Shown: one piece after another, positions 1 to 33,125 of the stretch | Position numbering within the stretch: the first letter of the stretch is position 1 | Layout: each line of letters opens with the position of its first letter | Virus record (IMG/VR): IMGVR_UViG_2718218402_000003 | Strand: one strand, 5' to 3' | Source of the DNA: a virus | Taxonomy: Duplodnaviria > Heunggongvirae > Uroviricota > Caudoviricetes | Length of the DNA stretch: 33,125 nucleotides | Translations under genes and position numbers: made by a program | Notes under the pieces: model-generated | The model's input: the letters and a program-made list of their open reading frames with translations, nothing else | Databases searched by the model: none | Told to the model about the DNA's origin: nothing

Positions 1-234
1 ATGCCGGGTTACACAGAGTATGTCCTGGCTGAAGGATCTTTCTCATACGGGCAGGCGGTTGCTGTCATAACCGCTTACCGCAATGTGTTTATCCAGGATG
101 ACCCGGGAATGCATTTCCGTCGGGTTATCCGCAACGCGGAAGGTCAGCGACGCTGGCGCTGCCGGAATTCTGAACCCGATGCCGGAAAGGTGCTTAATAC
201 GCGGCTCGCCAGTGACGGTCTTCTCAGACAATAA
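1..234 (+). CDS. Possible 3' fragment of an upstream gene running into the window (partial, unidentified)
   Basis: Open frame from position 1 to a stop at 232-234; no recognisable family; could also be non-coding. Confidence 0.25.
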
Positions 235-333
235 ACGTCATTCATTTCACCCATCAGGCCGCGTCTTCTCCGGGAGACGTGGCTTTTTCATTTATTACAC
301 CAGTAAATCTTAACCACCGATAAGGAGCAAATT

Positions 334-1152
334 ATGCGACTAGCCAGTCGTTTTGGTTATGCGAACCAGATACGCCGTGACCGTCCGCTGACACACGAAG
401 AACTGATGCACTATGTGCCGGGGATTTTCGGGGAAGATAAACACACGTCCCGAAGCCAGAACTATACGTACATCCCCACCATCACCGTACTGGAAAGCCT
501 GCAGCGGGAAGGCTTTCAGCCATTCTTCGCCTGCCAGACCCGTGTGCGCGACCCGGGCCGCCGGGGATACACAAAACACATGCTGCGTCTGCGGCGGGCC
601 GGAGAGATAAACGGAGAACATGTCCCTGAAATTATTCTGCTCAACTCTCATGACGGTACCTCCAGCTACCAGATGCTGCCGGGTTACTTCAGGTTCGTCT
701 GCCAGAACGGATGCGTCTGTGGTCAGTCTCTGGGGGAAGTGCGTGTTCCGCACCGGGGAAATGTGGTGGACAGAGTCATTGAAGGGGCTTACGAGGTGGT
801 GGGGGTTTTTGACCGGATTGAGGAAAAGCGTGATGCCATGCAGTCGCTGATTCTGCCGCCACCGGCACGCCAGGCGCTGGCACAGGCGGCACTGACTTAC
901 CGTTATGGTGACGAACATCAGCCCGTCACCACCGCCGACATTCTGACGCCACGACGCCGGGAGGATTACGGTAAGGACCTGTGGAGTGCTTATCAGACCA
1001 TTCAGGAGAATATGCTGAAAGGCGGAATTTCAGGTCGCAGCGCTAAAGGAAAACGTATCCATACCCGTGCCATTCACAGCATTGACACTGACATTAAGCT
1101 CAACCGCGCATTGTGGGTGATGGCGGAAACGCTGCTGGAGAGCCTGCGCTGA
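334..1152 (+). CDS. DUF932-family protein (YafZ/YfjQ-like) of CP4-type islands
   Basis: 272-aa ORF; sequence and position (immediately upstream of antirestriction/RadC/CbeA/CbtA genes) match the conserved CP4-44/CP4-57/CP4-6 module as I recall it. Confidence 0.7.
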   Translation: MRLASRFGYANQIRRDRPLTHEELMHYVPGIFGEDKHTSRSQNYTYIPTITVLESLQREGFQPFFACQTRVRDPGRRGYTKHMLRLRRAGEINGEHVPEIILLNSHDGTSSYQMLPGYFRFVCQNGCVCGQSLGEVRVPHRGNVVDRVIEGAYEVVGVFDRIEEKRDAMQSLILPPPARQALAQAALTYRYGDEHQPVTTADILTPRRREDYGKDLWSAYQTIQENMLKGGISGRSAKGKRIHTRAIHSIDTDIKLNRALWVMAETLLESLR

Positions 1153-1206
1153 TTCAGCCATTACCCTGAAAACCACGCATTTATTTGTCCTTTAAGGAGT
1201 CATTTC

Positions 1207-1692
1207 ATGAAAACCATTTCACATAATTCCACCACATCTTCTGTTTCCGTAACCGCTGCATCAGGGAATGACCAGCCTCAGCTGGTTGCCACCATAGTCC
1301 CTGATGAACAGCGCATCAGCTTCTGGCCGCAGCATTTTGGCCTCATTCCACAGTGGGTGACCCTAGAGCCCCGTATCTTCGGCTGGATGGACCGTCTTTG
1401 CGAAGACTACTGCGGTGGTATCTGGAATCTGTACACACTGAACAACGGTGGCGCATTTATAGCGCCCGAACCGGATGACGATGATGGCGAAACATGGGTA
1501 CTGTTCAATGCCATGAACGGTAACCGCGCTGAAATGAGCCCGGAAGCCGCCGGCATTGCCGCCTGTCTGATGACGTACAGTCATCATGCCTGTCGTACGG
1601 AGTGTTATGCCATGACGGTCCATTATTACCGGTTGCGGGATTACGCCCTGCAGCATCCGGAATGCAGCGCCATTATGCGCATCATCGACTGA
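1207..1692 (+). CDS. Antirestriction protein, KlcA/ArdB-like (YfjX/YafX family)
   Basis: 161-aa ORF with acidic DDDDGE stretch; conserved position between DUF932 and RadC-like genes. Confidence 0.7.
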   Translation: MKTISHNSTTSSVSVTAASGNDQPQLVATIVPDEQRISFWPQHFGLIPQWVTLEPRIFGWMDRLCEDYCGGIWNLYTLNNGGAFIAPEPDDDDGETWVLFNAMNGNRAEMSPEAAGIAACLMTYSHHACRTECYAMTVHYYRLRDYALQHPECSAIMRIID

Positions 1693-1707
1693 ATGGAGAG
1701 AAGCACA

Positions 1708-2184
1708 ATGCAACAACTTTCCTTTCTGCCCGGAGAGATGACGCCCGGCGAGCGCAGTCTCATTCTGCGGGCCCTGAAAACCCTGGACCGCCATCTTCAT
1801 GAACCCGGCGTGGCCTTCACCTCCACCCGTGCGGCACGGGAATGGCTGATTCTGAACATGGCGGGACTGGAGCGTGAAGAATTCCGGGTGCTGTATCTGA
1901 ATAACCAGAATCAGTTGATTGCCGGTGAAACCCTCTTCACCGGCACCATCAACCGCACGGAAGTCCATCCCCGGGAAGTGATTAAACGCGCCCTGTACCA
2001 CAATGCCGCTGCCGTGGTGCTGGCGCACAATCACCCGTCCGGTGAAGTCACACCCAGCAAGGCAGACCGCCTTATCACGGAACGTCTGGTACAGGCACTG
2101 GGCCTGGTGGATATCCGGGTGCCGGACCATCTGATAGTCGGTGGCAACCAGGTTTTCTCCTTTGCCGAACATGGTCTGCTTTAA
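1708..2184 (+). CDS. RadC-like JAB/MPN domain protein (YeeS/YkfG/YfjY family)
   Basis: HNHPSG JAMM-type motif in translation; GGAGAG Shine-Dalgarno 7 nt upstream of ATG at 1708; the track ORF starts 15 nt earlier at 1693. Confidence 0.85.
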   Translation: MQQLSFLPGEMTPGERSLILRALKTLDRHLHEPGVAFTSTRAAREWLILNMAGLEREEFRVLYLNNQNQLIAGETLFTGTINRTEVHPREVIKRALYHNAAAVVLAHNHPSGEVTPSKADRLITERLVQALGLVDIRVPDHLIVGGNQVFSFAEHGLL

Positions 2185-2246
2185 CCCGTCACAACCACAT
2201 CACGCTTGTTTTCACTTTTATCTTCTGTCTTCAGAGGTATCACACT

Positions 2247-2468
2247 ATGAAAATCATCACCCGTGGTGAAGCCATGCGTATTCACCAACAACATCCGGCA
2301 TCCCGTCTTTTTCCTTTCTGTACCGGCAAATACCGCTGGCACGGCAGCACTGAAGCGTATACCGGTCGTGAAGTGCAGGATATTCCCGGTGTGCTGGCCG
2401 TGTTTGCTGAACGCCATAAGGACAGTTTTGGCCCGTATGTCCGGCTGATGAGCGTCACCCTGAACTGA
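2247..2468 (+). CDS. DUF987-family protein (YeeT-like)
   Basis: 73-aa ORF in the conserved position between RadC-like and antitoxin genes. Confidence 0.65.
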   Translation: MKIITRGEAMRIHQQHPASRLFPFCTGKYRWHGSTEAYTGREVQDIPGVLAVFAERHKDSFGPYVRLMSVTLN

Positions 2469-2630
2469 TGTTCCGTCACCCGGAAAACGAGTACGACCAG
2501 ATGGACTCAGACGCCGCTGTGGATGAGGCCATTCTCGTCAATGCATACATCTTCACCGAAACCGGTCAGCGCGCCGGCTGACCTGTCATCGTTAAACCAT
2601 TCTTAACCACTTTTCAGAGAGGATTTTATC

Positions 2631-2999
2631 GTGTCAGACAAACTCTCCGGGATAACTCATCCCGACGACAATCACGACCGCCCCTGGTGGGGGCTTCCCT
2701 GCACAGTGAGGCCCTGTTTCGGGGCACGTCTGGTGCAGGAGGGTAACCGCCTGCATTACCTTGCCGACCGCGCCGGTATCAGAGGCCTGTTCAGCGATGC
2801 AGATGCGTACCACCTGGACCAGGCCTTTCCGCTGCTGATGAAACAACTGGAACTCATGCTCACCAGCGGTGAACTGAATCCCCGCCATCAGCATACCGTC
2901 ACGCTGTATGCGAAAGGTCTGACCTGCAAAGCTGACACCCTCGGTAGCGGTGGTTACGTTTATCTGGCTGTTTATCCGACGCCCGAAACGAAAAAGTAA
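2631..2999 (+). CDS. cbeA: Type IV antitoxin CbeA (YeeU/YfjZ/YafW family)
   Basis: 122-aa translation near-identical to my recollection of E. coli YeeU ([11 protein letters not shown]...[11 protein letters not shown]); GTG start as given by the track. Confidence 0.85.
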
Positions 3000-3088
3000 A
3001 CCACCGGAATAACCTTCTGCTCCGGCCTGGTGCTTTCACCACGCCACTTTTCCATTTTTCATCTCTGCATATCAGGAAAACCTTCAGT

Positions 3089-3463
3089 ATGAAAACATTA
3101 CCCGATACACACGTACGGGAGGCATCGAGCTGCCCGTCTCCCGTCACCATCTGGCAGACTCTGCTCTCCCGACTACTGGGCCAGCATTACGGCCTTACAC
3201 TGAATGACACACCGTTCGCCGATGAACGTGTGATTGAGCAGCATATTGAAGCTGGCATTTCACTGTGTGATGCGGTGAATTTTCTCGTGGAAAAATACGC
3301 GCTGGTGCGTACCGACCAGCCGGGATTCAGCACTTGTCCCCGCTCTCAGTTAATAAACAGTATTGATATCCTCCGGGCTCGCCGGGCGACCGGCCTGATG
3401 ACCCGCGACAATTACAGAACGGTAAATAACATTACCCTGGGTAAGCATCCGGAGAAACGATGA
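3089..3463 (+). CDS. cbtA: Type IV toxin CbtA (YeeV/YpjF/YkfI family, cytoskeleton-inhibiting)
   Basis: 124-aa ORF immediately downstream of cbeA; recognised family. Confidence 0.85.
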
Positions 3464-3948
3464 AACTTTCCCTGATGCTGGAAGCCAACAGAATTAATGT
3501 GCAGGCACTGAACATGGGGCGAATTGTCGTTGACGTCGATGGTGTTAATCTCACTGAACTGATTAACAAGGTCGCTGAAAACGGTTATTCACTCCGCGTG
3601 GTGGAGGAATCCGACCAACAGTCAACCTGCACACTACCACCGTTTGCAACCCTTGCCGGCATACGCTGCAGTACCGCACATATCACGGAAAAGGATAACG
3701 CCTGGCTGTACTCGCTGTCACACCAGACCAGTGACTTCGGTGAATCAGAATGGATTCATTTCACAGGTAGCGGATATCTGTTACGTACCGATGCGTGGTC
3801 ATATCCGGTTCTGCGGCTTAAACGCCTGGGGCTGTCAAAAACGTTCCGTCGTCTGGTTATCACACTTACCCGACGTTATGGCGTCAGTCTCATTCATCTG
3901 GATGCCAGCGCTGAATGCCTGCCGGGTTTACCCACTTTCAACTGGTAA
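3460..3948 (+). CDS. YeeW-like protein
   Basis: 162-aa ORF overlapping the cbtA stop by 4 nt; conserved position downstream of cbtA. Confidence 0.55.
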
Positions 3949-3959
3949 CCAGGAACAAC

Positions 3960-4157
3960 ATGAAATCATTAACCACGGAAACCGCACTGGATATTCTGAT
4001 TGCGTGGCTGCAGGACAATATCGACTGCGAATCGGGAATTATCTTTGACAACAATGAGGATAAAACGGATTCAGCAGCACTGTTGCCCTGTATCGAACAG
4101 GCCAGAGAGGATATCCGTACCCTGCGCCAACTGCAGCTTCAGCACCAGAACCGGTGA
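3960..4157 (+). CDS. Small hypothetical protein (65 aa)
   Basis: ATG at 3960 (MKSLTTETALDIL...) inside the track ORF 3915-4157; followed by a terminator-like hairpin. Confidence 0.4.
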   Translation: MKSLTTETALDILIAWLQDNIDCESGIIFDNNEDKTDSAALLPCIEQAREDIRTLRQLQLQHQNR

Positions 4158-4199
4158 GTCTCACTCATCATCTCACTCACCAGACTTCATTCCACTGAC

Positions 4200-4230
4200 G
4201 CCAGCCTGAACACGGCTGGCGTTTTCATTT
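4200..4230 (+). terminator. Rho-independent terminator-like hairpin
   Basis: GCCAGCC-tgaacac-GGCTGGC stem-loop followed by GTTTTCATTT. Confidence 0.5.
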
Positions 4231-4253
4231 ATCTGCAAAAAGGAATATCGATT

Positions 4254-4823
4254 ATGTCTGAAATCACAGTCTCCCGTCCGGAAGTGGTCAACGAGAATAC
4301 GGACGTTATCTGCTCCACCTCAGTCAGGTACAGGTCACTGGAATATGATAATTTTCCGGAAATCAGCGAAGCGAACATTCTGAGCACATTTGAACAACTG
4401 CACCAGAACAAAGATGAAGTGTTTGAACGGGGAGTGATCAACGTCTTCAAAGGGCTGAGCTGGGATTACAAAACCAACTCACCCTGTAAATTTGGCAGTA
4501 AAATTATCGTCAACAATCTGGTGAGATGGGACCAGTGGGGATTTCATCTTATCAGTGGAATGCAGGCAGATCGCCTGGCTGACCTGGAAAGAATGTTGCA
4601 TCTGCTCAGCGGTAAACCGATCCCCGACAACCGAGGGAATATCACCATTAATCTGGATGACCACATACAGTCCGTTCAGGGTAAAGGACGCTATGAAGAT
4701 GAGATGTTCATCATTAAATACTTTAAGAAGGGATCTGCACACATCACTTTCAAAAGGCTGGAGCTGATTGACAGAATTAACGATATAATAGCCAGGCACT
4801 TTCCTTCTGTGCTCTCAGCCTGA
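4254..4823 (+). CDS. Hypothetical protein (189 aa)
   Basis: Clean ORF with AGGAATA RBS-like sequence upstream; no family recognised with confidence. Confidence 0.5.
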   Translation: MSEITVSRPEVVNENTDVICSTSVRYRSLEYDNFPEISEANILSTFEQLHQNKDEVFERGVINVFKGLSWDYKTNSPCKFGSKIIVNNLVRWDQWGFHLISGMQADRLADLERMLHLLSGKPIPDNRGNITINLDDHIQSVQGKGRYEDEMFIIKYFKKGSAHITFKRLELIDRINDIIARHFPSVLSA

Positions 4824-4885
4824 CCCCGAGTTTGATTCCCTTTCGATATCAAAAGGGACTGCGGGTACAAAAGAGGGTACATATT

Positions 4886-5125
4886 TCACCAAACCAAACA
4901 AAATAAACTAATATCAACATGATAGAAGCATTCTTCGATTCCGAGTCCGGCACCAAACCCTGCAGCCATTACAGTGAGGTGTGTTGTTTCGCCATTTGGA
5001 TATTCACGCATGATGGTGTTAACTCCGGTCATCACTGGCACTACCATTGCTGGTTCAGAGTTAAAAAAAACTATTATTTTTTTCATAATGTTACCGTAAT
5101 ATGTGAGTATCCATCGACTAGACAC
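4886..5125 (-). CDS. Doubtful small ORF in the AT-rich island/prophage junction
   Basis: 79-aa frame overlapped by an equally plausible plus-strand ORF (4919-5128); neither recognised. Confidence 0.15.
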   Translation of the reverse strand: MSSRWILTYYGNIMKKIIVFFNSEPAMVVPVMTGVNTIMREYPNGETTHLTVMAAGFGAGLGIEECFYHVDISLFCLVW

Positions 5126-5127
5126 TA

Positions 5128-5150
5128 AGCAAAAAAGCTCCCGAAGGAGC
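5128..5150 (-). terminator. Rho-independent terminator (minus-strand sense)
   Basis: GCTCC-CGAA-GGAGC hairpin at 5137-5150 followed on the minus strand by TTTTTT (plus-strand A-run 5131-5136); lies about 200 nt downstream of cspI. Confidence 0.45.
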
Positions 5151-5357
5151 CTTCATTTTCACTTTCTTAAATCTAACGACAGATGGCTAACATTTAAGTA
5201 TTGTGAAATATTATCAAATGTAATCATCATTGATTTACAAAAGATACATTTTGCCCCGAAAGGATTTCTGTCAGAAACATCAAAAGATGATGTTCTATAC
5301 TGAGAACCATGGCAACACGGGCATCTAAAGTGAATATGGTTTGTAATATTTTCTACC

Positions 5358-5570
5358 TCAAAGTGCCACTACATGAACAGCTGCAGGGCCTTTAGGTCCG
5401 TTCTCAATACCAAATTCGACTTCCTGATTCTCAGTTAACGTTTTGAAATCGTTGCTCTGAATAGCTGAGAAATGCACAAACACATCTTTGCTACCATCTT
5501 TCGGCGTGATGAAACCAAAACCTTTTTCAGGGTTAAACCATTTCACTAAACCAGTCATTTTGTTAGACAT
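5358..5570 (-). CDS. cspI: Cold-shock protein, CspA family (Qin prophage CspI-like)
   Basis: 70-aa [21 protein letters not shown]...; RNP1-like KGFGFI motif; long AT-rich 5' leader upstream. Confidence 0.85.
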
Positions 5571-5933
5571 CATTATTACCTTTTGAAGAAGTTAGCCCTT
5601 GGGCAGAATGGTCCGAAAAAAAATATCAGAGAGAAAAACCAACAAGGAAATCTCAAGAGGTACAAATAATAAAATTATAACAATGACTGCTTCAGATAAT
5701 TTTGTAACAAACCAGAACACCATTAACGCATGATTAACCAACCATAGCAAGGATTACTTTTGTAAAGAAAAACACACGAATGAAACAATAGCTTTATTTA
5801 TTAATAAAACGTGTCATTCTGTCTAATGACCTTTTATCTTACCCCTAAGATTTCAAGGATTTTGACTCATGGAAGAGTCCTTTTTATTTAAATTTCACAT
5901 TCAGCGCTAAAAATAATCCGATTTAATATTAAT

Positions 5934-6957
<1,024 letters not shown>

Positions 6958-6961
<4 letters not shown>

Positions 6962-7269
6962 AGATATTTATGATGAGGACGCTCGTGCTTATTGGCAGGA
7001 TTTTCAATCTTAAAGGAGTACTGATGCTGCAGATAAGACTCAACTTTTTCTGACAATTTTTCTGCTACTTCCAGGAAGACTTGCCGGACGCTCATTCTGG
7101 CTGCTGCCTCATAAAACTCCAGCGCAGCTCCTTCAACACGGTCCATGGCGACATCCAGGCCAAAAATTTCACCGTCAAAGCGTTCTTTGTCCTGTAAGGC
7201 TACAGTTACCGTAACTTTATTCTCAAAATTACGGACTCCTTTCACAACCAGTTCATAGTCTTGAGTCAT
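6958..7269 (-). CDS. ydfR: DUF1327-family protein (YdfR-like)
   Basis: 103-aa ORF between holin and lysozyme, as in Qin. Confidence 0.6.
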
Positions 7270-7273
7270 TGGA

Positions 7274-7489
7274 TTACTCTCCTCTCGCAGCCTTACGCCT
7301 GTCTTCTTTAATCTTGAAATAAAGATTTGTCAGATACGTCAGCATGCCAAATACCAGACTACCCAATACACCTATTGCCGCCCACTGTGAGGGCGTGACT
7401 TTATCGAGCAACTGTAAAAACCAGTAGCCAGCACTGCCTGCAGAGGTGCTGTAGGCGATGCCCGTTGTTAACTTATCCATGGATTTCAT
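7274..7489 (-). CDS. essQ: Class II holin (EssQ/EssD-like)
   Basis: 71 aa from ATG at 7489 ([13 protein letters not shown]...) preceded by GGAGGTGA Shine-Dalgarno; the track ORF is extended upstream. Confidence 0.8.
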
Positions 7490-7679
7490 AGCCTCACCTC
7501 CGCAGATAACGGATGGTGTACACGGTTTGGTTCGAAGAAGGAAAGAAGTTACATTAGCGTAAGGCCCGAACATCTATTCAAAAAGAAAAACGCCAGCAAT
7601 TATTCTGGCGTAGCTAAAAATATCGTATAATCTTACACTTCAAAAAATAACTTTATAAAATGCCATCACATCATATCTT

Positions 7680-8402
7680 CTAAGAAAATCTTGATAAATA
7701 TTGGTGCGGAGGCACACCAAAATATCCTCTAAAAACACTTACAAAATATGATGCATTGTCATACCCGCATATTCCCGCCACCTTGCCGACAGTATGGTTA
7801 CTGTAGATCAATAATCTTTGCGCCATCATCATTCGTTCTTCAAGAATTAATTTACTAAACGATAATCCTTCGTCTTTTAATTTTCTTTTTAACAAACTCT
7901 CGCTCATATATAATCTTGAAGATATATCACAAAGTCTCCATGACGCTGAGATATCCGAGTGAATAATAGCCTTAACTTTACAACCTAAGCTATTAAGACT
8001 TCCGAACAAAAAACTTTGCACCATTTTCTCTGAAGATAAGACAGCAAGACATGCAAGTGATATTTGATTGCTAACTACATCCACGGTTTTGCTATCACAA
8101 TTCAAGCATGCAACCAAGTTCTTTAACAATGAAAAATCTTCACATTCTACTATCAAGTATGACGGATAAAACCTTCTTACAGAAAAAGGTGAGAGTGTGT
8201 AGTTTTTAAAGAAATCATTAACTGTTTTCTCCTCAACATCTACGATCATTAGATGATCTGTATTTGACGAAAAAAGATCTTTTAAATTGTATTCAATGAG
8301 GACAGCATTTCCTTTTTTAAACAAAATATCTTCTTTACCAATTCGGACACCAAACGAGTTCAACACCAAAATGATAGAACATATGTATGGCATATTATCC
8401 AC
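7680..8402 (-). CDS. AraC-family transcriptional regulator (AppY/EnvY/PerA-like)
   Basis: 240 aa with C-terminal AraC-type HTH region; gene is markedly AT-rich relative to flanks. Confidence 0.75.
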   Translation of the reverse strand: MDNMPYICSIILVLNSFGVRIGKEDILFKKGNAVLIEYNLKDLFSSNTDHLMIVDVEEKTVNDFFKNYTLSPFSVRRFYPSYLIVECEDFSLLKNLVACLNCDSKTVDVVSNQISLACLAVLSSEKMVQSFLFGSLNSLGCKVKAIIHSDISASWRLCDISSRLYMSESLLKRKLKDEGLSFSKLILEERMMMAQRLLIYSNHTVGKVAGICGYDNASYFVSVFRGYFGVPPHQYLSRFS

Positions 8403-8799
8403 CTGATATCATTGGGGTTACACCAGGTAAGTATAGGTGGAAAATCAATATTCGCCAGTTCAACAATAAGGAAAATCTCATTGCATCACAACTATAAAAC
8501 CATGTGTTTAACTCACAAAAAACAAATCATTAAACTAATCTGTTATATTATAATAGCTGCGTGCAATAATAATATTATATGCTCTTAATATTCACTTGAA
8601 ATATCTTCATATAAAAACAGATTGAATAAAATCTTTTGGGGCTGGTATGTTTACCAACATTAAATTGCATCTCAATGTTTTCTTTAGCGTGAACAGGATT
8701 TTTATAAAAACTGACACTATGAGCATCATAGCGTAGTTTTTACGATTGTAAATATCCTGCATACAGGAACTCATCACTTTCAGATGATATCGCATACAG

Positions 8800-9759
8800 T
8801 TAATTCACCATCAGTCTTAGAGCCAGTTCTTCCGGATAGGGATCGAAGTAATTCTGTGTAAGCAAGTAATCATTAGGATACTCACCCAGATAATGCTTCA
8901 GCAGAGTCAACGGCGCAAGAAGAGGCAATGTGCCAAAGCGATAGTTAAGTATAACCTCGCTCAACTCTTTACGCTGGCGTGTACTTAAGTAATTACTAAA
9001 ATACCCCTGTATATGCATCAGCACATTCGTGTGATTTTTACGTGATGCTGGTTTTCTGAGAATCGCCATCAGATTATCACGATACACCTCAAAGTATGAT
9101 TCAAGGTCCGCCCACTCGTGTATTGCAGCCACAAATGGTCCCATATCTTTATAGCCTGCCTGGCTATGCGCCAACAACTGAAGCTTATAACGACTATGAA
9201 AAGCTAATAACTCTCTTCTTGATAATTTCTCCTTGTAAAGGTGATTGAGCTCATGCAAAGCAAAAACTCTTTCAATAAAATTCTCACGAAGCACTGGATC
9301 ATGTAATCGCCCATCCTCTTCAACCGGTAGCCAGGAAAACTTTTCCATCAAAGTGCTCGTAAATAGTCCCACTCCATCTTTACGACCTCGATTACCATTT
9401 TCATCATAGACACGCACGCGCTCCATGCCACAGCTGGGAGATTTAGCACAAACCACAAACCCCGATACATCCTTTAATTTGTCCATATAAGAACGACTAA
9501 ACTCTGTCATTCTCTCTGTCACATCCTCATTCTGGTCGTGGCTGAAACACATCCGTATATTTCCTTGCTTCGAGCGCACAAGTCGTAGAGCAGGACGCGG
9601 AACTGGCAGCCCTATAGCCATTTCCGGACATACTGGTCTGAATGTTACCCATTCCACTAATTTGTCCATTAAAAAGTCATCTCTTTTGTGACCACCATCA
9701 AAACGAACAGCAGAACCGCCCAAACAACCGCTGATCCCAATCACAGGTTTTTTTATCAT
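8800..9759 (-). CDS. Fused DUF523/DUF1722 protein (YbgA-like; DUF523 domain resembles thiouracil desulfurase family)
   Basis: 319 aa; N-terminal GISGCLGG...RFDGGH motif; GGAGGA Shine-Dalgarno upstream of ATG. Confidence 0.6.
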   Translation of the reverse strand: MIKKPVIGISGCLGGSAVRFDGGHKRDDFLMDKLVEWVTFRPVCPEMAIGLPVPRPALRLVRSKQGNIRMCFSHDQNEDVTERMTEFSRSYMDKLKDVSGFVVCAKSPSCGMERVRVYDENGNRGRKDGVGLFTSTLMEKFSWLPVEEDGRLHDPVLRENFIERVFALHELNHLYKEKLSRRELLAFHSRYKLQLLAHSQAGYKDMGPFVAAIHEWADLESYFEVYRDNLMAILRKPASRKNHTNVLMHIQGYFSNYLSTRQRKELSEVILNYRFGTLPLLAPLTLLKHYLGEYPNDYLLTQNYFDPYPEELALRLMVN

Positions 9760-10160
9760 TTCCTCCCCCTTGACTAATTCATTAACACATAAACTTTGTA
9801 GTGCACGGACTAAATTGCCTTTCTGGCTTCATCACTGACAATTTTTCTGTTATTGACTATTCCTAATATAGTAGGAAAGTTCTTTAAGTGATCGGTCGTA
9901 CTCATCTATCTTTCATACTTACTCTCAACTATCAAAAGTACAGGATTTATTATGAAGTTATGGCCTGTGTTGACTGGCATTGCACTCTCTTTCACTCTTA
10001 TAGCATGTAAGGCCCCGACACCACCTAAAGGTGTGCAGCCGATTACAAATTTTGACGCCAACCGCTACCTCGGAAAATGGTATGAAATAGCTCGCTGATC
10101 TTACCCAGCAATAGTGGACACGCGGCTAAGTGAGTAAACTCTCAGTCAGAGGTGACTCAC

Positions 10161-10460
10161 ATGACAAAAACAGTATCAACCAGTAAAAAACCCCGTAAAC
10201 AGCATTCGCCTGAATTTCGCAGTGAAGCCCTGAAGCTTGCTGAACGCATCGGTGTTACTGCCGCAGCCCGTGAACTCAGCCTGTATGAATCACAGCTCTA
10301 CAACTGGCGCAGTAAACAGCAAAATCAGCAGACGTCTTCTGAACGTGAACTGGAGATGTCTACCGAGATTGCACGTCTCAAACGCCAGCTGGCAGAACGG
10401 GATGAAGAGCTGGCTATCCTCCAAAAGGCCGCGACATACTTCGCGAAGCGCCTGAAATGA
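10161..10460 (+). CDS. insE: IS3 OrfA (InsE-like)
   Basis: 99 aa from ATG 10161; HTH plus leucine-zipper-like region. Confidence 0.85.
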
Positions 10461-11323
10461 AGTATGTCTTTATTGAAAAACATCAGGCTGAGTTCAGCAT
10501 CAAAGCAATGTGCCGCGTGCTCCGGGTGGCCCGCAGCGGCTGGTATACGTGGTGTCAGCGGCGGACAAGGATAAGCACGCGTCAGCAGTTCCGCCAACAC
10601 TGCGACAGCGTTGTCCTCGCGGCTTTTACCCGGTCAAAACAGCGTTACGGTGCCCCACGCCTGACGGATGAACTGCGTGCTCAGGGTTACCCCTTTAACG
10701 TAAAAACCGTGGCGGCAAGCCTGCGCCGTCAGGGACTGAGGGCAAAGGCCTCCCGGAAGTTCAGCCCGGTCAGCTACCGCGCACACGGCCTGCCTGTGTC
10801 AGAAAATCTGTTGGAGCAGGATTTTTACGCCAGTGGCCCGAACCAGAAGTGGGCAGGAGACATCACGTACTTACGTACAGATGAAGGCTGGCTGTATCTG
10901 GCAGTGGTCATTGACCTGTGGTCACGTGCCGTTATTGGCTGGTCAATGTCGCCACGCATGACGGCGCAACTGGCCTGCGATGCCCTGCAGATGGCGCTGT
11001 GGCGGCGTAAGAGGCCCCGGAACGTTATCGTTCACACGGACCGTGGAGGCCAGTACTGTTCAGCAGATTATCAGGCGCAACTGAAGCGACATAATCTGCG
11101 TGGAAGTATGAGCGCAAAAGGTTGCTGCTACGATAATGCCTGCGTGGAAAGCTTCTTTCATTCGCTGAAAGTGGAATGTATCCATGGAGAACACTTTATC
11201 AGCCGGGAAATAATGCGGGCAACGGTGTTTAATTATATCGAATGTGATTACAATCGGTGGCGGCGGCACAGTTGGTGTGGCGGCCTCAGTCCGGAACAAT
11301 TTGAAAACCAGAACCTCGCTTAG
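10457..11323 (+). CDS. insF: IS3 OrfB transposase (InsF-like, DDE catalytic domain)
   Basis: 288 aa in the -1 frame relative to orfA with TGA/ATG overlap; matches IS3 InsF as I recall it. Confidence 0.9.
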
Positions 11324-11765
11324 GCCTGTGTCCATATTACGTGGGTAGGATCACGCCTCGAGAACTGGTTCGAACGTGGTCTGGAACAGGTCAGCGCTAC
11401 TTATGAAAAACGGAACGACGGAGGGATTCGCGTACTTAACCGTGGATACGATCCAACGAAAAACAAATGGAGCGAGAGCGAAGGTAAAGCATACTTTACT
11501 GGAGATACTAAAACTGCAGCGTTGAAAGTTTCGTTTTTTGGCCCCTTCTATGGTGGCTATAATGTAATCAAACTGGATGATGAGTATAAGTATGCTCTTG
11601 TCAGTGGTCCGAACAGAGAATACCTATGGATTCTGGCAAGGACCCAAACTATTCCAGATAATGTAAAAGCAGACTATGTGCGTACCGCTCAAAAGTTGGG
11701 ATTCAATGTCAATGAACTATTATGGGTTAAACAATAAAATCCCCACCCGAAATGATACTTATTAG

Positions 11766-11792
11766 AAAAAAACCAGCCTTTGGGGAGGCTGG
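11766..11792 (-). terminator. Terminator-like hairpin between blc 3' end and Q gene (probably bidirectional)
   Basis: A-run, then CCAGCCT-ttgggg-AGGCTGG; a T-run follows on the minus strand. Confidence 0.45.
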
Positions 11793-11892
11793 CTAAATCA
11801 GGAAACAAGCTGTTATATGATAATAACTACGTTGCGATTCCAACATTTAAAATGTTAGACTAATGAAAATCAGACAGCAACTTTTCCTTTAA

Positions 11893-12270
11893 TTATTTCG
11901 AACAATCAGCATCCATCTCCAATCGGAGATCCAACACCATCAGCATGCCCTCCACTACGCCCTCAGCTTTCTGGAGCATCCTGCCAACCCAACAATCAGA
12001 TCGCCCATGCTTACGTGCAAGCGCCATAAAAGTCATGCCGCCGACATAATAGTTCACCAATAAATCATGTAAATCGCTGTTGTTTTTTTTCAGGCGAGCC
12101 ATACATTCACAAATGATCATCGCGTCATCGTCACAGCATTGCGGACGAGATCTTACTTTTGAAGGAATTAATCCCTTAAAACCGGCGGCAATGGACGACC
12201 AGGTCACATCTTCATGATTATTAGCCGCCCATGCCCCCCAACGCTCAAGAACCATCTGAATATCACGCAT
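11893..12270 (-). CDS. quuQ: Late-gene antiterminator Q (QuuD/QuuQ, phage-82 Q family)
   Basis: From [26 protein letters not shown]..., matching DLP12/Qin Q proteins as recalled; sits upstream of the lysis/cargo region. Confidence 0.8.
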
Positions 12271-12287
12271 CAACTTACTCCACAAAA

Positions 12288-13337
12288 TTAGGCCAGCACA
12301 CCAATTGCCAGCGCGCGATCGATAAATCGAAAAATCAGCTCCAGTTGGGAGCCATACTTCTCTTCAAATGCCACGGTATCCGTATGCAACTCGTCGTGAT
12401 GCTTTCTGCACAAAGGCAAAACAAAGAGATCATGTGCTTTGGTTCCCATTCCGCCCTGCCCGTGACTAATCAGATGATGCGGATCGTCGGCTGGCATACC
12501 GCAGCAAGCACACGGCTGTGTCTTAACCCAGCGTGTGTATTTCTCCTTAACCCACCGGTGACGTTTAGGCAGCTTCATGAAAGATTCCGGAGACTCTGGA
12601 TCAACGGTGATGCTTACCACCGTCTTTTCCTGTGATGGGTTTTGTTGCTGGTGGGCGTGAGGCAACGGTGCAAGATTTTTTGTGCACTGTTTCAATATGC
12701 TGGTGGCGGTCTGCTCTCCCGGTACGATGTCGCTTTCGCGGTACACCGAGCAGATTTTTTCCGCTGGTAATCCCAGCGAGCGACGTAATACCGCTTCCGG
12801 TAGCGCGTCCGCCAGCTGATTGCGGACCGCCCACCAGGATAATTCAGCCAGAGATAATTCACGCTCCTGCGTACCGCTTATTGCGTGACCGATGACGTCA
12901 ATCATCCATGCTGACAGGTTTTGATGAGCAAGTTGCTCGAGTGATTCGGATGTCTGGTCACGCAGCTGGTTGTCGCAGTGCCAGCACAACACCATTGCGC
13001 CGGTACCATATCGGTGAATAACGGTTTCGCTGTGATGATAATCGCCGTGTGGCCACTGGCAGGATTTAATATGGCGCAACAGCCAGTCAGACAATGCACC
13101 AGCACCACCAGCAGCACGAATTACCCGTGCGTTACTGAAAAACGGCAGCAATGTTTTGTCTTCCACCAGCGGCTGGCGAACGGCAGGAACGACCCCGGAC
13201 GGCAGATTACGCATGCTTTTCGGTTCCGGCTCCACCAGTACCCGGGTATTGTGGAATACCGGCATGGATTCACGGCCCGGCTTAACGACCACCAGCCCGA
13301 GTTCCGGTACCAGAACAGGTCGAAGTAATACCCGCAC
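12288..13337 (-). CDS. ydfU: DUF968-family protein (YdfU-like)
   Basis: 349-aa ORF directly upstream of Q, as in Qin; start codon not verified. Confidence 0.6.
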
Positions 13338-13338
13338 G

Positions 13339-13728
13339 TTACCTCCAGAGGCGTTGCTGGAATGTACGGGACGGACGCGGTGGGCGTTCGGAGTAAGGCA
13401 ATCTGACTGAGATTATCCAGTGACGGTAGTCGAGGCTAAGGGCTTTTTTAACCTCGTATCCGCGCCTGCGGTAACACTGAATTATCCATTCAGCCTGCTC
13501 TTCAGTGCATGGTGGATGCTGGAACCAGTCCGATTTGAATGCATGAAAACGCCGTCCGCACCTGCTGGCAAAGACGGCAGAATCATCAGAATTGTGTAAT
13601 TTGGTATCGTGCGCCATCGGTTGTCTCTGCTGGCGCAGCAGGTGCCAGTTGTTCAGGCTGGCGTATAAAGTATAAATAAACTGGTTCCAGTGTAAAGCCC
13701 CTACATTAATGGAATAAAAGTCAAACAA
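13339..13728 (-). CDS. Hypothetical phage protein (Cys/His-containing)
   Basis: 129-aa ORF tightly coupled to ydfU; true start may be the internal Met. Confidence 0.35.
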   Translation of the reverse strand: MFDFYSINVGALHWNQFIYTLYASLNNWHLLRQQRQPMAHDTKLHNSDDSAVFASRCGRRFHAFKSDWFQHPPCTEEQAEWIIQCYRRRGYEVKKALSLDYRHWIISVRLPYSERPPRPSRTFQQRLWR

Positions 13729-13980
13729 CAGATTGTTGGGATAAACACAACGCTTATTATTAAAAGCGATTAGATAAATTAAATTTTAATGTTATGCAAT
13801 TTTACCAGATCACCATAACATCTCGTTTGAAACCACCAAAACAACAACCATATCAATATTGATTATGTTAAAGTGAGTAAATATGGAAAACAACAAATCT
13901 GCACATTACGCTCCTTTTTTATCTGTGATACTTTTTGTTTTATGCTGTGTGTGGGCATTATTTTTATAAAAATATTTACA

Positions 13981-14007
13981 GATAAAATAAACCCGCCGAA
14001 GCGGGTT
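13981..14007 (-). terminator. Hairpin downstream of hokD (terminator / 3' fold-back element)
   Basis: AACCCGC-CGAA-GCGGGTT followed on the minus strand by a T-rich run; a second hairpin GCGAGGGA-tttct-CCCTCGC lies at about 14049-14069. Confidence 0.5.
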
Positions 14008-14075
14008 AAGTGCGGGTGCATTGAGGATGCCTGACACATCAGAGGTGGCGAGGGATTTCTCCCTCGCCTGGTCTC

Positions 14076-14231
14076 TTACTCCTCAGGTTCGTAAGCTGTG
14101 AAGACAGCGACCTCCGTCTGGCCGGTTCGGATTCGTACCTCGCAGAGGTCTTTCCTCGTTACCAGTGCCGTCACTATGACGGTTAAACAGATGACGATCA
14201 GGGCGATTAACATCGCCTTTTGCTGCTTCAT
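14076..14231 (-). CDS. hokD: Hok/Gef-family type I toxin (HokD/RelF-like)
   Basis: 51 aa MKQQKAMLIALIVICLTVIVTALVTRKDLCEVRIRTGQTEVAVFTAYEPEE; AAGGAGAAG Shine-Dalgarno before ATG 14231; the track ORF extends upstream in frame. Confidence 0.85.
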   Translation of the reverse strand: MKQQKAMLIALIVICLTVIVTALVTRKDLCEVRIRTGQTEVAVFTAYEPEE

Positions 14232-14906
14232 AGCCTGCTTCTCCTTGCCTTTCGGCACGTAAGAGGCTAACCTAGATTTGCCGTTCATAGATTGAGCCTC
14301 AGATTAATGTTAAGCGTCTTGCAGGACGCGTAATGTTAACTGGGGCTTTTCTCTATCTGCCGTTGGTGTTCATGCCTGAGACAGATAGCCTCAAGCACCC
14401 GCAGCCATTCTACTTAACTCCCGTCACCTCGCCAATATGAAATCAGTCAGAAAGGCGATCCATAAGAACAACAGCAAGGCAATAAATTGCCATTACAGCA
14501 GCAATAGCCAGCGCACATTTGAGAACCAGCACCACAACCTCCTGTATTGGACGTACACCAGTCCTGATAAATATGAGGCTGTCTCGTCAGTGATTCAATA
14601 CAACTATTGGGTATAGTTTCTGTGATTTTGTTCTGTAGAAATGGAACACAACAACCAGTCACCACCAGCACTTCTTTAAATACGCCAAGTCCGACGCAAG
14701 CTAACCTTCTAGGCCGCTTTGAGCGAAGAGCGGACGCTCGCATCTGTCCCAACACACTGAGGGCTTCACGAACACCTAGGTGTACTCGTCAACTGGGAAA
14801 AAGTCAGATTATCTGTAAGCGTACAGCCTGAACCGTCTGGTCAGAATCTGACGAATTAGACAAAGTGGTGTCCACCAAATAAGTAGTGGGAACCAAAGTA
14901 TCAGAT

Positions 14907-15287
14907 ATGCAGAAAAATGTGACTCCCGGCAGGCGAAAAGGCTGCCCTAATTATCCTCCCGAATTTAAACAGCAGCTCGTTGCTGCCTCCTGTGAACCCG
15001 GGATATCCATCTCAAAACTTGCTCTTGAAAATGGCATTAACGCCAATCTGTTGTTCAAATGGCGACAACAATGGCGCGAGGGAAAGCTGCTATTACCTTC
15101 TTCAGAGAGCCCCCAGCTACTTCCTGTGACTCTCGATGCAGCTGCCGAACAGCCAGAATCGCTCGCAGAGGACCCGGAAACCCTCAGTATCAGCTGTGAG
15201 GTAACGTTCCGGCACGGGACGCTCCGCTTCAATGGCAATGTCAGCGAAAAGCTCCTGACTCTGCTGATACAGGAACTGAAGCGATGA
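14907..15287 (+). CDS. IS66-family TnpA (orf1)
   Basis: ATG at 14907 (MQKNVTPGRRKG...); the track start at 14886 is a GTG. Confidence 0.8.
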   Translation: MQKNVTPGRRKGCPNYPPEFKQQLVAASCEPGISISKLALENGINANLLFKWRQQWREGKLLLPSSESPQLLPVTLDAAAEQPESLAEDPETLSISCEVTFRHGTLRFNGNVSEKLLTLLIQELKR

Positions 15288-15631
15288 TCCCGTTACCTTC
15301 CGGGACCAAAATTTGGCTGGTTGCCGGTATCACCGATATGAGAAATGGCTTCAACGGCCTGGCTGCGAAAGTACAAACGGCGCTGAAAGACGATCCCATG
15401 TCCGGCCATGTTTTCATTTTCCGGGGCCGCAGCGGCAGTCAGGTTAAACTGCTGTGGTCCACCGGTGACGGACTGTGCCTCCTGACCAAACGGCTGGAGC
15501 GTGGGCGCTTCGCCTGGCCGTCAGCCCGTGATGGCAAAGTGTTCCTTACGCAGGCGCAGCTGGCGATGCTGCTGGAAGGTATCGACTGGCGACAGCCTAA
15601 GCGGCTGCTGACCTCCCTGACCATGCTGTAA
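15284..15631 (+). CDS. IS66-family TnpB (orf2)
   Basis: 115 aa, overlapping tnpA stop; characteristic IS66 orf2. Confidence 0.85.
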
Positions 15632-15680
15632 ATCTCTTTATCCTGGTTGTCACAGAATAAGCCCGGTAAAATACGGGCTT

Positions 15681-17219
15681 ATGAACGACATCTCTTCTGA
15701 CGACATCTTCCTGCTGAAACAGCGCCTGGCCGAACAGGAAGCGCTGATCCACGCCCTGCAGGAAAAGCTGAGCAACCGGGAGCGCGAAATAGACCATCTG
15801 CAGGCGCAGCTGGATAAACTCCGCCGGATGAACTTCGGCAGTCGTTCCGAAAAAGTCTCCCGCCGTATCGCACAAATGGAAGCCGATCTGAACCGGCTTC
15901 AGAAAGAGAGCGATACGCTGACTGGTAGGGTGTATGACCCGGCAGTACAGCGTCCGTTGCGTCAGACCCGCACCCGTAAGCCGTTCCCTGAATCACTACC
16001 CCGTGACGAAAAGCGACTGTTGCCTGCGGCGCCGTGCTGCCCGAACTGCGGCGGTTCACTGAGCTATCTGGGCGAGGATACCGCCGAACAGCTGGAGTTG
16101 ATGCGTAGCGCCTTCCGGGTTATCCGGACGGTACGGGAAAAACATGCCTGTACTCAGTGCGATGCCATCGTGCAGGCACCTGCACCTTCGCGGCCCATCG
16201 AGCGGAGTATCGCCGGACCGGGGCTGCTGGCCCGCGTGCTGACCTCGAAGTATGCAGAGCACACCCCGCTGTATCGCCAGTCAGAAATATACGGCCGGCA
16301 AGGTGTGGAGCTGAGGCGTTCACTGCTGTCGGGCTGGGTGGATGCATGCTGCCGGCTGCTGTCTCCGCTGGAAGAGGCGCTTCATGGCTATGTCATGACT
16401 GACGGCAAACTCCATGCCGATGATACCCCGGTCCAGGTACTGCTGCCGGGTAATAAGAAGACGAAGACCGGGCGGTTGTGGGCGTATGTTCGTGATGACC
16501 GCAATGCAGGGTCAGCGTTGGCACCTGCAGTGTGGTTCGCTTACAGCCCGGACAGAAAAGGCATCCATCCGCAGACTCATCTTGCCTGCTTCAGCGGTGT
16601 GCTGCAAGCGGATGCGTACGCCGGGTTCAACGAGCTGTATCGCAATGGTGGGATAACGGAAGCTGCCTGCTGGGCTCATGCCCGCCGAAAGATCCACGAT
16701 GTGCACGTCCGCATCCCGTCAGCACTGACGGAAGAAGCCCTGGAGCAGATCGGTCAGTTGTACGCCATAGAGGCGGATATAAGGGGAATGCCGGCAGAGC
16801 AGCGGCTTGCTGAACGTCAGCGAAAAACGAAACCGTTGTTGAAATCCCTGGAAAGCTGGTTGCGTGAAAAGATGAAGACCCTGTCGCGACACTCAGAGTT
16901 GGCGAAGGCGTTCGCGTACGCACTTAACCAGTGGCCGGCACTGACGTACTATGCGAACGATGGCTGGGTGGAAATCGACAACAACATCGCTGAAAATGCC
17001 CTGCGGGCGGTCAGTCTGGGTCGTAAAAACTTCCTGTTCTTCGGCTCTGACCATGGTGGTGAGCGGGGAGCGCTACTGTACAGCCTGATCGGGACGTGCA
17101 AACTGAATGACGTGGATCCAGAAAGCTACCTTCGCCATGTGCTTGGCGTCATAGCAGACTGGCCGGTCAACCGGGTCAGCGAACTGCTTCCGTGGCGCAT
17201 AGCACTGCCAGCTGAATAA
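15681..17219 (+). CDS. IS66-family transposase TnpC
   Basis: 512 aa with N-terminal leucine zipper, CxxC...CxxC zinc finger and DDE region. Confidence 0.9.
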
Positions 17220-17280
17220 CACATCCCCGTCAATACGGCCCTCGCTGTACGCTTACGATTATCTGCGTAAGTTTCAGCGT

Positions 17281-17308
17281 AAAAATTGGGCACTATAAAA
17301 GTGCCCAA
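17281..17308 (-). terminator. Rho-independent terminator of the large NTPase gene
   Basis: TTGGGCAC-tataaaa-GTGCCCAA hairpin followed on the minus strand by TTTTT; 22 nt downstream of the stop at 17330. Confidence 0.55.
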
Positions 17309-17329
17309 ACTGTAGAAAAATACATAATG

Positions 17330-20300
17330 CTATGTATCTGAGCCAAACATAGAGCGCCGCCTTGTTATTTTATAATAAGTGGGATTTTCATTATCCACCT
17401 CAAAATCAGAGAAGAAGTGGTTATCTCTTAATGCTGTTAATAAACTTTGATTAGTTGAATCAACTTCAATTTTAGGTTTGCCTCGCCCCAAAATTTTACT
17501 GAACTCCGATAAACCAAGCAGATCAAGATACTCTTTGCAAGTCGTCTTACTCAAATCCTTACCCGGCAACAAAGCGATTAGCAGTGCTATTTTATTCTGC
17601 ATATTCAGTCCCTCTGCGACAAACAGGTTTTTTAGTAACGGTTCAGAAACATCATTAGGACTTGCTATCAATGCTGATATATCCTGTATTGCTCGACTCA
17701 AGATGAGCGACTGAGTAGAGGTTCCCCAAGTTTTATAAGATGACGTCAAGATTAGAAGTTCATCTGGTTTAAAATTATTTTCTAAAATATAGTCATTAAC
17801 GACCTGAGAGTAATTCTTACTATAAATAGCCAACGGAGTTTTAACAAACTCGAGTAGCTTAACTTTCAAATCATCATCAACTTTCCAAGAAAGTATTGAT
17901 ATAGCCTCATCCAAAATAAAGTTATCAATCGTCATTAATTCAACGTATGCCCTGATATTCTTATGAATATAATAGGAAAGTTGCTCTGAATAGTTATCTC
18001 GTATGAAATTAAGTGGCGCAACATTCATACGAATAATATTTTTATCCACTAATATTTTGAACTTATCACTCGCGATATTACTAGCGCTAAAGGATGTTTT
18101 ACAAATAATATTTAGTGAGCAAATTAATTTTTCATATTTATCATTTGATAAATCATTACAGATAACAATCGATTTAAATAATTTACCTTTAAGCTCGTTA
18201 TCAATATTAATATTTTGAAAATTCAGGTCTACATCAGTTCTATTGATAAATTCGATAAGTGAGTCATCCAGTCCATCAACATGTTCAAAATAAGAGACAA
18301 TATTTTCCTCAGAGCACACTGCTCTATCTTTATCCAACAAAGATGACCATAAAGATTCGCTCTCAACCTCACTCAGAGATGTCACGAAAGTTTGCAAAGC
18401 GTTTATATACTGGCCTTTTTGTTCATCAGATATTCCCTCATTATTAAGAACGGATAAAACAATGGATTCATCATCCACGATTGAACCATCACAACTAGAT
18501 AAAACCATATCCAGATAGTCCCTAATATGGTTATTAACATAACTAGCCAAGGGAGAATCAGGTTGTGACATCACTAGTGTATAGTTCTTATGGCGAATAT
18601 CATCTTCACTATTAAGCGTGTAAACCTTACTCAGCATTAAGGTCAGGTTGGAAAAATTAATATCATAAAGTGAATGCTGGTAAACCGCATCAAAGAGTAC
18701 TTTATTTGCGTTTTCAAATTTAATACTGACAAAAGAAACGTTAAGCAACTTAAAACCACTAATTAATTTGTCAACCTTCGGTTCTGATATTGCTAAATAA
18801 CCTGCCGAATCAGAGATGTAATCAGTCAGACAATCATCAATATTAATGGCCTCGATGGCGTCATTGGCAGAATAATAAAACGTGCCTATAGAGTAGAGTT
18901 TAACCCAATCAGCAGAAAATTCACTCTCTGTCAGCGCATAAGAAAAAAACTCAGGCCACTGTGTATTTAATCGATTAATGAAGACAGGCTGAGCCCTCTC
19001 AGTTTCAAAGTAACCACGAATAAACTCAACTCTTCTATCTTTTCTTAGTTGTTTGAATAAACGTTTTATTAAGTTTACCTGGGCTGGCGTTTGAAGCAGA
19101 TAAGCTAATAAATCAAAATTAAGCGCCTCTTCCTGTTCAAAATCCACTTCTCGAAGGCGGGCAACGACCAGCTTGGGGTTCTTGAGTTGATAAGTGAACT
19201 CTTTGCCTTTTTGATCGGTAATGCTGCGTAAAAACATCTTATCAATTCGACTCAGGCTATTTTCATAAAAATAGGTCATATAGTCGGTATAGGTTTCATC
19301 AATATAACCATCACGAATAAGGTATTTAAGCAAGTCAAAATACTCACTGCTTTTTATTTCATTAAAGTCTCTTTCCTCTCCAATTTCATTGGTATAGGTG
19401 AGTTTAAATATTTCATCAATGTTTTCTCTAGTTATTACTTCTTTAAGTCTTTTGTTTCTAGAATCAACCAAACTTTCTCTTGATCTTGATATAAGCTCAT
19501 TAATTTCTTCTATTTTACCATTAAATTTATTTTCAACACTTTCTTTTCTAGCCGCCCTTCTCTTTGCTATATCAGCTTTCTCAGCCTGATTATAGTGAGG
19601 ATGATTATTATATCTAGATAATTCCTTATCGTATATAGCATCAACCTCCTGACTAGAGTTGAGTATTTCATCATTGATTGCCTCAATCTCTTTTTTTCTA
19701 TCTCTAATATCTTTTTCTATTTTCTTTATTTCTTCAATAATAAGGTTGTCTTTTTCACTAAATATGGTATAAACCATACCTTGATTAAGTTGCAACTCAC
19801 TAAAATCTCTTGGGAAAATATTCTTATAGGCAATAATGGCCAACATTTTATTACAGTCAAGTTCTGTCGTGTTTAATTTGTTATAATAAATTTGAAATTC
19901 GTTATAAATATTCTTCAATATTCTCATATCATCAATATATAAAGACATCCCTTGTAGAAATCTTTCATTGAACAACTTGAGAATACCACCACCATCAAAA
20001 TGTGTGATAAACTGATCGTAAGAGTTAGAACTATCAACAACAGGAATAACTGGAATGATATAATCAAAGAATTTGGTTCTATCCTTCGAAATGAAGATAT
20101 CATCACGAAGCAAGTAAATAAAACGTAACGTCGATTTCTTGTGCCCTGCTGTGTCCCGTTGAATATTAACCAGTCTGTTAACCTCATGAAGACGTTCAAA
20201 GATGTTATTACTATTAAAACGGTCCATGTCTTCAAAAACAATGGCATCAGCATCAACGTTCTCGAAAAGGTACAATACTTCATTTAAATATCTATCGAAA

Positions 20301-20962
20301 TAAGACTCGTTACTTTCTTCAAAAATCTCTATTTCATTACCCTGTAAATTTATTTTCTTAAGAACATTACGATTCTTTTGGGTTTTTATTAACTTGTAAA
20401 TGAAAATACAAGATAGGATAGTACATATAAACCCACTAATTAAAAGCGTATCGTATTTAGTTGATAATGTAAGTAGTGTCTTTATATTACCTTCAGATAA
20501 AAGTGAAACAAACTTTTCCCACTTATTAAATAGCGTGATATGTAGTATCATAGCGATAAATAACACCGTAAAGATGGTGTTTATCACAATGTTGTTAGTT
20601 TTTATTTTTTTCTTTACTTTAAAATGTGTCTGGGGAATATCATCAGCATTAATTTGGTGAATTAACTGGTTAAGAACTTTACCTTCTAACGCGGTTTCAT
20701 TTATATCTTTACTTGGTTCATTAGTTTCAGCTTCCTCAATCGATCTGAAATGAGCAAGTGAGATATGAACAAACTTTATATTTGAATGACTTTTCTTATA
20801 GGATTCGATAAGACTACTTTTTCCTGCGCTATATTGCCCTGATATCGCAACATTTTTTAGATCGTTATTGGCAAAAACAAAATCTATCGCATTTTTATAT
20901 ACACCCAGCTCAACATCGCTGAACGGCGTTAACTTTTGAAATTTATAGCTATCATCACTCAT
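17330..20962 (-). CDS. Large (1210 aa) membrane-inserted P-loop NTPase, KAP/YobI-like; candidate stand-alone phage-defence or abortive-infection protein
   Basis: Walker A GQYSAGKS (aa 42-49, nt about 20816-20839), two predicted TM helices (aa about 125-145 and 172-192) between Walker A and Walker B IVFEDMD (aa 241-247); coiled-coil-like segment aa about 400-500; about 950 aa of unassigned C-terminal sequence; strongly AT-rich by eye; SD GGAAGGGA upstream; own terminator. CDS is certain, function is inferred. Confidence 0.6.
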   Translation of the reverse strand: MSDDSYKFQKLTPFSDVELGVYKNAIDFVFANNDLKNVAISGQYSAGKSSLIESYKKSHSNIKFVHISLAHFRSIEEAETNEPSKDINETALEGKVLNQLIHQINADDIPQTHFKVKKKIKTNNIVINTIFTVLFIAMILHITLFNKWEKFVSLLSEGNIKTLLTLSTKYDTLLISGFICTILSCIFIYKLIKTQKNRNVLKKINLQGNEIEIFEESNESYFDRYLNEVLYLFENVDADAIVFEDMDRFNSNNIFERLHEVNRLVNIQRDTAGHKKSTLRFIYLLRDDIFISKDRTKFFDYIIPVIPVVDSSNSYDQFITHFDGGGILKLFNERFLQGMSLYIDDMRILKNIYNEFQIYYNKLNTTELDCNKMLAIIAYKNIFPRDFSELQLNQGMVYTIFSEKDNLIIEEIKKIEKDIRDRKKEIEAINDEILNSSQEVDAIYDKELSRYNNHPHYNQAEKADIAKRRAARKESVENKFNGKIEEINELISRSRESLVDSRNKRLKEVITRENIDEIFKLTYTNEIGEERDFNEIKSSEYFDLLKYLIRDGYIDETYTDYMTYFYENSLSRIDKMFLRSITDQKGKEFTYQLKNPKLVVARLREVDFEQEEALNFDLLAYLLQTPAQVNLIKRLFKQLRKDRRVEFIRGYFETERAQPVFINRLNTQWPEFFSYALTESEFSADWVKLYSIGTFYYSANDAIEAINIDDCLTDYISDSAGYLAISEPKVDKLISGFKLLNVSFVSIKFENANKVLFDAVYQHSLYDINFSNLTLMLSKVYTLNSEDDIRHKNYTLVMSQPDSPLASYVNNHIRDYLDMVLSSCDGSIVDDESIVLSVLNNEGISDEQKGQYINALQTFVTSLSEVESESLWSSLLDKDRAVCSEENIVSYFEHVDGLDDSLIEFINRTDVDLNFQNINIDNELKGKLFKSIVICNDLSNDKYEKLICSLNIICKTSFSASNIASDKFKILVDKNIIRMNVAPLNFIRDNYSEQLSYYIHKNIRAYVELMTIDNFILDEAISILSWKVDDDLKVKLLEFVKTPLAIYSKNYSQVVNDYILENNFKPDELLILTSSYKTWGTSTQSLILSRAIQDISALIASPNDVSEPLLKNLFVAEGLNMQNKIALLIALLPGKDLSKTTCKEYLDLLGLSEFSKILGRGKPKIEVDSTNQSLLTALRDNHFFSDFEVDNENPTYYKITRRRSMFGSDT

Positions 20963-21361
20963 TGATATCCCTTCCCAATCTTCACCGAGAGAGCTGGCTT
21001 TCGGAGTTAATCAAACAAAATCATGCAGATAAAATTTCGCCTTATTATAGCAGACACAACTGCAAAGATTAGCTAAAGCCTCGTTGTTTTCTTCATCTAT
21101 CCCTATAATTTTACACTACAGTTAGCACTTACTATACCTGAAAGCTTTGCTCGTAAAGAGCACAATCGCAAGTCAGCAAAGCACGACTTTGCAATCGAGC
21201 GCCGCTAAAACAGTGCTGAATCGCTACGACTTAGGCAGCCATCTTATCGGTTGGCAGATAATTTCTAACTTCCGCTTCTGGCACAAAGCGGACAACCACG
21301 ATAGCTCTATCCTGTGCCACAAAATGTCAATTCACATCTTAACTAATGCATTTTAATCTCG

Positions 21362-21784
21362 TCACTTTAATAAATACCGAACATTCCCCTGATAAAACGA
21401 CAATATGCGCTGCATAACTTCGCTTTTACGACACTCAGTACAAATTATATTATGATGCCTGTCGTAACGACGTATTTCTCCATCAGGTAATGACCAGATA
21501 AGGTCCGGATCAACCGCAGATGGTTTCTTCAGCTTTGCCCTTGAGAGCTTTTTACGGGCATTTTGCCAGTCCTTACGCGCCTGTTCAGACGGGAATAACC
21601 CGTAACCAGAATTGTATACATCACCGCTGGCAACCAGCTCTCTCGCGAGAACGCTCATCAGATATCTTGTCGCACCTGTCTTGACTTCCAGTTGTCGTAA
21701 CGTCTCACGCCCACTCTGGCGTACGAGTTCAACAACCTGCCCTTTAATTTTTTCTCGCTCTTCTTGTGTAAAAACTTTTGCCAC
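21362..21784 (-). CDS. Hypothetical phage protein (140 aa)
   Basis: ORF downstream of the replication gene on the minus strand; basic C-terminus; no family recognised. Confidence 0.4.
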   Translation of the reverse strand: MAKVFTQEEREKIKGQVVELVRQSGRETLRQLEVKTGATRYLMSVLARELVASGDVYNSGYGLFPSEQARKDWQNARKKLSRAKLKKPSAVDPDLIWSLPDGEIRRYDRHHNIICTECRKSEVMQRILSFYQGNVRYLLK

Positions 21785-21824
21785 AAGACCTCCTGAAAAT
21801 TACCTCATGACCAGAAATTAACAC

Positions 21825-22814
21825 TTACCCCCTGAAGCCCGGCGGAATTTCGGTATCCGGCTCAGAAATATGATTCACACAACGCTGTACAGACGAACGC
21901 CCCAGGCGGATAACCAGTTCATCCCATTTTTCGCGAAGCTTTGACGGACTCATGATATTTTTTACCCAGAATGGATCCCGCTGCACCCGACCAAACATTT
22001 CACAAATTTGTCTGTGAGTTCTGCCATCCAGCATCCGCATTGTGCGCACGTCGTTGGCCCATGCGGTCCAGTTGGGTTCTTTCGGTCGCGAAATCTCGCC
22101 ATCATCGCTGGCGGCCTGCTCGTAAAGACTCACGATTCGCCCCCAGATCCACTGCGCACACGCCAAATCTTCCTGGCTGCCCCACTGGCGTTTTTTCGCA
22201 CTGAACACAACCGCGTCAGGGTGTCGGGTTAAAAAATCCTGTTCAACCGTCTGCGGGTCCGGTTGCGAAGCTTCCGGACGAGAAGTCTTTTTATTCTCTG
22301 TAGTAATCTCTGTTGTATTCTCTGTAGTAATCTCTGTTGTATTCTCTGTAAGATCATCAGGCCATTTTGACCCGATGACATTGAGTCGTTTTGAACCAAT
22401 GGAGCGTTTCATTTTGACCTCTTCCATCGTGTCATTTTGACCTGATGGAGCGGCGCATTTTAAACCGATGGATTCGCTCAATTTGCCACCATCTAAAAGC
22501 TCGCTCCCGTAGTTGATCGTGTAGAAATTGGTCATATCGCGCTTTGATTTATTGAGCTTTTCACAACGCAAAAGCCCCAGCGTTTTCAGACTTGCAAACG
22601 CGCGCTTTAACGTTGACTCTGACCAGAATGGGAACTGTTCCAGCCATTGTTCCGTTGTGTTATAAATCCAGCGAACACCATCACATTCCATGCCGGAGTT
22701 GGTATCTCTCAACCAGTAGTGCAGTTGTTGCAAAACAATGGCTTCGTTTAAGCCAATTTTCATTGCCAGCTGCGTGTTTATAACCAGTGGGCGTTCAGCA
22801 AAAAGAAGACTCAT
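21825..22814 (-). CDS. Phage replication initiation protein (replisome-organiser-like) with internal ori iterons
   Basis: HTH-like N-terminal domain (LAMKIGLNEAIVLQQLHYWL); tandem DNA repeats inside the ORF; position downstream of cro-like and cII-position genes. Start taken at the internal ATG 22814 to avoid overlapping the YdaT-like gene. Confidence 0.5.
   Translation of the reverse strand: MSLLFAERPLVINTQLAMKIGLNEAIVLQQLHYWLRDTNSGMECDGVRWIYNTTEQWLEQFPFWSESTLKRAFASLKTLGLLRCEKLNKSKRDMTNFYTINYGSELLDGGKLSESIGLKCAAPSGQNDTMEEVKMKRSIGSKRLNVIGSKWPDDLTENTTEITTENTTEITTENKKTSRPEASQPDPQTVEQDFLTRHPDAVVFSAKKRQWGSQEDLACAQWIWGRIVSLYEQAASDDGEISRPKEPNWTAWANDVRTMRMLDGRTHRQICEMFGRVQRDPFWVKNIMSPSKLREKWDELVIRLGRSSVQRCVNHISEPDTEIPPGFRG
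22293..22494. repeat. Iteron-like direct-repeat array (candidate origin of replication) within the replication gene
   Basis: 2.4 copies of the 24-bp unit ATTCTCTGTAGTAATCTCTGTTGT (22293-22351), then about 6 degenerate CATTTTGACC-N-GATGG-like repeats at roughly 23-24-bp spacing (22363-22494). Confidence 0.6.
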
Positions 22815-23316
22815 AATTCCATCCAGCTTTTTGTTGGTATTGCTGTCGATACGCAAGCTTGAAAGCAATTGCTTTTTCTATAAGTTCGTCAGTTTCACGA
22901 TCTACAACGGCAGGATCTGCAAAAAGCAGTCCGGATTCCACCACATCGCCATATTCTTTATTTAACCCGGCGATCATGTACGTAATACTTTTTCCATCAC
23001 TGATCTCACGATACAACCTGAAATCACTAATCCGGATAGCCTCCATAATCGCAGGCACTAGCGCCGTGAACTTTTCACGCTTATCCCTGGTGTCGATAGC
23101 CTTCCAGCGTTCGAATATCTTCACTCGATTAACGCCAAGCGCTCGCTGATCAACCGCGCCACCTTCATCTGTGACACGCTGAACATCGATGTTCGGGCGC
23201 TCTTTCAAAGCCCAGAATGCTTCAGTGATTAATATCGTCGCCTGCTCCTGTGTCATTCCTGGTCGACATATCCAGGCATCCAGAGCCTCACGAGCCTGTT
23301 CAGGAGTGATTTTCAT
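22795..23316 (-). CDS. YdaT-like protein (cII-position gene of Rac/Qin-type prophages)
   Basis: 173-aa ORF directly downstream of the cro-like dicC; pattern resembles Rac YdaT as recalled. Confidence 0.5.
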   Translation of the reverse strand: MKITPEQAREALDAWICRPGMTQEQATILITEAFWALKERPNIDVQRVTDEGGAVDQRALGVNRVKIFERWKAIDTRDKREKFTALVPAIMEAIRISDFRLYREISDGKSITYMIAGLNKEYGDVVESGLLFADPAVVDRETDELIEKAIAFKLAYRQQYQQKAGWNYESSFC

Positions 23317-23530
23317 TGTTCAACCGCCCCGCCCGCTTCGTCTTACGATATTCATCATAAACTTTGGGATCATACTGAAGCTCCCCGCCAGATGCCTCCT
23401 GTAGACGCATCGCGCGACCTTCGGGAACTAAATCCCCTTTCCAGCTATAAAGCGAAGCCAAACGAATACCTGCTGCTTGTGCAAGTTTTGTTTTTGAACC
23501 GAAATACAAAAGAGCGTCAGTTTTAAGCAT
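23300..23530 (-). CDS. dicC: Cro-like repressor DicC
   Basis: 76 aa MLKTDALLYFGSKTKLAQAAGI...; divergent from dicA. Confidence 0.85.
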   Translation of the reverse strand: MLKTDALLYFGSKTKLAQAAGIRLASLYSWKGDLVPEGRAMRLQEASGGELQYDPKVYDEYRKTKRAGRLNNENHS

Positions 23531-23544
23531 TTAAAACACCTTTA

Positions 23545-23564
23545 TTGTTAGTCATGACTAACAA
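23545..23564. promoter_or_regulatory. Perfect 20-bp palindrome TTGTTAGTCATGACTAACAA in the dicC-dicA divergent region (candidate operator)
   Basis: Exact dyad symmetry read from sequence; a related TTAGC-N4-GCTAA element lies at 23598-23611. Confidence 0.5.
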
Positions 23565-23613
23565 AATAGATGTTAACAAAAACATAGTCAATACGATTTA
23601 GCATTAGCTAACT

Positions 23614-24021
23614 ATGGAAACAAAAAATTTAACTATCGGCGAACGCATTAGGTATCGTCGGAAAAACCTCAAACACACCCAAAGGTCTCTTGCTAAAGCC
23701 CTGAAAATCTCCCATGTGTCTGTATCACAATGGGAACGGGATGATAGTGAACCTACAGGGAAGAACCTTTTTGCCCTCAGCAAAGTATTGCAATGCTCAC
23801 CAACATGGATTCTATTTGGCGATGAAGACAAGCAACCAACACCACCTGTTGAGAAGCCAGTTGCCTTATCCCCCAAAGAACTAGAGCTCCTTGAGCTGTT
23901 TAATGCACTGCCAGAATCAGAACAGGATACCCAGCTCGCCGAAATGCGAGCTCGAGTAAAAAACTTCAATAAACTCTTTGAAGAATTACTAAAAGCCCGT
24001 CAGCGGACAAATAAAAGATAA
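23614..24021 (+). CDS. dicA: cI-like immunity repressor DicA (XRE-family HTH)
   Basis: 135 aa METKNLTIGERIRYRRKNLKHTQRSLAKALKISHVSVSQWER...; matches DicA as recalled. Confidence 0.9.
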   Translation: METKNLTIGERIRYRRKNLKHTQRSLAKALKISHVSVSQWERDDSEPTGKNLFALSKVLQCSPTWILFGDEDKQPTPPVEKPVALSPKELELLELFNALPESEQDTQLAEMRARVKNFNKLFEELLKARQRTNKR

Positions 24022-24093
24022 CATCATCAATGAGTTATCTTTTACCACATCAATCATGTTAGCAATAACATACAAAATCACTTGACCTATATG

Positions 24094-24107
24094 TTAGCCA
24101 TGGCTAA
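24094..24107. promoter_or_regulatory. Palindrome TTAGCCATGGCTAA upstream of ydfA (candidate DicA operator at the dicB-operon promoter)
   Basis: Same TTAG-CATG-CTAA architecture as the core of the 23545 palindrome; imperfect dyad ATGTTA-N4-TAACAT at 24056-24071. Confidence 0.4.
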
Positions 24108-24187
24108 TCTTATTTGCATCAACACACCGCACGGTGTTCTCAGCAAACAGTTCCGCTACCCCGGCGTTAAGGGGAAATGAGGTCAAC

Positions 24188-24343
24188 ATGGATACTATCG
24201 ATCTTGGCAACAGCGAATCTCTGGTATGTGGCGTGTTCCCCAACCAGGACGGTACGTTCACCGCGATGACGTATACCAAAAGCAAAACGTTTAAAACCGA
24301 ATCTGGAGCGCGTCGCTGGCTGGAAAGAAATTCAGGTGGGTGA
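24188..24343 (+). CDS. ydfA: YdfA-like small protein (DUF1391)
   Basis: 51 aa MDTIDLGNSESLVCGVFPNQDG...; ATG at 24188 inside the track ORF. Confidence 0.7.
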   Translation: MDTIDLGNSESLVCGVFPNQDGTFTAMTYTKSKTFKTESGARRWLERNSGG

Positions 24344-24344
24344 T

Positions 24345-24473
24345 ATGGATTTCGACACAATCATGGAAAAGGCTTACGAAGAATACTTCGAAGGTCTTGC
24401 CGAAGGCGAAGAAGCTCTCAGCTTCAGCGAATTTAAACAGGCACTTTCCAGTTCGGCAAAATCTAACGGCTGA
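24345..24473 (+). CDS. ydfB: YdfB-like small protein (42 aa)
   Basis: Hand translation: MDFDTIMEKAYEEYFEGLAEGEEALSFSEFKQALSSSAKSNG; below the track length cutoff. Confidence 0.6.
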   Translation: MDFDTIMEKAYEEYFEGLAEGEEALSFSEFKQALSSSAKSNG

Positions 24474-24502
24474 TAAGCGAAACAGCACCGCGAGGAATCA
24501 GT

Positions 24503-24721
24503 ATGCAGAAACGAGAACCCGTCATCATCGCGCCAGACTATACCGATGATGAACTTTATGAGTGGATGCGCCAGAAAATTAATGCAGCGCAGGATCTGAA
24601 ATGGGCCAATGAAGCCAGGGCTAAGCAGGCTGAAAATCTGTCCGCTCTGGAGCAGGATATCACTAATCTGGAAAAAGCAGCGACATTAAGCATTGCCAGA
24701 ATGATTACATACCCGCGTTAA
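24503..24721 (+). CDS. ydfC: YdfC-like protein
   Basis: 72-aa ORF in the conserved position before dicF. Confidence 0.7.
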   Translation: MQKREPVIIAPDYTDDELYEWMRQKINAAQDLKWANEARAKQAENLSALEQDITNLEKAATLSIARMITYPR

Positions 24722-25061
24722 TAGCTAACCAACGAAGCTAAGGTTGGTAATTAAGGAGTTCTCCACGGATGAGGTGGAGTGCGTGCGCCGGACACGGGTG
24801 AGCATCCGGCACTGACAGTTTACTGAAAGGATATTTCCCTGAAAAGTCAGACCATAACGCGAAAGCGCACGGCGAGGTAGCTGGTTCATAGATAGCCTGT
24901 CGTTAAATTTTCGTCGACCGTGCGCTTCCGGTTGTGGCAATCCGCGAAATGGCGCGGCGGTAAGTATGGCGGGGTTATTCCTTCCCCGTTGAGGACACCG
25001 GGTTGTCAGGTTGACCATACGCTTAAGTGACAACCCCGCTGCAACGCCCTCTGTTATCAAT

Positions 25062-25124
25062 TTTCTGGTGACGTTTGGCGGTATCAGTTTTACTCCGTGA
25101 CTGCTCTGCCGCCCTTTTTAAAGT
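25062..25124 (+). ncRNA. dicF: DicF small regulatory RNA (ftsZ-targeting) with intrinsic terminator
   Basis: TTTCTGGTGACGTTTGGCGGTATCAGTTTTACTCCGTGACTGCTCTGCCGCCC followed by TTTTT; matches DicF as recalled; between ydfC and dicB. Confidence 0.8.
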
Positions 25125-25288
25125 GAATTTTGTGATGCGGTGAATGCGGCTGAGCGCACGCGGAACAGTTAAAACCAAAAACAGTGTTATGGGTGGATTC
25201 TCTGTATCCGGCGTTAATTGTTAACTGGTTAACGTCACCTGGAGGCACCAGGCACTGCATCACAAAATTCATTGTTGAGGACGCGATA

Positions 25289-25477
25289 ATGAAAACGTTA
25301 TTACCAAACGTTAATACGTCTGAAGGTTGTTTTGAAATTGGTGTCACTATCAGTAACCCAGTATTTACTGAAGATGCCATTAACAAGAGAAAACAAGAAC
25401 GGGAGCTATTAAATAAAATATGCATTGTTTCAATGCTGGCTCGTTTACGTCTGATGCCAAAAGGATGTGCACAATGA
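25289..25477 (+). CDS. dicB: Cell-division inhibitor DicB
   Basis: 62 aa MKTLLPNVNTSEGCFEIGVTISNPVF...; ATG at 25289 within the track ORF. Confidence 0.85.
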   Translation: MKTLLPNVNTSEGCFEIGVTISNPVFTEDAINKRKQERELLNKICIVSMLARLRLMPKGCAQ

Positions 25478-25665
25478 ATTCAGCATTTGTGCTTGTTCTG
25501 ACAGTTTTTCTTGTTTCCGGAGAGCCAGTTGATATTGCAGTCAGTGTTCACAGGACAATGCAGTAGTGTATGACTGCAGCAACCGAACAGAAAATTCCCG
25601 GTAACTGTTACCCGGTCGATAAAGTTATTCACCAGGATAATATCGAAATCCCGGCAGGTCTTTAA
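25474..25665 (+). pseudogene. ydfD: ydfD-like lysis gene with in-frame TAG at codon 31
   Basis: MNSAFVLVLTVFLVSGEPVDIAVSVHRTMQ-TAG(25564-25566)-CMTAATEQKIPGNCYPVDKVIHQDNIEIPAGL; overlaps the dicB stop (ATGA). Confidence 0.55.
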
Positions 25666-27116
25666 AACAGTTCCGTAATAAATATCCGGTTTCATTCTTA
25701 TATGCCAGCAATGGCAGGGATTTGTTCATCCTTAAATCTGTCATGAGGTTAAAACAAATGAGTAAAGTCTTTATTTGCGCCGCTATTCCTGACGAACTGG
25801 CAACAAGGGAAGAAGGCGCTGTGGCTGTAGCCACAGCCATTGAAGCTGGCGACGAACGCCGTGCTCGAGCAAAATTTCACTGGCAATTCCTGGAACATTA
25901 TCCGGCTGCTCAGGACTGCGCTTATAAATTTATTGTCTGCGAGGATAAACCTGGCATACCCCGCCCTGCCCTCGATTCATGGGATGCTGAATATATGCAG
26001 GAAAACCGCTGGGATGAGGAGTCTGCTTCTTTTGTCCCGGTTGAGACTGAATCCGATCCGATGAACGTCACTTTTGACAAGCTGGCCCCTGAAGTACAGA
26101 ACGCTGTCATGGTTAAGTTCGACACATGTGAAAAAATCACCGTTGATATGGTTATTAGCGCACAGGAATTGTTGCAGGAAGACATGGCAACATTCGACGG
26201 ACATATCGTTGAAGCGTTGATGAAAATGCCAGAAGTTAACGCCATGTATCCGGAGCTTAAGTTGCACGCCATTGGGTGGGTTAAGCATAAATGTATTCCT
26301 GGTGCTAAATGGCCCGAAATTCAGGCAGAGATGCGCATCTGGAAAAAACGTCGCGAAGGTGAACGCAAGGAAACCGGAAAATACACGTCTGTTGTTGATC
26401 TCGCCCGCGCCAGAGCCAATCAACAGTACACTGAAAATTCAACAGGAAAAATCAGCCCGGTCATTGCTGCCATTCATCGCGAATACAAGCAGACATGGAA
26501 AACACTGGATGACGAACTGGCCTACGCTCTCTGGCCTGGTGATGTGGATGCTGGAAACATTGACGGCAGCATCCATCGCTGGGCAAAAAAAGAAGTTATC
26601 GACAACGACCGCGAAGACTGGAAGCGTATCTCGGCATCAATGCGCAAACAGCCTGATGCCCTTCGCTACGACCGCCAAACTATTTTTGGCCTTGTCCGTG
26701 AGCGTCCGATCGACATTCACAAAGATCCCGTAGCACTGAACAAATATATCTGCGAATACCTGACGACAAAGGGCGTGTTTGAGAATGAAGAAACAGACCT
26801 GAGCACTGTTGATGTTCTCCAGTCATCAGAAACACAAACTGATGCAGTGGAAACTGAGGTATCTGATATCCCAAAAAATGAAACCGCGCCGGAAGCTGAA
26901 CCATCTGTAGAGCGTGAGGGGCCGTTCTATTTCCTCTTCGCAGATAAGGACGGAGAAAAATACGGTCGCGCAAACAAACTTTCTGGTCTGGATAAGGCAC
27001 TGGCTGCTGGCGCCACTGAAATCACAAAAGAAGAATATTTTGCCCGAAAAAATGGCACATACTGAACCGCCCCGGGAATCCTGGAGACTAAACTCCCTGA
27101 GAAAGAGGTAAACAGG

Positions 27117-27443
27117 ATGACTAAAAATACACGTTTTTCCCCCGAGGTCCGTCAACGGGCAGTTCGTATGGTTCTGGAAAGTCAGGGCGAATATGACTCA
27201 CAATGGGCGGCAATTTGTTCCATTGCCCCAAAGATTGGCTGTACGCCAGAGACTCTGCGAGTGTGGGTTCGTCAGCATGAACGGGATACCAGGAGTGGTG
27301 ATAGTGGACTCACCACCGCTGAACGTCAGCGTCTGAAAGAGCTGGAACGTGAAAATCGTGAACTGCGCCGCAGTAACGATATCCTTCGCCAGGCTTCCGC
27401 TTATTTTGCGAAGGCGGAGTTCGACCGCCTCTGGAAAAAATAA
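27117..27443 (+). CDS. IS629-like OrfA
   Basis: 108 aa [22 protein letters not shown]... Confidence 0.85.
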
Positions 27444-28330
27444 TGCCACTGCTGGATAAGCTGCGTGAGCAGTACGGGGTCGGACCGGTATGCAGTGAAC
27501 TGCATATTGCCCCGTCAACGTATTACCACTGTCAGCAACAGCGACATCATCCTGATAAACGTAGTGCCCGTGCGCAGCGCGATGACTGGCTGAAGAGAGA
27601 GATACAGCGCGTATACGATGAAAATCATCAGGTGTACGGTGTGCGTAAAGTCTGGCGCCAGTTGTTACGCGAAGGTATCAGGGTGGCCAGATGTACAGTG
27701 GCGCGCCTCATGGCGGTTATGGGACTTGCCGGTGTTCTCCGGGGTAAAAAGGTCCGTACTACCGTCAGCCGGAAAGCCGTTTCCGCAGGCGACCGCGTAA
27801 ACCGTCAGTTCGTGGCAGAACGTCCTGACCAGCTGTGGGTGGCTGATTTTACTTACGTCAGCACATGGCAGGGCTTCGTCTATGTGGCGTTCATCATTGA
27901 TGTGTTTGCCGGATGCATCGTGGGGTGGCGAGTCTCATCGTCTATGGAAACGACATTCGTGCTGGATGCACTGGAGCAGGCGTTGTGGGCCCGTCGGCCG
28001 TCCGGCACAGTCCATCACAGTGATAAAGGTTCTCAGTATGTATCACTGGCCTATACGGAGCGACTAAAAGAAGCAAAACTGCTGGCATCAACAGGGAGTA
28101 CAGGTGACTCGTATGACAACGCGATGGCGGAGAGCATCAATGGTCTTTACAAAGCGGAGGTAATACACCGTAAGAGCTGGAAAAACCGTGCAGAAGTGGA
28201 ACTGGCCACACTCACGTGGGTGGACTGGTATAACAATCGACGATTGCTGGGAAGGCTGGGTCATATCCCTCCGGCAGAAGCAGAAAAAGCTTATTATGCT
28301 TCCATCAGAAACGATGATCTGGCAGCCTGA
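27443..28330 (+). CDS. IS629-like OrfB transposase (DDE)
   Basis: 295 aa in the -1 frame relative to orfA (TAATG overlap). Confidence 0.9.
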   Translation: MPLLDKLREQYGVGPVCSELHIAPSTYYHCQQQRHHPDKRSARAQRDDWLKREIQRVYDENHQVYGVRKVWRQLLREGIRVARCTVARLMAVMGLAGVLRGKKVRTTVSRKAVSAGDRVNRQFVAERPDQLWVADFTYVSTWQGFVYVAFIIDVFAGCIVGWRVSSSMETTFVLDALEQALWARRPSGTVHHSDKGSQYVSLAYTERLKEAKLLASTGSTGDSYDNAMAESINGLYKAEVIHRKSWKNRAEVELATLTWVDWYNNRRLLGRLGHIPPAEAEKAYYASIRNDDLAA

Positions 28331-29614
28331 GTTCACAGATAAAACACTCTCCAGGAAAACCGGGGCGGTTCATACACGGGCTTACCGCAAAATGTAGATA
28401 CCGCTGAAGATTCAGAACAACCAGAGCCGATAAAAGTTACCGCTGACGAAGTAAACAAAATTATGCAGGCAGCCAATATCAGCCAGCCTGACGCCGATAA
28501 GTTGCTTGCTGCATCACGTGGTGAATTTGTTGAAGGGATTAGTGACCCGAATGATCCGAAATGGGTTAAGGGGATCCAGACCCGCGATTCTGTGAACCAG
28601 AACCAGCATGAATCGGAACGGAACTACCAAAAAGCGGAACAAAACAGTCCAAATGCGTTACAAAACGAGCCAGAAACGAAACAGCCTGAACCAGTGGCGC
28701 AACAGGAAGTGGAAAAAGTCTGCACCGCCTGCGGTCAGACCGGCGGCGGCAACTGCCCTGATTGTGGCGCGGTGATGGGCGACGCAACATACCAAGAAAC
28801 ATTCGATGAAGAGTATCAGGTTGAAGTTCAGGAAGATGATCCGGAGGAAATGGAAGGCGCTGAACATCCACACAAGGAGAACACTGGCGGCAATCAGCAT
28901 CACAATAGCGATAATGAAACTGGCGAGACGGCAGATCACCCAATTAAGGTGAACGGTCATCACGAAATCACATCCACCAGCAGGACGTGTGACCATCTAA
29001 TGATCGACCTTGAAACCATGGGAAAAAATCCTGATGCCCCGATCATCTCAATAGGTGCAATATTTTTCGATCCGCAAACCGGAGATATGGGACCGGAATT
29101 TAGTAAGACTATCGATCTGGAAACTGCTGGCGGAGTCATTGATCGGGACACCATTAAATGGTGGCTTAAGCAATCACGCGAAGCGCAATCTGCCATTATG
29201 ACCGATGAAATCCCGTTAGATGATGCACTGTTACAATTGCGGGAATTTATCGACGAAAACTCCGGTAAATTTTTTGTTCAGGTTTGGGGAAATGGAGCCA
29301 ACTTCGACAACACGATTTTGCGCCGTTCATACGAACGGCAGGGGATCCCCTGCCCGTGGCGTTACTACAACGATCGCGATGTACGCACAATCGTTGAGCT
29401 GGGGAAAGCCATAGACTTCGATGCCAGAACGGCTATTCCATTCGAAGGTGAGCGCCATAATGCACTTGATGACGCCCGTTACCAGGCAAAATACGTTTCA
29501 GTTATCTGGCAAAAACTGATCCCGAGTCAGGCTGATTCTTAATGTTCAACTGTCGCCGGTTGTGACTGGTATTCTGCAACCGGCGCTCGTCTGATGTAAG
29601 AGATAAAGAAATCG

Positions 29615-29905
29615 ATGAGCGAAGTAATCATGATTGTCTCTCCCGGCAAATGGGTATCCGAAGAGCAGTTAATTGCGCTGAAAGGAATAAAAAAAGGTAC
29701 GTTAAAAAAGGCCCGGGAAAAATCGTTTATGGAAGGAAGGGAATATAAGCATGTCGCTCATGACGGTATGCCATGGGATAACAGTCCATGCTTTTACAAC
29801 CTGGAAGAAATTGATCGCTGGATTGAGCGCCAGGCATCAGCGAGACCAAGAGTAACCGGCTCATTTAAACCGTCTGGTCTGTTTCCTCCGGCTCTACAAA
29901 AATAA
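29615..29905 (+). CDS. Excisionase-like protein (putative Xis)
   Basis: 96-aa ORF between the exonuclease and int; assignment by position and size only; its 3' end abuts an IS remnant. Confidence 0.4.
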   Translation: MSEVIMIVSPGKWVSEEQLIALKGIKKGTLKKAREKSFMEGREYKHVAHDGMPWDNSPCFYNLEEIDRWIERQASARPRVTGSFKPSGLFPPALQK

Positions 29906-30582
29906 TGTCCATCATTTTTAATGGACACTATCGTATGAAACACCGGACCTGGATCACTGAAGCTTTACGTCTTCACTTTGAAGAACATTTACCCCGGGTT
30001 GTGGCCGGGCGTCGCCTGGGTGTACCAAAATCAACAGTTTGTAGTATGTTCGTGCGCTTTCGGAGAGCTGGCCTTTCGTGGCCTTTGCCCGCAGGCATGT
30101 CGGAGCAGGAACTTGATGCCTGCCTTTACGGACAATTTTCCACGGTACCAGTCGTACGTCCTGAAAGCACCGTTATATCCGAAGCCCCCGTGGTAAAAAA
30201 ACGTCCCCGGCGGCCCAACTTCCCTTATGAGTTTAAAATCGCCTTAGTGGAGCAGTCACTGCAGCCCGGAGCCTGTGTGGCGCAGATCGCCCGGGAAAAC
30301 GGAATCAACGATAACCTGCTCTTCAACTGGCGCCATCAATACCGGAAAGGTGGCCTGCTGCCTTCCGGAAAAAATATGCCGGCACTGCTTCCCGTGACGT
30401 TAACGCCGGAGCCGGATAATAAAATCCCGGCCCCCGCACAGGAACCAGAGCAGATAAATACACCGTCCGACAGTCTGTGTTGTGAGCTGATTCTGCCGGC
30501 CGGAACTCTCAGGCTTAAAGGTAAACTGACGCCGGCGTTATTACAGACACTTATCCGCGAAATGAAAGGGAGCAGCCACTGA
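29905..30582 (+). CDS. Chimeric ORF: unidentified HTH-like N-terminus fused to an IS66-family TnpA homologue
   Basis: C-terminal part (from about aa 95: [20 protein letters not shown]...[16 protein letters not shown]...) parallels TnpA at 14907-15287; N-terminal part ([11 protein letters not shown]...) does not. Confidence 0.45.
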
Positions 30583-31787
30583 TGATATCTCTCCCTGCCG
30601 GTTCTCTGGGATGTGATGTGTCAGAGCAACTGGAGCTTATCAGCAGCGCCTTTAAGGTTATCGAAACACAACGTCCGAAACTGGCCTGTTGCCGGTGCGA
30701 CCATATCGTGCAGGCACCGGTGCCTTCAAAACCCATTGCACGCAGTTATGCCGGAGCGGGGCTCCTGGCCCATGTCGTCACCGGAAAATATGCAGACCAT
30801 CTGCCGTTATACCGCCAGTCAGAGATATACCGCCGTCAGGGTGTGGAGCTGAGCCGTGCCACACTGGGGCGCTGGACTGGTGCCGTTGCTGAACTACTGG
30901 AGCCGCTGTATGACGTCCTGCGCCAGTATGTGCTGATGCCCGGTAAAGTCCATGCTGATGATATCCCCGTCCCGGTCCAGGAGCCGGGCAGCGGTAAAAC
31001 CCGGACAGCCCGGCTGTGGGTCTACGTCCGTGATGACCGTAACGCCGGTTCACAGATGCCCCCGGCGGTCTGGTTCGCGTACAGTCCGGACCGGAAAGGT
31101 ATCCATCCACAAAATCACCTGGCCGGTTACAGCGGTGTGCTTCAGGCCGATGCTTACGGTGGTTACCGGGCGTTATACGAATCCGGCAGAATAACGGAAG
31201 CCGCGTGTATGGCTCATGCCCGGAGAAAAATCCACGATGTGCATGCAAGAGCGCCCACCGACATCACCACGGAAGCCCTGCAGCGTATCGGTGAACTGTA
31301 TGCCATCGAGGCAGAGGTCCGGGGCTGTTCAGCAGAACAGCGTCTGGCGGCAAGAAAAACCAGAGCCGCGCCACTGATGCAGTCACTGTATGACTGGATA
31401 CAGCAACAGATGAAAACACTGTCGCGTCACTCAGATACGGCAAAAGCGTTCGCATACCTGCTGAAACAGTGGGATGCACTGAACGTGTACTGCAGTAATG
31501 GCTGGGTGGAAATCGACAACAACATCGCAGAGAACGCCTTACGGGGAGTGGCCGTAGGCCGGAAAAACTGGATGTTCGCGGGTTCCGACAGCGGTGGTGA
31601 ACATGCGGCGGTGTTGTACTCGCTGATCGGCACATGCCGTCTGAACAATGTGGAGCCAGAAAAGTGGCTGCGCTACGTCATTGAACATATCCAGGACTGG
31701 CCGGCAAACCGGGTACGCGATCTGTTGCCCTGGAAAGTTGATCTGAGCTCTCAGTAAATATCAATACGGTTCTGACGAGCCGCTTAC
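30140..31787 (+). mobile_element. Defective IS66-family element (internal deletion; left end degenerate)
   Basis: Right IR ...CAATACGGTTCTGACGAGCCGCTTAC ending 31787; left-IR-like sequence only partially recognisable around 30136-30170; tnpB and the 5' third of tnpC are absent. Left boundary is approximate. Confidence 0.55.
30582..31757 (+). CDS. N-terminally truncated IS66-family transposase (tnpB-start/tnpC fusion)
   Basis: 391 aa; MISLPAGS resembles the TnpB start MIPLPSGT; from [16 protein letters not shown] it aligns to TnpC residues about 128-512 of the intact copy. Confidence 0.8.
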
Positions 31788-31844
31788 GACCAAGACGTCA
31801 TCTTACTTGACTAAAAGCCACACTAACTAATGAGAGAAGTTGAA

Positions 31845-33125
31845 ATGAAATATCCGACAGGCGTGGAAAACCATGGAGGGAAATTACGTATCTGGTTTGT
31901 TTATAAAGGCGTAAGAGTCAGGGAAAATCTGGGGGTTCCTGACACAGCAAAAAACAGGCGCGTTGCAGGTGAACTACGCTCCTCTGTTTGTTACGCAATA
32001 AAAACTGGTGTTTTCGACTATGCAAAACAGTTTCCCTCCTCACGCAATCTGGAAAAATTTGGTGAGGCCCGACAAGATTTAACCATAAAAGAACTGGCTG
32101 AAAAATTTCTGGCACTGAAAGAAACTGAAGTCGCCAAAACATCACTCAACACATACCGTGCCGTCATCAAAAATATCCTGAGCATAATCGGTGAAAAAAA
32201 TCTTGCCTCATCGATTAATAAAGAAAAATTACTGGAGGTTCGTAAAGAGCTACTGACTGGATACCAGATCCCCAAAAGTAACTATATTGTTACACAATCA
32301 GGGAGATCGGCTGTAACTGTAAATAATTACATGACAAATCTTAACGCCGTGTTCCAGTTTGGTGTTGATAACGGTTACCTGGCAGATAATCCGTTTAAGG
32401 GGATCTCGCCATTAAAGGAATCAAGAACCATTCCGGATCCTCTTTCGCGGGAGGAATTTATCCGTCTTATCGATGCGTGCAGAAATCAGCAAGCAAAAAA
32501 TTTATGGTGTGTTTCTGTTTATACTGGCGTTCGCCCTGGTGAGCTGTGTGCACTTGGATGGGAGGACATAGATCTGAAAAATGGAACAATGATGATCAGG
32601 AGAAATTTAGCAAAAGACCGTTTCACGGTACCAAAAACACAGGCGGGAACCAATCGGGTCATTCATCTTATTAAGCCAGCAATCGACGCTCTCCGGAGTC
32701 AGATGACATTAACGAGACTGAGCAAAGAGCATATCATTGATGTTCACCTCAGAGAGTATGGCAGAACAGAAAAACAAAAATGCACCTTTGTTTTTCAACC
32801 TGAAGTGTCAGCGAGAGTAAAAAATTATGGTGACCATTTTACCGTTGACTCAATAAGGCAGATGTGGGACGCAGCGATAAAACGTGCCGGACTCCGCCAT
32901 CGAAAATCATATCAGTCGAGACATACTTATGCCTGCTGGTCGCTGACAGCTGGTGCTAACCCGGCATTTATAGCAAACCAGATGGGCCATGCAGATGCGC
33001 AAATGGTATTTCAGGTATACGGAAAATGGATGTCTGAAAACAATAATGCACAGGTAGCTTTGTTAAATACACAGTTAAGCGAGTTTGCCCCAACCATGCC
33101 CCATAACGAATCAATGAAAAATTAA
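31845..33125 (+). CDS. intQ: Tyrosine-type phage integrase (IntQ-like, apparently intact)
   Basis: 426 aa from MKYPTGVENHGGKLRIWF...; C-terminal catalytic region with SRHTY...GHADAQMVFQVYGKW; stop codon is the last 3 nt of the window. Confidence 0.85.
   Translation: MKYPTGVENHGGKLRIWFVYKGVRVRENLGVPDTAKNRRVAGELRSSVCYAIKTGVFDYAKQFPSSRNLEKFGEARQDLTIKELAEKFLALKETEVAKTSLNTYRAVIKNILSIIGEKNLASSINKEKLLEVRKELLTGYQIPKSNYIVTQSGRSAVTVNNYMTNLNAVFQFGVDNGYLADNPFKGISPLKESRTIPDPLSREEFIRLIDACRNQQAKNLWCVSVYTGVRPGELCALGWEDIDLKNGTMMIRRNLAKDRFTVPKTQAGTNRVIHLIKPAIDALRSQMTLTRLSKEHIIDVHLREYGRTEKQKCTFVFQPEVSARVKNYGDHFTVDSIRQMWDAAIKRAGLRHRKSYQSRHTYACWSLTAGANPAFIANQMGHADAQMVFQVYGKWMSENNNAQVALLNTQLSEFAPTMPHNESMKN

Follow-up and report, generated by a model that had tools for sequence, protein, structure and literature searches.

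Distal arm of a tRNA-Phe-associated CP4-type island, probably fused by a recent illegitimate rearrangement into ynfN of a Qin-like prophage

The window (the whole stretch of DNA that we analyzed, 33,125 nucleotides) opens with the distal, attR-proximal arm of a P4-like, tRNA-Phe-associated integrative island belonging to the same family as CP4-44, CP4-57, and CP4-6. The arm occupies bases 1 to 4955, and on our reading, in which we have good confidence, it was most likely fused by a recent illegitimate rearrangement into ynfN of a Qin-like prophage. The joint is the sole unusual feature of the stretch; the arm itself is ordinary. An initial annotation of the sequence had seen two mobile elements juxtaposed here, as indeed they are, yet we found the joint in none of 5,426 complete Escherichia coli genomes and in none of the plasmid, phage, GTDB-representative, and JGI metagenome collections searched, so the arrangement is uncommon.

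The arm consists of ten co-oriented genes within bases 1 to 4823 of the + strand, which we assigned to families by Pfam profile searches (scores far above the gathering scores) and compared with K-12 proteins by BLASTP (Table 1). For the RadC-like gene, which could start at 1693 or 1708, we took 1708 from the RefSeq annotation. All of the open reading frames named in the initial annotation are present on the + strand where it had placed them, and the gene order that it had read as the CP4 tail module, from DUF932 to the YeeW-like gene, matches CP4-44, CP4-57, and CP4-6 of K-12 in content, order, and spacing. Its bounds for the arm (334 to 4823) enclose the distal module but are too narrow, as the arm reaches back at least to base 1, taking in a gene annotated in relatives as encoding a DUF905 family protein, and ends at the repeat described below. 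The last two reading frames, which it had left unassigned, proved instead to be conserved arm genes. The product of the first (DUF957 according to RefSeq) gave no match in the copies of Pfam, NCBIfam, or PADLOC that we searched; that of the second is a DUF4942 protein, for which the index of the assembly collection gives 7,229 blocks with exactly this form; pheU, pheV, or tandem-island flanks were seen on the contigs that we read. Two features of CP4 membership are present, namely, the conserved distal module (DUF932, antirestriction, RadC, DUF987, and the toxin-antitoxin pair) and an island end at which the 3′ end of the target tRNA gene is directly repeated. The ArdB/KlcA-type antirestriction protein, the DUF932 protein, and the RadC-like JAB protein probably aid the survival of the element on entering a new host, and the arm would carry an establishment and maintenance module.

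Table 1. Features of the window, with their coordinates and the evidence for each assignment
Feature	Position	Strand	Evidence
DUF905 gene (YkfF-like), first arm gene in the window	1–234	+	Pfam DUF905, 9.5e-18; 46% identity to K-12 YkfF
DUF932 gene (YfjQ/YafZ-like)	334–1152	+	Pfam, 7.4e-52; 75% identity to YfjQ and YafZ
Antirestriction protein gene (YfjX/LfgA and YafX family)	1207–1692	+	Pfam Antirestrict, 3.9e-36; 67-69% identity to LfgA/YafX
RadC-like JAB-domain gene (YeeS orthologue)	1708–2184	+	Pfam RadC, 8.4e-45; 99% identity to K-12 YeeS
DUF987 gene (YeeT orthologue)	2247–2468	+	Pfam, 3.1e-38; 96% identity to YeeT
cbeA (yeeU) antitoxin gene	2631–2999	+	Pfam CbeA_antitoxin (PF06154), 1.9e-52; 92% identity to K-12 CbeA
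cbtA (yeeV) toxin gene, intact, 124 aa	3089–3463	+	Pfam CbtA_toxin (PF06755), 9.6e-62; 88% identity to K-12 CbtA
DUF5983 gene, full-length YeeW homologue, 162 aa	3460–3948	+	Pfam DUF5983_N, 8e-28, and DUF5983, 1.4e-21
Small conserved arm gene, DUF957 per RefSeq	3960–4157	+	WP_000839281.1, DUF957 domain-containing protein, in relatives
DUF4942 gene, last island gene	4254–4823	+	Pfam DUF4942, 2.1e-54
22-nt direct repeat, displaced tRNA-Phe fragment, island right end (attR core)	4934–4955	+	Alignment to K-12 pheV and pheU
Chimeric ORF	4886–5086	-	YnfN residues 1-45 plus 21 residues from island DNA across the tRNA-Phe repeat
Island-prophage joint	4955–4957		AAA common to the island/pheU side and ynfN
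Qin-like lambdoid prophage part, inside ynfN to int	4958–33125	-	99.97-100% identity to the rspB-site prophage of strain 19KM2326N
IS3-family copies in prophage	about 10.1–11.35 kb; 27063–28372		IS ends and target duplications
IS66-family copies in prophage	14816–17256; 29852–31787		IS ends and target duplications

The arm agrees with CP4-44 of K-12 (yeeS-yeeT-cbeA-cbtA-yeeW) in gene order and strand, in having cbeA directly upstream of cbtA (gap of 89 nt, versus 88 nt in K-12), and in the 4-nt overlap between cbtA and the gene that follows it. The comparison that the initial annotation had proposed, BLASTP against K-12 YeeS, YeeT, YeeU, YeeV, and YeeW, bore it out, with identities of 99, 96, 92, 88, and 69%, the last being between the N terminus of the DUF5983 protein and the 64-aa stub to which YeeW is reduced in K-12. 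The surroundings differ. Upstream of the RadC-like gene lie the DUF905, DUF932, and antirestriction genes, whereas in K-12 yeeR abuts yeeS; downstream the arm goes on with DUF957, DUF4942, and the tRNA-Phe repeat, none of which is annotated in K-12, where yoeD and yoeF come after yeeW. CP4-57 (yfjQ...yfjX-yfjY-ypjJ-yfjZ-ypjF) and CP4-6 (yafZ...ykfF-yafX-ykfG-ykfH-yafW-ykfI) have the same order of families (DUF932, [DUF905], antirestriction, RadC, DUF987, antitoxin, toxin), but their proteins are only paralogues of those in the arm (60-82% identity by BLASTP), and the K-12 copies of both islands have extra genes between the DUF932 and antirestriction genes. The attachment sites differ as well: CP4-6 begins within thrW, and CP4-57 is associated with ssrA.

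CbtA of K-12 binds FtsZ and MreB and blocks both division and elongation, and CbeA counteracts it. The initial annotation had proposed a CbeA/CbtA type IV toxin-antitoxin pair in the arm, and the Pfam profiles, the K-12 proteins, and the solved YeeU structure (PDB 2H28, matched in sequence by CbeA at 1e-75) all agree with that assignment, speaking decisively against the lack of similarity that would have overturned it. The antitoxin is accordingly predicted to have the YeeU fold, and the match of the toxin to the CbtA_toxin profile spans the full profile. Phe65, which CbtA needs for its interaction with FtsZ (PMC5624674), is kept, whereas position 15 is Cys rather than the Arg15 of K-12 CbtA. 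Arg15 is needed by K-12 CbtA for the interaction with MreB, and the R15C change abolishes the MreB two-hybrid signal (PMC5624674), so the activity of the toxin encoded here may be limited to FtsZ. The CP4-57 and CP4-6 toxins, YpjF and YkfI, also have Cys15 and yet still block elongation (PMC5624674); residue 15 therefore does not define the family. Given 88-92% identity, intact frames, conserved spacing, and Phe65, we infer that the pair has the same role here as in K-12, in which case it would act as an addiction or stress module.

The end of the island lies beyond its last gene. The repeat listed in Table 1 reproduces the 3′-terminal 23 nt of tRNA-Phe, from the T-loop to CCA, except for one missing G (22 of 23 nt), and a displaced tRNA fragment of this kind is the mark of an island end (Islander paper, PMC4383910). 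The identical repeat occupies the same position in 12 other loci, always with a flank beyond it (pheU, pheV, or other) that is not the one in the window. The island thus ends at the repeat. The window contains only the distal arm; the island's integrase and tRNA genes would lie to the left, outside it. In near-identical relatives, the region upstream of the arm encodes YfjI, a GTPase, Ag43, a YeeR-like protein, and IrmA, as foreseen in the initial annotation with regard to Ag43 and the GTPase.

Such arms are widespread: a copy covering at least 80% of the arm length is present in 3,396 of the 5,426 complete E. coli genomes, at a median of 3 places per genome, and among the matches listed, 25 complete E. 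coli genomes have arms with 99.7-100% identity to this one. In the loci compared, the differences number 1 or 2 in 4.96 kb. We regard as the same element the CP4-like island that precedes the LEE at pheU or pheV in atypical enteropathogenic E. coli (for example, strains 19KM2326N, ML35, and ECO2947); there, the arm together with its terminal repeat matches at 99.8-100% identity over 4,956-4,957 nt. What follows the repeat is different: in 19KM2326N and ML35 it is the pheU terminator and the LEE, in ECO2947 it is another flank and then effector genes and the LEE, and in the window it is prophage DNA.

The change is visible in the G+C content, which is 52% for the arm and drops to 40% for the DNA that adjoins it. 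The view that the island runs directly into a lambdoid prophage was right as to the kind of prophage, which is Qin-like, but the entry is inside ynfN, and the window has no more of the prophage than ynfN to int. Profile searches (Pfam and Rfam) identified holin, DUF1327, lysozyme, Rz, Q, DUF968, and hokD/sok, together with replication genes, DicF, exonuclease, xis, and int, with the late, lysis, and replication genes on the - strand and exo, xis, and int on the + strand. The lambdoid order is thus recognizable in the lysis cassette, the Q antiterminator, the replication/immunity region, and int/xis. K-12 Qin and the intact relatives at the rspB site have the same succession of int, xis, exo, the dicB/DicF region, replication genes, hokD/sok, ydfU, Q, holin, ydfR, lysozyme, Rz, cspI, ymcF, and ynfN; the 19KM2326N prophage also has a 100% identical int, but its immunity region (21.9-24.8 kb) differs. 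In these relatives, gnsB and the packaging, head, and tail genes lie beyond ynfN, whereas here the prophage breaks off after codon 45 of YnfN; gnsB and terminase, packaging, head, and tail genes were not found in the window. With this truncation and four IS insertions, which the relatives lack, the prophage is defective (decayed).

Homology to the island stops at 4957 and homology to the prophage starts at 4955, a microhomology of 2-3 nt, and no IS or att sequence was found at the joint. There is no reason why a random break should land 3 nt or less from where this island normally ends. The product of the chimeric ORF that crosses the joint is identical to a singleton protein (WP_149025796.1), with one member on one contig of 5,060,525 bp; this fusion is recorded from a single assembly, on which the joint rests. 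The source strain is near-clonal with 19KM2326N (the two show 1 difference across the 4.96-kb arm and 3 across 9.86 kb of prophage), in which the arm and the prophage are separate, 2.87 Mb apart, and in opposite orientation. The joint therefore arose either through recent illegitimate rearrangement or through an error of assembly. We favor the former: most likely, a single recent microhomology-mediated event in one lineage replaced the native pheU flank (in the closest relatives, with the LEE behind it) by the interior of ynfN directly after the repeat. A joint of this origin would be a structural accident with no designed function.

The alternative, that the joint is an assembly or finishing artifact and that the arm and the prophage are not real chromosomal neighbors, is in our judgment a possible but doubtful explanation. 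It draws on the single assembly and on the fact that the island side stops where the multicopy arm sequences diverge, a typical place for a contig to end. It also draws on a topology that is biologically awkward when compared with that of 19KM2326N. There, dnaA (at 510 kb) lies between the breakpoints (23.7 kb and 2.89 Mb), and a simple inversion from that layout would therefore carry oriC, giving replichores of about 0.5 and 4.4 Mb (from the K-12 map), which is unlikely in a natural isolate. However, on the prophage side the break lies in DNA present as a single copy in nearly all genomes (median of 1 place per genome), an unusual place for a contig to end. Moreover, the four multicopy IS elements are fully resolved in unique context within the window, which favors long-read assembly over joined short contigs, and a shared sequence of 2-3 nt provides no k-mer overlap to mislead a graph assembler.

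If the joint is real, the position of the break bears on how it arose. Since it falls no more than 3 nt from the canonical end of the island, with arbitrary single-copy phage DNA on the other side, the pattern may not be due to chance. An end-specific reaction, hitherto unrecognized, in which the displaced tRNA fragment of a P4-like island takes part (for example, an aberrant break initiated by integrase or nuclease and then repaired by microhomology) could account for it, but we consider this improbable. If it were true, such a reaction could graft an arm with toxin-antitoxin and antirestriction genes onto a prophage, giving rise to island-prophage hybrids.

Still more improbable is self-insertion of the island, in which its integrase would have used ynfN as a secondary attachment site. 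Prophage late genes are known to harbor embedded islands (PMC10111431), the break coincides with the canonical island end, and no chromosome-scale rearrangement would be necessary. In those helper-embedded satellites an integrative island likewise lies directly against late-region prophage DNA, but their integrase targets a phage gene and their att repeats are phage sequence, whereas the terminal repeat here is a tRNA-Phe fragment; the island was therefore not integrated into ynfN by the normal reaction. For most integrases of the main group targeting Phe tDNAs, attB begins at the T-loop (bioRxiv 10.1101/2020.11.02.365908), which is where the repeat starts, and a crossover there would leave target sequence to the right, whereas the window keeps the tRNA-derived bases as far as CCA. 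The corresponding bases of ynfN match at 6 of 21 positions (compared by eye), and a second copy of the ynfN segment flanking the element was not found within the window. The ten arm genes adjoin the lambdoid prophage with no host gene in between, but the chance that they belong to it as cargo (morons) is negligible, as the same arm, up to 100% identical, is found at pheU or pheV or beside the LEE in thousands of genomes (no context inspected being a prophage), ends in a tRNA-Phe repeat, differs from the prophage in G+C content, and occupies the position at which intact relatives have gnsB and packaging genes.

The arm with its CbeA/CbtA pair is among the commonest accessory modules of E. coli; it is already known and is no new kind of system. 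For those working on the toxin family, it is of minor interest that a CbtA so close to that of K-12 naturally has Cys15, the same change by which the latter loses its interaction with MreB. The joint, if real, as we think likely, would matter chiefly to the quality control and structural description of one genome. It would record a very recent rearrangement in a strain of the LEE lineage, in which the arm lost its native pheU flank and the Qin-like prophage lost its late genes, at least locally.

Ten tightly packed plus-strand genes occupy positions 1-4823, of which coding sequence makes up 86%, and neighboring genes are spaced -4 to 162 nt apart. Pfam assigned nine of the ten. The tenth (3960-4157) had no match in the Pfam copy searched, and RefSeq names its product a DUF957 protein in all of the relatives that we opened. 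The initial annotation had left both this gene and 4254-4823 unassigned; since the latter encodes a DUF4942 protein according to Pfam and the former a DUF957 protein according to RefSeq, both are regular members of the module. We retrieved the three cryptic elements of Escherichia coli K-12 (CP4-44, CP4-57, and CP4-6), compared the arm proteins with theirs by BLASTP, and found identities of 69 to 99% to the best K-12 matches for the five proteins from RadC to DUF5983; the paralogues from CP4-57 and CP4-6 reached 60 to 82%. The K-12 spacing is also kept, with a gap of 89 nt between cbeA and cbtA and an overlap of 4 nt between cbtA and yeeW. The similarity of 2631-2999 and 3089-3463 to the CbeA and CbtA families is strong, and the reading of the arm as the distal part of a CP4-type island with a CbeA/CbtA toxin-antitoxin pair therefore stands. 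Window CbeA also matched the YeeU structure 2H28 at 1e-75, and no solved structural relatives of CbtA or DUF4942 were found. Scanned with PADLOC, the eight arm proteins other than CbeA and CbtA gave no matches, and an NCBIfam scan of all ten gave nothing useful apart from RadC. The island arm and the toxin-antitoxin pair that it carries are thus both already known.

Features of the island arm and the adjoining prophage, with window coordinates
Feature	Position	Strand	Basis	Best K-12 match (BLASTP identity)	Target duplication
DUF905	1-234	+	Pfam		
DUF932	334-1152	+	Pfam 7e-52		
Antirestrict	1207-1692	+	Pfam 4e-36		
RadC	end at 2184	+	Pfam 8e-45	YeeS (99%)	
DUF987	2247-2468	+	Pfam 3e-38	YeeT (96%)	
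CbeA_antitoxin	2631-2999	+	Pfam 1.9e-52	CbeA/YeeU (92%)	
CbtA_toxin	3089-3463	+	Pfam 9.6e-62	CbtA/YeeV (88%)	
DUF5983 N- and C-terminal domains	3460-3948	+	Pfam	YeeW, 64-aa stub (69%, N terminus)	
DUF957 protein (RefSeq name)	3960-4157	+	RefSeq annotation of relatives		
DUF4942	4254-4823	+	Pfam 2e-54		
cspA-type thermoregulator upstream of cspI	5312-5728	-	Rfam, above gathering score		
IS3-family element, common to 19KM2326N	about 10.1-11.35 kb				
sok antitoxin RNA, hokD locus	14226-14400	-	Rfam, above gathering score		
IS66-family element, complete	14816-17256				GATTATCT (8 bp)
DicF RNA	25063-25114	+	Rfam, above gathering score		
IS3-family element with ALIL pseudoknot, splits exonuclease gene	27063-28372				TAC
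IS66-family element, internally deleted, between xis and int	29852-31787				GACCAAGA

The reading frame of the window cbtA gene is intact, and its product retains Phe65, the residue that FtsZ binding requires in all three K-12 toxins (Heller et al., PMC5624674), and has a cysteine at position 15. In K-12 CbtA, the R15C change abolishes the two-hybrid interaction with MreB and turns lemon-shaped cells into filaments, whereas the CP4-57 and CP4-6 paralogues YpjF and YkfI, which carry Cys15 naturally, still block elongation (PMC5624674). Window CbtA may therefore act on FtsZ alone or on both FtsZ and MreB. Here, Cys15 occurs naturally in a CbtA with 88% identity to that of K-12; YpjF and YkfI are more distant.

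The arm itself is common. In a megablast search with 1-5400, it was present in 5,211 of 5,426 complete E. coli genomes, at a median of three places per genome, and at least 80% of the query was covered at one place in 3,396 of them. Among 25 genomes listed, identity was 99.7 to 100% and the match ended at base 4956 or 4957 in every one. Comparison with K-12 pheV and pheU showed that 4934-4955 (TTCGATTCCGAGTCCGGCACCA) corresponds, apart from one missing G, to the 23-nt stretch at the 3' end of tRNA-Phe that runs from the T-loop to CCA. An identical repeat lies at the same distance behind the DUF4942 gene in 12 other loci. Beyond it, these loci have the flank and terminator of either pheU or pheV, or else a third flank, and they diverge directly after CACCA. 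The repeat is a displaced tRNA fragment of the kind that marks island ends (Islander paper, PMC4383910), and the end of the island is therefore at 4955 and not at 4823. The arm does abut a prophage in the given sequence, as the initial annotation claimed.

From 4955 on, the window matches lambdoid prophages by megablast. The match starts within ynfN, on the minus strand; YnfN codons 1 to 45 are retained, the remainder is island DNA, and together they form a chimeric 66-aa open reading frame (ORF) at 4886-5086. In intact relatives, ynfN is followed by gnsB, Nu1/terminase, portal, head, and tail genes, none of which is found within the window. The genes present are, in order, ymcF, cspI with its thermoregulator RNA, Rz, lysozyme, DUF1327, a P21-type holin, an AraC-type regulator, a DUF523/DUF1722 gene, Q, DUF968, hokD/sok, a 1210-aa YobI-like NTPase, replication genes, DicF, exonuclease, xis, and int, and four IS insertions lie within these 28 kb. 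This part is a defective Qin-like prophage.

Several of its segments deserve mention. The YobI-like P-loop NTPase gene (17330-20962, minus strand; Pfam 8e-123) is intact, consists of 33% G+C DNA, and is flanked by hokD/sok and the prophage replication genes; its product matches the PADLOC model Tmn at 1e-66 across the N-terminal 440 aa and looks like a candidate prophage-borne defense protein. The low-G+C (34 to 40%) pair between Q and the holin gene, encoding the AraC-type regulator and the DUF523/DUF1722 (2-thiouracil-desulfurase-like) protein (7680-8393 and 8800-9759, both minus strand), is moron-like cargo, and the exact AraC-type protein is uncommon (130 blocks of the assembly collection). 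The replisome-organizer gene contains, at 22289-22348, a tandem array of four to five units of 12 nt (TCTCTGTAGTAA/TCTCTGTTGTAT) that look like putative origin iterons.

Sequence comparison further indicates that the source of the window is almost clonal with E. coli 19KM2326N (NZ_CP151038.1), its closest complete relative: the arm (4.96 kb) differs by one indel and the adjoining 9.86 kb of prophage (4955-14815) by three differences (99.97% identity), and int shows no difference (100% identity) from its counterpart in the 19KM2326N prophage at the rspB site. The sole long non-IS stretch without a strong match to the 19KM2326N prophage is the immunity/replication segment at 21.9-24.8 kb, where one 296-nt piece matches at 94%. 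Many genes are frameshifted in the first 20 kb of the 19KM2326N sequence (fec operon, DUF932, YfjI, speG, and rnpA), and single-base indels relative to the window may therefore be errors of that assembly. In the 19KM2326N prophage, the YobI-like NTPase gene is split into two ORFs, one base being absent there relative to the window (window position 17724). In 19KM2326N, the two parts lie far apart: the arm reaches to 23.7 kb, where the pheU terminator and the LEE island come next, the prophage occupies 2.87-2.89 Mb in opposite orientation, and dnaA lies between them at 510 kb.

A megablast search with 4600-5700 found the joint in none of the 5,426 complete E. coli genomes and likewise nowhere among the plasmids of PLSDB or the phages of INPHARED, and the exact junction strings were absent from GTDB representative genomes and JGI metagenomes. 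Lookups of lineage-specific neighbors in the assembly collection brought up no contexts beyond the familiar ones, namely pheU/cadC, pheV/kps, tandem islands, and intact prophages. The fused ORF gave no matches by exact lookup, and a homology search returned one identical protein (WP_149025796.1), in a one-member cluster from one contig of 5,060,525 bp. We concluded that the juxtaposition is real in the given sequence but is known from a single assembly and shows no sign of having a function.

The break coincides exactly with the island end. Island and prophage homologies share three bases there (AAA, 4955-4957), or two if the parent flank was that of 19KM2326N, and there is no IS, att sequence, or terminator at the joint. 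The best remaining reading is a microhomology-mediated illegitimate join inside a more complex rearrangement, and its main rival is a long-read misassembly. Joining of short contigs is unlikely, given that four multicopy IS elements are resolved in the window and that the ynfN region is single copy in nearly all genomes. A route in which two IS3 copies recombine and precise excision then leaves a 3-bp scar accords with the 3-bp duplications that do occur at IS3 copies of the window genome, but AAT rather than AAA follows the repeat in the closest relative, and two rare steps would be required, making this route unlikely. Integrase-mediated insertion of the island at a secondary site in ynfN is also improbable. 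For most integrases in the main Phe-tDNA-targeting group, attB begins at the T-loop (bioRxiv 10.1101/2020.11.02.365908), and crossover there would put phage rather than tRNA bases to the right, whereas the window keeps tRNA-derived bases up to CCA; we therefore rejected it. A recombination hot spot in ynfN was ruled out because other truncated YnfN variants end at other residues, and LEE excision exposing a prophage flank was ruled out because the far LEE flank in 19KM2326N is yjdJ/dcuS, with no prophage there.

A simple inversion starting from the 19KM2326N layout is likewise unlikely: with dnaA between the two elements, it would move oriC along. On the K-12 map, the replichores after such an inversion would measure ~0.5 and 4.4 Mb, an imbalance implausible in a wild isolate.

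Follow-up and report, generated by a model that had tools for sequence, protein, structure and literature searches.

A rudS, blc and araC cargo cassette of known kind between Q and holin in a Qin-like lambdoid prophage

We have found that three genes bounded by the late-gene antiterminator on one side and the lysis genes on the other in a Qin-like prophage form an accessory cassette of lambda-like Escherichia coli phages, of an already known kind. Its cargo is a RudS tRNA 4-thiouridine (s4U) "eraser", a lipocalin of the Blc type and an AraC regulator of the PatE/Psr type. The cassette is real and widespread, yet largely known already; this account rests on what was observed, namely the identity and arrangement of the genes, their distribution, the purifying selection on them and an IS insertion. 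The overall explanation that we consider probable is a mobile Q-cargo-holin module whose rudS-blc pair was captured from a chromosome and whose AraC gene has a separate history. The window is the whole 33,125-nucleotide stretch that was analyzed (IMG/VR record IMGVR_UViG_2718218402_000003), and it contains the following features.

7274–7489, minus strand: class II (P21 S-type) holin gene (Pfam Phage_holin_2_1, 6.1e-34; RefSeq essD, 216 nt)
7590–7611, minus strand: hairpin and T-run, intrinsic-terminator-like, in the gap between the AraC gene and the holin gene (-11.3 kcal/mol, z -2.8)
7680–8393, minus strand: AraC/XylS regulator gene, PatE/Psr/GadW subgroup (237 aa from ATG at 8393; 240 aa if GTG at 8402 is the start)
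8725–8752, minus strand: promoter-like TTTACA-16-TATGAT, predicted only (10 of 12 consensus matches; about 330 nt upstream of the AraC start)
8800–9759, minus strand: rudS, an intact TudS(DUF523)-DUF1722 fusion of 319 aa (Pfam; PHROG 3275, 1.5e-224)
9760–9951, no strand assigned: rudS/blc divergent intergenic region, 192 bp, 34% GC, highly conserved among alleles
9952–10095, plus strand: 5' part of the blc-like lipocalin gene, 48 codons with the signal peptide and the lipobox LIAC
10096–11353, plus strand: IS3 insertion, 1258 bp (orfA 10161–10460, orfB 10457–11323)
11354–11737, plus strand: 3' fragment of the lipocalin gene, identified from the reconstructed product
11771–11794, minus strand: hairpin and T7, a tR'-like terminator candidate (-14.9 kcal/mol, z -4.4), invariant among alleles
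11893–12270, minus strand: Q-type late antiterminator gene, 125 aa (Pfam Phage_antitermQ, 1.1e-50)

A sequence-only reading had placed three moron-like cargo genes between holin and Q of a Qin-like prophage, and this was borne out: all three are present, recognized by Pfam, NCBIfam and PHROG, and are flanked by holin and Q. The corresponding K-12 Qin slot, from the homologous holin to ydfU, does hold cspB/cspF, as had been said; it contains ynfU-cspB-cspF-ynfS along with another Q. The cargo also deviates in composition, with a GC content of 31-43% versus 47% in the window. Module borders were mapped by comparison with K-12 Qin and four other phages. The holin, common to all cassette-bearing phages, is the left end of a mosaic module, and homology with L003-L006 begins at 7273. 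Q, of a type unlike ydfT of K-12, is the right end; among the matches listed, cassette-bearing IMG/VR loci that have all five genes carry this Q at 96% identity or more. Homology shared with other cassette-bearing phages stops at 12312, and K-12 Qin homology resumes at 12288. Positions 7273–12312 probably represent a single mosaic module of lambdoid coliphages, made up of Q, cargo and holin, that recombined into a Qin-like prophage, displacing the Q/cspB/cspF version of K-12.

Using an 85%-identity threshold, the IS-free cassette was detected in 1153 of 5426 complete E. coli genomes, always in the order Q, blc (opposite strand), DUF523/DUF1722, AraC, holin. The same order occurs in prophages of the Qin-like, DLP12-like and lambda-nin types, as well as in free phages, 1H12 and IdasGreatGrand among them, and blc has been listed among the morons of infant-gut lambdas (Mathieu et al. 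2020, PMC6969025). The arrangement Q+ blc- rudS+ araC+ holin+ (signs denoting relative strand) was seen with fixed spacings at 67 of 80 IMG/VR loci. Full-length blc is present at 78 of these 80 loci and a full-length AraC gene at 64, the latter being missing from some cassette variants; one variant found through rudS-blc alone, MS20675, carries a 77%-identical AraC allele of the 1H12 type. Values of dN/dS between 0.06 and 0.28 show that purifying selection acts on all three genes. The AraC gene has a higher dS than rudS (0.33-0.59 versus 0.04-0.29) and shows recombinant alleles, and its history is therefore, as far as allele comparison tells, separate from and more mosaic than that of rudS-blc. 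Damaged copies occur as well: rudS of E. coli B is broken by IS3, most of the cassette is deleted in C41(DE3), and in the window IS3 has knocked out blc, with rudS and the AraC gene both left intact.

The protein described as a DUF523/DUF1722 fusion is indeed that fusion, with both Pfam domains, but the label is outdated and a function as RudS can be assigned. DUF523 is the 2-thiouracil desulfurase domain PF04463 (5.8e-40, residues 7-149), and DUF1722 is PF08349 (9.4e-40, residues 192-309). The product is 91.9% identical to RudS_vir, which is gp66 of Escherichia phage 1H12. Every RudS catalytic residue is retained in the window copy, including the [4Fe-4S] ligands Cys12, Cys44 and Cys110, numbered as in RudS_vir/RudS_ST (Table 1, PMC11417400), and Glu46, Arg55, Ser107 and Ser109 within the CPE...PRP and SPSCG motifs, as aligned to TudS 6Z92. 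On this sequence evidence we identify the protein as RudS, a [4Fe-4S] tRNA s4U desulfidase, an enzyme expected to turn near-UV-sensitive 4-thiouridine in tRNA back into uridine. RudS_vir lowered tRNA s4U in vivo; among the RudS enzymes tested it was the weakest on tRNA and had the shortest lag with free 4-thiouracil (PMC11417400), which counts against a settled tRNA substrate in the phage setting.

The lipocalin had been described as a divergent Blc homolog. Its family assignment holds, but the gene is not intact, the IS3 copy at 10096–11353 having been overlooked. The insertion splits the reading frame after codon 48, so that blc in the window is a pseudogene, and in RefSeq the identical locus appears as a pseudogene in two incomplete pieces. 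The element is complete, with imperfect terminal inverted repeats (ends TGATC(T/C)TACCCA) and Pfam HTH_Tnp_1 and rve matches, and is bordered by a 3-bp target duplication, CGC, at 10093–10095 and 11354–11356. A length of about 1.26 kb, repeats starting from TGA, an orfA/orfB -1 frameshift, a DDE (rve) transposase and the 3-bp duplication define IS3, and all are present; RefSeq labels the insertion 'IS3-like element IS3 family transposase, programmed frameshift'. The exact junction was found at 100% identity only in strain 19KM2326N. Removal of the element and one CGC in silico restored a 174-aa lipoprotein with the lipobox L-I-A-C19 and Lys at +2 (Lipocalin_2, 7.5e-43; NCBIfam Blc, 312.6 bits versus a cut-off of 267; PDB Blc match, 8e-67), which shows 100% identity to the intact lipocalin of REL606 and 58.6% to that of K-12 (Blc). 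The surrounding prophage contains several IS elements as well as frameshifts.

A C-terminal AraC domain with a double helix-turn-helix, about 100 aa long, is present in the regulator, with Pfam HTH_18 at 59.8 bits (cut-off 33.6; profile positions 2-79 of 80) and HTH_AraC at 42.7 bits (cut-off 26.6), together with a match to PHROG 1450 (4.6e-97). An AF2 model (pLDDT 84.6) gave a whole-chain match to Rns/CsvR/ToxT, and its C-terminal domain superimposed on the GadX DNA-binding domain with a TM of 0.88-0.91. Homology to the subgroup (about 240-250 aa) extends over the full length, and its N-terminal beta-rich domain is there, with its start M-x-x-x-C-S-(V/I)-(I/V), in which C5 and S6 are invariant in the alignment. 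Full-length alignments gave 48% identity to Sakai ECs_0287, which we take to be PatE on account of its prophage (Sp1 = OI-8), 34% to GadW, 30% to AppY and 29% to YdeO; EnvY (31%) and GadX align only in part. The proposed likeness to AppY/EnvY therefore stands at the subfamily level only, the closest characterized kin being PatE/PsrA/PsrB and then GadW. Orthology to YdeO, GadX or HilD was ruled out by the NCBIfam equivalog cut-offs (115.2 versus 348, 89 versus 500 and 92.6 versus 354, respectively).

The AT-richness that had been noted is evident in the base composition, with 31-37% GC in intergenic DNA (31% in the 406-bp spacer upstream of the AraC gene) and 34% in the AraC gene versus 47% in the whole window. 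On the further claim that the genes have signals of their own, the results are mixed. Two late-strand hairpins and one promoter-like block are conserved, but site counts from consensus scans are at chance level (promoter-like, 15 versus 11.1±3.9 expected; terminator-like, 8 versus 4.3±2.0). The hairpin at 7590–7611 is kept in the ST648, 1H12 and IdasGreatGrand alleles. That at 11771–11794, about 100 nt downstream of Q, is predicted to terminate a short late-promoter transcript, the promoter of which would lie within 11800–11892. The TTTACA-16-TATGAT block is nearly invariant, the 1H12 allele included, inside a diverged, indel-rich spacer. No strong sigma-70 consensus was found by the scan in 9760–9951, where a good -35 element is missing.

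These features bear on an alternative that is possible if somewhat doubtful, namely that the cassette mainly serves to carry an H-NS-silenced, AppY-like AraC regulator, which would rewire host stress or virulence regulons in the lysogen, with the other two genes as passengers. The regulator is a true AraC member of the AppY/GadW/YdeO/PatE/Psr subgroup; its gene and upstream spacer are AT-rich and the promoter-like block is conserved; and its relatives PatE, PsrB and AppY switch on the gadE/hdeA acid-resistance genes (PMC10877973; PMC10057817). Against this, the AraC gene is retained less consistently than the rest of the cassette, rudS and blc are under purifying selection too, and identity to AppY/EnvY is only about 30%.

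The preferred reading, a mobile module with captured cargo, draws on chromosomal loci of other Enterobacterales. There, blc lies within 6 kb at 42 of 62 rudS loci, 38 of which are arranged blc-merR-rudS and three as divergent blc and rudS without merR; one of the latter, in C. sedlakii, has a 187-bp gap and housekeeping neighbors. Phage Blc is 75-80% identical to the rudS-linked chromosomal lipocalins, as opposed to 59% to E. coli Blc. Since the phage lipocalin and RudS are both about 75% identical to the chromosomal blc-merR-rudS locus, they look captured together. The best chromosomal matches are only 74-80% identical, and the GC3 of phage rudS is 0.40 versus a chromosomal median of 0.70; with these gaps we assign no donor and infer the co-capture. 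Most likely, judging from these homologies, rudS and blc were taken up together from an enterobacterial stress locus, blc<-merR->rudS, and the MerR gene would have been lost at capture. Related RudS loci are reported to be light- or MerR-controlled. Against this origin, no conserved MerR-type operator was recognized in the phage intergenic region. No conserved chromosomal locus was found for all three genes, the three-gene unit having been found only in (pro)phage contexts; the conserved chromosomal blc-rudS pair, two of the three genes, points to origin and does not refute the prophage-cargo reading.

That the AraC protein is a local regulator of rudS/blc, standing in for the chromosomal MerR/MlrA-like regulator, strikes us as unlikely. 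A MerR gene is nearly always beside the chromosomal pair and missing from the phage version; the AraC gene adjoins the pair in 67 of 80 phage loci, and the lack of a good -35 element is compatible with activator dependence. However, the AraC gene is downstream of the pair, not between rudS and blc, its dS and recombinant alleles indicate a separate history, variants with an AraC part below 85% identity are still found via rudS-blc alone (checked for MS20675), and AraC relatives work at distant host promoters. It is very improbable that the region is decaying junk of a cryptic prophage with no present function, as the IS3-disrupted blc here, the E. coli B and C41(DE3) remnants and the IS elements and frameshifts of the prophage might suggest, given intact rudS and AraC genes, dN/dS of 0.06-0.28, and the presence of the cassette, invariant in architecture, in viable phage isolates and in one E. 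coli genome out of five.

Returning to the mobile-module explanation, expression of the cassette can be envisaged as follows. The rudS and AraC genes are co-oriented with Q and the lysis genes, so that upon induction late-promoter read-through by Q-modified polymerase is expected, which would resemble that of stx in Stx phages. During lysogeny, rudS and the AraC gene would rely on their own weak promoters in AT-rich, terminator-bounded DNA, with the Blc-type outer-membrane lipocalin transcribed divergently from rudS and the PatE/Psr-type activator gene following it. The benefit may be host or phage tolerance of UVA-induced translation arrest, and the AraC targets, by analogy with PatE/PsrB/AppY, may be acid-resistance/GAD-type genes. 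We tentatively suggest, with rather less than even confidence in so specific a scheme, that rudS-blc is a captured stress module serving as phage auxiliary genes, that induction floods the cell with RudS, and that AraC sets the basal level in the lysogen. After UV/SOS induction, Q-dependent RudS would erase s4U8 from tRNA, and this loss would shield the translation of late phage proteins from UVA-triggered tRNA cross-linking and the stringent response. Basal expression would be set by the PatE-like AraC regulator rather than by the lost MerR-type one. If this is true, s4U content and near-UV physiology are prophage-dependent, strain-variable traits of E. coli.

The RudS literature treats E. 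coli as being without a tRNA s4U eraser, yet about one fifth of sequenced strains have a copy on a lambdoid prophage; widely used B-lineage strains retain only broken remnants. Strain-dependent RudS implies that the s4U content of tRNA, the growth delay under UVA, and the outcome of s4U-based labelling or cross-linking may differ between strains. The AraC protein is an unstudied PatE/Psr paralog in many commensal and extraintestinal pathogenic strains. The cassette also exemplifies the assembly of phage cargo, in which a chromosomal stress pair without its MerR-type regulator was apparently joined to a prophage-type AraC regulator, in a high-expression slot that is also used by Shiga toxin genes.

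Comparison with known systems places each part of the cassette. Other lambdoid Q-S cargo (stx in Stx phages; cspB/cspF in Qin) has the same place downstream of Q and a short terminated late transcript, a composition unlike the backbone, and presence or absence among related phages. Q-dependent expression has been demonstrated for stx, whereas for the cassette we infer it, and blc of the cassette runs against the direction of late transcription. E. coli Blc (b4149; PDB 1QWD/2ACO/3MBT) shares the Lipocalin_2 fold, an outer-membrane-type +2 lipoprotein signal and a similar length with the phage lipocalin, which is nonetheless closer to the rudS-linked lipocalins of Enterobacter, Serratia and Citrobacter. 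AppY, EnvY, GadW, GadX and YdeO of K-12 are likewise AraC/XylS regulators, of an acid and stationary-phase stress network, and AppY is prophage-encoded (DLP12) and under H-NS control (PMC10057817), but the AraC protein is only 29-34% identical to this group. PatE (z0321, OI-8), PsrA (z1789/ECs1087) and PsrB (z2104) of EHEC O157:H7 are prophage-borne members of the same subfamily, with the same size and 'CS(V/I)I' start, and psrA of the Sakai prophage Sp4 likewise has its place downstream of Q. The AraC protein is 39% (full length) to 47% (C-terminal 160 aa) identical to the Psr proteins and, because identity is below 50%, is not a PatE/Psr ortholog; its gene, unlike theirs, occurs in non-EHEC commensal, ExPEC and laboratory strains, beside rudS/blc and not effector genes. 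RudS_vir of 1H12 has the same fusion, 319-aa length, Cys12/44/110 ligands, catalytic motifs and Q-blc-rudS-araC-holin slot, but belongs to a free phage, while the window copy is a different allele in a defective Qin-like prophage. Bacterial RudS proteins (P. putida PP_0741, Salmonella STM1389/ORF319) are related TudS-DUF1722 fusions, and E. coli was said to be without RudS (Jamontas et al., NAR 2024, PMC11417400), whereas the RudS cassette is present in 21% of complete E. coli genomes.

Widely distributed and already annotated, the cassette between Q and the holin gene encodes an enzyme that was characterised earlier from this same cassette in Escherichia phage 1H12. We add its prevalence in E. 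coli, the mosaic boundaries of the Q-to-holin region, the repeated damage of the cassette by IS3, and a probable source for rudS and blc, a chromosomal blc-merR-rudS locus from which they would have been captured. The region is laid out as follows.

11893-12270, minus strand: Q antiterminator, 125 aa (Pfam Phage_antitermQ, 1.1e-50)
11794-11771, minus strand: strong hairpin with a T7 run
9952 (start) to 11737 (end), plus strand: Blc-type lipocalin gene, divergent from the fusion gene and 192 bp from it
8800-9759, minus strand: DUF523+DUF1722 fusion, 319 aa
Between the fusion gene and the AraC gene: spacer of 406 bp, 31% GC
7680-8393, minus strand: AraC-type protein, 237 aa
7611-7590, minus strand: second hairpin with a T-run
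7274-7489, minus strand: P21-type holin, followed by ydfR, lysozyme and Rz

Both terminators are conserved. The spacers have a GC content of 31-37%; that of the AraC gene is 34% and that of rudS and blc 43%, the figure for the whole window being 47%. The equivalent place in K-12 Qin holds ynfU-cspB-cspF-ynfS, including the cspB/cspF named in the sequence-only reading, together with a 250-aa Q (ydfT). The longest holin ORF has 99 aa and begins at 7573 (minus strand), 28 codons upstream of the RefSeq start at 7489; this N-terminal extension (7490-7573) is probably not translated, because the Pfam holin model covers residues 33-95 only. A 62-aa ORF in the AraC-rudS spacer (8607-8795) was rejected as a gene, having no Pfam or PHROG match and being missing or indel-ridden in other alleles.

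TudS-DUF1722 fusions strip sulfur from tRNA 4-thiouridine (s4U), and RudS_vir, gp66 of phage 1H12, was among the enzymes tested in vivo (Jamontas et al. 2024, PMC11417400). The window fusion protein is RudS: it is 91.9% identical to 1H12 gp66 over all 319 residues and keeps Cys12, Cys44 and Cys110, Glu46 and Arg55 of the CPE...PRP motif, and Ser107 and Ser109 of the SPSCG motif. Desulfidase activity is predicted for this allele from its sequence. The interpretation offered earlier, of an AppY/EnvY-like regulator beside a DUF523/DUF1722 protein and a Blc homologue, was right in outline, although its description of the enzyme was dated and that of the regulator imprecise. E. coli has been said to be without TudS/RudS homologues (PMC11417400). 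K-12 agrees, with only YbgA, which shares 49% identity with the C-terminal domain of RudS, but the statement is untrue for the fifth of strains that carry the cassette.

The original observation holds except for the lipocalin gene, which is not intact as first read: a complete IS3 at 10096-11353, missed in that reading, breaks it after codon 48. This copy has 1258 bp, imperfect terminal inverted repeats, orfA (HTH_Tnp_1) and orfB (rve), and is flanked on both sides by the 3-bp duplication CGC. Removal of IS3 and one CGC restores a reading frame for a 174-aa lipoprotein that matches its intact REL606 counterpart at 100% identity. In the identical locus of strain 19KM2326N, RefSeq annotates the lipocalin as two incomplete pieces; that genome alone matched this exact junction at 100% identity, and in about six others IS3 lies at a different place in blc. 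E. coli B REL606 carries IS3 within rudS rather than blc (10227-12447 of its locus), an independent insertion. The C41(DE3) locus (4808-6147) retains a 49-codon rudS stub beside an intact blc, and there a second copy of IS3 appears to be responsible for the deletion of the AraC gene, the lysis genes and the 3' part of rudS. Chance activity of IS3 has thus left the B-lineage expression hosts RudS-negative.

The AraC protein clears Pfam cut-offs and reaches no NCBIfam equivalog cut-off. In a word-seeded search its homologues were from Escherichia coli only, where the source gives a name. Its closest full-length relative in the comparison was Sakai ECs_0287 (47.7% identity), followed by full-length Psr-type proteins (38-39%), GadW (34%), AppY (30%) and YdeO (29%); partial alignments gave 47% to the C-terminal 160 aa of PsrA (ECs_1087; locus tag from PMC13502914) and 31% to EnvY. 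ECs_0287 is the sole regulator of PatE/Psr type in prophage Sp1, and we infer that it is PatE, since that regulator is encoded in OI-8, to which Sp1 corresponds. In prophage Sp4, psrA is located just downstream of Q. It is annotated there with 195 aa, and its frame (6678-7391 of the Sakai Sp4 locus) stays open upstream as far as an ATG. Translation from that ATG would give about 237 aa beginning MVVVCSVIMV, which agrees with the 236 aa of full-length Psr-type proteins (P0015-P0017); the true start probably lies upstream of the annotated one. An AlphaFold model of the window protein (pLDDT 84.6) matched Rns, CsvR and ToxT over the whole chain, and its C-terminal domain matched the GadX DNA-binding domain with a TM of ~0.9. 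PatE, PsrB and AppY act on acid-stress promoters (PMC10877973, PMC10057817), and by analogy this regulator may do the same. PADLOC matched neither this protein nor RudS to any defence-system model. 'orf10' of the APEC prophage phiv142-3, reported to affect serum resistance and capsule, was considered as the AraC regulator and rejected, its knockout-primer sequence being absent from the window; 'lipocalin' occurs in its paper only within a reference.

The IS-free 3058-bp cassette was matched by 1153 of 5426 complete E. coli genomes (882 with at least 80% coverage), in two main allele groups of ~99% and ~94% identity. All contexts examined had the same order of Q, blc (on the opposite strand), fusion gene, AraC and holin; they included Qin-like (19KM2326N, REL606), DLP12-like (ST648) and lambda-nin-type (MS20675) prophages and the isolated phages of the 1H12/Lambda_ev series and IdasGreatGrand. 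The same order was found in 67 of the best 80 IMG/VR loci, where the spacings are fixed at 162, 193, 355 or 410, and ~191-213 bp; among the matches listed for loci that have all five genes, Q was at least 96% identical. Homology to other cassette phages extends over 7273-12312, and that to K-12 Qin is lost at 7518 and returns at 12288. The mobile unit is therefore a mosaic Q-cargo-holin module, not the three genes alone. Among 19 infant-gut lambdas, over half are already listed as having blc as a moron (Mathieu et al. 2020, PMC6969025). Two short contigs of a Saccharibacteria MAG ('Candidatus Nanosynbacter', JARKOR010000151/135) carry rudS/araC/holin/IS3 and Q/blc/IS3 at 92-100% identity; this E. 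coli prophage cassette is almost certainly present there through binning contamination.

After induction, Q-modified RNA polymerase would transcribe rudS and the AraC gene at a high level, as with stx, because both lie on the strand that carries Q and the lysis genes, behind a tR'-like terminator; such late transcription would read blc antisense. A consensus search for a late promoter downstream of Q gave no clear site, the best candidates scoring 7-9/12. In the lysogen, expression would come from weak promoters in AT-rich DNA and end at the terminator at 7611-7590, ahead of the holin gene. One candidate promoter, TTTACA-16-TATGAT at 8752-8725, is conserved within an otherwise diverged spacer. 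Silencing by H-NS, predicted solely from base composition, is plausible. Less s4U in tRNA leads to less UVA-induced growth delay (PMC11417400), and lowering s4U could benefit the lysogen, or the phage in UV-triggered lytic growth. No Rfam family reached threshold in 7200-12400, where one sub-threshold match was the terminator hairpin, and a search for tRNA genes found none.

The cassette genes are under purifying selection: pairwise dN/dS among four alleles ranged from 0.20 to 0.26 in the AraC gene, from 0.11 to 0.28 in rudS and from 0.06 to 0.23 in blc. Synonymous divergence was far higher in the AraC gene (dS 0.33-0.59) than in rudS (0.04-0.29). One AraC allele (P0003) is a clear recombinant, window-type at both ends and 1H12-type in the middle (alignment A1), and the regulator thus shows intragenic mosaicism. 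Among the best 80 IMG/VR loci, blc was full length in 78 and the AraC gene in 64, with 11 AraC alignments shortened or containing stops.

Elsewhere in the window, the prophage early region holds a 1210-aa ORF (17330-20962, minus strand; 29-36% GC) that matches a Pfam YobI-like P-loop NTPase (8.3e-123) and the PADLOC 'Tmn' model (1e-66), and is therefore a candidate anti-phage defence gene; 19KM2326N annotates it as two hypothetical proteins. An IS66-family element at 14816-17256 (HTH_Tnp_1, TnpB_IS66 and DDE_Tnp_IS66 ORFs) is missing from the otherwise 99.9%-identical 19KM2326N prophage, and past ~21887 the two diverge; the window thus comes from a related but different genome. Four Rfam matches lay above the gathering score:

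5312-5728, minus strand: cspA thermoregulator (cspI leader)
14226-14400, minus strand: sok antitoxin RNA (hokD locus)
25063-25114, plus strand: DicF sRNA
27398-27514, plus strand: ALIL pseudoknot (frameshift signal, IS3-family element)

The closest RudS proteins outside E. coli are chromosomal, with 319 aa and 66-76% identity. Sorting of 62 chromosomal rudS loci, one genome per species, gave the following arrangements.

38 of 62: blc(-) merR(+) rudS(+)
16 of 62: rudS ending a SnoaL-SDR-amine oxidase-DUF1365-CFA synthase-DUF2878-x-DUF3833 operon (1 of the 16 also with blc-merR upstream)
3 of 62: blc directly divergent from rudS, without merR
2 of 62: merR-rudS without blc
3 of 62: rudS alone

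The phage-like arrangement occurs in Citrobacter sedlakii with a 187-bp gap, flanked by transporter, pseudouridine synthase and aspartokinase genes. RudS genes have been reported in light-responsive operons and under MerR/LitR control (PMC11417400); the rudS-linked MerR is of the MlrA family, 44% identical to E. coli MlrA. Comparison of the phage rudS-blc and chromosomal blc-merR/rudS intergenic regions for a common MerR-type operator or motif found only short, differently placed similarities. The donor of the phage pair is unsampled, and GC3 of the phage rudS is 0.40 versus a chromosomal median of 0.70. It is probable that rudS and blc were taken up as one unit from a chromosomal blc-merR-rudS locus, with loss of merR. 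Against the rudS-linked lipocalins of these loci, the phage lipocalin has 75-80% identity; against E. coli Blc it has only 58.6%.

Follow-up and report, generated by a model that had tools for sequence, protein, structure and literature searches.

The lipocalin gene in the window, by which the whole stretch of 33,125 nucleotides in the Caudoviricetes record IMGVR_UViG_2718218402_000003 is meant, is almost certainly a pseudogene left by transposition of IS3 into codon 48/49 of a prophage-borne gene of the Blc subfamily. The gene is found as two fragments on the plus strand. ORF reading assigns codons 1–48 to the 5' fragment (9952..10095, +), which encodes the signal peptide and a lipobox, L-I-A-C, with Cys19. 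The ORF that starts with the ATG at 9952 is 48 codons long and ends at a TGA stop codon (10096-10098) that IS3 itself provides with its first three bases. The 3' fragment (11357..11737, +) is 126 codons long and features codons 49–174 and the stop codon. It has an in-frame TAG upstream at 11321 and no ATG, GTG or TTG before 11522, so that the earliest in-frame start codon is the TTG at that position. The two fragments are separated by a complete IS3 of 1258 bp (10096..11353, +) that is flanked by a duplicated CGC triplet. The left copy (10093..10095) is codon 48, an arginine, and the right copy (11354..11356) immediately precedes the 3' fragment; both were read from the sequence and confirmed with a scripted check.

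Reconstruction of the uninterrupted gene

The sequence-only reading had described a Blc-like ORF that is split exactly at the IS3 ends (10096-11353) with CGC on both sides, and all of these coordinates are confirmed. It had also proposed that excision of IS3 and one CGC would restore the reading frame. When 9952-10095 is fused to 11357-11737, the resulting 525 nt, a multiple of three, contain no internal stop codon and encode a 174-residue protein that reads ...GKWYEIAR|LENWFERGLE... across the join, as had been predicted. Offsets of 0–6 were tried at the junction, and the sequence is in frame only with 0, 3, and 6. An offset of 3, in which one CGC is removed, is the only one that gives a known lipocalin protein.

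The decisive evidence for the insertion comes from uninterrupted alleles. The excised locus of 1040 nt, which includes both intergenic flanks, is 100% identical, in a single piece, to uninterrupted loci in many complete E. coli genomes. An uninterrupted allele in related strains had been anticipated by the sequence-only reading, and sequence comparison locates these empty sites in many E. coli genomes. With the excised locus as a probe, 1147 genomes match. Coverage in a single place reaches 80% or more in 1030 of them, and identity reaches 99% or more in 413. The lipocalin gene at these empty sites is annotated as "lipocalin family protein", the restored 174-residue protein is identical to the annotated intact protein WP_000780584.1, and the uninterrupted allele features exactly one CGC at the insertion position. 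Since both the restored locus and the restored protein match uninterrupted alleles, the lipocalin gene was intact until the insertion of IS3. It has to be considered that IS copies are a classic source of misassembly and that a 3-bp match of the flanks, which is expected by chance in 1/64 of cases, is not decisive alone. An assembly artefact, or a recombination between two IS3 copies with a coincidental CGC match, is nevertheless extremely improbable. The two flanks adjoin each other in more than 1000 genomes and fit together perfectly after excision, the identical structure is present in an independent complete genome (strain 19KM2326N), and non-adjacent flanks would be expected from a recombination between two IS copies.

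IS3 belongs to the IS3 family and moves by a copy-out/paste-in pathway with a DDE transposase that is produced by a programmed -1 frameshift. By analogy with this family, an IS3 copy would have transposed into codon 48/49 of the lipocalin gene, and staggered cleavage of the target followed by gap repair would have duplicated the 3-bp CGC. The in-frame TGA supplied by IS3 at once limits the product to a 48-residue stub, which consists of the signal peptide and 29 further residues. The residual 126 codons have neither a usable start codon nor a signal peptide, so that a pseudogene is left. The event is placed in an ancestor that is shared with the prophage of strain 19KM2326N, and the insertion is recent, since its flanks do not differ from those of intact alleles and IS3 itself is intact. 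The sequence-only reading regarded the locus as direct evidence of an in-situ transposition that inactivated the gene. The 48-residue stub and the 3' piece that lacks a start codon before the TTG at 11522 argue strongly for a loss of function, although as a prediction from the sequence and not as direct evidence. The chromosomal blc gene lies outside of the window, is probably still present in the source strain, and could conceal whatever phenotype the insertion has.

The IS3 copy and its occurrence in strain 19KM2326N

The boundaries of the element were determined with a scripted check and by comparison with IS3A of E. coli K-12 and ten other copies, and the transposase is co-oriented with the lipocalin gene. 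The ends of the element are 5'-TGATCTTACCC...GGGTAGGATCA-3', with TGATC...GATCA at the outermost positions. They form an imperfect inverted repeat in which 28 of the first 39 terminal positions of the left repeat (10096..10134, +; TGATCTTACCCAGC...) match the reverse complement of the right repeat (11315..11353, +; ...GGGTAGGATCA). The first ORF, orfA (10161..10460, +), encodes a 99-residue InsE protein with an HTH_Tnp_1 domain (Pfam PF01527) that is identical to InsE1 of K-12. The second, orfB (10457..11323, +), lies in the -1 frame and encodes a 288-residue InsF protein with a DDE/rve catalytic domain (Pfam rve, 5.1e-28; NCBIfam transpos_IS3, 339 bits), which differs from InsF1 of K-12 only by Q285K (287/288 residues match). 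The two ORFs overlap at ATGA, and the A-AAA-G slippery motif of this overlap region, read from the sequence as CCAAAAGG, is located upstream (10423..10427, +). The programmed -1 frameshift of IS3, which leads to the OrfAB transposase, takes place at the A-AAA-G motif, and the same IS3 copy in strain 19KM2326N is labelled "programmed frameshift" by PGAP.

Positions 4-1258 of the element show three mismatches to IS3A of K-12 (99.76% identity over 1255 bp), and the ten other annotated E. coli copies are 99.7–99.9% identical to it. Judged by its sequence, the inserted element is IS3 itself (IS3 family, IS3 group) and it is complete. The identification made in the sequence-only reading is thus borne out by the sequence, the ends, the ORFs, and the 3-bp duplication, all of which agree. 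The ORFs and ends of this copy are intact, which makes transposition competence plausible, and the copy is apparently functional and probably still mobile.

A probe that covers the whole interrupted locus has a single-piece match in one of 5426 complete genomes, NZ_CP151038.1 from strain 19KM2326N, which was isolated from dog caecum in Switzerland. Two junction probes of 120 nt each find the same sole genome. The locus in this strain (AACG45_RS14195-14205) fully agrees with the window in where IS3 is inserted, in its orientation, and in the CGC duplication. PGAP annotates it as an IS3 transposase between two partial lipocalin pseudogene pieces, of which the 3' piece is described as "lipocalin family protein, missing N-terminus". 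The interrupted allele is therefore already public and correctly annotated. The window and NZ_CP151038.1 are 99.97% identical over 9.86 kb spanning IS3. The IS3 copy of 19KM2326N differs from the window copy by one nucleotide, a private change at position 1044. Among the 11 IS3 copies compared, the synonymous variant 994A is common only to the window and 19KM2326N. The identical junction together with the shared 994A indicates that the transposition occurred once, in a common ancestor of both prophage alleles. The sequence-only reading had proposed an in-situ transposition; this holds for the site, but the event is assigned to an ancestor, as shown by the identical junction and IS variant in 19KM2326N. 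The IS3/CGC junction provides a clean lineage marker that is common to 1 of 5426 complete genomes.

The window does not derive from strain 19KM2326N itself. This identification was rejected because the two differ by one nucleotide in IS3 and in their DNA to the left of 4955, and because the window has an additional IS66-family element and its IS629-like element is located elsewhere. The IS66-family element (14815-17256) has a length of 2442 bp and the ends GTAAGCG...CGCTTAC, and its TnpA, TnpB, and TnpC ORFs span 14886-17219. It is bordered on both sides (14807-14814 and 17257-17264) by the 8-bp duplication GATTATCT, which is intact, whereas 19KM2326N lacks the element at the equivalent position. 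An element of 1310 bp (27063-28372; TGAACCGCCCCGG...CCGGGGCGGTTCA) is located in the region of the prophage exonuclease gene and is flanked by a 3-bp duplication, TAC, at 27060-27062 and 28373-28375. This element is tentatively identified as IS629 (IS629/IS1203-like) by its end sequences and length and not by a database match. The same IS type is also present in 19KM2326N, at a different position.

These differences bear on whether the transposition took place in the strain's own lineage. The prophage segment may instead have come from another strain, already interrupted, through homologous recombination or prophage exchange. Mosaicism is pronounced among lambdoid prophages, and 19KM2326N has the same allele in a setting that differs from the window in its IS66-family and IS629-like content and to the left of 4955. 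However, the identity of 99.85–99.97% over ~14.5 kb around IS3 is consistent with vertical inheritance and subsequent gains of IS elements. Acquisition is accordingly viewed as the weaker account, with a modest share of the probability, and it would alter only where the event happened and not its nature. Insertion of IS3 into the lipocalin gene of an ancestral prophage remains the preferred reading.

Distribution of IS3 insertions in the lipocalin neighbourhood

The allele in the window is one of several IS3 insertions in this gene. Among 17 mapped loci from E. coli strains, 13 distinct site/orientation events lie inside the 525-bp lipocalin gene, the event in the window included. Insertions in the plus orientation are found at nt 57 (duplication TGT), nt 134 (TGA), nt 144 (CGC, the window allele), nt 153 (AAC), nt 214 (GGA), nt 216 (ATT), and nt 439 (CTA), and insertions in the minus orientation at nt 31 (TTG), nt 65 (CCC), nt 375 (TAT), and nt 502 (ATG). 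The remaining two events are both located at nt 172 (TGG), one in each orientation: the same target triplet is used in opposite directions in two unrelated strains, isolate AB56 (L009) and strain M23917 (L018). Clean 3-bp duplications also flank each of the 15 further IS3 insertions that were mapped within or close to the gene. Further insertions were mapped at the 3' end of Q and in the YbgA-like gene, the latter in the whole B/BL21/REL606 lineage. In REL606, the IS3 copy in the YbgA-like gene (1501-2758 of locus L003) has the target duplication TAT, and its distance upstream from the start of the lipocalin gene is 336 nt. The lipocalin gene of the B/BL21/REL606 lineage is intact, and a second IS3 is located near cspI in the same prophage.

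Some of these alleles are annotated as intact genes. In GF31 (L006), 300490 (L015), EP91B (L016), and PK8276 (L019), IS3 lies near one end of the gene and PGAP calls the remainder an intact "blc" CDS. In GF31, EP91B, and PK8276, where the insertion follows nt 57 or nt 31, this CDS uses an alternative start beside IS3. A signal peptide is probably missing from such CDSs, which are likely to be pseudogenes that were mis-called as intact.

There are two ways to read this recurrence. IS3 insertions may recur because the lipocalin/YbgA-like region is a preferred target, or because its loss is advantageous, with the window allele as one instance. The number of distinct events among so few sampled loci and the use of nt 172 in both directions point in this direction, as do the genome counts, in which IS3 is present in the lipocalin neighbourhood in 93 genomes with the forward probe and 49 with the reverse probe, of ~1147 carriers. 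Additionally, IS3 is otherwise a rare transposer that accounts for 10 of 758 new insertions in mutation-accumulation lines (PMC5009759). A preferred target or selection, if true, would explain at least 13 independent insertions by a rarely moving element.

The comparison with a control stretch weakens this argument. Within this control, cspI-rzpQ, which belongs to the same prophage, forward IS3 is nearby in 54 of 2147 genomes, so that forward IS3 is found in 8.1% of carriers at the lipocalin locus and 2.5% at the control, an excess of only ~3-fold in raw counts that ignore clonality and are inflated at both stretches by clonal laboratory strains such as B/BL21 derivatives. A unique IS3 hotspot was rejected on these grounds, as the control is also IS3-rich and the lipocalin locus is at most moderately enriched. 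No target consensus is visible among the 14 duplicated triplets. An apparent orientation bias, in which all first-mapped insertions were alike, proved to be an artefact of the probe, which joins only same-strand pieces; the probe with the IS reversed gave the 49 additional genomes and the five reverse insertions inside the lipocalin gene. Dispensable prophage DNA is also expected to tolerate IS insertions. A search of the literature on IS3, lipocalin, prophage or Qin hotspots found nothing specific to the lipocalin locus. The conservative reading is one in which IS3 accumulates across a dispensable prophage, and it leaves a specific hotspot or selection as possible but not established. A recurrence that is driven by target preference or by an advantage of loss appears doubtful for the window allele, and the same tentative standing is given to the broader proposal that IS3 prefers as its target the moron genes that follow Q in Qin-like prophages (lipocalin, YbgA-like, and AraC-like), or that disruption of this block is repeatedly selected in E. 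coli. The recurrent insertions alone are of possible wider interest, for the target choice of IS elements or for prophage domestication.

The prophage lipocalin and its known relatives

The lipocalin gene is assigned, from gene order and sequence, as an accessory ("moron") gene of a defective Qin-like lambdoid E. coli prophage, located between the antiterminator gene Q and the lysis cassette. The order ydfU-Q-[lipocalin]-ybgA-like-AraC-like-holin-ydfR-lysozyme-rzpQ is the same in the window and in annotated relatives and, together with the cspI, hokD, dicB, and ydfA-type genes of the latter, it identifies the prophage as Qin-like and lambdoid. The location between Q and the lysis genes and the presence of the gene in viable coliphages indicate that it is a moron. 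The analysis of neighbouring ORFs places the DUF968/YdfU gene at 12288-13337 on the minus strand. Q (11893..12285, -; Pfam Phage_antitermQ, 1.1e-50) is convergent with the lipocalin gene. On the other side, domain searches reveal a YbgA-like moron gene with a 2-thiouracil desulfurase domain and DUF1722 (8800..9759, -), an AraC-like regulator (7680-8402), and the holin, YdfR, lysozyme, and RzpQ genes (5934-7573). The lipocalin gene and the late operon are encoded on opposite strands. A consensus promoter scan upstream of 9952 found no strong promoter. The sole terminator found is on the minus strand, where a sequence scan detected a hairpin with a T-run that resembles an intrinsic terminator just downstream of Q (11771..11794, -). 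By lambdoid gene order, this hairpin is probably a tR'-type terminator of the prophage late promoter.

The prophage is truncated at ~4955, inside the equivalent of ynfN. It adjoins a region there (1-4954 of the window) with genes that are characteristic of CP4-type integrative islands (DUF932, antirestriction protein, RadC, CbtA toxin, and DUF4942) and that replace the packaging and head genes of 19KM2326N. The early region of the prophage includes a 1210-residue ORF (17330-20962, -) with a YobI-like P-loop NTPase domain (8.3e-123), the equivalent of which in 19KM2326N is annotated as two hypothetical proteins; this ORF is a possible cargo gene of the defence type.

In Pfam, the restored lipocalin matches Lipocalin_2 (PF08212, 7.5e-43), and it scores 312.6 bits against the NCBIfam subfamily model NF007786, "outer membrane lipoprotein Blc", with a cut-off of 267. 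Blc chains in the PDB are matched with E values of 1e-65 to 1e-67. The lipoprotein signal peptide and lipobox, MKLWPVLTGIALSFTLIA-C19, were read directly from the sequence, and the cysteine aligns with that of VVAC in K-12 Blc. There is, however, a discrepancy with the name blc that was given to the gene by the sequence-only reading. The subfamily is supported by the NF007786 score, but the restored protein is only 58.6% identical in amino acids (62% in nucleotides) to chromosomal K-12 Blc (b4149). This low identity and the different genomic location do not agree with orthology, and the interrupted gene is, on sequence grounds, a prophage-borne paralogue of the Blc subfamily and not chromosomal blc. 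The case shows that "blc" matches in E. coli can be prophage paralogues.

Chromosomal Blc (b4149; PDB 1QWD, 2ACO, 3MBT) is an outer-membrane lipocalin lipoprotein encoded beside ampC. It shares with the prophage protein the Lipocalin_2 family and an NCBIfam Blc score above the cut-off. The chromosomal protein has 177 residues and the prophage lipocalin 174, and both feature a signal peptide and a lipobox cysteine, whereas the genes are located in gdx-blc-ampC and between Q and the lysis genes, respectively. The literature, as summarised in PMC8177097, links chromosomal Blc to the stress response and to lysophospholipid binding. The closest phage counterparts are the proteins named "Lipocalin Blc" of viable lambdoid coliphages (the Lambda_ev series, phage 1H12, and IdasGreatGrand), which are 96–97% identical in amino acids over the full length. 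The copies in these coliphages are intact, whereas the copy in the window is interrupted.

An IS3 insertion with a target duplication in a dispensable prophage gene is an ordinary event of an already known kind, and the single insertion, a textbook IS event, matters very little by itself. The element resembles IS3 of E. coli K-12 (IS3A-E; insE/insF) in the A-AAA-G motif, the imperfect TG...CA ends, and the 3-bp duplication. In K-12 MG1655 (315229-316483), the alignment of IS3A begins at IS position 4 and the preceding bases are GCC and not TGA. This start and the lack of a duplication agree with the annotated 1255 bp and with a left end that is either rearranged or truncated. IS3A of K-12 thus lacks the first 3 bp and the duplication, whereas the copy in the window is complete and its duplication is intact.

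Follow-up and report, generated by a model that had tools for sequence, protein, structure and literature searches.

The closest described systems to the locus studied here are the hok/mok/Sok (parB) locus of plasmid R1 and related IncF plasmids, and two chromosomal hok loci of Escherichia coli K-12. In the R1-type locus the elements are ordered promoter, tac, ucb, mok Shine-Dalgarno sequence and ATG, dcb, hok Shine-Dalgarno sequence and ATG, 3′ hairpin, fbi and terminator, and the Sok promoter lies inside the mok 5′ region. The hok mRNA of R1 is known to switch from a closed to an open form, and it is translation of the leader that matters rather than the Mok product, with mok being translated up to the hok start (PMC9841398). 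The closest annotated chromosomal relative of the present locus is hokC/mokC/sokC of K-12, where mokC is in frame with hokC and uses the same stop codon, and the locus is followed by IS186. The second K-12 locus is relB-relE-hokD (relF) of the Qin prophage, where relBE is reported to have integrated into an ancestral, longer hokD (PMC6379469). The hok loci of K-12 are described as disrupted (PMC5630033). According to Pedersen and Gerdes (1999), as cited in a preprint (bioRxiv 10.1101/2025.08.07.668861), the chromosomal hok loci tested earlier gave no post-segregational killing.

We have analyzed a hokD gene and its surroundings in a stretch of viral DNA of 33,125 nucleotides (hereafter the window). 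Aligned with the R1-type locus, it has its elements in the same order and at the same positions, the Sok promoter included; the one locus is carried by a prophage and the other by a plasmid. Our preferred reading, to which we assign a probability of roughly 0.88, is that positions 13983-14435 contain a complete hokD-type hok/mok/Sok type I module, borne by a Qin-like lambdoid prophage in its nin/Q region. None of the R1-type elements is missing: the promoter, tac and ucb, the start of mok, dcb, fbi and the terminator are all present, as judged from sequence and modeled folds. The analysis shows the sequence elements, the predicted alternative folds, the covariation and the homology, while expression, processing, killing and biological role are inferred from the R1 model.

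The hokD gene and the predicted folding of its mRNA

The toxin gene was taken from the list of open reading frames (ORFs) at 14076-14231 on the minus strand. It encodes a protein of 51 amino acids that is 100% identical to K-12 HokD and matches the Pfam family HOK_GEF (PF01848) with 82.9 bits, against a cut-off of 22. Identical loci in RefSeq carry a hokD annotation for the same coding sequence. The protein is of the HokD subtype, whereas R1 Hok has 52 amino acids and belongs to a different subtype; HokC of K-12 is about 82% identical to HokD. A Shine-Dalgarno sequence AAGGAG can be read at 14241-14246 (minus strand), 9 nt before the ATG. The codon for Tyr47 (14093-14091, minus strand) lies within a UACG motif at 14088-14094; in the UACG context, A-to-I editing by TadA reportedly changes Tyr to Cys in hokC, hokD and hokE (PMC5630033).

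An earlier reading of this DNA from the letters alone, the sequence-only reading, had pointed to a hokD-like gene with a strong Shine-Dalgarno sequence and to two hairpins in its 3′ region, and both hairpins were found. One, GGCGAGGGA-TTTC-TCCCTCGCC at 14047-14068 (minus strand), lies just after the stop codon and forms in the folds of both the full-length and the 3′-truncated RNA. In an alignment of 33 loci its helices (15-16) show compensatory changes and are paired in 97-98%, and the hairpin would be expected to form the 3′ end of the hok mRNA once this is processed. The other is an intrinsic terminator, identified in a terminator scan at 13990-14007 (minus strand), with the sequence AACCCGC-TTCG-GCGGGTT and a T-run; its stem has seven pairs, five of them GC, and is followed by TATTTTAT.

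The sequence-only reading had also proposed a scan with Rfam models. This detected RF01794 on the minus strand, which is the strand of hok; positions 14226-14400 match the model over its whole length (1-157 of 157) with a score of 107 bits (E=1e-23), against a gathering score of 59. In a low-threshold scan of 13700-14900 every match besides RF01794 fell far under its gathering score, and those to rsmX (23.5 against 56), Phe_leader, ceN48 and Fungi_SRP were set aside as noise. RF01794 is named 'sok antitoxin', yet it has the sense of hok both in the window (14226-14400) and in locus L065 (502-654). At K-12 hokC it matches the hokC strand (118 bits), with sokC annotated on the opposite strand. 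Since the window match lies on the hok strand, the model ends at the hok AUG and the orientation at K-12 hokC is the same, we conclude that RF01794 describes the leader of the hok mRNA, with Sok antisense to sequence inside it. Automated pipelines that take RF01794 for Sok on the hok strand would therefore place Sok on the wrong strand.

The full-length hok (mok-hok) mRNA is predicted to be about 418 nt long (13983-14400, minus strand). The 5′ end was set from the start of the RF01794 match and a promoter 7 nt upstream, and the 3′ end from the terminator. The promoter, which is sigma-70-like and was called by a consensus scan with 9 of 12 matches, lies at 14407-14435 (minus strand), with a −35 sequence TTGGCG (14435-14430), a spacer of 17 nt and a −10 sequence TAGAAT (14412-14407); it is kept in the divergent homologues L057 and L059-L062.

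Folding was computed on the window sequence itself. The RNA of 418 nt from 14400 to 13983 gave −169 kcal/mol with z=−8.5, and both this fold and the match to RF01794 (E=1e-23) exceed what is expected by chance. In the minimum-energy structure the translational activator element tac, GGGUGCUUGAGG (14389-14400, minus strand) at the 5′ end of the mRNA, pairs over about 375 nt with the fold-back inhibitory element fbi, CCUCAAUGCACCC (14014-14026, minus strand), while AGCCCCAG of ucb pairs with the mok Shine-Dalgarno region. The ucb-like box identified from the folds is AAGCCCCAG at 14340-14348 (minus strand). The mok Shine-Dalgarno region, placed by folds and alignment, is CUGAGGCUC at 14294-14302 (minus strand), and its GAGGC is unchanged in the aligned R1-type locus. 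The 3′-truncated RNA lacking fbi gave −142.1 kcal/mol (z=−6.05), and here tac pairs with ucb, and the mok Shine-Dalgarno sequence with a dcb-like box, GUUAGCCUC, at 14263-14271 (minus strand). The alternative pairings, closed (ucb with mok Shine-Dalgarno) and open (tac with ucb, mok Shine-Dalgarno with dcb), are a prediction only. The predicted switch between full-length and truncated folds is the closed-to-open one known for R1 (PMC9841398), and both loci match RF01794.

Covariation was examined in an alignment of 33 hok loci from Escherichia, Shigella, Kluyvera, Citrobacter, Pantoea and Photorhabdus. The tac:fbi helix has double-sided changes in 5 of its 12 pairs, for example from U-A to C-G, and 89.6% of the cells are paired. 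Slid controls gave 40-45% paired for the whole structure, in which most pairs of the coding part vary little. The fold-back elements that had been anticipated from the letters are seen in the modeled minimum-energy fold, and their tac:fbi pairing covaries across the 33 loci.

The mok reading frame and the predicted Sok RNA

The mok reading frame has 70 codons in the ORF list (14076-14288, minus strand). Its ATG at 14288 follows a GAGG, stands 57 nt before that of hok in the same frame, and aligns with the mok ATG of an IncFII locus (L064). The Hok of this R1-type locus is identical to that of R1. The two start codons of L064 are likewise 57 nt apart and in frame; published R1 coordinates give 58 nt (PMC9841398). 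An ATG is found 56-58 nt upstream of hok in most of 39 loci, and among close relatives its position is kept with a spacing of 56, 57 or 58 nt. In view of this, and of the stop codon common to mokC and hokC of K-12 as to the two frames of the window, a mok in frame with hok is ordinary. It fits the published role of leader translation rather than of the Mok product.

Hok genes were expected by the sequence-only reading to be accompanied by a sok-like antisense RNA, which it placed on the plus strand around 14232-14400. Plus-strand alignment to K-12 (sokC at 16952-17010) and to the R1-type locus supports this, placing a predicted Sok RNA of about 77 nt at 14280-14356. The start and end of the annotated K-12 sokC both transfer to the window, the predicted end falling near 14356 in GGGGCUUUUCUCUAU. 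The putative promoter at 14245-14273 (plus strand), in a position homologous to the Sok promoters of K-12 sokC and of the R1-type locus, has a −35 sequence TTGCCT (14245-14250), a spacer of 17 nt and a −10 sequence TAACCT (14268-14273), and these hexamers are kept in 32 of the 33 loci. The RNA would be antisense to nucleotides 45-121 of the hok mRNA, covering the mok Shine-Dalgarno sequence and AUG. In the computed fold (−33 kcal/mol, z=−5.8) the 5′ tail, which covers the mok start, is single-stranded and is followed by a long hairpin and a U-rich tail; the hairpin is conserved in 11 hokD-type loci, and the 5′ tail varies.

A plus-strand promoter prediction had also been proposed, and the lack of a promoter and terminator pair had been named as an outcome that would speak against the antisense RNA. 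A generic consensus scan of the plus strand called no promoter and terminator pair for Sok, the predicted promoter scoring 7/12, under the threshold. Two controls, the annotated sokC of K-12 and the Sok promoter of the R1-type locus, were not called by the same scan either, and the negative result consequently carries no weight. An antisense Sok RNA encoded in cis over the mok start, with a promoter and a terminator of its own, is predicted by homology. We found no bacterial usage of the name 'sokD' in a literature search.

The Sok hairpin of the window contains an extra GC-rich segment of about 18 nt in comparison with R1, and SokC of K-12, at 59 nt, is without this insertion. More generally, the hairpin of hokD-type leaders and Sok RNAs is extended at its tip by about 18 GC-rich nucleotides, GCGUC-UUGCAG-GACGC (window 14300-14342; columns 102-119 of alignment A1), that are missing from hokC-type, Photorhabdus and R1-type loci.

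The region upstream of hok and the prophage setting

The sequence-only reading took 14300-14814 as the site where relBE lies in K-12, remarked that it contains no RelB- or RelE-like ORF, and regarded about 500 bp upstream of hok as degenerate. The absence of such an ORF is confirmed for the whole window, where tblastn with the K-12 RelB and RelE proteins gave best E-values of 6.9 and 3.0, elsewhere than in this region. That reading had left room for an intact relBE recognizable at the nucleotide level; word-7 blastn of K-12 relBE DNA against the window gave chance matches only, and no relBE had been missed. The region is not degenerate. It holds the full hok leader, the hok promoter and a conserved ORF of 29 amino acids that the sequence-only reading had not noted.

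Homology to K-12 is limited to 13989-14245, with 98.4% identity, and takes in hokD, its 3′ UTR and 14 nt upstream of the ATG. The Hok proteins are identical, and the flanking DUF968/ydfU and Q genes are common to both loci. Unlike the window, K-12 Qin hokD is without leader, mok, Sok and hok promoter, while the window is without relBE. In K-12 relE takes the place of the hok leader, ending 71 nt upstream of hokD, and the K-12 hokD has no match to RF01794. From the limited homology and the lack of an RF01794 match, K-12 is the derived, leader-less state.

The distribution among genomes was determined for 5426 complete E. coli genomes, with the leader and promoter (14232-14440) counted as present at a coverage of at least 80%. 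They are found in 4274 genomes (about 79%), and the K-12 relE-hokD junction in 1173. Sequence identical to the window and free of relBE occurs in many genomes; strains ST2350 and ETEC4088, for example, carry this locus with 100% identity. Four phage records have the module as well, among them mEp460_ev081 and HannyBb. On this sequence comparison the relBE-hokD arrangement of K-12 is derived, relBE having replaced the leader, and the window represents the common ancestral state. The absence of relBE from the window is not a loss, and relBE was never at 14300-14814. The expectations of the sequence-only reading are thus partly supported: its observations on the hokD-like gene, Shine-Dalgarno sequence, hairpins and lack of relBE were all correct, and it was right to expect Sok and fold-back elements, but wrong to take the relBE of K-12 as the expected neighbor.

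The conserved ORF encodes a hydrophobic peptide of 29 amino acids, MLVLKCALAIAAVMAIYCLAVVLMDRLSD, at 14443-14532 (minus strand), and has a strong Shine-Dalgarno sequence, CAGGAGGT. Its stop codon is 7 nt before the −35 sequence of the hok promoter, with no terminator between them, and a possible promoter of its own, TTGAAT-17-CATATT, lies about 30 nt upstream of the Shine-Dalgarno sequence. The frame is open, with the Shine-Dalgarno sequence kept, in seven divergent copies (72-97% protein identity), two of which start with ATG. Pairwise pN/pS values are 0.15-0.67 and the variable sites are distributed 12/3/17 by codon position, a pattern suggestive of purifying selection. The ORF appears to travel with the hok module, as the homology shared by divergent loci starts about 45 nt upstream of it. 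The ORF has no RefSeq annotation in the loci inspected, and is called a hypothetical or membrane protein in a few sources. The peptide has no match in NCBIfam, PHROGs or PADLOC. A HMMER search of 1.84 billion representatives returned only 10 close relatives and no distant family, and a resemblance to the Hok transmembrane segment (E 0.06-0.9) was judged compositional. In the E. coli O121 plasmid pINV (L057, 1111-1396) the 29-amino acid ORF, the hok promoter and approximately the first 50 nt of the leader lie between icsP and ospZ on the invasion plasmid, as the remnant of a truncated module.

A low-complexity, Cys-rich frame had been noted in the same region from the letters alone. The corresponding mechanical ORF of 102 amino acids does exist in the ORF list (14447-14755, minus strand). 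Homologous loci are no longer similar upstream of about 14575, and the frame is interrupted by stops in the closest divergent copy. We reject it as a gene, since it is unconserved and overlaps the conserved 29-amino acid ORF out of frame.

The region is bounded by an IS66-family insertion of 2442 bp (14815-17256, plus strand), identified by matches to the Pfam families TnpB_IS66 and DDE_Tnp_IS66 and encoding TnpA, TnpB and a DDE transposase. It is flanked by an 8-bp target duplication, GATTATCT, at 14807-14814 and 17257-17264. The element interrupts intergenic DNA, and strain ST2350 (L001) has the site without the insertion. The Qin-like prophage of the window carries several IS insertions. 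Within it, the hok locus is located between the DUF968/Q/lysis genes and the DUF977/YdaT/DicA-like early region.

The segment from the hok module to the DUF977/early region (14600-21300 in the window) varies by strain among the loci compared (L001, L002, L003, L059 and L060). Upstream of the module K-12 has relBE, ETEC4088 a zeta-toxin gene, 2A QueH and 19A14 a DUF2326 protein, and the window has a YobI-like NTPase of 1210 amino acids that matches the PADLOC Tmn model. In this respect the segment resembles a hot spot for cargo or defence genes in Qin-like prophages. The YobI-like protein is a P-loop NTPase encoded at 17330-20962 (minus strand), with scores of 411 bits for PF20693 and 224 bits for the 'Tmn' defence model. 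The gene is intact in the window, and the ST2350 DNA, 99.8% identical, is annotated as three separate hypothetical proteins. Elsewhere in the window are the DicF sRNA (25063-25114, plus strand; 76.7 bits), a cspA-type thermoregulator leader that precedes a prophage cold-shock gene (5312-5728, minus strand; 110 bits) and an ALIL frameshift pseudoknot in an IS3-family element (27398-27514, plus strand; 120.9 bits).

Proposed function of the module and alternative explanations

On the R1 model, the hok promoter would give rise to an mRNA of about 418 nt in which tac is paired with fbi and ucb lies over the mok ribosome-binding site, and by virtue of these pairings the full-length mRNA is proposed to be translationally silent. 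Slow trimming from the 3′ end would remove fbi, so that tac could pair with ucb and the mok Shine-Dalgarno sequence with dcb, creating a form that may be translated and may be bound by Sok. Translation of mok, in frame with hok, would open the hok start and lead to synthesis of the 51-amino acid membrane toxin. The unstable Sok RNA (plus strand, about 14280-14356) would pair over the mok start, leading to decay of the mRNA. The biological role of such a module may be prophage retention or phage exclusion.

The module might look intact and nevertheless be an inert passenger, transcribed in its host and never killing or stabilizing, as has been described for other chromosomal hok loci. We consider this rather unlikely. 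In K-12, IS elements or relBE disrupt the copies, whereas the copy in the window has every element, and the leader is maintained in the E. coli majority noted above and in phage genomes. Moreover, the HokD coding sequence is toxic on expression according to the literature, and the compensatory changes in the long-range tac:fbi pairing argue for selection. A decayed relBE at 14300-14814 can be discounted almost entirely. Positional analogy with K-12 is all that speaks for such a remnant, and against it stand the empty protein- and nucleotide-level searches, the occupation of the region by leader, promoter and conserved small ORF, and the many genomes with identical relBE-free sequence.

It would also be conceivable that the real toxin is the product of the whole 70-codon ORF (14288-14076), a long 'ancestral HokD', with no 51-amino acid Hok and separate mok. 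The upstream ATG is in frame in the window and in many relatives, the ancestral hokD ORF has been given as about 70 codons (PMC6379469), and a 213-nt ORF of phage HannyBb is annotated as a MokW-like host killing protein. We regard this as improbable, more so than an inert module. The ATG position is kept in close relatives, yet the spacing of 56, 57 or 58 nt means that the 19-codon extension is often out of frame. The extension diverges freely, while Hok, its AAGGAG sequence and its ATG are conserved, and with the PHROG and Pfam models the match is confined to residues 20-69. In R1, moreover, only the translation of mok to the hok start matters (PMC9841398). We therefore retain the reading of the locus as a complete hok/mok/Sok module encoding a 51-amino acid Hok.

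Such a module is already known; it is a textbook system and very common, and the present locus does not change the understanding of how hok/Sok acts. The sole mildly new item is the 29-amino acid ORF. That it encodes a real small membrane protein traveling with the hokD module, and possibly acting with it, is a speculative suggestion that we think is probably wrong. If it were true, the product could serve as a modulator or as another small toxin. Transcription reading through from the promoter of the ORF could instead give hok transcripts extended at the 5′ end, with a behavior unlike that of the canonical mRNA. As a mostly unannotated frame it offers a modest lead for work on small proteins. 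For hokD, K-12 is a poor reference. At loci such as that of the window RefSeq annotates only the hokD coding sequence, with 'none' for leader, mok and Sok, while most E. coli have a complete hok/mok/Sok module.

Follow-up and report, generated by a model that had tools for sequence, protein, structure and literature searches.

A complete, apparently functional ISEc8 copy between genes of a Qin-like lambdoid prophage of Escherichia coli

The founding members of the IS66 family of insertion sequences, IS66 and IS679, have been studied experimentally (Machida 1984; Han et al. 2001; cited in PMC6778807), and an 8-bp duplication of the target is the rule in the family (PMC6778807). Inverted repeats that start with GTAAGCG, together with a layout of three ORFs, have been published for the IS66-family element ISPsko1 (PMC12888890). 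ISEc8, which is multicopy in the chromosomes of E. coli O157:H7 and is also carried on pO157-like plasmids, has been found inserted in stx2a in O157 (PMC5359411, PMC12711010) and has been credited with small structural polymorphisms in O157 (PMC12711010). Here we describe a 2442-bp IS66-family element that spans positions 14815-17256 (+ strand) of a 33,125-nucleotide stretch of DNA, which we refer to as the window. Like IS66 and IS679, this element has the tnpA-tnpB-tnpC layout, inverted repeats starting with GTAA, and an 8-bp duplication; at the sequence level, however, IS66 and IS679 are different elements from ISEc8, the name that we assign to the element in the window. Almost certainly, the locus records a transposition event in which one complete, apparently functional ISEc8 copy landed between genes of a chromosomal Qin-like lambdoid prophage of E. 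coli.

A first-pass annotation of the window had placed a complete IS66-family element at 14815-17256. Our coordinates agree, and both ends and three full-length ORFs are present. The element starts with GTAAGCGTACAGC... at 14815 and finishes with ...GCTGTACGCTTAC at 17256. Its left terminal inverted repeat (IRL; GTAAGCGTACAGCCTGAACCGT, 14815-14836, + strand) and its right terminal inverted repeat (IRR; ...ACGGCCCTCGCTGTACGCTTAC, 17235-17256, - strand) form the top-ranked and longest inverted pair returned by the repeat finder (22 nt, 82% complementary). The GTAAGCG repeats that had been claimed for both ends are of the IS66 type, with the length (about 15-30 bp) and the 5'-GTAA(G/C)CG start found in the family, though they are imperfect: 18 of 22 bases match, the first 13 nt are perfect, and both begin with GTAAGCGTACAGC. 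On either side of the element lies GATTATCT, the 8-bp target-site duplication expected of an IS66-family insertion, at 14807-14814 on the left and at 17257-17264 on the right. In the 33-kb window, GATTATCT occurs on the + strand at these two places only.

Profile searches indicate that the element carries a full set of transposition genes. The first, tnpA (14907-15287, + strand), encodes a 126-aa helix-turn-helix accessory protein (Pfam HTH_Tnp_1, E = 1.6e-12) and has the same start codon as in the RefSeq annotation of identical copies (WP_001171554.1). The second, tnpB (15284-15631, + strand), encodes a 115-aa accessory protein (Pfam TnpB_IS66, E = 1.2e-38; NCBIfam IS66_TnpB, 120 bits with a cut-off of 50) identical to that of copies annotated as WP_000612591.1; this is TnpB of the IS66 type (PF05717), unrelated to the TnpB of IS605. 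The third, tnpC (15681-17219, + strand), encodes a 512-aa DDE transposase that is identical to WP_073514543.1 copies and in which Pfam recognizes the LZ_Tnp_IS66, zf-IS66, DDE_Tnp_IS66 and DDE_Tnp_IS66_C domains. The DDE_Tnp_IS66 match (E = 2.3e-106) covers profile positions 1-283 of 284, and the NCBIfam transpos_IS66 model scores 459 bits with a cut-off of 180. The three genes had been described as intact, and we find each of them open and full length with profile scores far above the curated cut-offs. The assignment to the IS66 family likewise holds, given the HTH_Tnp_1 domain, the IS66 TnpB, and the DDE_Tnp_IS66 domain accompanied by zinc finger, leucine zipper and C-terminal domains. The arrangement of the genes is also that of the family: the order is tnpA-tnpB-tnpC, the tnpA stop and tnpB start overlap as ATGA (AAGCGATGATCC at 15279-15290), and a short gap of 49 bp separates tnpB from tnpC. 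The ATGA overlap suggests that tnpA and tnpB may be translationally coupled. A scan with Rfam gave no family match within the element, and we found no solved structures related by sequence to TnpC or TnpB.

By ISfinder convention, an element takes the name of a reference if their nucleotide sequences, compared from end to end, are at least 95% identical. Using megablast, we compared the element with 5426 complete E. coli genomes and found matches in 4230 of them. Identity is 100% (2442/2442) to four plasmid records; the remaining matches listed, mostly from O157:H7 genomes, are 99.9% identical, and in all matches listed RefSeq names the product "IS66-like element ISEc8 family transposase". Based on the RefSeq/PGAP product names and on 99.9-100% identity over 2442 bp to the copies that bear them, including those of many O157:H7 genomes, we conclude that the element is very likely ISEc8. 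Known ISEc8 copies have the same length, the same ends and the same three genes, and in the copies that we compared TnpA and TnpB are identical to those of the window whereas TnpC shows 0 or 1 aa differences. For instance, the window copy shows 0 nt differences from the copy on plasmid p19KM2326_1 and 2 nt differences, one of them non-synonymous, from an O157:H7 chromosomal copy (L004). TnpC has S176 in the window copy and G176 in both L004 and a diverged copy, L002. Relative to known ISEc8, the window copy therefore differs only in its location and in the minor TnpC S176 allele. ISEc8 itself is already known, and what is new here is the insertion site together with a minor lead on target bias.

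Evidence for transposition comes from genomes in which the site is empty. We fused 14315-14814 with 17265-17764 to rebuild the empty site as 1000 bp with a single GATTATCT. This sequence is present at 100% over 1000/1000 bases in 16 E. coli chromosomes, and 18 match at a coverage of at least 80%; in the plasmids searched there was no full site, and the generic hok-side flank alone matches. In one empty-site strain (NZ_CP076272.1, hereafter L001), the uninterrupted string ...AGTCAGATTATCTGCGTAAGTTTC... that the first-pass annotation had predicted is found verbatim. The alignment of L001 to the window runs as far as 14815 and starts again at 17257, and its two pieces overlap by GATTATCT plus one ambiguous G, or 8(+1) bp. 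The flanks are 99.7-99.9% identical between the window and L001 right up to the element ends, and L001 has a clean single GATTATCT with no scar. The perfect 8-bp duplication that had been claimed is thus borne out, being present at both flanks of the element and single in empty-site genomes. An exact 8-mer match precisely at both ends has a chance of about 1.5e-5 (4^-8), a consideration made irrelevant by recovery of the empty site. The empty-site base that follows GATTATCT is G and the first base of the element is also G, so the boundary is formally ambiguous by 1 nt and the duplication is 8 or 9 bp; 8 bp is favoured by the symmetry of the GTAAGCG/CGCTTAC ends and by other copies, whose duplications are of 8 bp. 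The window as a whole is a Qin-like lambdoid prophage, and at the homologous locus of L001 the integrase lies directly beside rspB.

From what is known of the family, the insertion would have arisen as follows. TnpC, the DDE protein, together with the accessory proteins TnpA (helix-turn-helix) and TnpB, would recognize the GTAAGCG... inverted repeats, the element ends would be joined to a target whose strands are cut 8 bp apart, and the GATTATCT duplication would result when these staggered ends are repaired. Han et al. reportedly showed in 2001 that all three ORFs are required in IS679; their result concerns that element and not ISEc8. We found nothing specific in the literature on the mechanism of IS66 transposition, and the family may move either by cut-and-paste or by copy-and-paste.

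The distribution of the occupied and empty sites bears on the age of the insertion. The occupied junction (14415-15214) is covered by 0 of the 5426 complete E. coli genomes and is absent from about 150 fetched genome and metagenome loci. Given that empty sites exist elsewhere and that no occupied junction is shared, the insertion is younger than the common ancestor of the locus in all sampled strains, and it looks private to the source strain. Alternatively, there might have been no transposition in this lineage, the element having been imported along with the prophage DNA around it when that DNA recombined in from an already occupied donor. Prophages of this type are mosaic, and the window differs from L001 at several other places, as such an exchange would allow. 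We nevertheless consider this very improbable, as no donor with the occupied junction is seen among the 5426 complete genomes or the fetched loci and the flanks retain near-identity to the empty-site strain up to the element ends. Recombination would moreover alter only the place of the event, as the duplication and the empty site still prove transposition into this sequence. We therefore keep to transposition of the element itself, and the earlier view that it was recent is supported both by the missing occupied junction and by identical copies at other sites.

These identical copies also speak to whether the element is active. Besides the window's, the exact allele occupies three sites, each with its own perfect 8-bp duplication: next to espT on plasmid p19KM2326_1 (L003; TATCAGCT), between sopA and repE on an F-like plasmid (L034; CCTCAAAT), and inside a tra region (L035; GTACGTCT). 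That the copies at these four sites have not diverged at all is best accounted for if a competent element transposed recently, and we infer that the window copy is apparently functional and potentially active. A different possibility is that the insertion is genuine but the copy is not autonomous, with the G176S change at the start of the TnpC DDE domain crippling the protein and transposase being supplied in trans by another ISEc8. The window copy does differ by this one amino acid from both L004 and L002, its exact allele is rare, with 100% identity in only 4 of the 6709 records that match, and supply in trans is plausible given that, where an E. coli genome has any match to this IS, the median number of matching places is 4. 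However, the same allele sits at four sites on different replicons, a pattern for which competence is the simplest account, and each of the three ORFs is open and, measured against its profile, full length. We judge a crippled copy to be unlikely and regard an autonomous one as the better reading.

To ask where ISEc8 inserts, we collected junctions by exact-match scans with the 39-nt left end, which gave 29 genome loci and 120 metagenome loci. Collapsing near-identical flanks left 94 distinct left junctions (loci L002-L155 and the window). Several positions in these junctions are biased, with chi-square p values from 1e-3 to 1e-11: C at position -10 (44/94), G at -8 (42/94), A/T at -6 (75/94), T at -5 (38 of 94), A or G at -4 (72/94), and A/T at -3 (also 72/94). 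The bias is roughly palindromic, with its centre at the pyrimidine-purine step in the middle of the 8-bp target. In the window, the target CA-GATTATCT fits every biased position and falls at the 99.6th percentile of all window 8-mers when scored with a leave-one-out matrix from the remaining ISEc8 sites of the 94-site set. Both flanks could be read for 12 unique full-length copies recovered elsewhere; perfect 8-bp duplications are found in 8, and the other 4 are presumably rearranged. These data point to a weak but significant preference of ISEc8 for approximately C-N-[G-W-W-T-A-W-N-N], with the pyrimidine-purine step at its centre, a proposal of non-random insertion that in our estimation stands evenly between right and wrong.

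One of the collected copies shares its left flank with the window. In L002 (NZ_CP014583.1), an ISEc8 copy with 12 nt differences lies within the part of another IS66-family tnpC that encodes the zinc finger. Its left flank at 3001-3008 is GATTATCT and its right flank is the unrelated CAACAAAC, leaving it without a duplication; the copy is presumably rearranged. As GATTATCT flanks the L002 copy too, we considered whether the element is in fact 8 bp longer, and rejected this: the empty site contains a single GATTATCT, and the right flank in L002 differs. The coincidence of GATTATCT next to both copies fits the target bias. The left-end scans also returned matches outside E. coli. Those that we take as genuine come from E. 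albertii, from Klebsiella pneumoniae ATCC 13883 and from an Escherichia sp. in which the copies number more than 20. Exact left ends on short contigs (L014, L017 and L027) assigned to Oliverpabstia (a MAG), Streptococcus sanguinis and Corynebacterium (a MAG) most likely reflect E. coli contamination or mis-binning and not host range.

The window holds a second IS66-family element, a deleted copy of ISCro1 at 29852-31787. A perfect 8-bp duplication, GACCAAGA, remains on both sides of it (29844-29851 and 31788-31795), and the comparison with L001 places the copy within the 3' end of the prophage excisionase gene. Full-length ISCro1 is 2699 bp, and the window copy is without 763 bp comprising tnpB and the 5' part of tnpC, retaining a 225-aa TnpA-like ORF and a 391-aa truncated TnpC. 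Unlike the ISEc8 copy in the window, this copy is defective. The TnpC of ISCro1 is 65% identical to that of ISEc8 over 383 aa; the two elements belong to the same family but are different ISs. The ends of ISCro1 are GTAACCG/GTAAGCG, and they have in common with those of ISEc8 a terminal GTAA-CG and a subterminal CCGT block near position 19-22. This pattern is consistent with a bipartite end in which one part may serve cleavage and the other binding.

Members of another family are also present. An IS3-family element that is absent from L001 lies at about 27063-28370 and splits a RecE-like prophage exonuclease gene into segments at 25722-27065 and 28463-29542; it includes an ALIL frameshift pseudoknot (Rfam; 27398-27514) and an IS3 transposase ORF (27443-28330). 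A 1259-bp IS3 copy at 10095-11353 in the window has a 99.8% identical counterpart at 14624-15882 in L001, at a different place and in the opposite orientation; in L001 it interrupts the hok coding region, whereas hok is intact in the window. The segment 21887-24150 of the window is unaligned to L001 and is apparently a replacement, not an IS; the ORFs at 21825-22868 and 22795-23316 (- strand) gave no NCBIfam match.

We next consider the genes on either side of ISEc8. On the right, the gene for a 1210-aa YobI-like P-loop NTPase (17330-20962, - strand; Pfam YobI-ATPase, E = 8.3e-123) is uninterrupted. The N-terminal 430 aa of the protein match the PADLOC model of the Tmn anti-phage defence system (E = 1e-66), and the homologue in L001 is annotated by RefSeq as 'YobI family P-loop NTPase'; we suggest that this is probably a prophage-borne defence gene. 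Hydrophobic stretches in the protein, for example residues ~124-145 and ~175-190, lie inside the region covered by the NTPase profile. A terminator scan places the intrinsic terminator of the NTPase gene at 17276-17308 (- strand), with a stem-loop at 17308-17286 and a T-tail running to 17276. Its stem has 9 pairs, 5 of them G-C, its tail is TTTTTACGCT, and it is unchanged in empty-site genomes. The duplication begins 12 nt past the T-tail and the terminator is intact, as expected from the previous placement of the insertion just downstream of it. On the left, a hok/sok type I toxin-antitoxin locus (14076-14440, - strand; Pfam, Rfam and promoter scan) is likewise uninterrupted, and comprises the hok CDS (14076-14231, - strand; Pfam HOK_GEF, E = 3e-23), the sok/regulatory RNA (14226-14400, - strand; Rfam sok RF01794, 107 bits over the full model) and a hok promoter-like site from the promoter scan (14435-14407, - strand). 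The insertion is about 370 bp upstream of this site. The element lies between the hok locus and the NTPase gene and, as had been noted, separates them.

We found no coding sequence, Rfam element or predicted signal cut by the insertion, and the promoter scan found no outward-facing promoter-like sites at either end of the element. With no gene or recognizable signal broken, the insertion is most likely recent, private to the strain and neutral. It could be otherwise if read-through from tnpC ran antisense into the 3' end of the NTPase gene, or if the 2.4-kb spacer uncoupled hok/sok from upstream transcription, either of which would alter defence or toxin expression. The tnpC and NTPase genes are convergent, the hairpin between them is followed on the + strand by AAACTG and not by a T-run and should therefore terminate poorly in that direction, and ISEc8 is credited with small structural polymorphisms in O157. 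On the other hand, the insertion lies beyond the terminator tail of the NTPase gene and about 370 bp upstream of the hok promoter-like site, it cuts none of the features that we looked for, and it brings no outward promoter-like site. An effect on either neighbour is in our view improbable, and we favour a neutral insertion.

Several consequences follow for this prophage and for the family. The element should be labelled ISEc8, and beyond this annotation the importance of the finding is small. The Tmn/YobI-like NTPase gene and the hok/sok locus are to be treated as intact. The insertion, being absent from every complete E. coli genome searched, can be used as a strain-specific marker, and it adds one more mobile copy able to drive rearrangements in a prophage with three other IS insertions. 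The target preference, if true and not already documented, would be a small new fact about target choice in the IS66 family and, if true, might help explain the build-up of IS66-family elements in AT-rich prophage and plasmid DNA.

Follow-up and report, generated by a model that had tools for sequence, protein, structure and literature searches.

A distant relative of the Tmn anti-phage transmembrane ATPase carried as low-GC, single-gene cargo on a degraded Qin-like prophage

Introduction

The DNA analyzed here, a stretch of 33,125 nucleotides from a member of the Caudoviricetes (IMG/VR record IMGVR_UViG_2718218402_000003; referred to as the window), carries a very long, AT-rich gene that was proposed, from the sequence alone, to encode a membrane-inserted KAP/YobI-like P-loop NTPase and to represent an undescribed single-gene anti-phage system. 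Does this gene represent a new kind of defense system, or does it belong to a known one, and to what do the many residues that follow its NTPase motifs correspond?

The known system against which the gene can be judged is Tmn, credited in later papers to Gao et al. (2020). It synergizes with Gabija, Septu and PrrC, and a phage-encoded inhibitor of it is known. The mechanistic reference is one preprint (2026) with an 11.6-Å map of a single variant, Tmn-25 from the Escherichia coli plasmid clade Ib. It describes Tmn-25 as a decamer whose cytosolic arms bind a phage protein, with increased ATP turnover, export of Mg2+ and plasmolysis. The residues essential in Tmn-25 are G66/K67, Y262, D276/R279, N297, K325/F326 and R374 in the NTPase domain, and F506 and Y541/R544 (Y541A/R544A) in the proximal arm.

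Results

The coding sequence occupies positions 17330 to 20962 on the minus strand of the window (1,210 aa plus the stop codon) and starts with ATG. The same coordinates are given by the list of open reading frames, by the PGAP annotation (WP_001278661.1) and by the original prediction, which was also correct as to AT-richness: the GC content of the coding sequence is 32.7% (GC3, 30%) vs 46.6% for the window overall, and the surrounding genome has a GC content of about 50%. In E. coli D1 (GCF_001900595.1), the gene is located at 4426430 to 4430062. As predicted, the gene appears to have its own Shine-Dalgarno-like sequence, GGGAAGGGA, read from the sequence 5 nt upstream of the ATG (20968 to 20976, minus strand), and it has its own intrinsic terminator (17286 to 17308, minus strand), a 9-bp stem with 5 GC pairs and a T-run that starts 22 nt past the stop codon. 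The promoter-like region proposed together with them was retained in part. A weak candidate for an extended -10 element, the consensus-like TGcTATAAT (21044 to 21052, minus strand), can be read about 80 nt upstream of the ATG, whereas a promoter scan reported zero sites in the gap upstream of the coding sequence; the scan missed this element because it has no good -35 element, and showed no enrichment as a whole (10 sites overall vs 18.4 in shuffled sequences). The gene is real, and its predicted role against phages is almost certain.

The protein matches the Pfam family YobI-ATPase (PF20693) with an E value of 8.3e-123 and 410.9 bits (cutoff, 27), residues 22 to 398 covering the entire profile (positions 1 to 363 of 363), and this is its only Pfam domain. 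In contrast, Pfam KAP_NTPase (PF07693) gave no match at an E value of ≤1, and of the KAP/YobI-like assignment only the YobI half can be kept. The PADLOC model for Tmn (PDLC02220) was matched with an E value of 1e-66, the best stretch spanning positions 27 to 474 of the 1,273 in the profile (35%); with a second stretch, 539 to 712 (E value, 2e-13), about 49% of the profile is covered. As YobI-family transmembrane NTPases are already known as the Tmn defense system, the view that the system is undescribed is wrong, and WP_001278661.1 is a distant Tmn relative.

The relationship extends beyond the profiles. In BLASTP, residues 4 to 612 are 26% identical to the canonical plasmid-encoded "anti-phage transmembrane ATPase" (E value, 5e-55); a full-length hhalign comparison with canonical Tmn aligned 1,147 columns (E value, 1.7e-73), and a Paracoccus protein found with the canonical Tmn query aligns to WP_001278661.1 over about 1,030 residues (E value, 2e-81). 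A PHROGs profile search returned no family for the protein, and NCBIfam gave only a chance-level match. Since no NCBIfam model was found for canonical Tmn either, the PGAP name "anti-phage transmembrane ATPase" was not traced to an HMM. The accession WP_001278661.1 did not appear in the papers searched, and neither it nor its assembly was found in the supplements searched.

When residues 11 to 1210 were used as the query against representative sequences, the nearest relatives outside Enterobacterales were metagenome sequences with 48 to 52% identity and Fusobacterium proteins with 37 to 39% identity. The protein belongs to a large low-GC subfamily, with well over 100 clusters at 50% identity that align end to end, and this subfamily covers at most about 50% of the PADLOC Tmn profile. 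The Tmn phylogeny of the 2026 preprint, with 785 sequences, included proteins with a profile coverage of at least 50%. Because the coverage of WP_001278661.1 (35%, or about 49% combined) is below this filter, the protein may lie outside the ten clades described; it may also lie within or beside one of clades II to IX, which likewise are divergent YobI-family proteins with variable arms.

The YobI-type NTPase domain assigned by Pfam, including its membrane hairpin, is encoded at 19769 to 20899 (minus strand). It contains the motifs that the original prediction had pointed out, namely, the Walker A motif GQYSAGKS (residues 42 to 49; 20816 to 20839, minus strand) and the Walker B motif IVFEDMD (residues 241 to 247), which with the neighboring arginine forms IVFEDMDR (residues 241 to 248; 20219 to 20242, minus strand). 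The two hydrophobic helices said to lie between these motifs were also recovered, by both hydropathy and an AlphaFold model, from which the transmembrane segments were called. Transmembrane helix 1 comprises residues from about 122 to 148 (20519 to 20599, minus strand) and helix 2 residues from about 170 to 193 (20384 to 20455, minus strand), with Kyte-Doolittle maxima of 2.29 and 2.16, respectively; the corresponding AlphaFold helices span residues 122 to 153 (112 to 143 in model numbering) and 170 to 196 (160 to 186 in the model). Judged from the sequence, the Lys/Arg-rich flanks of the two segments are consistent with an N-in/C-in hairpin.

Conservation of the Walker motifs in homologs was confirmed. 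The glycine and lysine of Walker A are kept in 51 of 52 subfamily members, and FEDxDR of Walker B is invariant in the subfamily (52/52) and in canonical Tmn proteins (6/6). As a stand-in for Tmn-25 in the comparison we used QME46678.1, encoded on pRHB33-C12_2; at each of the 15 positions that were mutated in Tmn-25, it carries the residue expected. In the alignment, G66/K67, Y262 and D276/R279 of Tmn-25 correspond to G47/K48, Y231 and D245/R248 of WP_001278661.1, and N297, K325/F326 and R374 correspond to N266, K297/F298 and R347. Every one of the nine NTPase residues on which Tmn-25 depends is therefore kept, and all are invariant or nearly so among the 52 subfamily members.

The original prediction had left some 950 C-terminal residues unassigned. 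They are indeed unassigned by Pfam, but they number about 810 and are not an orphan region: our results show that the C-terminal 800 residues are homologous to, and colinear with, the proximal arm and the alpha-solenoid distal arm of Tmn. The proximal arm (residues about 399 to 640; 19043 to 19768, minus strand), delimited by the PADLOC Tmn profile, hhalign and the helices of the model, begins with long helices or coiled coil and continues with a conserved helical block, and the coiled-coil-like segment predicted earlier corresponds to the long helices past residue 400. Its residues from about 459 to 628 are those that match positions 539 to 712 of the PADLOC profile. The distal arm (residues about 641 to 1165) and a C-terminal unit (about 1166 to 1210), encoded together at 17333 to 19042 (minus strand), were delimited with the model, hhalign, Foldseek and dN/dS. 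Structure prediction of this region gave an alpha-solenoid of about 38 short helices with a pLDDT of about 90 (81.6 for the model as a whole) and a small alpha/beta unit at the C terminus. The Foldseek neighbors of the model in the PDB are HEAT/ARM solenoids and ORC/STAND-type ATPases, with low full-length TM-scores that indicate fold class only.

Each arm retains the relationship to canonical Tmn when compared alone by hhalign, with a probability of 98.2% and an E value of 3.8e-14 for the proximal region, and 96.4% and 1.3e-9 for the distal region (417 colinear columns); 11 shuffled or reversed controls gave E values of 0.3 to 0.8. The second half of the distal arm by itself was not significant (E value, 0.006). 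The proximal arm is shorter than that of Tmn-25, and the segment bearing F506 is absent. Y541 and R544 of Tmn-25 correspond to R469 and R472, respectively, in a coiled-coil alignment that is uncertain; tyrosine occupies the former position in 41 of 52 subfamily members, and arginine is found in the enterobacterial lineage. The distal arm is presumed to be the region that senses the trigger.

In the window, the gene lies between a DUF977 gene (21362 to 21784) and hokD/sok (14076 to 14400) in a Qin-like prophage that is heavily degraded by IS insertions, in agreement with the predicted location next to hok. It is the core of a 4.1-kb cassette that recurs, with 94 to 97% DNA identity, in Klebsiella (L011) and Serratia (L014), where its surroundings are unrelated. 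The main body of the cassette, defined by this identity, comprises the gene with 332 bp upstream and 73 bp downstream (17257 to 21294, minus strand), and its distal end (14714 to 14819, minus strand) is contiguous with position 17257 in L011, L014 and a further carrier, L001. The two parts are split in the window by an ISEc8 insertion (about 14816 to 17256), as seen by comparing the junction with those of other carriers. An IS had been noted as flanking the gene; ISEc8 is adjacent, but it was inserted later, is specific to the strain and lies downstream of the terminator, and we rejected the IS as a part of the cassette because it is missing from the same junction elsewhere.

In Klebsiella, the cassette is next to methylase and HNH genes in an integrase/IS110 island; the Serratia copy lies alone among housekeeping genes, without a mobile-element backbone. 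In a sibling prophage (L005), homology picks up again only at position 21279, and the slot of the gene is occupied by different cargo. The occurrence of the cassette in unrelated contexts and of other cargo in the same slot supports the original suggestion of a horizontally acquired, single-gene defense cargo. A search of the cassette for a second gene gave only short, chance-like open reading frames, and Rfam revealed no structured RNA in it, the sole Rfam match being sok, outside the cassette. A tblastn search of 50,697 phage genomes gave no match.

The gene is present in 32 of 5,426 complete E. coli genomes. Its 3.6-kb reading frame is intact in 31 of the 32, identity is at least 99% in 31, and in one carrier (H5) the gene is split by IS5 and IS903. 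Overall dN/dS is 0.24 to 0.26, with the highest values in the distal arm (0.28 to 0.46) and the strongest constraint on the catalytic core; the gene is under purifying selection.

Discussion

We consider it likely that the gene, a cargo of the degraded Qin-like prophage, encodes a divergent single-protein system of the Tmn (YobI-family) type that acts against phages. By homology to Tmn-25, the protein would oligomerize in the inner membrane, its arms and both halves of its NTPase domain lying in the cytoplasm; the arms would bind a protein that the phage makes early in infection, and ATP turnover would rise once binding is productive. Because the arms are only about 14 to 17% identical to those of the Tmn-25-type protein, the trigger, and hence the phage range, is expected to differ from that of Tmn-25. 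The original prediction anticipated membrane depolarization upon infection; reports on Tmn run counter to this, as the cells plasmolyze with no depolarization detected. For Tmn-25, the reported picture is one of Mg2+ efflux, falling ATP and plasmolysis in which neither PI uptake nor a DiSC3(5) depolarization signal is seen.

The likeness to the Tmn-25 type is one of architecture. Both are single genes whose sole Pfam domain is YobI-ATPase, with two transmembrane helices between Walker A and Walker B and the same colinear order of a proximal helical arm, a distal alpha-solenoid and a small C-terminal alpha/beta unit; they are similar in length (1,268 vs 1,210 aa), and both are carried by mobile elements beside toxin-antitoxin loci. 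In sequence they are far apart: the NTPase domains are about 28% identical, the proximal regions 17.5% and the distal regions 14 to 16%, and the Tmn-25 type covers 100% of the PADLOC Tmn profile, in contrast to about 35 to 49% for WP_001278661.1. The Tmn-25 type is plasmid-borne, whereas the present gene is chromosomal, prophage-borne and of 33% GC.

Such divergence raises the question of whether the output is the same. A YobI-family defense protein that senses phage through its arms could act by a different route than Tmn-25, by moving another ion, by true abortive infection through membrane damage or by ATP depletion alone. The divergent, shortened proximal arm would alter the coupling of sensing to the membrane hub. 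The loss of the F506 segment, the arginine in place of Y541 and the low identity of the arms fit this reading, as does the suggestion of the Tmn study's authors that homologs may answer other triggers or export other ions; in addition, the reference mechanism comes from one variant. Nevertheless, the residues of the catalytic core and the transmembrane hairpin are all conserved, the entire protein is colinear with Tmn, and the arm architecture is kept across all ten clades in that study, which reports TM-scores of 0.8 or more between clades. We regard a different output as unlikely, although it is the alternative that best survives.

A main role in conflict between mobile elements or in upkeep of the carrier (plasmid or prophage exclusion, or an addiction-like function), rather than against lytic phages, appears distinctly improbable. 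The gene does adjoin the hokD/sok toxin-antitoxin locus in the prophage, and canonical Tmn, which on conjugative plasmids occupies the leading region next to toxin-antitoxin systems (its neighbors include VapC and YhaV), has been proposed to help maintain those plasmids. However, the Serratia cassette has no such carrier to maintain, and all of the Tmn variants tested in the preprint protect against lytic phages; they include a Pseudomonas variant and a protective member of clade VIII (Shewanella), which, like clade VII (Sutcliffiella), is one of the other clades described there. We find it very hard to credit that the gene is foreign DNA that is silent or decaying in E. coli and has no present function there: its AT-richness makes it a likely target of H-NS, which may silence it, its prophage is IS-degraded, one carrier has it broken and the promoter evidence is weak, but the frame is intact in nearly all carriers at high identity, dN/dS is low with the catalytic core tightest, and the catalytic motifs are invariant.

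The preferred reading as a divergent Tmn also separates the protein from other membrane-associated or sensor NTPases. Earlier papers label Tmn a KAP NTPase, and KAP proteins (PF07693; PifA of the F plasmid and EF_KAP of E. faecalis) are likewise membrane-associated P-loop NTPases implicated in phage exclusion. Their transmembrane helices lie outside the P-loop domain, whereas two helices inside it are the YobI signature according to the Tmn preprint. Unlike STAND/Avs proteins, WP_001278661.1 has no separate effector domain, is membrane embedded and has another domain order; STAND/Avs proteins form tetramers, in contrast to the decamer of the Tmn reference assembly. Bacillus subtilis YobI, the namesake of PF20693, belongs to the same Pfam family, and a literature search found no functional characterization of it. 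It is similar in length (about 1,200 aa) and comes from a low-GC organism.

Our results are mainly a correction, in that the family to which this gene belongs has been named, can be detected with existing models, is countered by a phage-encoded inhibitor and has had a mechanism proposed for it. What the locus provides, on an E. coli prophage, is a Tmn variant that is compact, comes in its native package and has diverged strongly: its catalytic core is complete, and its arms are almost entirely different. It may thus serve as a comparison partner for Tmn-25, with which one can ask if trigger specificity resides in the arms alone and if plasmolysis is the outcome throughout the family. The partial profile coverage suggests that coverage filters undercount Tmn-like genes. 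This raises the possibility, which as a whole we think less likely than not, that a large low-GC Tmn-like branch has been largely missed by detection settings and by the ten-clade phylogeny, that its 4.1-kb cassette entered Enterobacterales recently, and that it responds to another phage trigger, possibly with an output other than Mg2+ export. If so, the shortened proximal arm and the unrelated-looking distal arm would recognize a trigger different from that of Tmn-25.

Identification of the gene as a probable member of the Tmn family

The minus-strand ORF at 17330-20962 begins with ATG and encodes 1210 aa, and RefSeq places WP_001278661.1 at identical coordinates, confirming that the predicted gene is real. 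The protein harbors a Walker A motif (GQYSAGKS, residues 42-49), a Walker B motif (IVFEDMD, residues 241-247) and, between them, two strongly hydrophobic segments (residues 122-148 and 170-193) that are also helices in an AlphaFold model, in agreement with the original prediction. The AT-richness noted there is likewise evident, with a GC content of 32.7% in the CDS (GC3, 30%) versus 46.6% in the window. The proposal that the gene carries its own expression signals held in part. A good intrinsic terminator lies on the minus strand at 17308-17286, 22 nt past the stop codon, and an SD-like sequence, GGGAAGGGA, can be read 5' of the ATG on the same strand. As for a promoter, the sequence displays only an extended -10-like element, TGcTATAAT (21052-21044, minus strand, ~80 nt upstream of the ATG), and a promoter scan of the window gave no support for a promoter of this gene.

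The whole Pfam YobI-ATPase profile matched residues 22-398 (E = 8.3e-123), and the protein had no match to Pfam KAP_NTPase or PHROG and no meaningful match to NCBIfam. The YobI half of the suggested KAP/YobI-like assignment thus stands, and the KAP half does not. The best PADLOC match was Tmn (E = 1e-66), with residues 9-439 aligned to positions 27-474 of the 1273-position profile and a second stretch, residues ~459-628, aligned to positions 539-712 (E = 2e-13). Tmn, whose discovery later papers attribute to Gao et al. 2020, is a known single-gene defense system. The family and the probable defense role had been called correctly, and the description of the system as undescribed was wrong; judged by its sequence, the gene would be a divergent member, new to the known Tmn kind.

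Divergence of the subfamily from canonical Tmn

When 1.84 billion cluster representatives were searched exhaustively with the protein, 4702 clusters matched at E <= 1e-3, of which 2468 reached E <= 1e-30. Well over 100 aligned end to end, the best only 48-51% identical, and the named relatives, from Fusobacterium (37-39% identical), Cetobacterium and Ruminococcus, fit a low-GC origin of the AT-rich gene. The subfamily matched the PADLOC Tmn profile with E values of 1e-60 to 1e-78 and covered at most ~50% of it, whereas a protein of the type of Tmn-25, the reference variant, covers it fully (2046 bits). The published Tmn phylogeny left out proteins with <50% profile coverage. Proteins of clades Ia and Ib, whose median length is ~1270 aa, are found only in Enterobacteriaceae (2026 preprint); the present protein, with 1210 aa and a distribution over several enterobacterial families, does not fit them by length and host range.

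A canonical plasmid "anti-phage transmembrane ATPase" aligned with residues 4-612 of our protein at 26% identity, and the alignment extended no further. Residues were numbered on the plasmid protein QME46678.1, which has the expected residue at 15/15 positions mutated in Tmn-25. When the sequences were aligned jointly, each of the nine NTPase-domain residues essential in Tmn-25 proved to be kept, and these are invariant or nearly so across the 52 subfamily members. In the proximal arm, which is shortened, R544 is retained, but the segment with F506 is absent, and Y541 is Arg in the enterobacterial lineage of the subfamily (Tyr in 41/52 relatives).

The C-terminal region was examined by profile-profile comparison of the 52 relatives with five canonical Tmn proteins. 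The full-length profiles aligned over 1147 columns (E = 1.7e-73), the proximal region alone gave a Prob of 98.2% (E = 3.8e-14), and the distal region alone gave 96.4% for 417 colinear columns (E = 1.3e-9). Eleven controls, ten with shuffled columns and one reversed, gave E values of 0.3-0.8. The last 310 residues alone did not match the canonical profile significantly (E = 0.006). A Paracoccus plasmid protein found with canonical Tmn as the query aligned with ~1030 residues of our protein (E = 2e-81) and with canonical Tmn over its first half. By these alignments it is a bridge between the two groups and a useful intermediate. It is encoded at 2387-5989 of the retrieved locus from Paracoccus sediminicola plasmid p1, and this 1201-aa YobI-family protein is annotated only as "ATP-binding protein."

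An AlphaFold2 model built from the 52-sequence alignment (mean pLDDT, 81.6; ~90 over residues 600-1190) consists, in order, of an alpha/beta NTPase core, a helical hairpin, long helices, a continuous run of ~38 short helices resembling a solenoid and a small alpha/beta C-terminal unit. The distal arm of Tmn has 8 ARM-like and 7 HEAT-like repeats (2026 preprint), and the predicted helix count, with boundaries chosen by hand, is of the same order, a soft agreement.

A mobile single-gene cassette

The window derives from the E. coli D1 chromosome (NZ_CP010134.1, positions 4409101-4442225). The gene resides in a lambdoid, Qin-like prophage that is integrated next to rspAB. It is flanked by the early-region gene DUF977 (21362-21784) on one side and hokD/sok (14076-14400; Rfam confirmed sok) on the other, which corroborates a prophage cargo position near hok. 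Homology to a sibling prophage in strain IrN ends at 14478 and restarts at 21279, and the slot between (14479-21278) is occupied in IrN (7784-9271 of that locus) by an unrelated 495-aa "P-loop ATPase, Sll1717 family" (WP_000354584.1). The different cargo and the homology break indicate a variable slot, which behaves as a cargo hotspot. WP_000354584.1 lacks any Pfam domain and matches PADLOC only weakly, at candidate model PDC-M28C (E = 4e-5); it is an uncharacterized candidate defense gene.

The mobile unit is smaller than the slot. Window segments 17257-21294 and 14714-14819 recur at two other places with 94-97% DNA identity, and ORF and Rfam checks of this cassette turned up neither another gene of note nor an Rfam RNA. 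One single-gene unit is thus found in three contexts: the E. coli prophage, a Klebsiella island and Serratia. The Klebsiella copy is located at the border of an integrase/IS110 island, close to methylase and HNH genes, and its surroundings look like a defense-island setting. One flank (5350-6941 of that locus) encodes an HNH-like protein and a methyltransferase. The opposite flank (15395-19633) carries IS110 and encodes a tyrosine integrase, AlpA, an AAA_25 protein and a DNA methylase, the last of these followed by an HNH protein. The Serratia copy stands alone among housekeeping genes. Adjoining it in Serratia liquefaciens, outside the shared DNA (11913-13316 of that locus), are a 103-aa ORF with no Pfam match and a 205-aa orphan P-loop protein that weakly matches thymidylate kinase (E = 9e-9) and also has AAA-type matches.

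The IS66-family element ISEc8 (tnpA, tnpB and transposase; ~14816-17256) splits the cassette 73 bp downstream of the stop codon, just past the terminator. The flanking IS is present as predicted, though it is a strain-specific insertion; in an uninterrupted carrier, the sequences on its two sides share 9 bp, as expected for a target-site duplication. Strain E21845 has an IS3 instead in the cassette-hok gap. The 235 bp at 14479-14713, which separate the end of the cassette from the hokD/sok region, match neither the IrN prophage nor the Klebsiella and Serratia cassettes and may be what is left of a previous insertion.

Degradation of the host prophage is heavy, as seen at 9952-11737, 25758-29542 and 29615-31757. 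IS3 copies break the lipocalin (blc) and exonuclease genes, and a partial ISCro1 adjoins the excisionase gene. Leftward of the lysis and cold-shock genes (~5100), the window runs into a CP4-44-like module (antirestriction, YeeU/CbtA toxin-antitoxin, DUF4942), where the related prophage of E21845 has terminase and head genes.

Distribution and selection

The gene is present in 32/5426 complete E. coli genomes, always on the chromosome, and 31 copies are at least 99% identical to that in the window. In strain NN5 (NZ_CP126348.1, 2217077-2222977), one of the 32 carriers, the gene matched as three pieces spanning 5.9 kb. The annotation of this stretch includes IS5-like (ISKpn26) and IS903B transposases that overlap the match, and this copy appears inactivated. 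Versions with 92-97% identity occur in Shigella, Klebsiella, Serratia, Yersinia, Pectobacterium, Enterobacter and Morganella. Among the E. coli, Klebsiella and Serratia copies, dS is only 0.08-0.17. Divergence between these genera is generally much larger, which suggests recent horizontal spread of the gene. The gene is under purifying selection (overall dN/dS, 0.24-0.26), with values of 0.12-0.21 in the NTPase domain, 0.07-0.13 in the proximal arm and 0.28-0.46 in the distal arm, the pattern expected for a conserved engine and a diversifying sensor.

Proposed mechanism

[quoted passage not shown] According to the 2026 preprint, which distinguishes ten clades and tested variants from ECOR25, ECOR70, b1359, P. 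aeruginosa LN11 and a K. pneumoniae strain, Tmn assembles in the membrane as a decamer whose cytosolic arms have a coiled coil in their proximal part and an ARM/HEAT-like solenoid in their distal part. Phage T2 protein RIIB directly activates Tmn-25, resulting in increased ATP turnover, selective Mg2+ export and plasmolysis without depolarization.

Our results establish that the protein described here belongs to the YobI fold family. Its catalytic core is conserved, it has a membrane hairpin, its arms share homology with the Tmn arms, and its gene moves as a single-gene unit. By analogy with Tmn-25, the protein would form oligomers in the inner membrane and extend its arms into the cytoplasm, where binding of a phage protein to the arms would activate the NTPase. 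ATP would then drop and Mg2+ exit the cell, the cytoplasm would shrink and phage development would stall, and ATP-sensing systems may be activated as a further consequence.

Follow-up and report, generated by a model that had tools for sequence, protein, structure and literature searches.

Does the array of short repeats inside the replication initiator gene of this prophage serve as its replication origin? The initial annotation of the window (the whole stretch of viral DNA analysed here, 33,125 nucleotides) had proposed a candidate origin of the lambda type at this place, and the sequence analysis supports this interpretation through the conservation of the repeats at the DNA level and their co-inheritance with the N-terminal domain of the initiator. 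We consider it probable, from sequence comparison, that positions 22291-22495 are the replication origin of a lambdoid replicon, located within the linker-coding part of its own initiator gene. The arrangement of an origin within an initiator gene is known, as in lambda; what is new is its presence in an uncharacterised initiator family.

Genomic context of the initiator gene

The 33-kb window is an E. coli lambdoid prophage of the Qin type (DicA/DicC), with the O gene in the early right operon. The prophage annotation was carried over piecewise. The features that bear on the question are the following.

5934-6961: lysis genes
10095-11353: IS3 insertion
14815-17256: IS66-family insertion
21362-21784, minus strand: DUF977/LygF (Ren-like) gene, the next gene after O
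21825-22814, minus strand: O-like initiator gene, complete, 329 aa, intact ORF
22795-23316, minus strand: cII-like/YdaT-family gene (phrog_163)
23300-23530, minus strand: dicC, P22_Cro family
23563-23591, minus strand: pR-like sigma-70 promoter, TTGACT-17-TATTTT, from a consensus scan only
23614-24021, plus strand: dicA, cI-like
27063-28378: IS3-family insertion, splitting the exonuclease gene

The gene order (dicA, pR-like promoter, dicC/cro, cII-like gene, O) places the initiator in the early-right-operon location of lambda-type origins, and the pR-like promoter is directed through dicC/cro, the cII-like gene and O towards the repeat array. The initiator matches PHROG 391 ("replication initiation O-like", E 6e-97). 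Its start is most likely the ATG at 22814 (329 aa) rather than the TTG at 22868, since an identical copy appears in RefSeq as a CDS of 990 bp. No P/DnaC-type helicase-loader gene was found directly downstream of O in the window, nor after O in the phages mEp460, HannyBb and PhiR42_1. An O157 variant has a DnaC-like ATPase gene at the loader position after O.

Of 5426 complete E. coli genomes, 1748 carry the O gene at a coverage of at least 80%, and only seven E. coli records have at least 99% identity to the copy of the window. It is 100% identical in E. coli ECO2947, where the neighbouring genes differ from those of the window. No complete genome was found to cover at least 80% of positions 12000-30000, and the window is thus mosaic relative to the RefSeq genomes listed.

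Two series of repeats in the linker-coding region

Two different elements were mapped between the parts of the gene that encode the N- and C-terminal domains.

22291-22350, minus strand: five CAGAGAWTAC 12-mers, a proposed DNA-unwinding element, including an exact 24-bp duplication
22363-22495, minus strand: iteron array, six 17-mers on the coding strand, consensus TCCATCnGGTCAAAATG
22479-22495, 22456-22472, 22433-22449, 22410-22426, 22387-22403 and 22363-22379: the six iterons in coding order (plus-strand coordinates)

The initial annotation had described a single array at 22293-22494, composed of 2.4 exact copies of a 24-bp unit and about six degenerate repeats at 23-24 bp. Both components were recovered: Tandem Repeats Finder gives 2.5 copies of a period of 24 at 22292-22350 with 100% matches, and the degenerate repeats have plus-strand starts at 22363, 22387, 22410, 22433, 22456 and 22479. 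The iterons are therefore real and extend to 22495, but the 24-bp unit is not part of the iteron series. The TTENTTEI and IGSK motifs reported at the protein level are also there, the translation containing LTENTTEITTENTTEITTENKK, TENTTEITTEN, SIGSKR and VIGSKW.

The iterons are spaced by 23, 23, 23, 23 and 24 bp in the coding direction, and the array corresponds to residues 107-151 of the 329 of the initiator. With up to three mismatches, the consensus of the initial annotation (CATTTTGACCNGATGG) has four matches in the array and three elsewhere in the 33 kb (both strands); the expected total is 1.16, and seven matches were reached in none of 100 shuffles. The exact 10-mer core GGTCAAAATG occurs three times in the window, always within the array, with 0.08 occurrences expected. 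The information content of the repeat unit is highest at GGTCAAAnTG. The core is a half-palindrome around an A-tract, and the iterons are weak, partial dyads (GGTCA-AAA-TGAcc) that are clear in two to three of the six sites.

Conservation of the repeats as DNA

The six iterons start at codon offsets 1, 0, 2, 1, 0 and 0, so that all three frames are used, and they encode, in coding order, the peptides LDGGKL, SIGLKC, PSGQND, EEVKM, SIGSKR and VIGSKW. Third-position identity between the window and seven distant homologues is 0.77-0.82 in the array, as against 0.41-0.52 in the N-domain (Fisher p from 1.8e-3 to 4.5e-6), while amino-acid identity to the same seven homologues is 0.57-0.66 in the array, below the 0.73-0.76 of the N-domain. 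Similarly, pairwise identity at the first, second and third codon positions among ten enterobacterial homologues is 0.87, 0.94 and 0.57 in the N-domain, and flat in the array (0.85, 0.88 and 0.83). The use of three reading frames, the third-position conservation and the lower peptide identity together argue that the iterons are held as a DNA element. Judged from these comparisons, the 23-bp repeats are an element conserved as DNA and not as protein.

These data bear on the explanation that the repeats are a low-complexity protein linker (TTE, IGSK) that arose by slippage and has no DNA function, which we regard as extremely improbable. A 23-bp period that sets one DNA motif in three frames gives different peptides, conservation does not drop at third codon positions relative to the other two, and it is lower for the peptide than for the DNA; for the iterons, a role as protein linker only is largely refuted. 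The 12-mer block is where this explanation finds its points, as the 24-bp unit is an exact and recent duplication, the 12-mers are in frame, their number varies from two to five, and the ori-encoded central domain of pSK41 is a dispensable linker (PMC5703833). The enterobacterial 12-mers, with their 12-bp period, stay in one frame, so that protein-level selection on the TTE linker is possible there from local data alone. However, the equivalents of the 12-mers in Moraxella are spaced by 11 bp and read in three frames, and those in Bacillus sp. WMMC1349 are spaced by 11 or 12 bp and read in two frames. At that distance, the 12-mers thus appear to be conserved as DNA too.

A putative unwinding element adjacent to the iterons

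The candidate for the adjacent A+T-rich unwinding element envisaged in the initial annotation is the 24-bp repeat block itself (22291-22350). Each 24-bp unit joins a CAGAGAATAC and a CAGAGATTAC 12-mer, and Tandem Repeats Finder also detects the 12-bp sub-period in the same block (4.7 copies). The block is approximately 69% A+T (GC 0.33 at 22291-22350), and its coding strand is 69% purine. Within the gene, duplex stability is lowest for the 40-mer that starts at 22291 (dG -45.5 kcal/mol); the window mean for 40-mers is -55.2 +/- 5.2 kcal/mol, which puts this 40-mer at about the 96th percentile. These values support the assignment of the block as an A+T-rich putative unwinding element that adjoins the iterons and is distinct from them. 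By eye, no convincing matches to DnaA boxes or IHF sites were seen in the 12-mers.

The number of 12-mers in the 67 viral contigs listed is three in 59, two in five, four in two and five in one, and six iterons are present in 57 of the 67, so that the modal form has six iterons and three 12-mers. The phages mEp460, HannyBb and PhiR42_1 have the same gene minus one 24-bp unit, hence three 12-mers. Since three 12-mers are usual in both the viral contigs and the deposited phages, the exact 24-bp repeat of the window is a rare, recent duplication.

The proximity of the two elements also bears on the explanation that the repeats are regulatory sites at which the initiator binds for autorepression, copy control or incompatibility (by titration or handcuffing), with initiation taking place elsewhere in the phage genome. 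Plasmid iterons do serve in copy control as well (PMC5043065), but the array is always directly followed by the least stable, A+T-rich repeats, an arrangement that is needed for unwinding. Iterons with an adjoining A+T-rich block are the arrangement of ori-lambda and of pSK41 (PMC5043065, PMC5703833). Moreover, no second cluster of either the iteron or the 12-mer motif was found in the window outside 22291-22495, only isolated one-mismatch matches. A purely regulatory role is, in our judgement, very unlikely.

Domains of the initiator protein

The protein that would act at this site has the following domains and tail.

22497-22814, minus strand: N-terminal domain, 106 aa, predicted winged helix, presumed to bind the iterons
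21909-22289, minus strand: C-terminal domain, homologous to the C-terminal half of lambda O
21828-21893, minus strand: C-terminal 22 residues (VQRCVNHISEPDTEIPPGFRG), DnaT-like from NF002770 and PDB matches

In lambda, this half of O makes contact with the helicase loader. The corresponding half of the initiator aligns with lambda O by BLASTP with 35% identity over 156 aa (E 2e-27), and the alignment begins within the linker. The description of the gene as a lambda-O-like initiator with repeats in its linker thus agrees with the PHROG 391 match, with the homology to the C-terminal half of lambda O and with the position of the repeats, which is that of the lambda repeats. The likeness holds for the C-domain and the gene position but not for the N-domain, which is not of the lambda O type: neither the full protein nor the isolated N-domain matches PF04492 (Phage_rep_O), even at a maximum E-value of 10, and lambda O itself matches this family at 5.7e-36.

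The fold of the N-domain is predicted to be closest to that of the staphylococcal RepA_N N-terminal domain, that is, to be of the RepA_N/DnaD-NTD winged-helix type. Sequence identity to 4pta is 12%, and the N-domain does not match Pfam RepA_N (PF06970) at a maximum E-value of 10. No RepA_N Pfam domain was found among the 120 sequence relatives listed; DUF4222, in one relative, is the single precomputed Pfam domain among them, and the other 119 have none.

The tail is matched by the DnaT profile of NCBIfam (NF002770) at profile positions 158-179 of 179, as well as by the DnaT PDB entries 2ru8, 6aep and 9zbt. In the available text of a 2026 preprimosome paper, the C-terminal domain of DnaT docks on PriA, and no role is stated there for the extreme DnaT C-terminus (last 17 residues) (PMC13377028). 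The resemblance of the tail to the end of DnaT, together with the docking of DnaT on PriA, suggests that this O-like initiator may recruit the host restart or loading machinery directly.

Inheritance and exchange of the module

Near-identical O-ori modules are found in the deposited complete phage genomes mEp460, HannyBb and PhiR42_1. The initiator of the window is 94% identical to that of mEp460, with the first 143 aa identical and an 8-aa (24-bp) insertion as the main difference, and all six iterons match those of mEp460. No published binding, autonomous replication or origin description for any member of the module was found in the literature; papers on mEp460 mention it for prophage typing only, with no origin description, and the iteron strings (GGTCAAAATG and variants), searched in full text, matched unrelated primers only.

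In the Klebsiella phage ST147-VIM1phi7.2, the N-domain, iterons and 12-mers are kept and the C-domain is replaced by Phg_2220_C. The same replacement is found in prophages of Citrobacter, Raoultella, Enterobacter and Izhakiella, and the lambda-O-like C-domain is joined to the same N-domain and origin in E. coli and Trabulsiella. In addition, many E. coli megablast matches stop at query position 467, which is position 22291 of the window, the outer edge of the 12-mers. By sequence comparison, the N-domain, iterons and 12-mers thus seem to be co-inherited as one unit, with C-domains exchanged directly after the 12-mers.

The order N-domain, 22-24-bp iterons and CAGAGAnTAC repeats was observed in Citrobacter, Raoultella, Enterobacter, Izhakiella, Trabulsiella, Morganella, Moraxella and Bacillus. 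It is partly kept in Peribacillus (12-mers and one clear iteron only) and in Deferribacterales (iteron-like repeats, with 12-mers in one of three loci). When viral contigs were scanned for pairs of GTCAAAATG sites at a distance of 13-15 bp, at least 120 loci were recovered. Among the matches listed, the N-domain is encoded directly upstream in 83 of 120 loci, at least two 12-mers lie downstream in 67 of 120, and all 67 of these have the N-domain.

The core GTCAAAATG is also found in arrays behind other, sequence-unrelated winged-helix N-domains, and in many of the remaining loci the array is located 300-500 nt inside such an ORF, with A+T-rich short-period repeats of other kinds after it. The 37 viral arrays without the N-domain were considered as missed homologues and rejected as such: an HMM search at maximum sensitivity gave only marginal matches, mostly to the linker, and these arrays have other HTH_36-like winged-helix N-domains. 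As the core is common to other initiators, it does not set specificity alone, and the flanking bases must do so. For the same reason, the argument from co-variation of N-domain and iterons depends on the flanking bases and the O157 case.

Comparison with known origins

In lambdoid phages the origin is found midway along O and comprises iterons and an A+T-rich tract, with four iterons in lambda and six in Stx phages (PMC7466680, PMC5043065), and binding of lambda O opens the adjacent 40-bp A+T-rich region (PMC5043065, PMC7466680). The window shares much of this organisation. Its repeats occupy the corresponding part of O, a gene that follows cro and cII in the early right operon, and the C-terminal domain is homologous to that of lambda O. 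The iteron spacing is 23-24 bp as compared with 20, 24 and 23 bp in lambda, and their number is six, as in the Stx phages 933W and P27. In both cases an A+T-rich region with a purine-rich coding strand comes after the iterons along the direction of O transcription (74% A+T and 67% purine in lambda, 69% and 69% here), and the protein alignment sets TENTTEITTEN opposite the TKDTITKEKRKDY encoded by the A+T-rich region of lambda.

The window also differs from lambda. The N-terminal DNA-binding domain is not Phage_rep_O (PF04492), no P gene follows O, and the initiator carries the DnaT-like tail. The A+T-rich part is built of conserved CAGAGAWTAC 11-12-mers. The iteron sequence is unrelated and weakly palindromic, whereas the iterons of lambda are near-perfect 19-bp inverted repeats. 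Lambda iterons bind O dimers. DNA homology to ori-lambda was also considered: the local alignment of the lambda A+T-rich region with the 12-mers scores 22, and shuffled sequences score 17.9 +/- 2.2 (maximum 25). This is not significant, and no DNA homology to ori-lambda is claimed.

The second point of comparison is the RepA_N family. In pSK41, the N-terminal domain of RepA_N binds Rep boxes located centrally within rep, the ori-encoded central part is a dispensable linker and the C-terminal domain is host-specific; in the natural chimera pPR9, the N-domain and the origin have been swapped for the PF13730 type (PMC5703833). Iterons of RepA_N replicons take the form of inverted repeats that converge at a poly-A tract (PMC7145576). 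The window resembles this family in the central location of the repeats within the initiator gene, in the succession of a winged-helix N-domain of about 110-120 aa, an origin-encoded linker and an exchangeable C-domain. The iterons may also share the half-palindromes that meet at an A-tract (GGTCA-AAA-TGACC-like in the window): the core GGTCAAAATG(ACC) fits the RepA_N iteron pattern in some copies of the window, which are degenerate, and the pattern fits clearly in related viral-contig arrays (GGTCAAAATGACC). In contrast to RepA_N, the N-domain has no Pfam RepA_N sequence match (12% identity to 4pta), the C-domain is lambda-O-like, and this is a phage replicon of a Gram-negative host under pR/cro control and not under antisense-RNA control.

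Finally, A+T-rich 13-mers are a common origin element (PMC5043065). Like the oriC 13-mers, the 12-mers are usually three short direct repeats that form the least stable segment and adjoin initiator-binding sites; they differ in that the CAGAGAWTAC sequence is unrelated and inside a coding region, and in that melting is only predicted here. In its proposed working, the replicon of the window resembles the lambda and RepA_N paradigms; by sequence it belongs fully to neither.

Proposed mechanism and state of the probable origin in this prophage

In the mechanism that we propose, transcription from the pR-like promoter would express dicC/cro, the cII-like gene and the O-like initiator and would pass through the origin. 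The N-terminal winged-helix domain of the initiator would then bind the six iterons to form an O-some-like nucleoprotein complex, and stress in this complex would melt the adjoining 12-mer block, which flanks the iterons on the side where ori-lambda has its 40-bp A+T-rich region. The lambda-O-like C-domain and the DnaT-like tail would bring in the host helicase-loading machinery. We infer in this way the binding of the N-domain to the iterons, the melting of the 12-mers, the recruitment of the helicase and the activity in the prophage. Counted against the origin reading were the weak iteron dyads, the absent loader gene, the two extra 12-mers and the interruption of the prophage by IS elements.

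The initial annotation had seen here a potentially functional ori in a prophage that still has its immunity and lysis genes. The dicA/dicC and lysis genes are indeed present. For the prophage as a whole the claim does not hold up as well, with at least three IS insertions, one of them in the exonuclease gene, and "potentially functional" therefore fits the ori-O module and not the whole prophage.

The module could also be an origin by descent that is inactive in this prophage, because of the 24-bp duplication, the absent loader gene or general decay. We regard this as somewhat unlikely. The O gene forms an intact ORF, with the first 143 residues and all six iterons as in mEp460; the prophage does carry the IS insertions at 10095-11353, 14815-17256 and 27063-28378, the last in the exonuclease gene. 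The form with five 12-mers is rare (one of the 67 viral contigs listed, and seven E. coli records at 99% identity or more), but natural variants with two, four and five 12-mers are found in viral contigs. In the available text of PMC6022878, the ori- mutations of lambda include small in-frame deletions, so spacing can matter. As to the loader gene, it is likewise absent from the deposited complete phage genomes.

A further and more speculative proposal, which we put forward as tentative and rather unlikely, is that the CAGAGAWTAC 11-12-mers are a sequence-specific single-strand or unwinding element for the initiator or a host factor, with a role like that of the oriC 13-mers or DnaA-trios, and that initiators with a DnaT-like tail and no phage loader turn to the host PriA/PriB/DnaT-DnaB/DnaC restart machinery. 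If this is true, helicase recruitment by a DnaT-like tail would add a route that has not been described in lambdoid phages. Experiments would be best directed at the conserved 12-mer element and the DnaT-like tail, and the segment from pR to the end of O is a compact candidate mini-replicon.

Significance for lambdoid phages

The O-ori module is common, being carried by many E. coli genomes and by deposited complete phage genomes. Knowledge of its origin would tell which cryptic Qin-type prophages can still replicate on induction, and would define an incompatibility and specificity determinant of these phages. The module also points to a possibly loader-independent recruitment of the host helicase through the DnaT-like tail. 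More generally, initiators of the lambda and RepA_N types follow one modular plan, in which a winged-helix domain is joined, through a linker encoded by its own origin, to an exchangeable recruitment domain.

C-terminal tail of the initiator and helicase loading

The O-like initiator ends in a 22-residue stretch, VQRCVNHISEPDTEIPPGFRG, that matches the very C-terminus of host DnaT (NF002770; PDB 2ru8, 6aep and 9zbt).

21828-21893, minus strand, DnaT-like C-terminal tail of the O-like initiator

No P/DnaC-like loader gene was found after O in the window or in mEp460, HannyBb or PhiR42_1, deposited phage genomes with near-identical O-ori modules. A DnaC-like ATPase gene is present after O in an O157 prophage that shares the C-domain of the window initiator.

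Cargo and insertions

Between the LygF (DUF977, Ren-like) gene and an IS66-family element, the DNA is GC-poor and contains a gene for a YobI-like P-loop NTPase (1210 aa; PF20693, E 8e-123). The cargo at this spot differs in other strains, with SMEK-domain and methyltransferase genes found there in E. coli ECO2947, which has an identical O gene. The NTPase gene is probably prophage defence or moron cargo. Insertions were called by reference to related Qin-type prophages.

17330-20962, minus strand, YobI-like P-loop NTPase gene
10095-11353, IS3 insertion
14815-17256, insertion of the IS66-family element
27063-28378, IS3-family insertion splitting the RecE-like exonuclease gene
29851-31788, uncharacterised insert of ~1.9 kb between the excisionase and integrase genes, with ORFs at 29905-30582 and 30582-31757

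Sequences beside the 12-mers and related arrays

By eye, a short inverted repeat, TCCGGAAGCTTCGCAACCGGA, which includes the palindrome GAAGCTTC, was seen just downstream of the 12-mers in E. coli (22250-22290, minus strand); its equivalent in a Klebsiella phage (L007), also just downstream of the 12-mers, is GGTTGCGCTGCAACC. In lambda, too, a sequence with dyad symmetry lies on the right-hand side of the A+T-rich region.

Relatives of ~785 aa from Deferribacterales and Proteobacteria MAGs (L030, L031 and L032) carry two tandem N-domain copies, followed by an iteron-like array, TCAGTGCAnAnTGACC.

Arrays with the GTCAAAATG core, often GGTCAAAATGACC, were found in viral contigs including L038, L062, L070, L092, L142 and L148. 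They sit 300-500 nt inside ORFs whose N-terminal winged-helix domains have no detectable sequence relation to that of the window initiator, and are followed by other A+T-rich short-period repeats, such as AATACTAATAATAATAC. The iteron core seems to be common to phage initiators of a far broader superfamily.

Follow-up and report, generated by a model that had tools for sequence, protein, structure and literature searches.

Positions 24188 to 25477 of a 33,125-nucleotide stretch of DNA, the whole of which is referred to here as the window, raise the question of which operon is encoded there and whether it could still supply the two cell division inhibitors expected of it. A sequence-only reading of this interval had described a complete dicB operon, in which ydfA, ydfB, ydfC, the DicF small RNA with its terminator, and dicB are all present and apparently intact. 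Alignment with Escherichia coli K-12, together with the Rfam and Pfam searches, bears this out for every one of these elements at the expected positions. To judge from the sequence, the locus is very probably the DicA-repressed, early-left (PL-type) dicBF operon of a decayed Qin-like lambdoid prophage in the chromosome of E. coli or Shigella.

Identity of the locus

The reference for the comparison is the dicBF operon of the Qin prophage of K-12 MG1655 (b1569 to b1577, i.e., dicC, dicA, ydfA, ydfB, ydfC, dicF, dicB, ydfD, and ydfE). Window positions 23037 to 26524 match positions 1647357 to 1650844 of the K-12 chromosome (NC_000913) in a single BLAST alignment of 3,488 nt (98.57% identity, 50 mismatches, and 0 gaps), and the K-12 annotation was transferred to the window with a constant offset, in which 5679 was added to the coordinates of the fetched K-12 locus. 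In this collinear, gap-free alignment, ydfA, ydfB, ydfC, dicF, dicB, ydfD, and ydfE follow one another in this order on one strand, downstream of the divergent dicC/dicA pair. The interval 24188-25477 begins exactly at the ATG start codon of ydfA and ends exactly at the dicB stop codon, and the window contains one copy each of dicF and dicB. Over the 996 bases from 25139 to 26134, the sole difference from K-12 is a nonsense change in ydfD. The seed region of DicF and the start codon of dicB, at which divergence would have counted against the identification, show zero differences.

No evidence contradicts the identification of the locus as the dicBF operon, which is an element already known and widespread. 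Sequence identity and the retention of all cis elements, which are listed with the genes in Table 1, are documented in the window, while the activities attributed to them below would follow from experiments on the K-12 locus.

Table 1. Genes, RNA elements, and regulatory sites of the dicBF region (window coordinates; a dot in the strand column marks a feature without strand).
Feature	Position	Strand	Evidence
dicC, Cro-like regulator, 76 aa	23300-23530	-	231/231 nt identical to K-12 b1569; Pfam P22_Cro E = 1.7e-11
Oc operator between dicC and dicA	23545-23564	.	TTGTTAGTCATGACTAACAA, perfect 20-bp palindrome
dicA, CI-like repressor of dicBp, 135 aa	23614-24021	+	3 nt and 1 aa (G43D) differences from K-12; Pfam HTH_3 E = 9.8e-16
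dicBp promoter region (predicted)	24056-24110	+	Oc-like sites 24056-24075 and 24091-24110; -35 TTGACC 24082-24087; -10 TAATCT 24105-24110
ydfA, DUF1391, 51 aa	24188-24343	+	14 nt and 4 aa differences from K-12; Pfam DUF1391 96.9 bits
ydfB, 42 aa	24345-24473	+	Protein identical to K-12 YdfB; 4 nt changes, all synonymous; PHROG 2061 E = 1.3e-27
ydfC, 72 aa	24503-24721	+	A61T relative to K-12; PHROG 1744 E = 2.7e-39
Upstream RNA stem at the 190-nt DicF precursor cut	24860-24930	+	Arms 24860-24872 / 24918-24930, 13 nt, 92% complementary
dicF sRNA, 53 nt, with intrinsic terminator and U tract	25062-25119 (dicF 25062-25114)	+	Rfam RF00039; 53/53 identical to K-12 b1574
Structured dicF-dicB spacer with long duplex, likely RNase III substrate	25124-25271	+	Arms 25124-25142 / 25253-25271, 19 nt, 95% complementary
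dicB, division inhibitor, 62 aa	25289-25477	+	189/189 nt identical to K-12 b1575, including ATG and GAGGA ribosome-binding site
ydfD pseudogene, lysis protein truncated at codon 31	25474-25665	+	G to T at 25564, GAG to TAG (E31*)
Terminator-like hairpin after ydfD	25703-25716	+	Pattern scan
ydfE-type exonuclease gene, 5' part, 435 codons	25758-27065	+	PHROG 2082 'exonuclease', profile positions 1-435 of 823
IS3-family insertion sequence, 1,310 bp, inside the exonuclease gene	27063-28372	+	25-nt terminal inverted repeats
Exonuclease gene, 3' part	28417-29542	+	94.3% to PE164 gene; Pfam Rv2179c-like 3'-5' exonuclease domain E = 4.2e-68

The exact YdfA protein was found on at least 1000 contigs. 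The open reading frame list gives ydfB only as a 45-aa ORF with a GTG start codon (24336-24473), in agreement with the earlier remark that the 42-aa gene had been missed by the ORF track. In the PHROGs search, YdfA, YdfB, YdfC, and DicB matched phage protein families of unknown function. Three ORFs on the minus strand across the spacers, dicB, and ydfA (24725-25060 and 25090-25425, each of 111 aa, and 24094-24360 of 88 aa) were treated as chance occurrences, because neither the Pfam nor the PHROG search gave a match for them.

Regulatory region and promoter

In K-12, DicA represses dicBp, and this repression is relieved by the Qin protein Rem (PMC10448788). The window contains DicA and all of the predicted operators, i.e., Oc and the two Oc-like sites at dicBp. 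The Oc of K-12 is TTGTTAGTCATAACTAACAA, for which DicA binding was shown in vivo (PMC3441716), and that of the window differs from it in being perfectly palindromic. DicA itself differs from the Qin repressor by the G43D substitution. A disabling effect of this change on the helix-turn-helix was considered and was ruled out, as the exact D43 protein is carried on at least 1000 contigs and D43 also occurs in several other distinct DicA alleles. An allele so common in nature presumably encodes a functional repressor.

The TTGACC-N17-TAATCT promoter would correspond to dicBp, with a predicted transcript start near 24112-24117. This assignment fits the published RNase III cleavage between transcript positions 813 and 814, which generates the 190-nt form of DicF in K-12 (PMC10448788). 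The two hexamers and the 17-nt distance between them are the same as in K-12, which also has both of the operator-like sites. The spacer between dicA and ydfA contains eight single-nucleotide differences from K-12, two of which lie inside the promoter-proximal operator-like site. The full-length spacer variant is less common, with at least 80% of it covered in only 752 genomes. Neither dicBp nor the DicF terminator was listed by a generic promoter and terminator pattern scan; because the scan applies fixed hexamer and loop-length rules, this result is not evidence of absence.

Searches of the window with K-12 Rem, RelB, RelE, YdfV, FlxA, and YdfT by tblastn (for Rem, at E <= 1e-3) returned nothing, so the Rem route of derepression is unavailable from this stretch of DNA. 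Spontaneous switching based on DicA and DicC, and induction by stress, are possible remaining routes.

DicF and its processing stems

The assignment of DicF is upheld by the Rfam covariance model (RF00039), which matches positions 25063-25114 over its full length (model positions 1-52 of 52) and scores 76.7 bits, above the gathering score of 48, with E = 1.9e-15 when the whole window is searched. The terminator consists of a hairpin at 25077-25113 that is followed by UUUUU at 25115-25119 (-15.9 kcal/mol), and the minimum-free-energy and centroid folds agree on a 15-nt single-stranded 5' end followed by the hairpin and the U5 tract. Both of the pairing regions defined in PMC5069750, i.e., the 5' end for xylR and pykA and the 3' part for ftsZ, are as in K-12, in which the pairing of DicF with ftsZ was confirmed by compensatory mutations (PMC5069750). 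The duplex energy between DicF and the ftsZ leader of K-12, which was used as the host ftsZ lies outside the window, was -38.5 kcal/mol over the ribosome-binding site; this is only modestly better than for shuffled DicF, as 33 of 500 shuffled sequences reached an energy as low, and the calculation did not discriminate between them.

The RNase III dependence of the 190-nt DicF is established in K-12 (PMC10448788). The 5' end of this species falls at approximately 24925-30 in the window, and the upstream stem listed in Table 1 is part of a long helix in the fold. On the other side of dicF, the fold of 25115-25292 has a free energy of -65.5 kcal/mol (z = -4.95), which none of 200 shuffled sequences reached. 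The duplex in the spacer between dicF and dicB is likely an RNase III substrate that would define the 3' end of the 72-nt DicF, an RNase III-generated species that has been reported (PMC5069750). As read from the sequence, the differences from K-12 at 24870 (U to C) and 25138 each turn a G.U pair of a processing stem into a G-C pair. The window keeps both stems at the positions cleaved in K-12, the organism in which the cleavage itself was shown. The same spacer gave a match to the Rfam family STnc100 at 35.5 bits against a threshold of 47, and membership is not claimed. As a weaker side possibility, the spacer may be a distant relative of the STnc100/PasD prophage sRNAs, with a role beyond that of an RNase III site.

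DicB and the predicted course of expression

The DicB protein is identical to that of K-12 at 62 of 62 residues, its exact sequence occurs on at least 1000 contigs, and the Pfam DicB family (PF05358) matches positions 1-62 of 62 with 136.8 bits against a cutoff of 27. [quoted passage not shown] The activities of DicF and DicB on derepression are predicted by analogy, as the sequences are identical to these characterized molecules, and the host targets are assumed to be K-12-like because ftsZ, minC, zipA, manXYZ, and hfq lie outside the window.

By this analogy, DicA bound to the operator-like sites that overlap dicBp would keep the operon off, and DicC would serve as the Cro-like partner in a bistable switch. 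Firing of dicBp would produce one polycistronic RNA in which ydfA, ydfB, and ydfC are followed by a structured spacer of 340 nt, dicF, another structured spacer, dicB, and ydfD. RNase III would cleave the long stems, RNase E would then trim the 5' end to yield the 53-nt DicF, whose 3' end would be that of its own intrinsic terminator, and dicB would be carried by those transcripts that read through this terminator. DicF would pair with the translation-initiation region of ftsZ and lower FtsZ synthesis, and it would also pair with the xylR, pykA, and manX mRNAs and repress them. DicB is predicted, from its identity to the K-12 protein, to bind MinC and target it to the FtsZ rings (PMC6832061), where the complex at the septal ring would dismantle them; as in K-12, it may also block the ManYZ-dependent entry of lambda DNA. 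In this copy, an amber codon truncates the lysis gene ydfD, the exonuclease gene is split by an insertion sequence, and rem was not found in the window.

The proposal that derepression would release two independent inhibitors directed at FtsZ is supported by the identity to the characterized K-12 locus and by the literature (PMC10448788, PMC5069750, PMC6832061). The accompanying statement that both also modulate phage sensitivity in K-12 holds for DicB and not for DicF, since the resistance depends on DicB and is not attributed to DicF (PMC6832061).

Distal genes of the operon

The operon has been defined experimentally as ydfABC-dicF-dicB-ydfDE (PMC10448788). The description of it as complete is correct for ydfA through dicB; on the other hand, it does not extend to the distal genes, as ydfD carries E31* and the ydfE-type gene is split by an insertion sequence. 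The cistrons are therefore not all intact, although this is not decisive for Qin-type membership, because ydfE is a pseudogene in K-12 as well.

The amber codon is the only difference from K-12 in ydfD. E. coli PE164 has the same allele, which is called by PGAP as a pseudogene with an internal stop, and the exact 61-mer bearing the TAG codon occurs in 24 of the 3,494 matching records of complete E. coli genomes with the segment, including enteropathogenic E. coli E2348/69. Lysis by YdfD needs both the N- and C-terminal domains of the intact protein (PMC8835842), and for this reason the allele is expected to abolish YdfD function completely or almost completely. The C-terminal 31 residues could still be translated from an in-frame ATG at 25570 and may give some residual activity. 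The spacer between ydfD and ydfE is identical to that of K-12, and the position of the hairpin downstream of ydfD would fit the end of the 1,608-nt ydfABC-dicFB-ydfD transcript seen in K-12 (PMC10448788).

The 435-aa ORF downstream might be taken for a ydfE that is intact here, unlike that of K-12. This reading was rejected, as the ORF is the front half of an 823-aa gene, judging from PHROG 2082 and from the homologous exonuclease gene of PE164 (823 aa), with which homology stops at 27063. The TGA stop codon of the ORF is formed by the first three bases of the inserted element. An exact-sequence look-up of the truncated 435-aa protein returned no match. Two ORFs (27117-27443 and 27443-28330) lie within the IS3-family element, and an ALIL frameshift pseudoknot was recognized there with 120.9 bits at 27398-27514.

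Prophage context and distribution

The surroundings fit the identification of the locus as the dicBF operon, with CII-, O-, and Ren-like genes on the dicC side and exonuclease, xis, and int genes on the dicB side. The dicC side contains full-length CII/YdaT-like, O-like replication, and Ren-like genes, a gene for a 1,210-aa YobI-like P-loop NTPase, an IS66-family element, hokD/sok, ydfU, a Q antiterminator gene, and the essQ-rrrQ-rzpQ lysis cassette with cspI. Beyond the lysis cassette, no virion genes were found in the window, and a CP4-type block with an antirestriction gene, RadC, and CbeA/CbtA is present instead. On the dicB side, the split exonuclease gene is accompanied by xis, an IS66-type fragment, and int.

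At least 80% of a 441-nt dicF-dicB query segment is covered in 3,913 of 5,426 complete E. coli genomes (approximately 72%), and the median number of matching places in a genome is two. This agrees with the report that many strains carry the locus, some of them in several copies (PMC5069750). No single place in any complete E. coli genome of the collection matches more than 72% of the window.

Alternative interpretations

The decay of the surrounding prophage could mean that the operon is a passive relic, locked off by DicA for want of a cognate inducer, as Rem is absent and DicA has no RecA cleavage site. The window holds at least four IS-type elements, a CP4-type segment occupies the place where late genes would be expected, both ydfD and the exonuclease gene are broken, and rem, relBE, and flxA are missing from it; the near-identity to K-12 could also reflect recent shared ancestry rather than selection. 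However, the retention of dicF, dicB, the promoter, the operators, and the processing stems, with the segment 25139-26134 unchanged save for the ydfD codon, stands against a relic, and so does the behavior of the K-12 locus, in which DicF accumulates in stationary phase and dicBp is switched on spontaneously in approximately 1% of cells, neither of which requires Rem (PMC10448788). We regard the relic as unlikely. Far less credible still is an early-left operon of a complete temperate phage that can still be induced. The same operon is present at 96-98% identity in phages PhiR42_1, Tritos, and mEp460, and xis, int, the O-like replication gene, and the Q gene are found in the window, but the lysis cassette is followed by the CP4-type block with CbeA/CbtA and not by head or tail genes, insertion sequences interrupt the exonuclease gene and lie between xis and int, and the limit of 72% coverage in one place in complete E. 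coli genomes also argues against an intact phage, which makes this interpretation extremely improbable.

A further possibility concerns what the operon is kept for. Superinfection exclusion could be the main retained function, in which case DicB would block ManYZ-dependent phage DNA entry, dicF would be a passenger, and division inhibition would be a side effect. Transient expression of dicBF in K-12 leads to an approximately 100-fold resistance to lambda that depends on DicB (PMC6832061), the locus sits within the immunity region, and dicB is untouched while its lethal partner ydfD is inactivated. On the other hand, the phenotype in K-12 needed induced expression, and the conservation of dicF is as perfect as that of dicB; the proposal is, moreover, a statement on selective value and not on a different mechanism. 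It deserves serious consideration, although we doubt that it is correct. The interpretation as a DicA-repressed dicBF operon in a decayed Qin-like prophage is retained.

Implications

Beyond its correct annotation, this locus matters little. Production of DicF and DicB is in principle open to the strain, which could thereby form filaments and acquire a DicB-dependent resistance to phages of the lambda type. Owing to the truncation of ydfD, no YdfD-mediated lysis should follow upon derepression. Only two points are mildly notable, i.e., the rare amber allele of ydfD and the pattern of losses around a perfectly conserved dicF-dicB core. The allele could serve as a lineage marker owing to its rarity (approximately 0.7% of the complete E. 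coli genomes that carry the segment), and it offers a natural loss-of-function control for studies of YdfD. Rather speculatively, the locus may be a snapshot of domestication in which the lethal ydfD and the inducer rem have been lost and dicF, dicB, and the cis elements for their expression and processing have been kept; if this doubtful idea were true, the host would be selecting a non-lytic module for division arrest and phage exclusion.

Comparison with known systems

The closest characterized system is the Qin prophage of K-12. Gene order and spacing are equal to those of Qin without insertions or deletions across 3.5 kb; dicC, dicF, and dicB show no nucleotide difference, the YdfB proteins are the same, and those of DicA, YdfA, and YdfC are nearly so. 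Also kept are the promoter hexamers, the operator-like sites, the terminator, and the RNase III stems. The differences are that ydfA is 9% diverged in the window, that ydfD, intact in K-12, carries E31*, and that the IS3-family element interrupts the exonuclease gene at codon 435, whereas in K-12 the interruption is by IS2 and lies nearer the start of the gene, at the position in ydfE that corresponds to window position 26523. The Qin genes rem, relBE, ydfV, and flxA have no counterpart found in the window, which in turn has full-length O-like and CII/YdaT-like genes, the IS66-family element, and the gene for the 1,210-aa YobI-like NTPase, unlike Qin.

Similar to the window, E. coli PE164 (NZ_CP114128) has dicC, dicA, ydfA, ydfB, ydfC, dicB, and a ydfD with an internal stop, and it is 97.9% identical across window positions 22011-27063; its exonuclease gene is uninterrupted, whereas that of the window is split. 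The block from dicBp through ydfABC, dicF, and dicB to ydfD is also found in phages PhiR42_1, Tritos, vB_EcoS-689R5, and mEp460 at 95.6-97.9% identity, and in Tritos it is annotated with DicF, DicB, and YdfD. These phage-borne copies belong to phage genome records of 37-49 kb, whereas the element in the window is a decayed prophage ridden with insertion sequences.

Like DicB, lambda Kil is a small protein that is encoded in a repressor-controlled early-left operon and blocks FtsZ-ring assembly. Rac KilR is another small phage-encoded FtsZ inhibitor from an early-left operon. The action of Kil is described as ZipA-dependent (PMC3961180). There is no sequence relationship between these proteins and DicB, which matched the Pfam DicB family only. 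In contrast to Kil and KilR, DicB would work via MinC, and the dicBF operon adds an RNA inhibitor to the protein.

Divergence of the dicBF operon from the K-12 copy

The dicBF operon (ydfA-ydfB-ydfC-dicF-dicB-ydfD-ydfE) diverges from its counterpart in the Qin prophage of Escherichia coli K-12 in a mosaic manner. Over nucleotides 24037 to 24536, which cover the region of the operon promoter dicBp together with ydfA and ydfB, the two sequences differ by 4 to 6% (9% for ydfA taken alone), whereas from dicF onward the divergence is only 0 to 0.4%. This uneven distribution suggests that prophage variants recombined with one another. The DicA repressor carries the substitution G43D relative to K-12 (window position 23741), a common allele. 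The Oc operator between dicC and dicA (23545 to 23564) is a perfect 20-bp palindrome in the window, whereas one base is asymmetric in K-12. At dicBp (24056 to 24110 region), the promoter-proximal operator-like site differs from that of K-12 by one base, i.e., T to C at 24098, which gives the site a symmetrical core.

The spacer between dicF and dicB (25124 to 25271) is predicted to adopt a very stable fold (-65.5 kcal/mol, z = -4.95) that is closed by a 19-bp duplex. This domain is probably the RNase III site known to lie 3' of DicF. Its match to the Rfam family STnc100 (STnc100/PasD prophage sRNAs) scored 35.5 bits, which is below the threshold of 47.

From 25139 to 26134, the sole difference from K-12 is a G to T change at 25564, which converts codon 31 of ydfD (25474 to 25665), the gene for the lysis protein YdfD, to an amber codon; an ATG lies in frame two codons past this stop. 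The allele is rare, being found in 24 of the approximately 3,490 complete E. coli genomes that have the segment, including that of strain E2348/69.

Flanking genes and cargo

Further features of the window
Feature	Coordinates	Remarks
CP4-type block	334-4823	DUF932, antirestriction protein, RadC-like, CbeA, CbtA, DUF5983, DUF4942
CbeA antitoxin	2631-2999	In CP4-type block
CbtA toxin	3089-3463	In CP4-type block
cspI and cspA-type thermoregulator 5' UTR	5312-5728	CspI 70/70 aa as in K-12; UTR, Rfam 110 bits
essQ-ydfR-rrrQ-rzpQ lysis cassette	5934-7573	Adjoins cspI
AraC-family regulator gene	7680-8402	Cargo between lysis cassette and Q antiterminator gene (7680-11323)
2-Thiouracil desulfurase/DUF1722 (YbgA-like) gene	8800-9759	Cargo, same interval
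Overlapping ORF pair	10152-11323	Cargo, same interval
hokD and sok	14079-14400	HokD 51/51 aa identical to K-12; sok antitoxin RNA, full-length Rfam match, 107 bits
IS66-family element	14886-17219	Complete
YobI-like P-loop NTPase gene	17330-20962	Encodes 1,210 aa on the minus strand
ydfE-type exonuclease gene	25758-29542	Two pieces; break after codon 435
IS3-family element	27063-28372	1,310 bp; interrupts exonuclease gene; 25-nt inverted repeats; ALIL frameshift pseudoknot
Excisionase gene (DUF1233)	29615-29905
IS66-type fragment	29905-31757	Between excisionase and integrase genes
Integrase gene	31830 to window end	N-terminal arm-binding domain present

The CP4-type block directly adjoins the Qin-like lysis cassette, at the place expected for virion genes. 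FtsZ and MreB are also the targets of CbtA-family toxins, and CbtA may therefore be a third division inhibitor in the window. None of the K-12 Qin genes rem (antirepressor), relBE, ydfV, and flxA was found; in their stead, nucleotides 13635 to 21000 contain hokD/sok, the IS66-family element, and the YobI-like NTPase gene, which could be defence-type cargo.

Comparison with related prophages

The IS66-family element lies a few hundred bases from hokD/sok, at the place where K-12 has relBE. The ydfE-type exonuclease gene encodes 823 amino acids in E. coli PE164, whereas the window copy is split by the IS3-family element; in K-12, the gene is broken by IS2 at a different site. K-12 intQ is cut short by IS2. 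In the window, an IS66-type fragment parts the excisionase gene from the integrase gene.

Follow-up and report, generated by a model that had tools for sequence, protein, structure and literature searches.

YdfD of the Qin prophage in Escherichia coli K-12 is the closest described relative of the gene considered here. It is a 63-aa lysis protein of the DUF1482 family (PF07358) that binds IspG; a functional member is expected to lyse dividing cells when expressed. A second described system with which the gene can be compared is that of the lambda alleles Sam7 and Sam100, laboratory-selected amber mutations in the holin, a small membrane-associated lysis protein; in these mutants, lysis is abolished unless the host suppresses UAG. 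The YdfD polypeptide has been divided into an N-domain (residues 1–28) and a C-domain (residues 29–63) (Lu et al. 2022, PMC8835842). IspG was pulled down by the N-domain alone but not by the C-domain alone, the N-domain construct deltaC35 (residues 1–28) did not lyse cells when expressed by itself, and deletion work showed that killing needs both domains (PMC8835842). Furthermore, the loss of even 1, 2 or 5 residues at either end of the protein allowed cells to survive on plates, and two cysteines are conserved in YdfD (PMC8835842). The operon that encodes YdfD is repressed by DicA and is induced by the antirepressor Rem or, in rare cells, spontaneously, giving a ydfABC-dicFB-ydfD transcript (PMC10448788).

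In this study, we analysed a 33,125-nt stretch of DNA from a virus of the class Caudoviricetes (IMG/VR record IMGVR_UViG_2718218402_000003), which we refer to throughout as the window. Its ydfD gene occupies the same position in the dicBF operon as the gene encoding YdfD in Qin of K-12 and specifies 62 of the same 63 residues, but it ends after residue 30, without the C-domain and both conserved cysteines. The identical nonsense allele, with 0–3 other differences over 801 bp, is carried by the ydfD pseudogenes of the RefSeq genomes E2348/69, FORC 064, C7, 19KM2326N and 98-3133. We consider it highly probable that ydfD in the window is a null or near-null gene created by one G-to-T transversion (GAG, Glu31, to TAG), and that it represents a rare but naturally circulating allele of a Qin-like dicB-ydfD module.

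The dicBF operon of the window

Positions 23037–26524 of the window align with K-12 at 98.6% identity, from dicC/ydfX to ydfE. The alignment, together with Rfam and Pfam matches, revealed the gene order of a Qin-type dicBF locus: the dicA/dicC immunity region, ydfABC, DicF, dicB, ydfD and the exonuclease gene. Upstream of the operon, a 135-aa open reading frame (ORF) on the plus strand (23614–24021) corresponds in its aligned position to K-12 dicA and is a dicA-like repressor gene. The DicF small RNA gene, which belongs to the operon of dicB and ydfD, lies at 25063–25114 on the plus strand (Rfam RF00039, 76.7 bits against a gathering score of 48), and it is followed on the same strand by an intact dicB gene of 62 aa (25289–25477; full-length match to Pfam PF05358, E = 1.9e-40). 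As in K-12, ydfD is located directly downstream of dicB and overlaps its stop codon: the TGA of dicB and the ATG of ydfD at 25474 share the sequence ATGA. Judged from this overlap, an arrangement that implies translational coupling, the two genes would be translated in a coupled manner. A scan for promoters and terminators around ydfD returned counts no higher than those in shuffled sequence.

An in-frame amber codon interrupts ydfD

The ydfD gene (25474–25665, plus strand) translates as MNSAFVLVLTVFLVSGEPVDIAVSVHRTMQ, a stop, CMTAATEQKIPGNCYPVDKVIHQDNIEIPAGL and the native stop. In K-12 MG1655, the corresponding gene encodes the lysis protein YdfD (WP_001083297.1); codon 31 is GAG (Glu31), and the other 62 codons specify the same amino acids as those in the window. 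The original prediction had described the ORF as collinear with a 63-aa K-12 YdfD and had placed a TAG at codon 31, where K-12 was said to have Glu. Alignment with MG1655 bears out each of these points, including the stated length: 62 of the 63 positions are identical, and the only departure is the TAG at 25564–25566. Over the interval 25100–25900, the window and K-12 differ at just two bases, 25138 and 25564. Glu31 is likewise kept in all four sequenced phages that were compared (PhiR42_1, Tritos, mEp460_ev081 and vB_EcoS-640R1), in which the codon is GAG or GAA.

When Glu was restored at position 31, the translation matched the whole of the PF07358 profile (positions 1–57 of 57; E = 3.9e-26; 91.1 bits with a cut-off of 25). 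The stop codon falls between profile positions 27 and 30 of 57 and divides this single DUF1482 domain, so that the two halves match positions 1–27 and 30–57 separately. The uninterrupted frame of about 63 codons that a functional DUF1482 member needs is absent from this gene. On the strength of the profile match, the synteny and the 62 shared residues, the gene is best described as ydfD (DUF1482) by descent, in the form of a pseudogene.

The frame that is left at the 5′ side (25474–25566, plus strand) comprises 30 codons and the stop and encodes MNSAFVLVLTVFLVSGEPVDIAVSVHRTMQ, which nearly coincides with the YdfD N-domain and matches the Pfam profile at positions 1–27 only. A 30-aa peptide, which had also been anticipated, is the straightforward predicted product of a TAG at codon 31. 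Both cysteines of the 63-aa protein (C32 and C45; there are no others) fall after the stop and are missing from residues 1–30. On the 3′ side, an ATG (Met33) is present at 25570–25572, 3 nt past the TAG, and the frame is open from there to the native stop. This leftover ORF (25570–25665, plus strand; 31 codons, Met33–Leu63) matches profile positions 30–57, and a restart product from it is conceivable but doubtful, as discussed below.

A 71-aa antisense ORF (25480–25695, minus strand) spans all of ydfD in codon register with it. We considered this ORF as a possible gene and rejected it: an overlap of this sort commonly arises opposite a coding frame, the G-to-T change leaves Leu44 unaltered (CTC to CTA), and nothing else marked the ORF as a gene.

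The amber allele is rare but real

How common is this allele, and could it be an artefact? Among 5,426 complete E. coli genomes, an 801-bp query around ydfD found many matches at 99.9% identity and none at 100%. The top match, FORC 064, contains the same TAG, and on account of an "internal stop" the NCBI pipeline classes its ydfD as a pseudogene. The alleles were counted by exact matching of two 61-mers centred on the site at 25564; about 3,490 of the complete genomes hold this stretch. Exact matches numbered 24 records for the TAG 61-mer and 1,867 for the GAG 61-mer, so that the TAG allele occurs in roughly 0.7% of the genomes with the stretch and is rare. Its carriers were obtained from human, cow, pig, chicken, dog, fish, giant panda, rabbit-farm, cucumber and seawater sources and include the EPEC reference strain E2348/69. 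In all five carriers that were inspected (FORC 064, E2348/69, 19KM2326N, C7 and O157:H16 98-3133), the gene bears the NCBI label "ydfD pseudogene, internal stop". Most carriers have more than one ydfD-like copy.

The difference at 25564 involves a single base, as would a sequencing or assembly error in the window that concealed a true G. Because the identical allele is present in 24 complete-genome records, which were independently assembled and come from varied hosts, a read error is very unlikely, and the TAG appears to be a real, inherited allele. Two further considerations speak against an error. The TAG sits on an upstream haplotype that the window has in common with FORC 064, E2348/69, 19KM2326N and C7 and that departs from K-12 at about 33 sites, and it is very improbable that a random error would fall exactly on a known rare allele. 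We therefore attach almost no weight to the reading in which the true base of the window is G.

In a collection of 15 billion proteins, exact copies of the 31-aa downstream product had been called on 80 contigs, those of the 30-aa upstream product on 13 and the intact YdfD protein on at least 1,000. Other truncated YdfD entries in the collection were considered as possible cases of recurrent inactivation and were set aside; nearly all of them are contig-end pieces with arbitrary cut positions, labelled "partial", and they do not represent independent nonsense alleles. The 31-aa ORF predicted by some gene callers on those 80 contigs should not be counted as a separate gene, and ydfD of the window should itself be labelled a pseudogene (internal stop) and not a lysis gene. 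RefSeq genomes, among them that of a reference pathogen, already give this allele the label of a pseudogene, and the finding is of a familiar kind. Only two details are mildly unexpected: an internal Shine-Dalgarno (SD)-like motif is also lost through the mutation, and the allele has reached several integration sites.

The FORC 064 genome (NZ_CP022664.1) has no exact GAG copy and contains the TAG allele twice, at 1974763–1974823 and 1993185–1993376, with about 18.6 kb between the two. The double copy could reflect a prophage segment that is duplicated or in tandem, or else a duplication introduced during assembly.

Origin and spread among prophages

The wild O18:H1 strain CFSAN067215, in which an intact ydfD is annotated, differs from the window over the 801 bp solely by a G at 25564. 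Because the two sequences are otherwise identical, the TAG is a single step away from a haplotype that exists in the wild. From 24163 to 24941, the window, FORC 064, E2348/69, 19KM2326N and C7 share one haplotype, with about 33 differences from K-12; beyond 26021, the same five sequences fall into two groups. All four combinations of bases at sites 25138 and 25564 were observed: C and T in the window and 19KM2326N; T and T in FORC 064, E2348/69, C7 and 98-3133; C and G in CFSAN067215; and T and G in K-12. The occurrence of all four implies either recombination within 426 bp or recurrent mutation.

The locations of the carrier prophages also vary. The prophage of E2348/69 adjoins potC, whereas those of C7, 19KM2326N and 98-3133 adjoin tRNA-Ser/mtfA. 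In the window, the prophage ends in an integrase gene that is 99.5% identical to K-12 intQ; the window itself ends inside this gene, and the chromosomal junction lies outside it. By analogy with K-12, the intQ-like integrase suggests that the prophage occupies the Qin site. TAG carriers are thus found at two or three different integration sites, and the flanking single-nucleotide differences show recombination. The simplest reading of these data is that the mutation would have arisen once and would later have been moved among lambdoid prophages by recombination; recurrent mutation may be an alternative origin of the allele.

In O157:H16 98-3133, residue 2 of dicB is Glu and not Lys (METLL... 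as against MKTLL...; locus L011, 5756–5944). To judge from this dicB sequence, the amber allele appears to be carried on slightly diverged dicB backgrounds.

Suppression or recoding of the stop codon

We considered whether UAG might be read through. An amber suppressor in the host, or a high level of UAG read-through, would give full-length YdfD in which residue 31 is Gln, Tyr or another amino acid, and the allele would be conditional in the manner of lambda Sam7. The TAG allele would indeed be suppressed in laboratory K-12 derivatives with supE44, and the protein collection contains one full-length E31Q variant, a sign that Gln may be tolerated at position 31. Amber suppressors are, however, rare in natural E. 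coli isolates, and basal UAG read-through is low. No tRNA gene was detected in the window, and no tRNA with a CUA anticodon was found in the four carrier prophage loci, where the anticodons are tcg, tct, cat, cga and gtt. Nor is the stop conserved (about 0.7% of genomes with the stretch), as a programmed recoding site would require. We give a suppressed, full-length YdfD scarcely any chance of being the natural product of this gene.

Programmed read-through was rejected as a separate candidate. A recoding site is expected to conserve its stop among homologues, and here the counts of exact 61-mers run the other way, with 24 for TAG against 1,867 for GAG. Glu31 is kept in the four phages, Rfam contains no recoding element that matches at the TAG site, and the window lacks a suppressor tRNA.

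Restart of translation at Met33

The original prediction had also proposed that the downstream part of the gene could be translated by reinitiation at the ATG near 25570. The ATG and its 31-codon ORF are indeed present, but initiation there is poorly supported by the surrounding sequence. The intact gene reads CAG-GAG-TGT-ATG and places an AGGAG motif 3 nt before the ATG of Met33, whereas the window reads CAG-TAG-TGT-ATG. The remnant AGTAG lies at 25562–25566 on the plus strand (the window has CAGTAGTGTATG, and K-12 and the phages PhiR42_1 and Tritos have CAGGAGTGTATG). Because the G-to-T change that makes the stop also destroys the only good SD-like motif, the case for a restart at Met33 is weak. 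The SD-like element that is left before Met33 is AGGA only, 13–14 nt upstream, with a predicted anti-SD pairing of -4.0 kcal/mol; for the genuine start codons of dicB, ydfD and the exonuclease gene, the predicted pairings are -5.9 to -6.3 kcal/mol at a spacing of 4–7 nt.

Could the split gene nevertheless work? Termination at the TAG followed by re-initiation at 25570 would yield two peptides, 1–30 and 33–63, which might keep some YdfD activity, either each by itself or in combination. Termination-reinitiation across such short distances is established for bacterial nonsense mutants; here only 3 nt separate the stop from the ATG, and no further stop interrupts the downstream frame before the native one. 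In addition, earlier work (Masuda et al. 2016), as far as it is cited in PMC8835842, found that the C-terminal domain alone retained reduced killing activity. Against this stand the loss of AGGAG, with the best remaining pairing at 13 nt being weaker than that of the three nearby starts, and the published deletions: deltaN28, a construct longer than the 33–63 fragment, failed in IspG binding, and an N-terminal deletion of as little as one residue already permits survival (PMC8835842). Moreover, Met33 is not conserved, residue 33 being Val (GTG) in mEp460_ev081. We regard a working restart as distinctly unlikely.

In intact ydfD genes (K-12, PhiR42_1 and Tritos), AGGAG stands 3 nt upstream of an in-frame Met33 (equivalent to 25562–25572 of the window; 3463–3473 of the K-12 locus L002). 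Given this motif, it is a possibility that intact ydfD might also make a 31-aa C-terminal peptide from an internal start.

Predicted effect on YdfD function

We propose the following course of events for a gene that simply terminates at codon 31. When the dicBF operon is transcribed, being otherwise repressed by DicA, ribosomes coupled from dicB through the ATGA overlap would start ydfD normally. RF1 would then release them at codon 31. The product would be a 30-residue peptide consisting of the hydrophobic, IspG-binding N-domain, and it would lack the acidic C-domain together with C32 and C45. The lysis function would be gone while the upstream dicB and DicF stay intact, and the ydfD lesion would be one among several decay events in a cryptic prophage.

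The published construct deltaC35 is nearly the same polypeptide as the predicted 1–30 product; it bound the N-domain of IspG in pull-downs and was non-lytic (PMC8835842). It differs from the product of the window in that it was engineered, GST-tagged and over-expressed, and it is two residues shorter (1–28 as against 1–30). Because the predicted product so nearly equals this non-lytic construct, and because both domains are needed for killing, we infer that the lytic activity of YdfD would be lost here with dicB and DicF left intact; the published truncations on which this rests are similar, not identical, to the product. With the toxin disarmed, the TAG allele would presumably be neutral or mildly advantageous. 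This adds a further, minor example to the cases in which a cryptic prophage has had a toxic gene disarmed and keeps the adjacent genes intact, here those for DicF and DicB, whose roles benefit the host. In practical terms, the allele is a natural near-equivalent of the YdfD N-domain construct and could be used in studies of YdfD-IspG binding.

By analogy, the window allele would act in the same way as lambda Sam7 and Sam100, being null unless UAG is suppressed, but it is natural, belongs to an unrelated protein family and concerns a different target (IspG).

It might be argued that the 1–30 peptide has acquired a role of its own. Such a peptide would retain the N-domain that binds IspG and be free of the inhibitory C-domain; by occupying IspG, it could shield the cell from the intact YdfD of a co-resident or superinfecting lambdoid phage and would in effect be a domesticated, dominant-negative anti-lysis peptide. 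The presence of multiple ydfD-like copies in most carriers, and of the allele at two or three sites on recombined backgrounds, could be read in this light. However, its occurrence at several integration sites on recombined backgrounds is also what would be expected from neutral spread by prophage recombination, and we think it highly improbable that the peptide has such a protective role. Loss of function by simple truncation is the reading that we retain.

Decay of the prophage and other features

The amber codon is not the only lesion in this prophage. The exonuclease gene downstream of ydfD (ydfE/exo VIII-like) is cut in two by an insertion sequence (IS) element. Its 5′ part (25758–27063, plus strand) aligns with the 2,472-bp exonuclease gene of FORC 064 up to 27063, and its 3′ part (28417–29542, plus strand) gives a partial match to the NCBIfam exodeoxyribonuclease VIII model (E = 2.3e-69). 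Between them lies an IS3-family element (27064–28416, plus strand), recognized by an ALIL frameshift pseudoknot (Rfam RF01497, 27398–27514), by a transposase match (NCBIfam, E = 4.9e-93) and by a break in the alignment with uninterrupted relatives. The window copy, with its split exonuclease gene and its integrase near-identical to intQ, differs in this respect from the RefSeq pseudogene copies, in which the exonuclease gene is uninterrupted. The insertion at 27064 is also unlike the situation in K-12, where IS2 truncates ydfE at approximately the window equivalent of 26525.

An IS66-family element occupies 29615–31757, between the exonuclease gene and the integrase, and two further IS elements are located at 10152–11323 and 14886–17219, giving four in the window overall. 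Apart from the one in the exonuclease gene, these comprise one IS3-family and two IS66-family elements, the second of the latter with a TnpA accessory gene and a transposase gene. None of the 5,426 complete genomes covers more than 72% of the window between 8200 and 33125. The ydfD nonsense mutation fits the ordinary erosion of a heavily damaged prophage.

Several other features of the window were noted. A 1,210-aa ORF at 17330–20962 on the minus strand has no NCBIfam match; near the equivalent position, related prophages are annotated with a 'P-loop ATPase, Sll1717 family', a 'YobI family P-loop NTPase' or an 'AIPR family protein'. These annotations suggest that the region is a variable cargo slot, possibly devoted to anti-phage defence. 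Within the prophage, an ORF at 7680–8402 (minus strand) encodes an AraC-family (YdeO-like) regulator. A sok antitoxin RNA is present at 14226–14400 (minus strand) as part of a hok/sok module, which is hokD-like in relatives. A cspA-type thermoregulator leader was found at 5312–5728 (minus strand). At the left end of the window, a RadC-family ORF (1693–2184, plus strand) was observed, and this end suggests an adjoining island of a different type.

Follow-up and report, generated by a model that had tools for sequence, protein, structure and literature searches.

An IS629-type insertion in the exonuclease gene of a Qin-like prophage

Described relatives of the element and of the interrupted gene

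The IS629 reference sequence is reportedly the one from S. sonnei of Matsutani & Ohtsubo 1990, and IS1203 and IS3411 are isoforms of IS629. Three IS629 subtypes occur, differing by 4–5% (PMC3271280). IS629 target duplications measure 3–4 bp, and 62% of the O157:H7 copies are located in prophages (Rump et al. 2011, PMC3271280). The element in the window (the whole stretch of 33,125 nt analysed here) resembles the IS629/IS1203 insertions in O157:H7/STEC prophages of that study in family, length of 1310 bp, 3–4 bp duplication, and preference for prophages. Finished O157:H7, O111, and other genomes likewise have IS1203/IS629 in the orthologous exonuclease gene. Unlike those sites, the position here (after gene nt 1305) is found in none of the collections searched. 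The subtype also appears to differ, being 99% identical to some O157:H7-strain copies, whereas most other hits in the gene are of the IS1203 isoform (95.4%).

The C-terminal domain of the interrupted protein is comparable to phage T4 DexA and M. tuberculosis Rv2179c (PF16473), with a profile match over the whole length and the DxE, D, and H-x4-D motifs. In the present protein the domain makes up the C-terminal fifth of 823 aa, and the ~640 residues in front of it have no counterpart in DexA or Rv2179c. The anti-phage DexA homologues HREX/EcD have lost the tetramer-forming Asp (DexA D90 is Ala in EcD) and kept the catalytic residues (Kang et al. 2025, PMC12153337). They protect against T4 and selectively digest 5hmC-containing DNA (PMC12153337).

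RecE (exodeoxyribonuclease VIII) of the Rac prophage is encoded at the corresponding place, in the early-left operon ahead of xis-int. The non-catalytic middle region, including a 4-Cys motif, is common to both proteins, while the DEDDh domain stands here in place of the RecE 5'-3' nuclease domain. In Rac, recE is followed by recT, whereas here the window and the intact locus both have xis as the next gene, with no recT partner.

The K-12 gene ydfE (b1577), located after dicB-ydfD as here, consists of nt 1–767 of the exonuclease gene at 99.87% identity, followed by IS2E. It is likewise ended by an IS3-family element, but this is a 706-bp IS2 fragment (IS2E) with its breakpoint at nt 767, and a deletion has taken the remainder of the gene together with xis and the 5' portion of intQ. 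Because these parts are deleted, excision would not restore the K-12 gene. The original prediction described ydfE as the same gene truncated by a different IS, which is correct, although the lesion is an IS2 fragment plus a deletion and not a simple insertion.

Anatomy of the element and its insertion site

The element and the two gene parts comprise the following features.

25758..27062, plus strand: 5' part of the prophage exonuclease gene, codons 1–435, start ATG 25758, ending ...KNGTY
27060..27062, no strand: TAC, left copy of the target-site duplication (codon 435, Tyr)
27063..28372, plus strand: complete IS629-type insertion sequence, IS3 family, 1310 bp
27063..27087, plus strand: left terminal inverted repeat (IRL), TGAACCGCCCCGGGAATCCTGGAGA, pairing with the right repeat at 22/25 positions
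27063..27065, plus strand: TGA, first three bases of IRL and in-frame stop of the upstream gene fragment
27117..27443, plus strand: orfA of the element, 108 aa, helix-turn-helix (PF01527, E 4.5e-12)
27398..27514, plus strand: ALIL pseudoknot (RF01497, 120.9 bits; gathering score 50)
27443..28330, plus strand: orfB of the element, 295 aa, DDE/rve catalytic domain (PF00665, E 1.1e-25)
28348..28372, minus strand: right terminal inverted repeat (IRR)
28373..28375, no strand: TAC, right copy of the target-site duplication
28376..29542, plus strand: 3' part of the exonuclease gene, codons 436–823 and TAA stop

The element starts with TGAACCGCCCCGG and ends with CCGGGGCGGTTCA, so that its termini read TGAACC...GGTTCA. 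The inverted repeats are imperfect, and the ends and length fit the 5'-TG...CA-3' form and ~1.3 kb size of the IS3 family. The orfB frame lies in phase -1 relative to orfA, with an A6 run (TGG AAA AAA TAA TG) at the orfA stop. The ALIL pseudoknot stimulates a programmed -1 frameshift at the A6 run, which yields an orfA-orfB fusion. The orfB product scores 312 bits against NF033516 (cut-off 160), and orfA/orfB, the rve domain, and the pseudoknot are all intact. Copies with 100% identity over the 1310 bp occur in NZ_CP151039.1 and NZ_CP151038.1, and E. coli 19KM2326N has copies of 100% identity. Chromosomal copies of O157:H7 strains match the element at 99.0–99.2%, and those with an IS1203-family annotation (IS1203 isoform) at 95.4%. 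The predicted IS629-like identity is supported by length, gene organisation, and model matches, and indirectly by likeness to the O157:H7-strain copies.

The target-site duplication is the 3-bp TAC, and no longer duplication is compatible with the flanks. Since the intact allele has a single TAC at this place, the pair is a true target-site duplication. The upstream ORF reads ...KNGTY and then TGA. As the element starts with TGA and sits at a codon boundary, translation ends right after Tyr435.

The exact junction occurs in none of 5426 complete E. coli genomes, nor in the viral or metagenome contigs. The truncated products (435 aa and 359 aa) and the altered Xis have no exact record in the assembly collection. 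The absence of the junction and truncated products is consistent with a recent, strain-private event; the insertion appears to be private to this strain and is presumably recent, and its site may be of use as a typing marker. A candidate for the same site in opposite orientation, in NCCP 13918, was rejected, as it lies 26 nt downstream, after nt 1331. The target duplication of the NCCP 13918 insertion is also TAC, by coincidence.

The restored protein and its prophage setting

Deleting 27063–28375 (the element and one TAC) gives an ORF of 2472 nt and 823 codons with a single terminal stop. The restored ORF aligns without gaps to the intact gene annotated "exonuclease" (WP_097760831.1) in the Qin-like prophage of E. 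coli 19KM2326N, and the protein is identical. The sole nucleotide mismatch is synonymous, at nt 129, and falls in the 5' part, which corresponds to nt 1–1305 of the intact gene; its codons 1–255 correspond to the K-12 ydfE pseudogene. Chance resemblance is excluded, with the element 100% identical to known copies and both gene halves matching one protein. A clean in-situ insertion into one gene, with the TGA of the left end serving as its stop, had been predicted, and excision and translation agree with this in every respect but size: the exonuclease-like gene encodes 823 aa and not ~830 aa.

The 3' part is now untranslated from the native start. Its first in-frame ATG, at 28463, opens a 359-aa ORF with the whole PF16473 domain. 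The ORFs at 25758–27065 and 28463–29542 should be annotated as one IS-disrupted pseudogene and not as two genes. The restored protein has these regions.

26493..27062, plus strand: RecE-like middle, first half, aa 246–435
28376..28939, plus strand: RecE-like middle, second half, aa 436–623
28994..29509, plus strand: Rv2179c/DexA-like DEDDh domain, putative 3'-5' exonuclease, aa 642–813 (PF16473, E 1.9e-67)

The PF16473 match reaches 226.8 bits (cut-off 27) and covers profile positions 2–177 of 177. The best solved relative of the domain is T4 DexA (8kel, E 1.8e-6), and a PADLOC DEDDh match is also found (E 4.4e-6). By motif and alignment, the DEDDh residues are D645 and E647 in IDLET, D747 in NFD, and H796 and D801 in HNALDD. 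In the T4 DexA alignment the DxE and the NFD/SFD Asp are matched; the H-x4-D lies past its end and is assigned by motif only. With all motif residues present, the C-terminal DEDDh-type domain of the original prediction is confirmed, and by sequence the domain is assigned as a probable 3'-5' exonuclease. In the window, the element separates it from the start codon of the gene. The loss of D90 seen in EcD does not occur here, where DexA D90 aligns with the Asp of PLDDAL in the DexA alignment. Fragments of the restored protein searched against PADLOC defence-system models give nothing beyond a generic CRISPR-associated DEDDh domain. The homologues at hand are at least 88% identical, and the domain is decisively identified by sequence.

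The middle region scores 283 bits against the RecE model NF007259 (cut-off 1269) and covers only model positions 271–600 of 877. BLASTP against RecE gives 40% identity over aa 262–627 (E 1e-62), restricted to RecE residues 278–592 and locally above 80%. A 450-nt stretch shared with recE is 86% identical at the DNA level, and the 4-Cys motif C551–C565 lies inside the second RecE-like half. The match is partial and below the cut-off, and recT is not adjacent.

The exonuclease gene is the last of the dicB-ydfD operon of a Qin-like lambdoid prophage, with xis and int just downstream. A near-identical prophage in 19KM2326N has the same element in ydfB instead, and its exonuclease gene is intact. 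A full-length copy of the gene is found in at least 3536 of 5426 complete E. coli genomes and in 17 phage records, such as phage HannyBb (99.6% aa identity). A scan of species-representative genomes finds intact or K-12-type copies only. The window's prophage is damaged elsewhere too: ydfD has a nonsense codon, xis contains the remnant of an IS66-family element, and there are more IS copies. An ISCro1-type element in common with TUM1880 was considered and rejected, the TUM1880 copy being in int and not in xis. With ydfD, the exonuclease gene, and xis all damaged, the prophage is probably locked in place, and the locus is an example of IS629-type elements eroding cryptic Qin-like prophages.

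Parallel insertions and competing explanations

A survey of complete E. coli genomes, as the original prediction had suggested, maps at least 12 other independent IS629/IS1203 insertions, at 12 positions, in the exonuclease gene family. They have 3–4 bp duplications, and excision restores an ORF of 821–823 aa in 9 of the 11 that can be tested. The family has also been hit by IS2 and by further IS3-family elements, and K-12 has its IS2-linked truncation. An IS629-type element in or beside a gene copy (within ~2.4 kb) occurs in only 84 + 66 of 5426 genomes. The recurrent inactivation proposed earlier holds in that independent IS hits recur; it does not follow that they are selected, since by far most genomes retain a full-length gene. 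Over-use of the IS-borne TGA as a stop was rejected, with phase 0 in 6 of 13 insertions (P=0.24). Both IS629 ends read TGA inward, so a TGA stop is expected in one of three phases in either orientation, and the terminal TGA has no special significance as a stop codon. Of the 12 insertions sampled without positional bias, 8 fall in a 171-nt stretch, gene nt 1263–1433 (scan P 1e-5 to 8e-4).

An IS629-type transposition into codon 435/436 of the Qin-like prophage exonuclease gene, as a recent and unselected loss of function, is very probably the explanation of this locus. An active element would have entered codon 435/436 by the copy-out-paste-in route, the pathway suggested by its IS3-family membership, and a staggered cut of the target would have duplicated TAC. 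Translation would give an N-terminal fragment of 435 aa that lacks the nuclease domain and could still have some activity. At the junction, the other 388 codons, with the complete DEDDh domain, would lack any start of their own. The 359-aa C-terminal ORF is formally open, and it could be expressed by read-through from the element. The outcome would be a simple loss-of-function allele, presumably neutral and with no sign of selection, that adds to other lesions of a prophage already crippled. Element anatomy, target duplication, ORF restoration, component identities, and parallel insertions are all observed, and nothing contradicts the IS629-insertion explanation. The locus looks like neutral prophage decay in which selection is not demonstrated. 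An IS629 knockout of a prophage gene is a real, ordinary, and well-understood kind of mutation that is already explained, and it has little importance beyond annotation.

An adaptive origin would require that loss of the DexA-like nuclease, or the split into halves, is repeatedly selected, for example where the enzyme is costly upon derepression of the dicB operon, so that the hits are convergent. The count of at least 13 independent IS629/IS1203 insertions, together with the IS2 and other IS3-family lesions and the K-12 truncation, speaks for it, as does the crowding of 8 of 12 events into 171 nt. Yet IS629-type elements at or near the gene are rare beside the full-length copies, and the hits occur mostly in the IS629-rich lineages O157, O111, O103, and O26, as IS load alone predicts. 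Selection for null alleles would favour hits in the 5' part of the gene no less than in its middle, and neighbouring prophage genes are also struck, such as ydfB (19KM2326N) and int (TUM1880). An adaptive origin is highly unlikely.

A gene working in two pieces, an N-terminal fragment and a separate C-terminal one (ATG 28463, 359 aa, full DEDDh) made from IS read-out transcripts, is extremely improbable. The downstream ORF is indeed open from its ATG and holds the entire PF16473 domain, and stand-alone DexA-like proteins of ~200 aa are functional in phages and E. coli (PMC12153337). The insertion cluster moreover lies ahead of the RecE-like/nuclease half, outside the nuclease domain, but two of the mapped insertions are in or beside that domain, at nt 1974 and ~2130, the latter by another IS3-family element. 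An outward promoter from the element was sought at its right end and before 28463, and no sigma-70-like promoter is found at either place; on direct reading, gaagtaaacaaaatt before ATG 28463 has no clear Shine-Dalgarno match. An assembly artefact, with an IS copy in the wrong repeat context, has a practically negligible probability. The element is multi-copy in related genomes and the exact junction is found nowhere else, but both junctions are present, and the 3 bp perfectly duplicated on either side of the element occur once in the intact allele, a pattern that misassembly does not yield, and the same architecture occurs at 12 other positions in finished genomes.

An IS629-type transposition followed by plain neutral decay leaves the clustering at nt 1263–1433 unexplained, and the apparent mid-gene clustering of independent IS629/IS1203 insertions is the sole point possibly worth further work. 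To our knowledge, little is known about IS629 target choice. Some IS3-family members target sequences resembling their own ends. A cluster of targets resembling the IS ends was rejected as far as it is testable, the best match having 3 mismatches in 13, with none inside the cluster. No target motif is common to the insertions, and GC content is unremarkable at 0.44–0.45. A genuine regional IS629/IS1203 hot spot in the central 170 nt (nt 1263–1433, codons 421–478), of which the insertion here is one instance, is unlikely. If it were genuine, either the local DNA would be a preferred target of the IS629 transposase, or insertions would be kept preferentially for separating the N-terminal part from a DexA-like nuclease with an activity of importance in phage-host or phage-phage conflict.

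Structure of the insertion and of the interrupted gene

The exonuclease gene at 25758-29542 is interrupted by a block whose limits were obtained by direct reading and by script.

27063-28372: inserted block, 1310 bp, starting TGAACCGCCCCGG and ending CCGGGGCGGTTCA
27060-27062 and 28373-28375: TAC direct repeat on either side of the block

The terminal inverted repeats of the block match at 22 of 25 positions, and no direct repeat longer than 3 bp fits its edges (script). The ORF that opens at ATG 25758 closes with ...KNGTY and a TGA at 27063-27065, with which the block begins. Excision of 27063-28375 by script yields a 2472-nt ORF of 823 codons with the terminal stop as its sole stop, and the coordinates in the original prediction, 25758-29542, coincide exactly with the start codon and the stop codon of that ORF. 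Both halves belong to one protein, as had been proposed: the restored ORF aligns without gaps over all 2472 nt, with one synonymous difference, to the annotated intact "exonuclease" WP_097760831.1 of E. coli 19KM2326N. In that strain the order is ydfD, exonuclease and xis-int, beside rspB, in a Qin-like prophage. The observation of a split gene is confirmed, and its interpretation is supported with small corrections only.

Of 5426 complete E. coli genomes, 4799 have a homologue, and in at least 3536 of these it covers 80% or more of the gene length. Its cluster at 90% protein identity counts over 23,000 members, almost all of 823 aa, and in PHROG the family is number 2082, "exonuclease". The gene is also found at full length in E. 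ruysiae, E. albertii, Shigella flexneri, and 17 phage records, such as phage HannyBb (99.6% aa identity).

The predicted C-terminal DEDDh-type domain is correct: aa 642-813 match PF16473 (Rv2179c-like 3'-5' exoribonuclease) from end to end (E 1.9e-67), with all five motif residues present (D645, E647, D747, H796, and D801). Among solved structures the best match is 8kel (E 1.8e-6), a 227-aa entry deposited only as "Exodeoxyribonuclease". Its identification as T4 DexA rests on the sister entry 8ken, which departs from it at exactly the S87A/D90A positions given for DexA (PMC12153337). The region aa 246-623 matches the non-catalytic middle of RecE, the Rac prophage exonuclease VIII (NF007259 positions 271-600, score 283 bits, cut-off 1269), with 40% identity by BLASTP and more than 80% around a 4-Cys motif. 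The RecE nuclease domain is absent from the restored protein and a recT neighbour is absent from the locus. Judged by these domain matches, the gene is one that occupies the RecE slot with a DexA-type nuclease.

The intact protein (26493-27062 and 28376-29509, aa 246-813) is a mosaic, in which a T4-DexA/Rv2179c-type domain stands beside the RecE middle in place of the RecE nuclease. A recent study reports that a DexA homologue of E. coli defends against T4 (PMC12153337); in contrast, the intact protein here retains an Asp that is missing in the defence variant.

The IS629-type element and its effect on the gene

The inserted element codes for orfA (108 aa, PF01527) in phase 0 and for orfB (295 aa, PF00665 rve) in phase -1, and orfB scores 312 bits against the NCBIfam IS3 transposase model (cut-off 160). 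An A6 run at the stop of orfA lies within a frameshift-stimulating pseudoknot.

27398-27514: ALIL pseudoknot, Rfam score 120.9 bits (gathering score 50)

The element DNA is 100% identical to both the plasmid and the chromosomal copies of 19KM2326N; its identity is 99.0-99.2% with chromosomal copies of O157:H7 strains and 95.4% with copies labelled IS1203 family by RefSeq. IS629 comprises three subtypes 4-5% apart, one of which is IS1203, and its target duplications are of 3-4 bp (Rump et al. 2011, PMC3271280). Together, the ORFs, model score, pseudoknot, and identity to genomic copies mark the element as an intact IS629-type isoform, which is probably still active. In the near-identical prophage of 19KM2326N, where the exonuclease gene is intact, the same IS variant (100%) lies in ydfB (locus L010, 6281-7590). 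This suggests recent activity of this IS subtype in related prophages.

IS3-family elements transpose by copy-out-paste-in via a circular intermediate (summarized in bioRxiv 10.1101/2023.06.07.543989), and integration with a 3-bp stagger accounts for the TAC duplication. By the sequence, translation ends after Tyr435, the nuclease domain is cut off from the native start, and the gene has presumably lost its function. No promoter-like site was found before the downstream ATG at 28463, and continued function of the gene in split form has little or no support. The same is true of a misassembly, and of an adaptive loss of the exonuclease gene. The gene and the inserted element are both known sequences, and IS insertion of this kind into prophages is textbook biology. 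The junction at this exact insertion site was found in none of the 5426 complete E. coli genomes and in none of the viral or metagenome contigs searched.

Recurrence and position of insertions

Two chimeric queries, in which the gene carried the IS in one or the other orientation, retrieved 84 and 66 genomes with an IS629-type element inside or beside a gene copy. Junctions were mapped by script on fetched representatives of the matches listed, a set that does not include 24 rows of one search and 21 of the other. Among the matches listed, independent insertions lie after local gene nt 709, 813, 1082, 1263, 1329, 1330, 1331, 1373, 1422, 1433, 1747, and 1974; the window's own lies at nt 1305. 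A perfect 3-4 bp duplication flanks 10 of the 12 mapped insertions (the window's excluded), and none was found in VG888-46E9 and OkiPb01680. Excision restores an ORF of 821-823 aa in nine of 11 testable insertions. The NCCP 13918 and OkiPb01680 copies have additional lesions, and the TST3 copy is without the gene 5' end. Two further genomes are hit by IS2 at about nt 1100 and by another IS3-family element at about nt 2130.

K-12 had been cited as a further case. MG1655 ydfE (b1577, an annotated pseudogene) corresponds to nt 1-767 of the restored gene at 99.87% identity and then meets IS2E (a 706-bp fragment), beyond which only a 3' portion of intQ is left, alignable to the integrase in the window. 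It is thus the same gene, ended like the window's allele by an IS3-family element, though a different one. Unlike that allele, it also has a deletion that took away the remainder of the gene together with xis and the int 5' end.

Given the mapped independent insertions, the recurrent IS disruption of this gene is real. The predicted recurrent inactivation holds as repeated independent hits confined to a small minority of copies, mostly in IS629-rich STEC lineages, a concentration that IS load alone predicts.

TGA reads inward from either IS629 end, and therefore any insertion at a codon boundary terminates the host ORF right where the IS begins. The terminal TGA does supply the stop here, as predicted, but this phase is not over-used (6 of 13 mapped events against one third expected, P=0.24), and the IS-supplied stop is a curiosity and not a feature.

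Eight of 12 events sampled without positional bias, among the matches listed, fall in nt 1263-1433, a stretch that makes up 7% of the gene.

27020-27190 and 28376-28503: central insertion cluster, 171 nt (comparison loci L011, L013, L014, L016, L017, L022, and L024 from other genomes)

The clustered events have both orientations and different prophage alleles. Scan-statistic simulation gives P of 1e-5 to 8e-4, depending on window width, and about 2e-4 to 5e-4 without the window's own event. The clustered targets show no common motif and no IS-end resemblance, and their GC content is unremarkable. The clustering is a lead and not a result, because it is based on the matches listed, without the 24 and 21 rows.

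Other lesions of the prophage and further features of the window

The window contains a degraded Qin-like prophage, with DicF, dicB, a dicA-type repressor, sok, and cspA-type elements, and the disrupted exonuclease gene is one of its several lesions. The lysis gene ydfD (25474-25665) has a nonsense codon, E31* (G to T, TAG at 25564-25566), as its sole difference from K-12 ydfD. Directly upstream, dicB is intact and encodes the K-12 protein without change. Another lesion lies in the excisionase gene.

29852-31787: IS66-family remnant, 1936 bp, within the xis 3' end

The remnant is flanked by the 8-bp duplication GACCAAGA (29844-29851 and 31788-31795), has tnpA fused directly to an N-truncated tnpC without tnpB, and swaps the last 5 residues of Xis for 18 others. 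Both of its flanks are 100% identical to 19KM2326N.

The left-hand region is very IS-rich. A CP4-type island module at the left end (334-4823; DUF932, antirestriction protein, RadC, CbtA toxin, DUF5983, and DUF4942) is followed by an IS3 copy (about 10152-11323) and a second, apparently complete IS66-family element upstream of the exonuclease region (about 14886-17219). The prophage also has a 1210-aa ORF (17330-20962, minus strand) with a YobI-like P-loop NTPase domain (PF20693, E 8e-123). This ORF, which also hits the 'Tmn' defence model of PADLOC (E 1e-66), may be a prophage-borne anti-phage gene.
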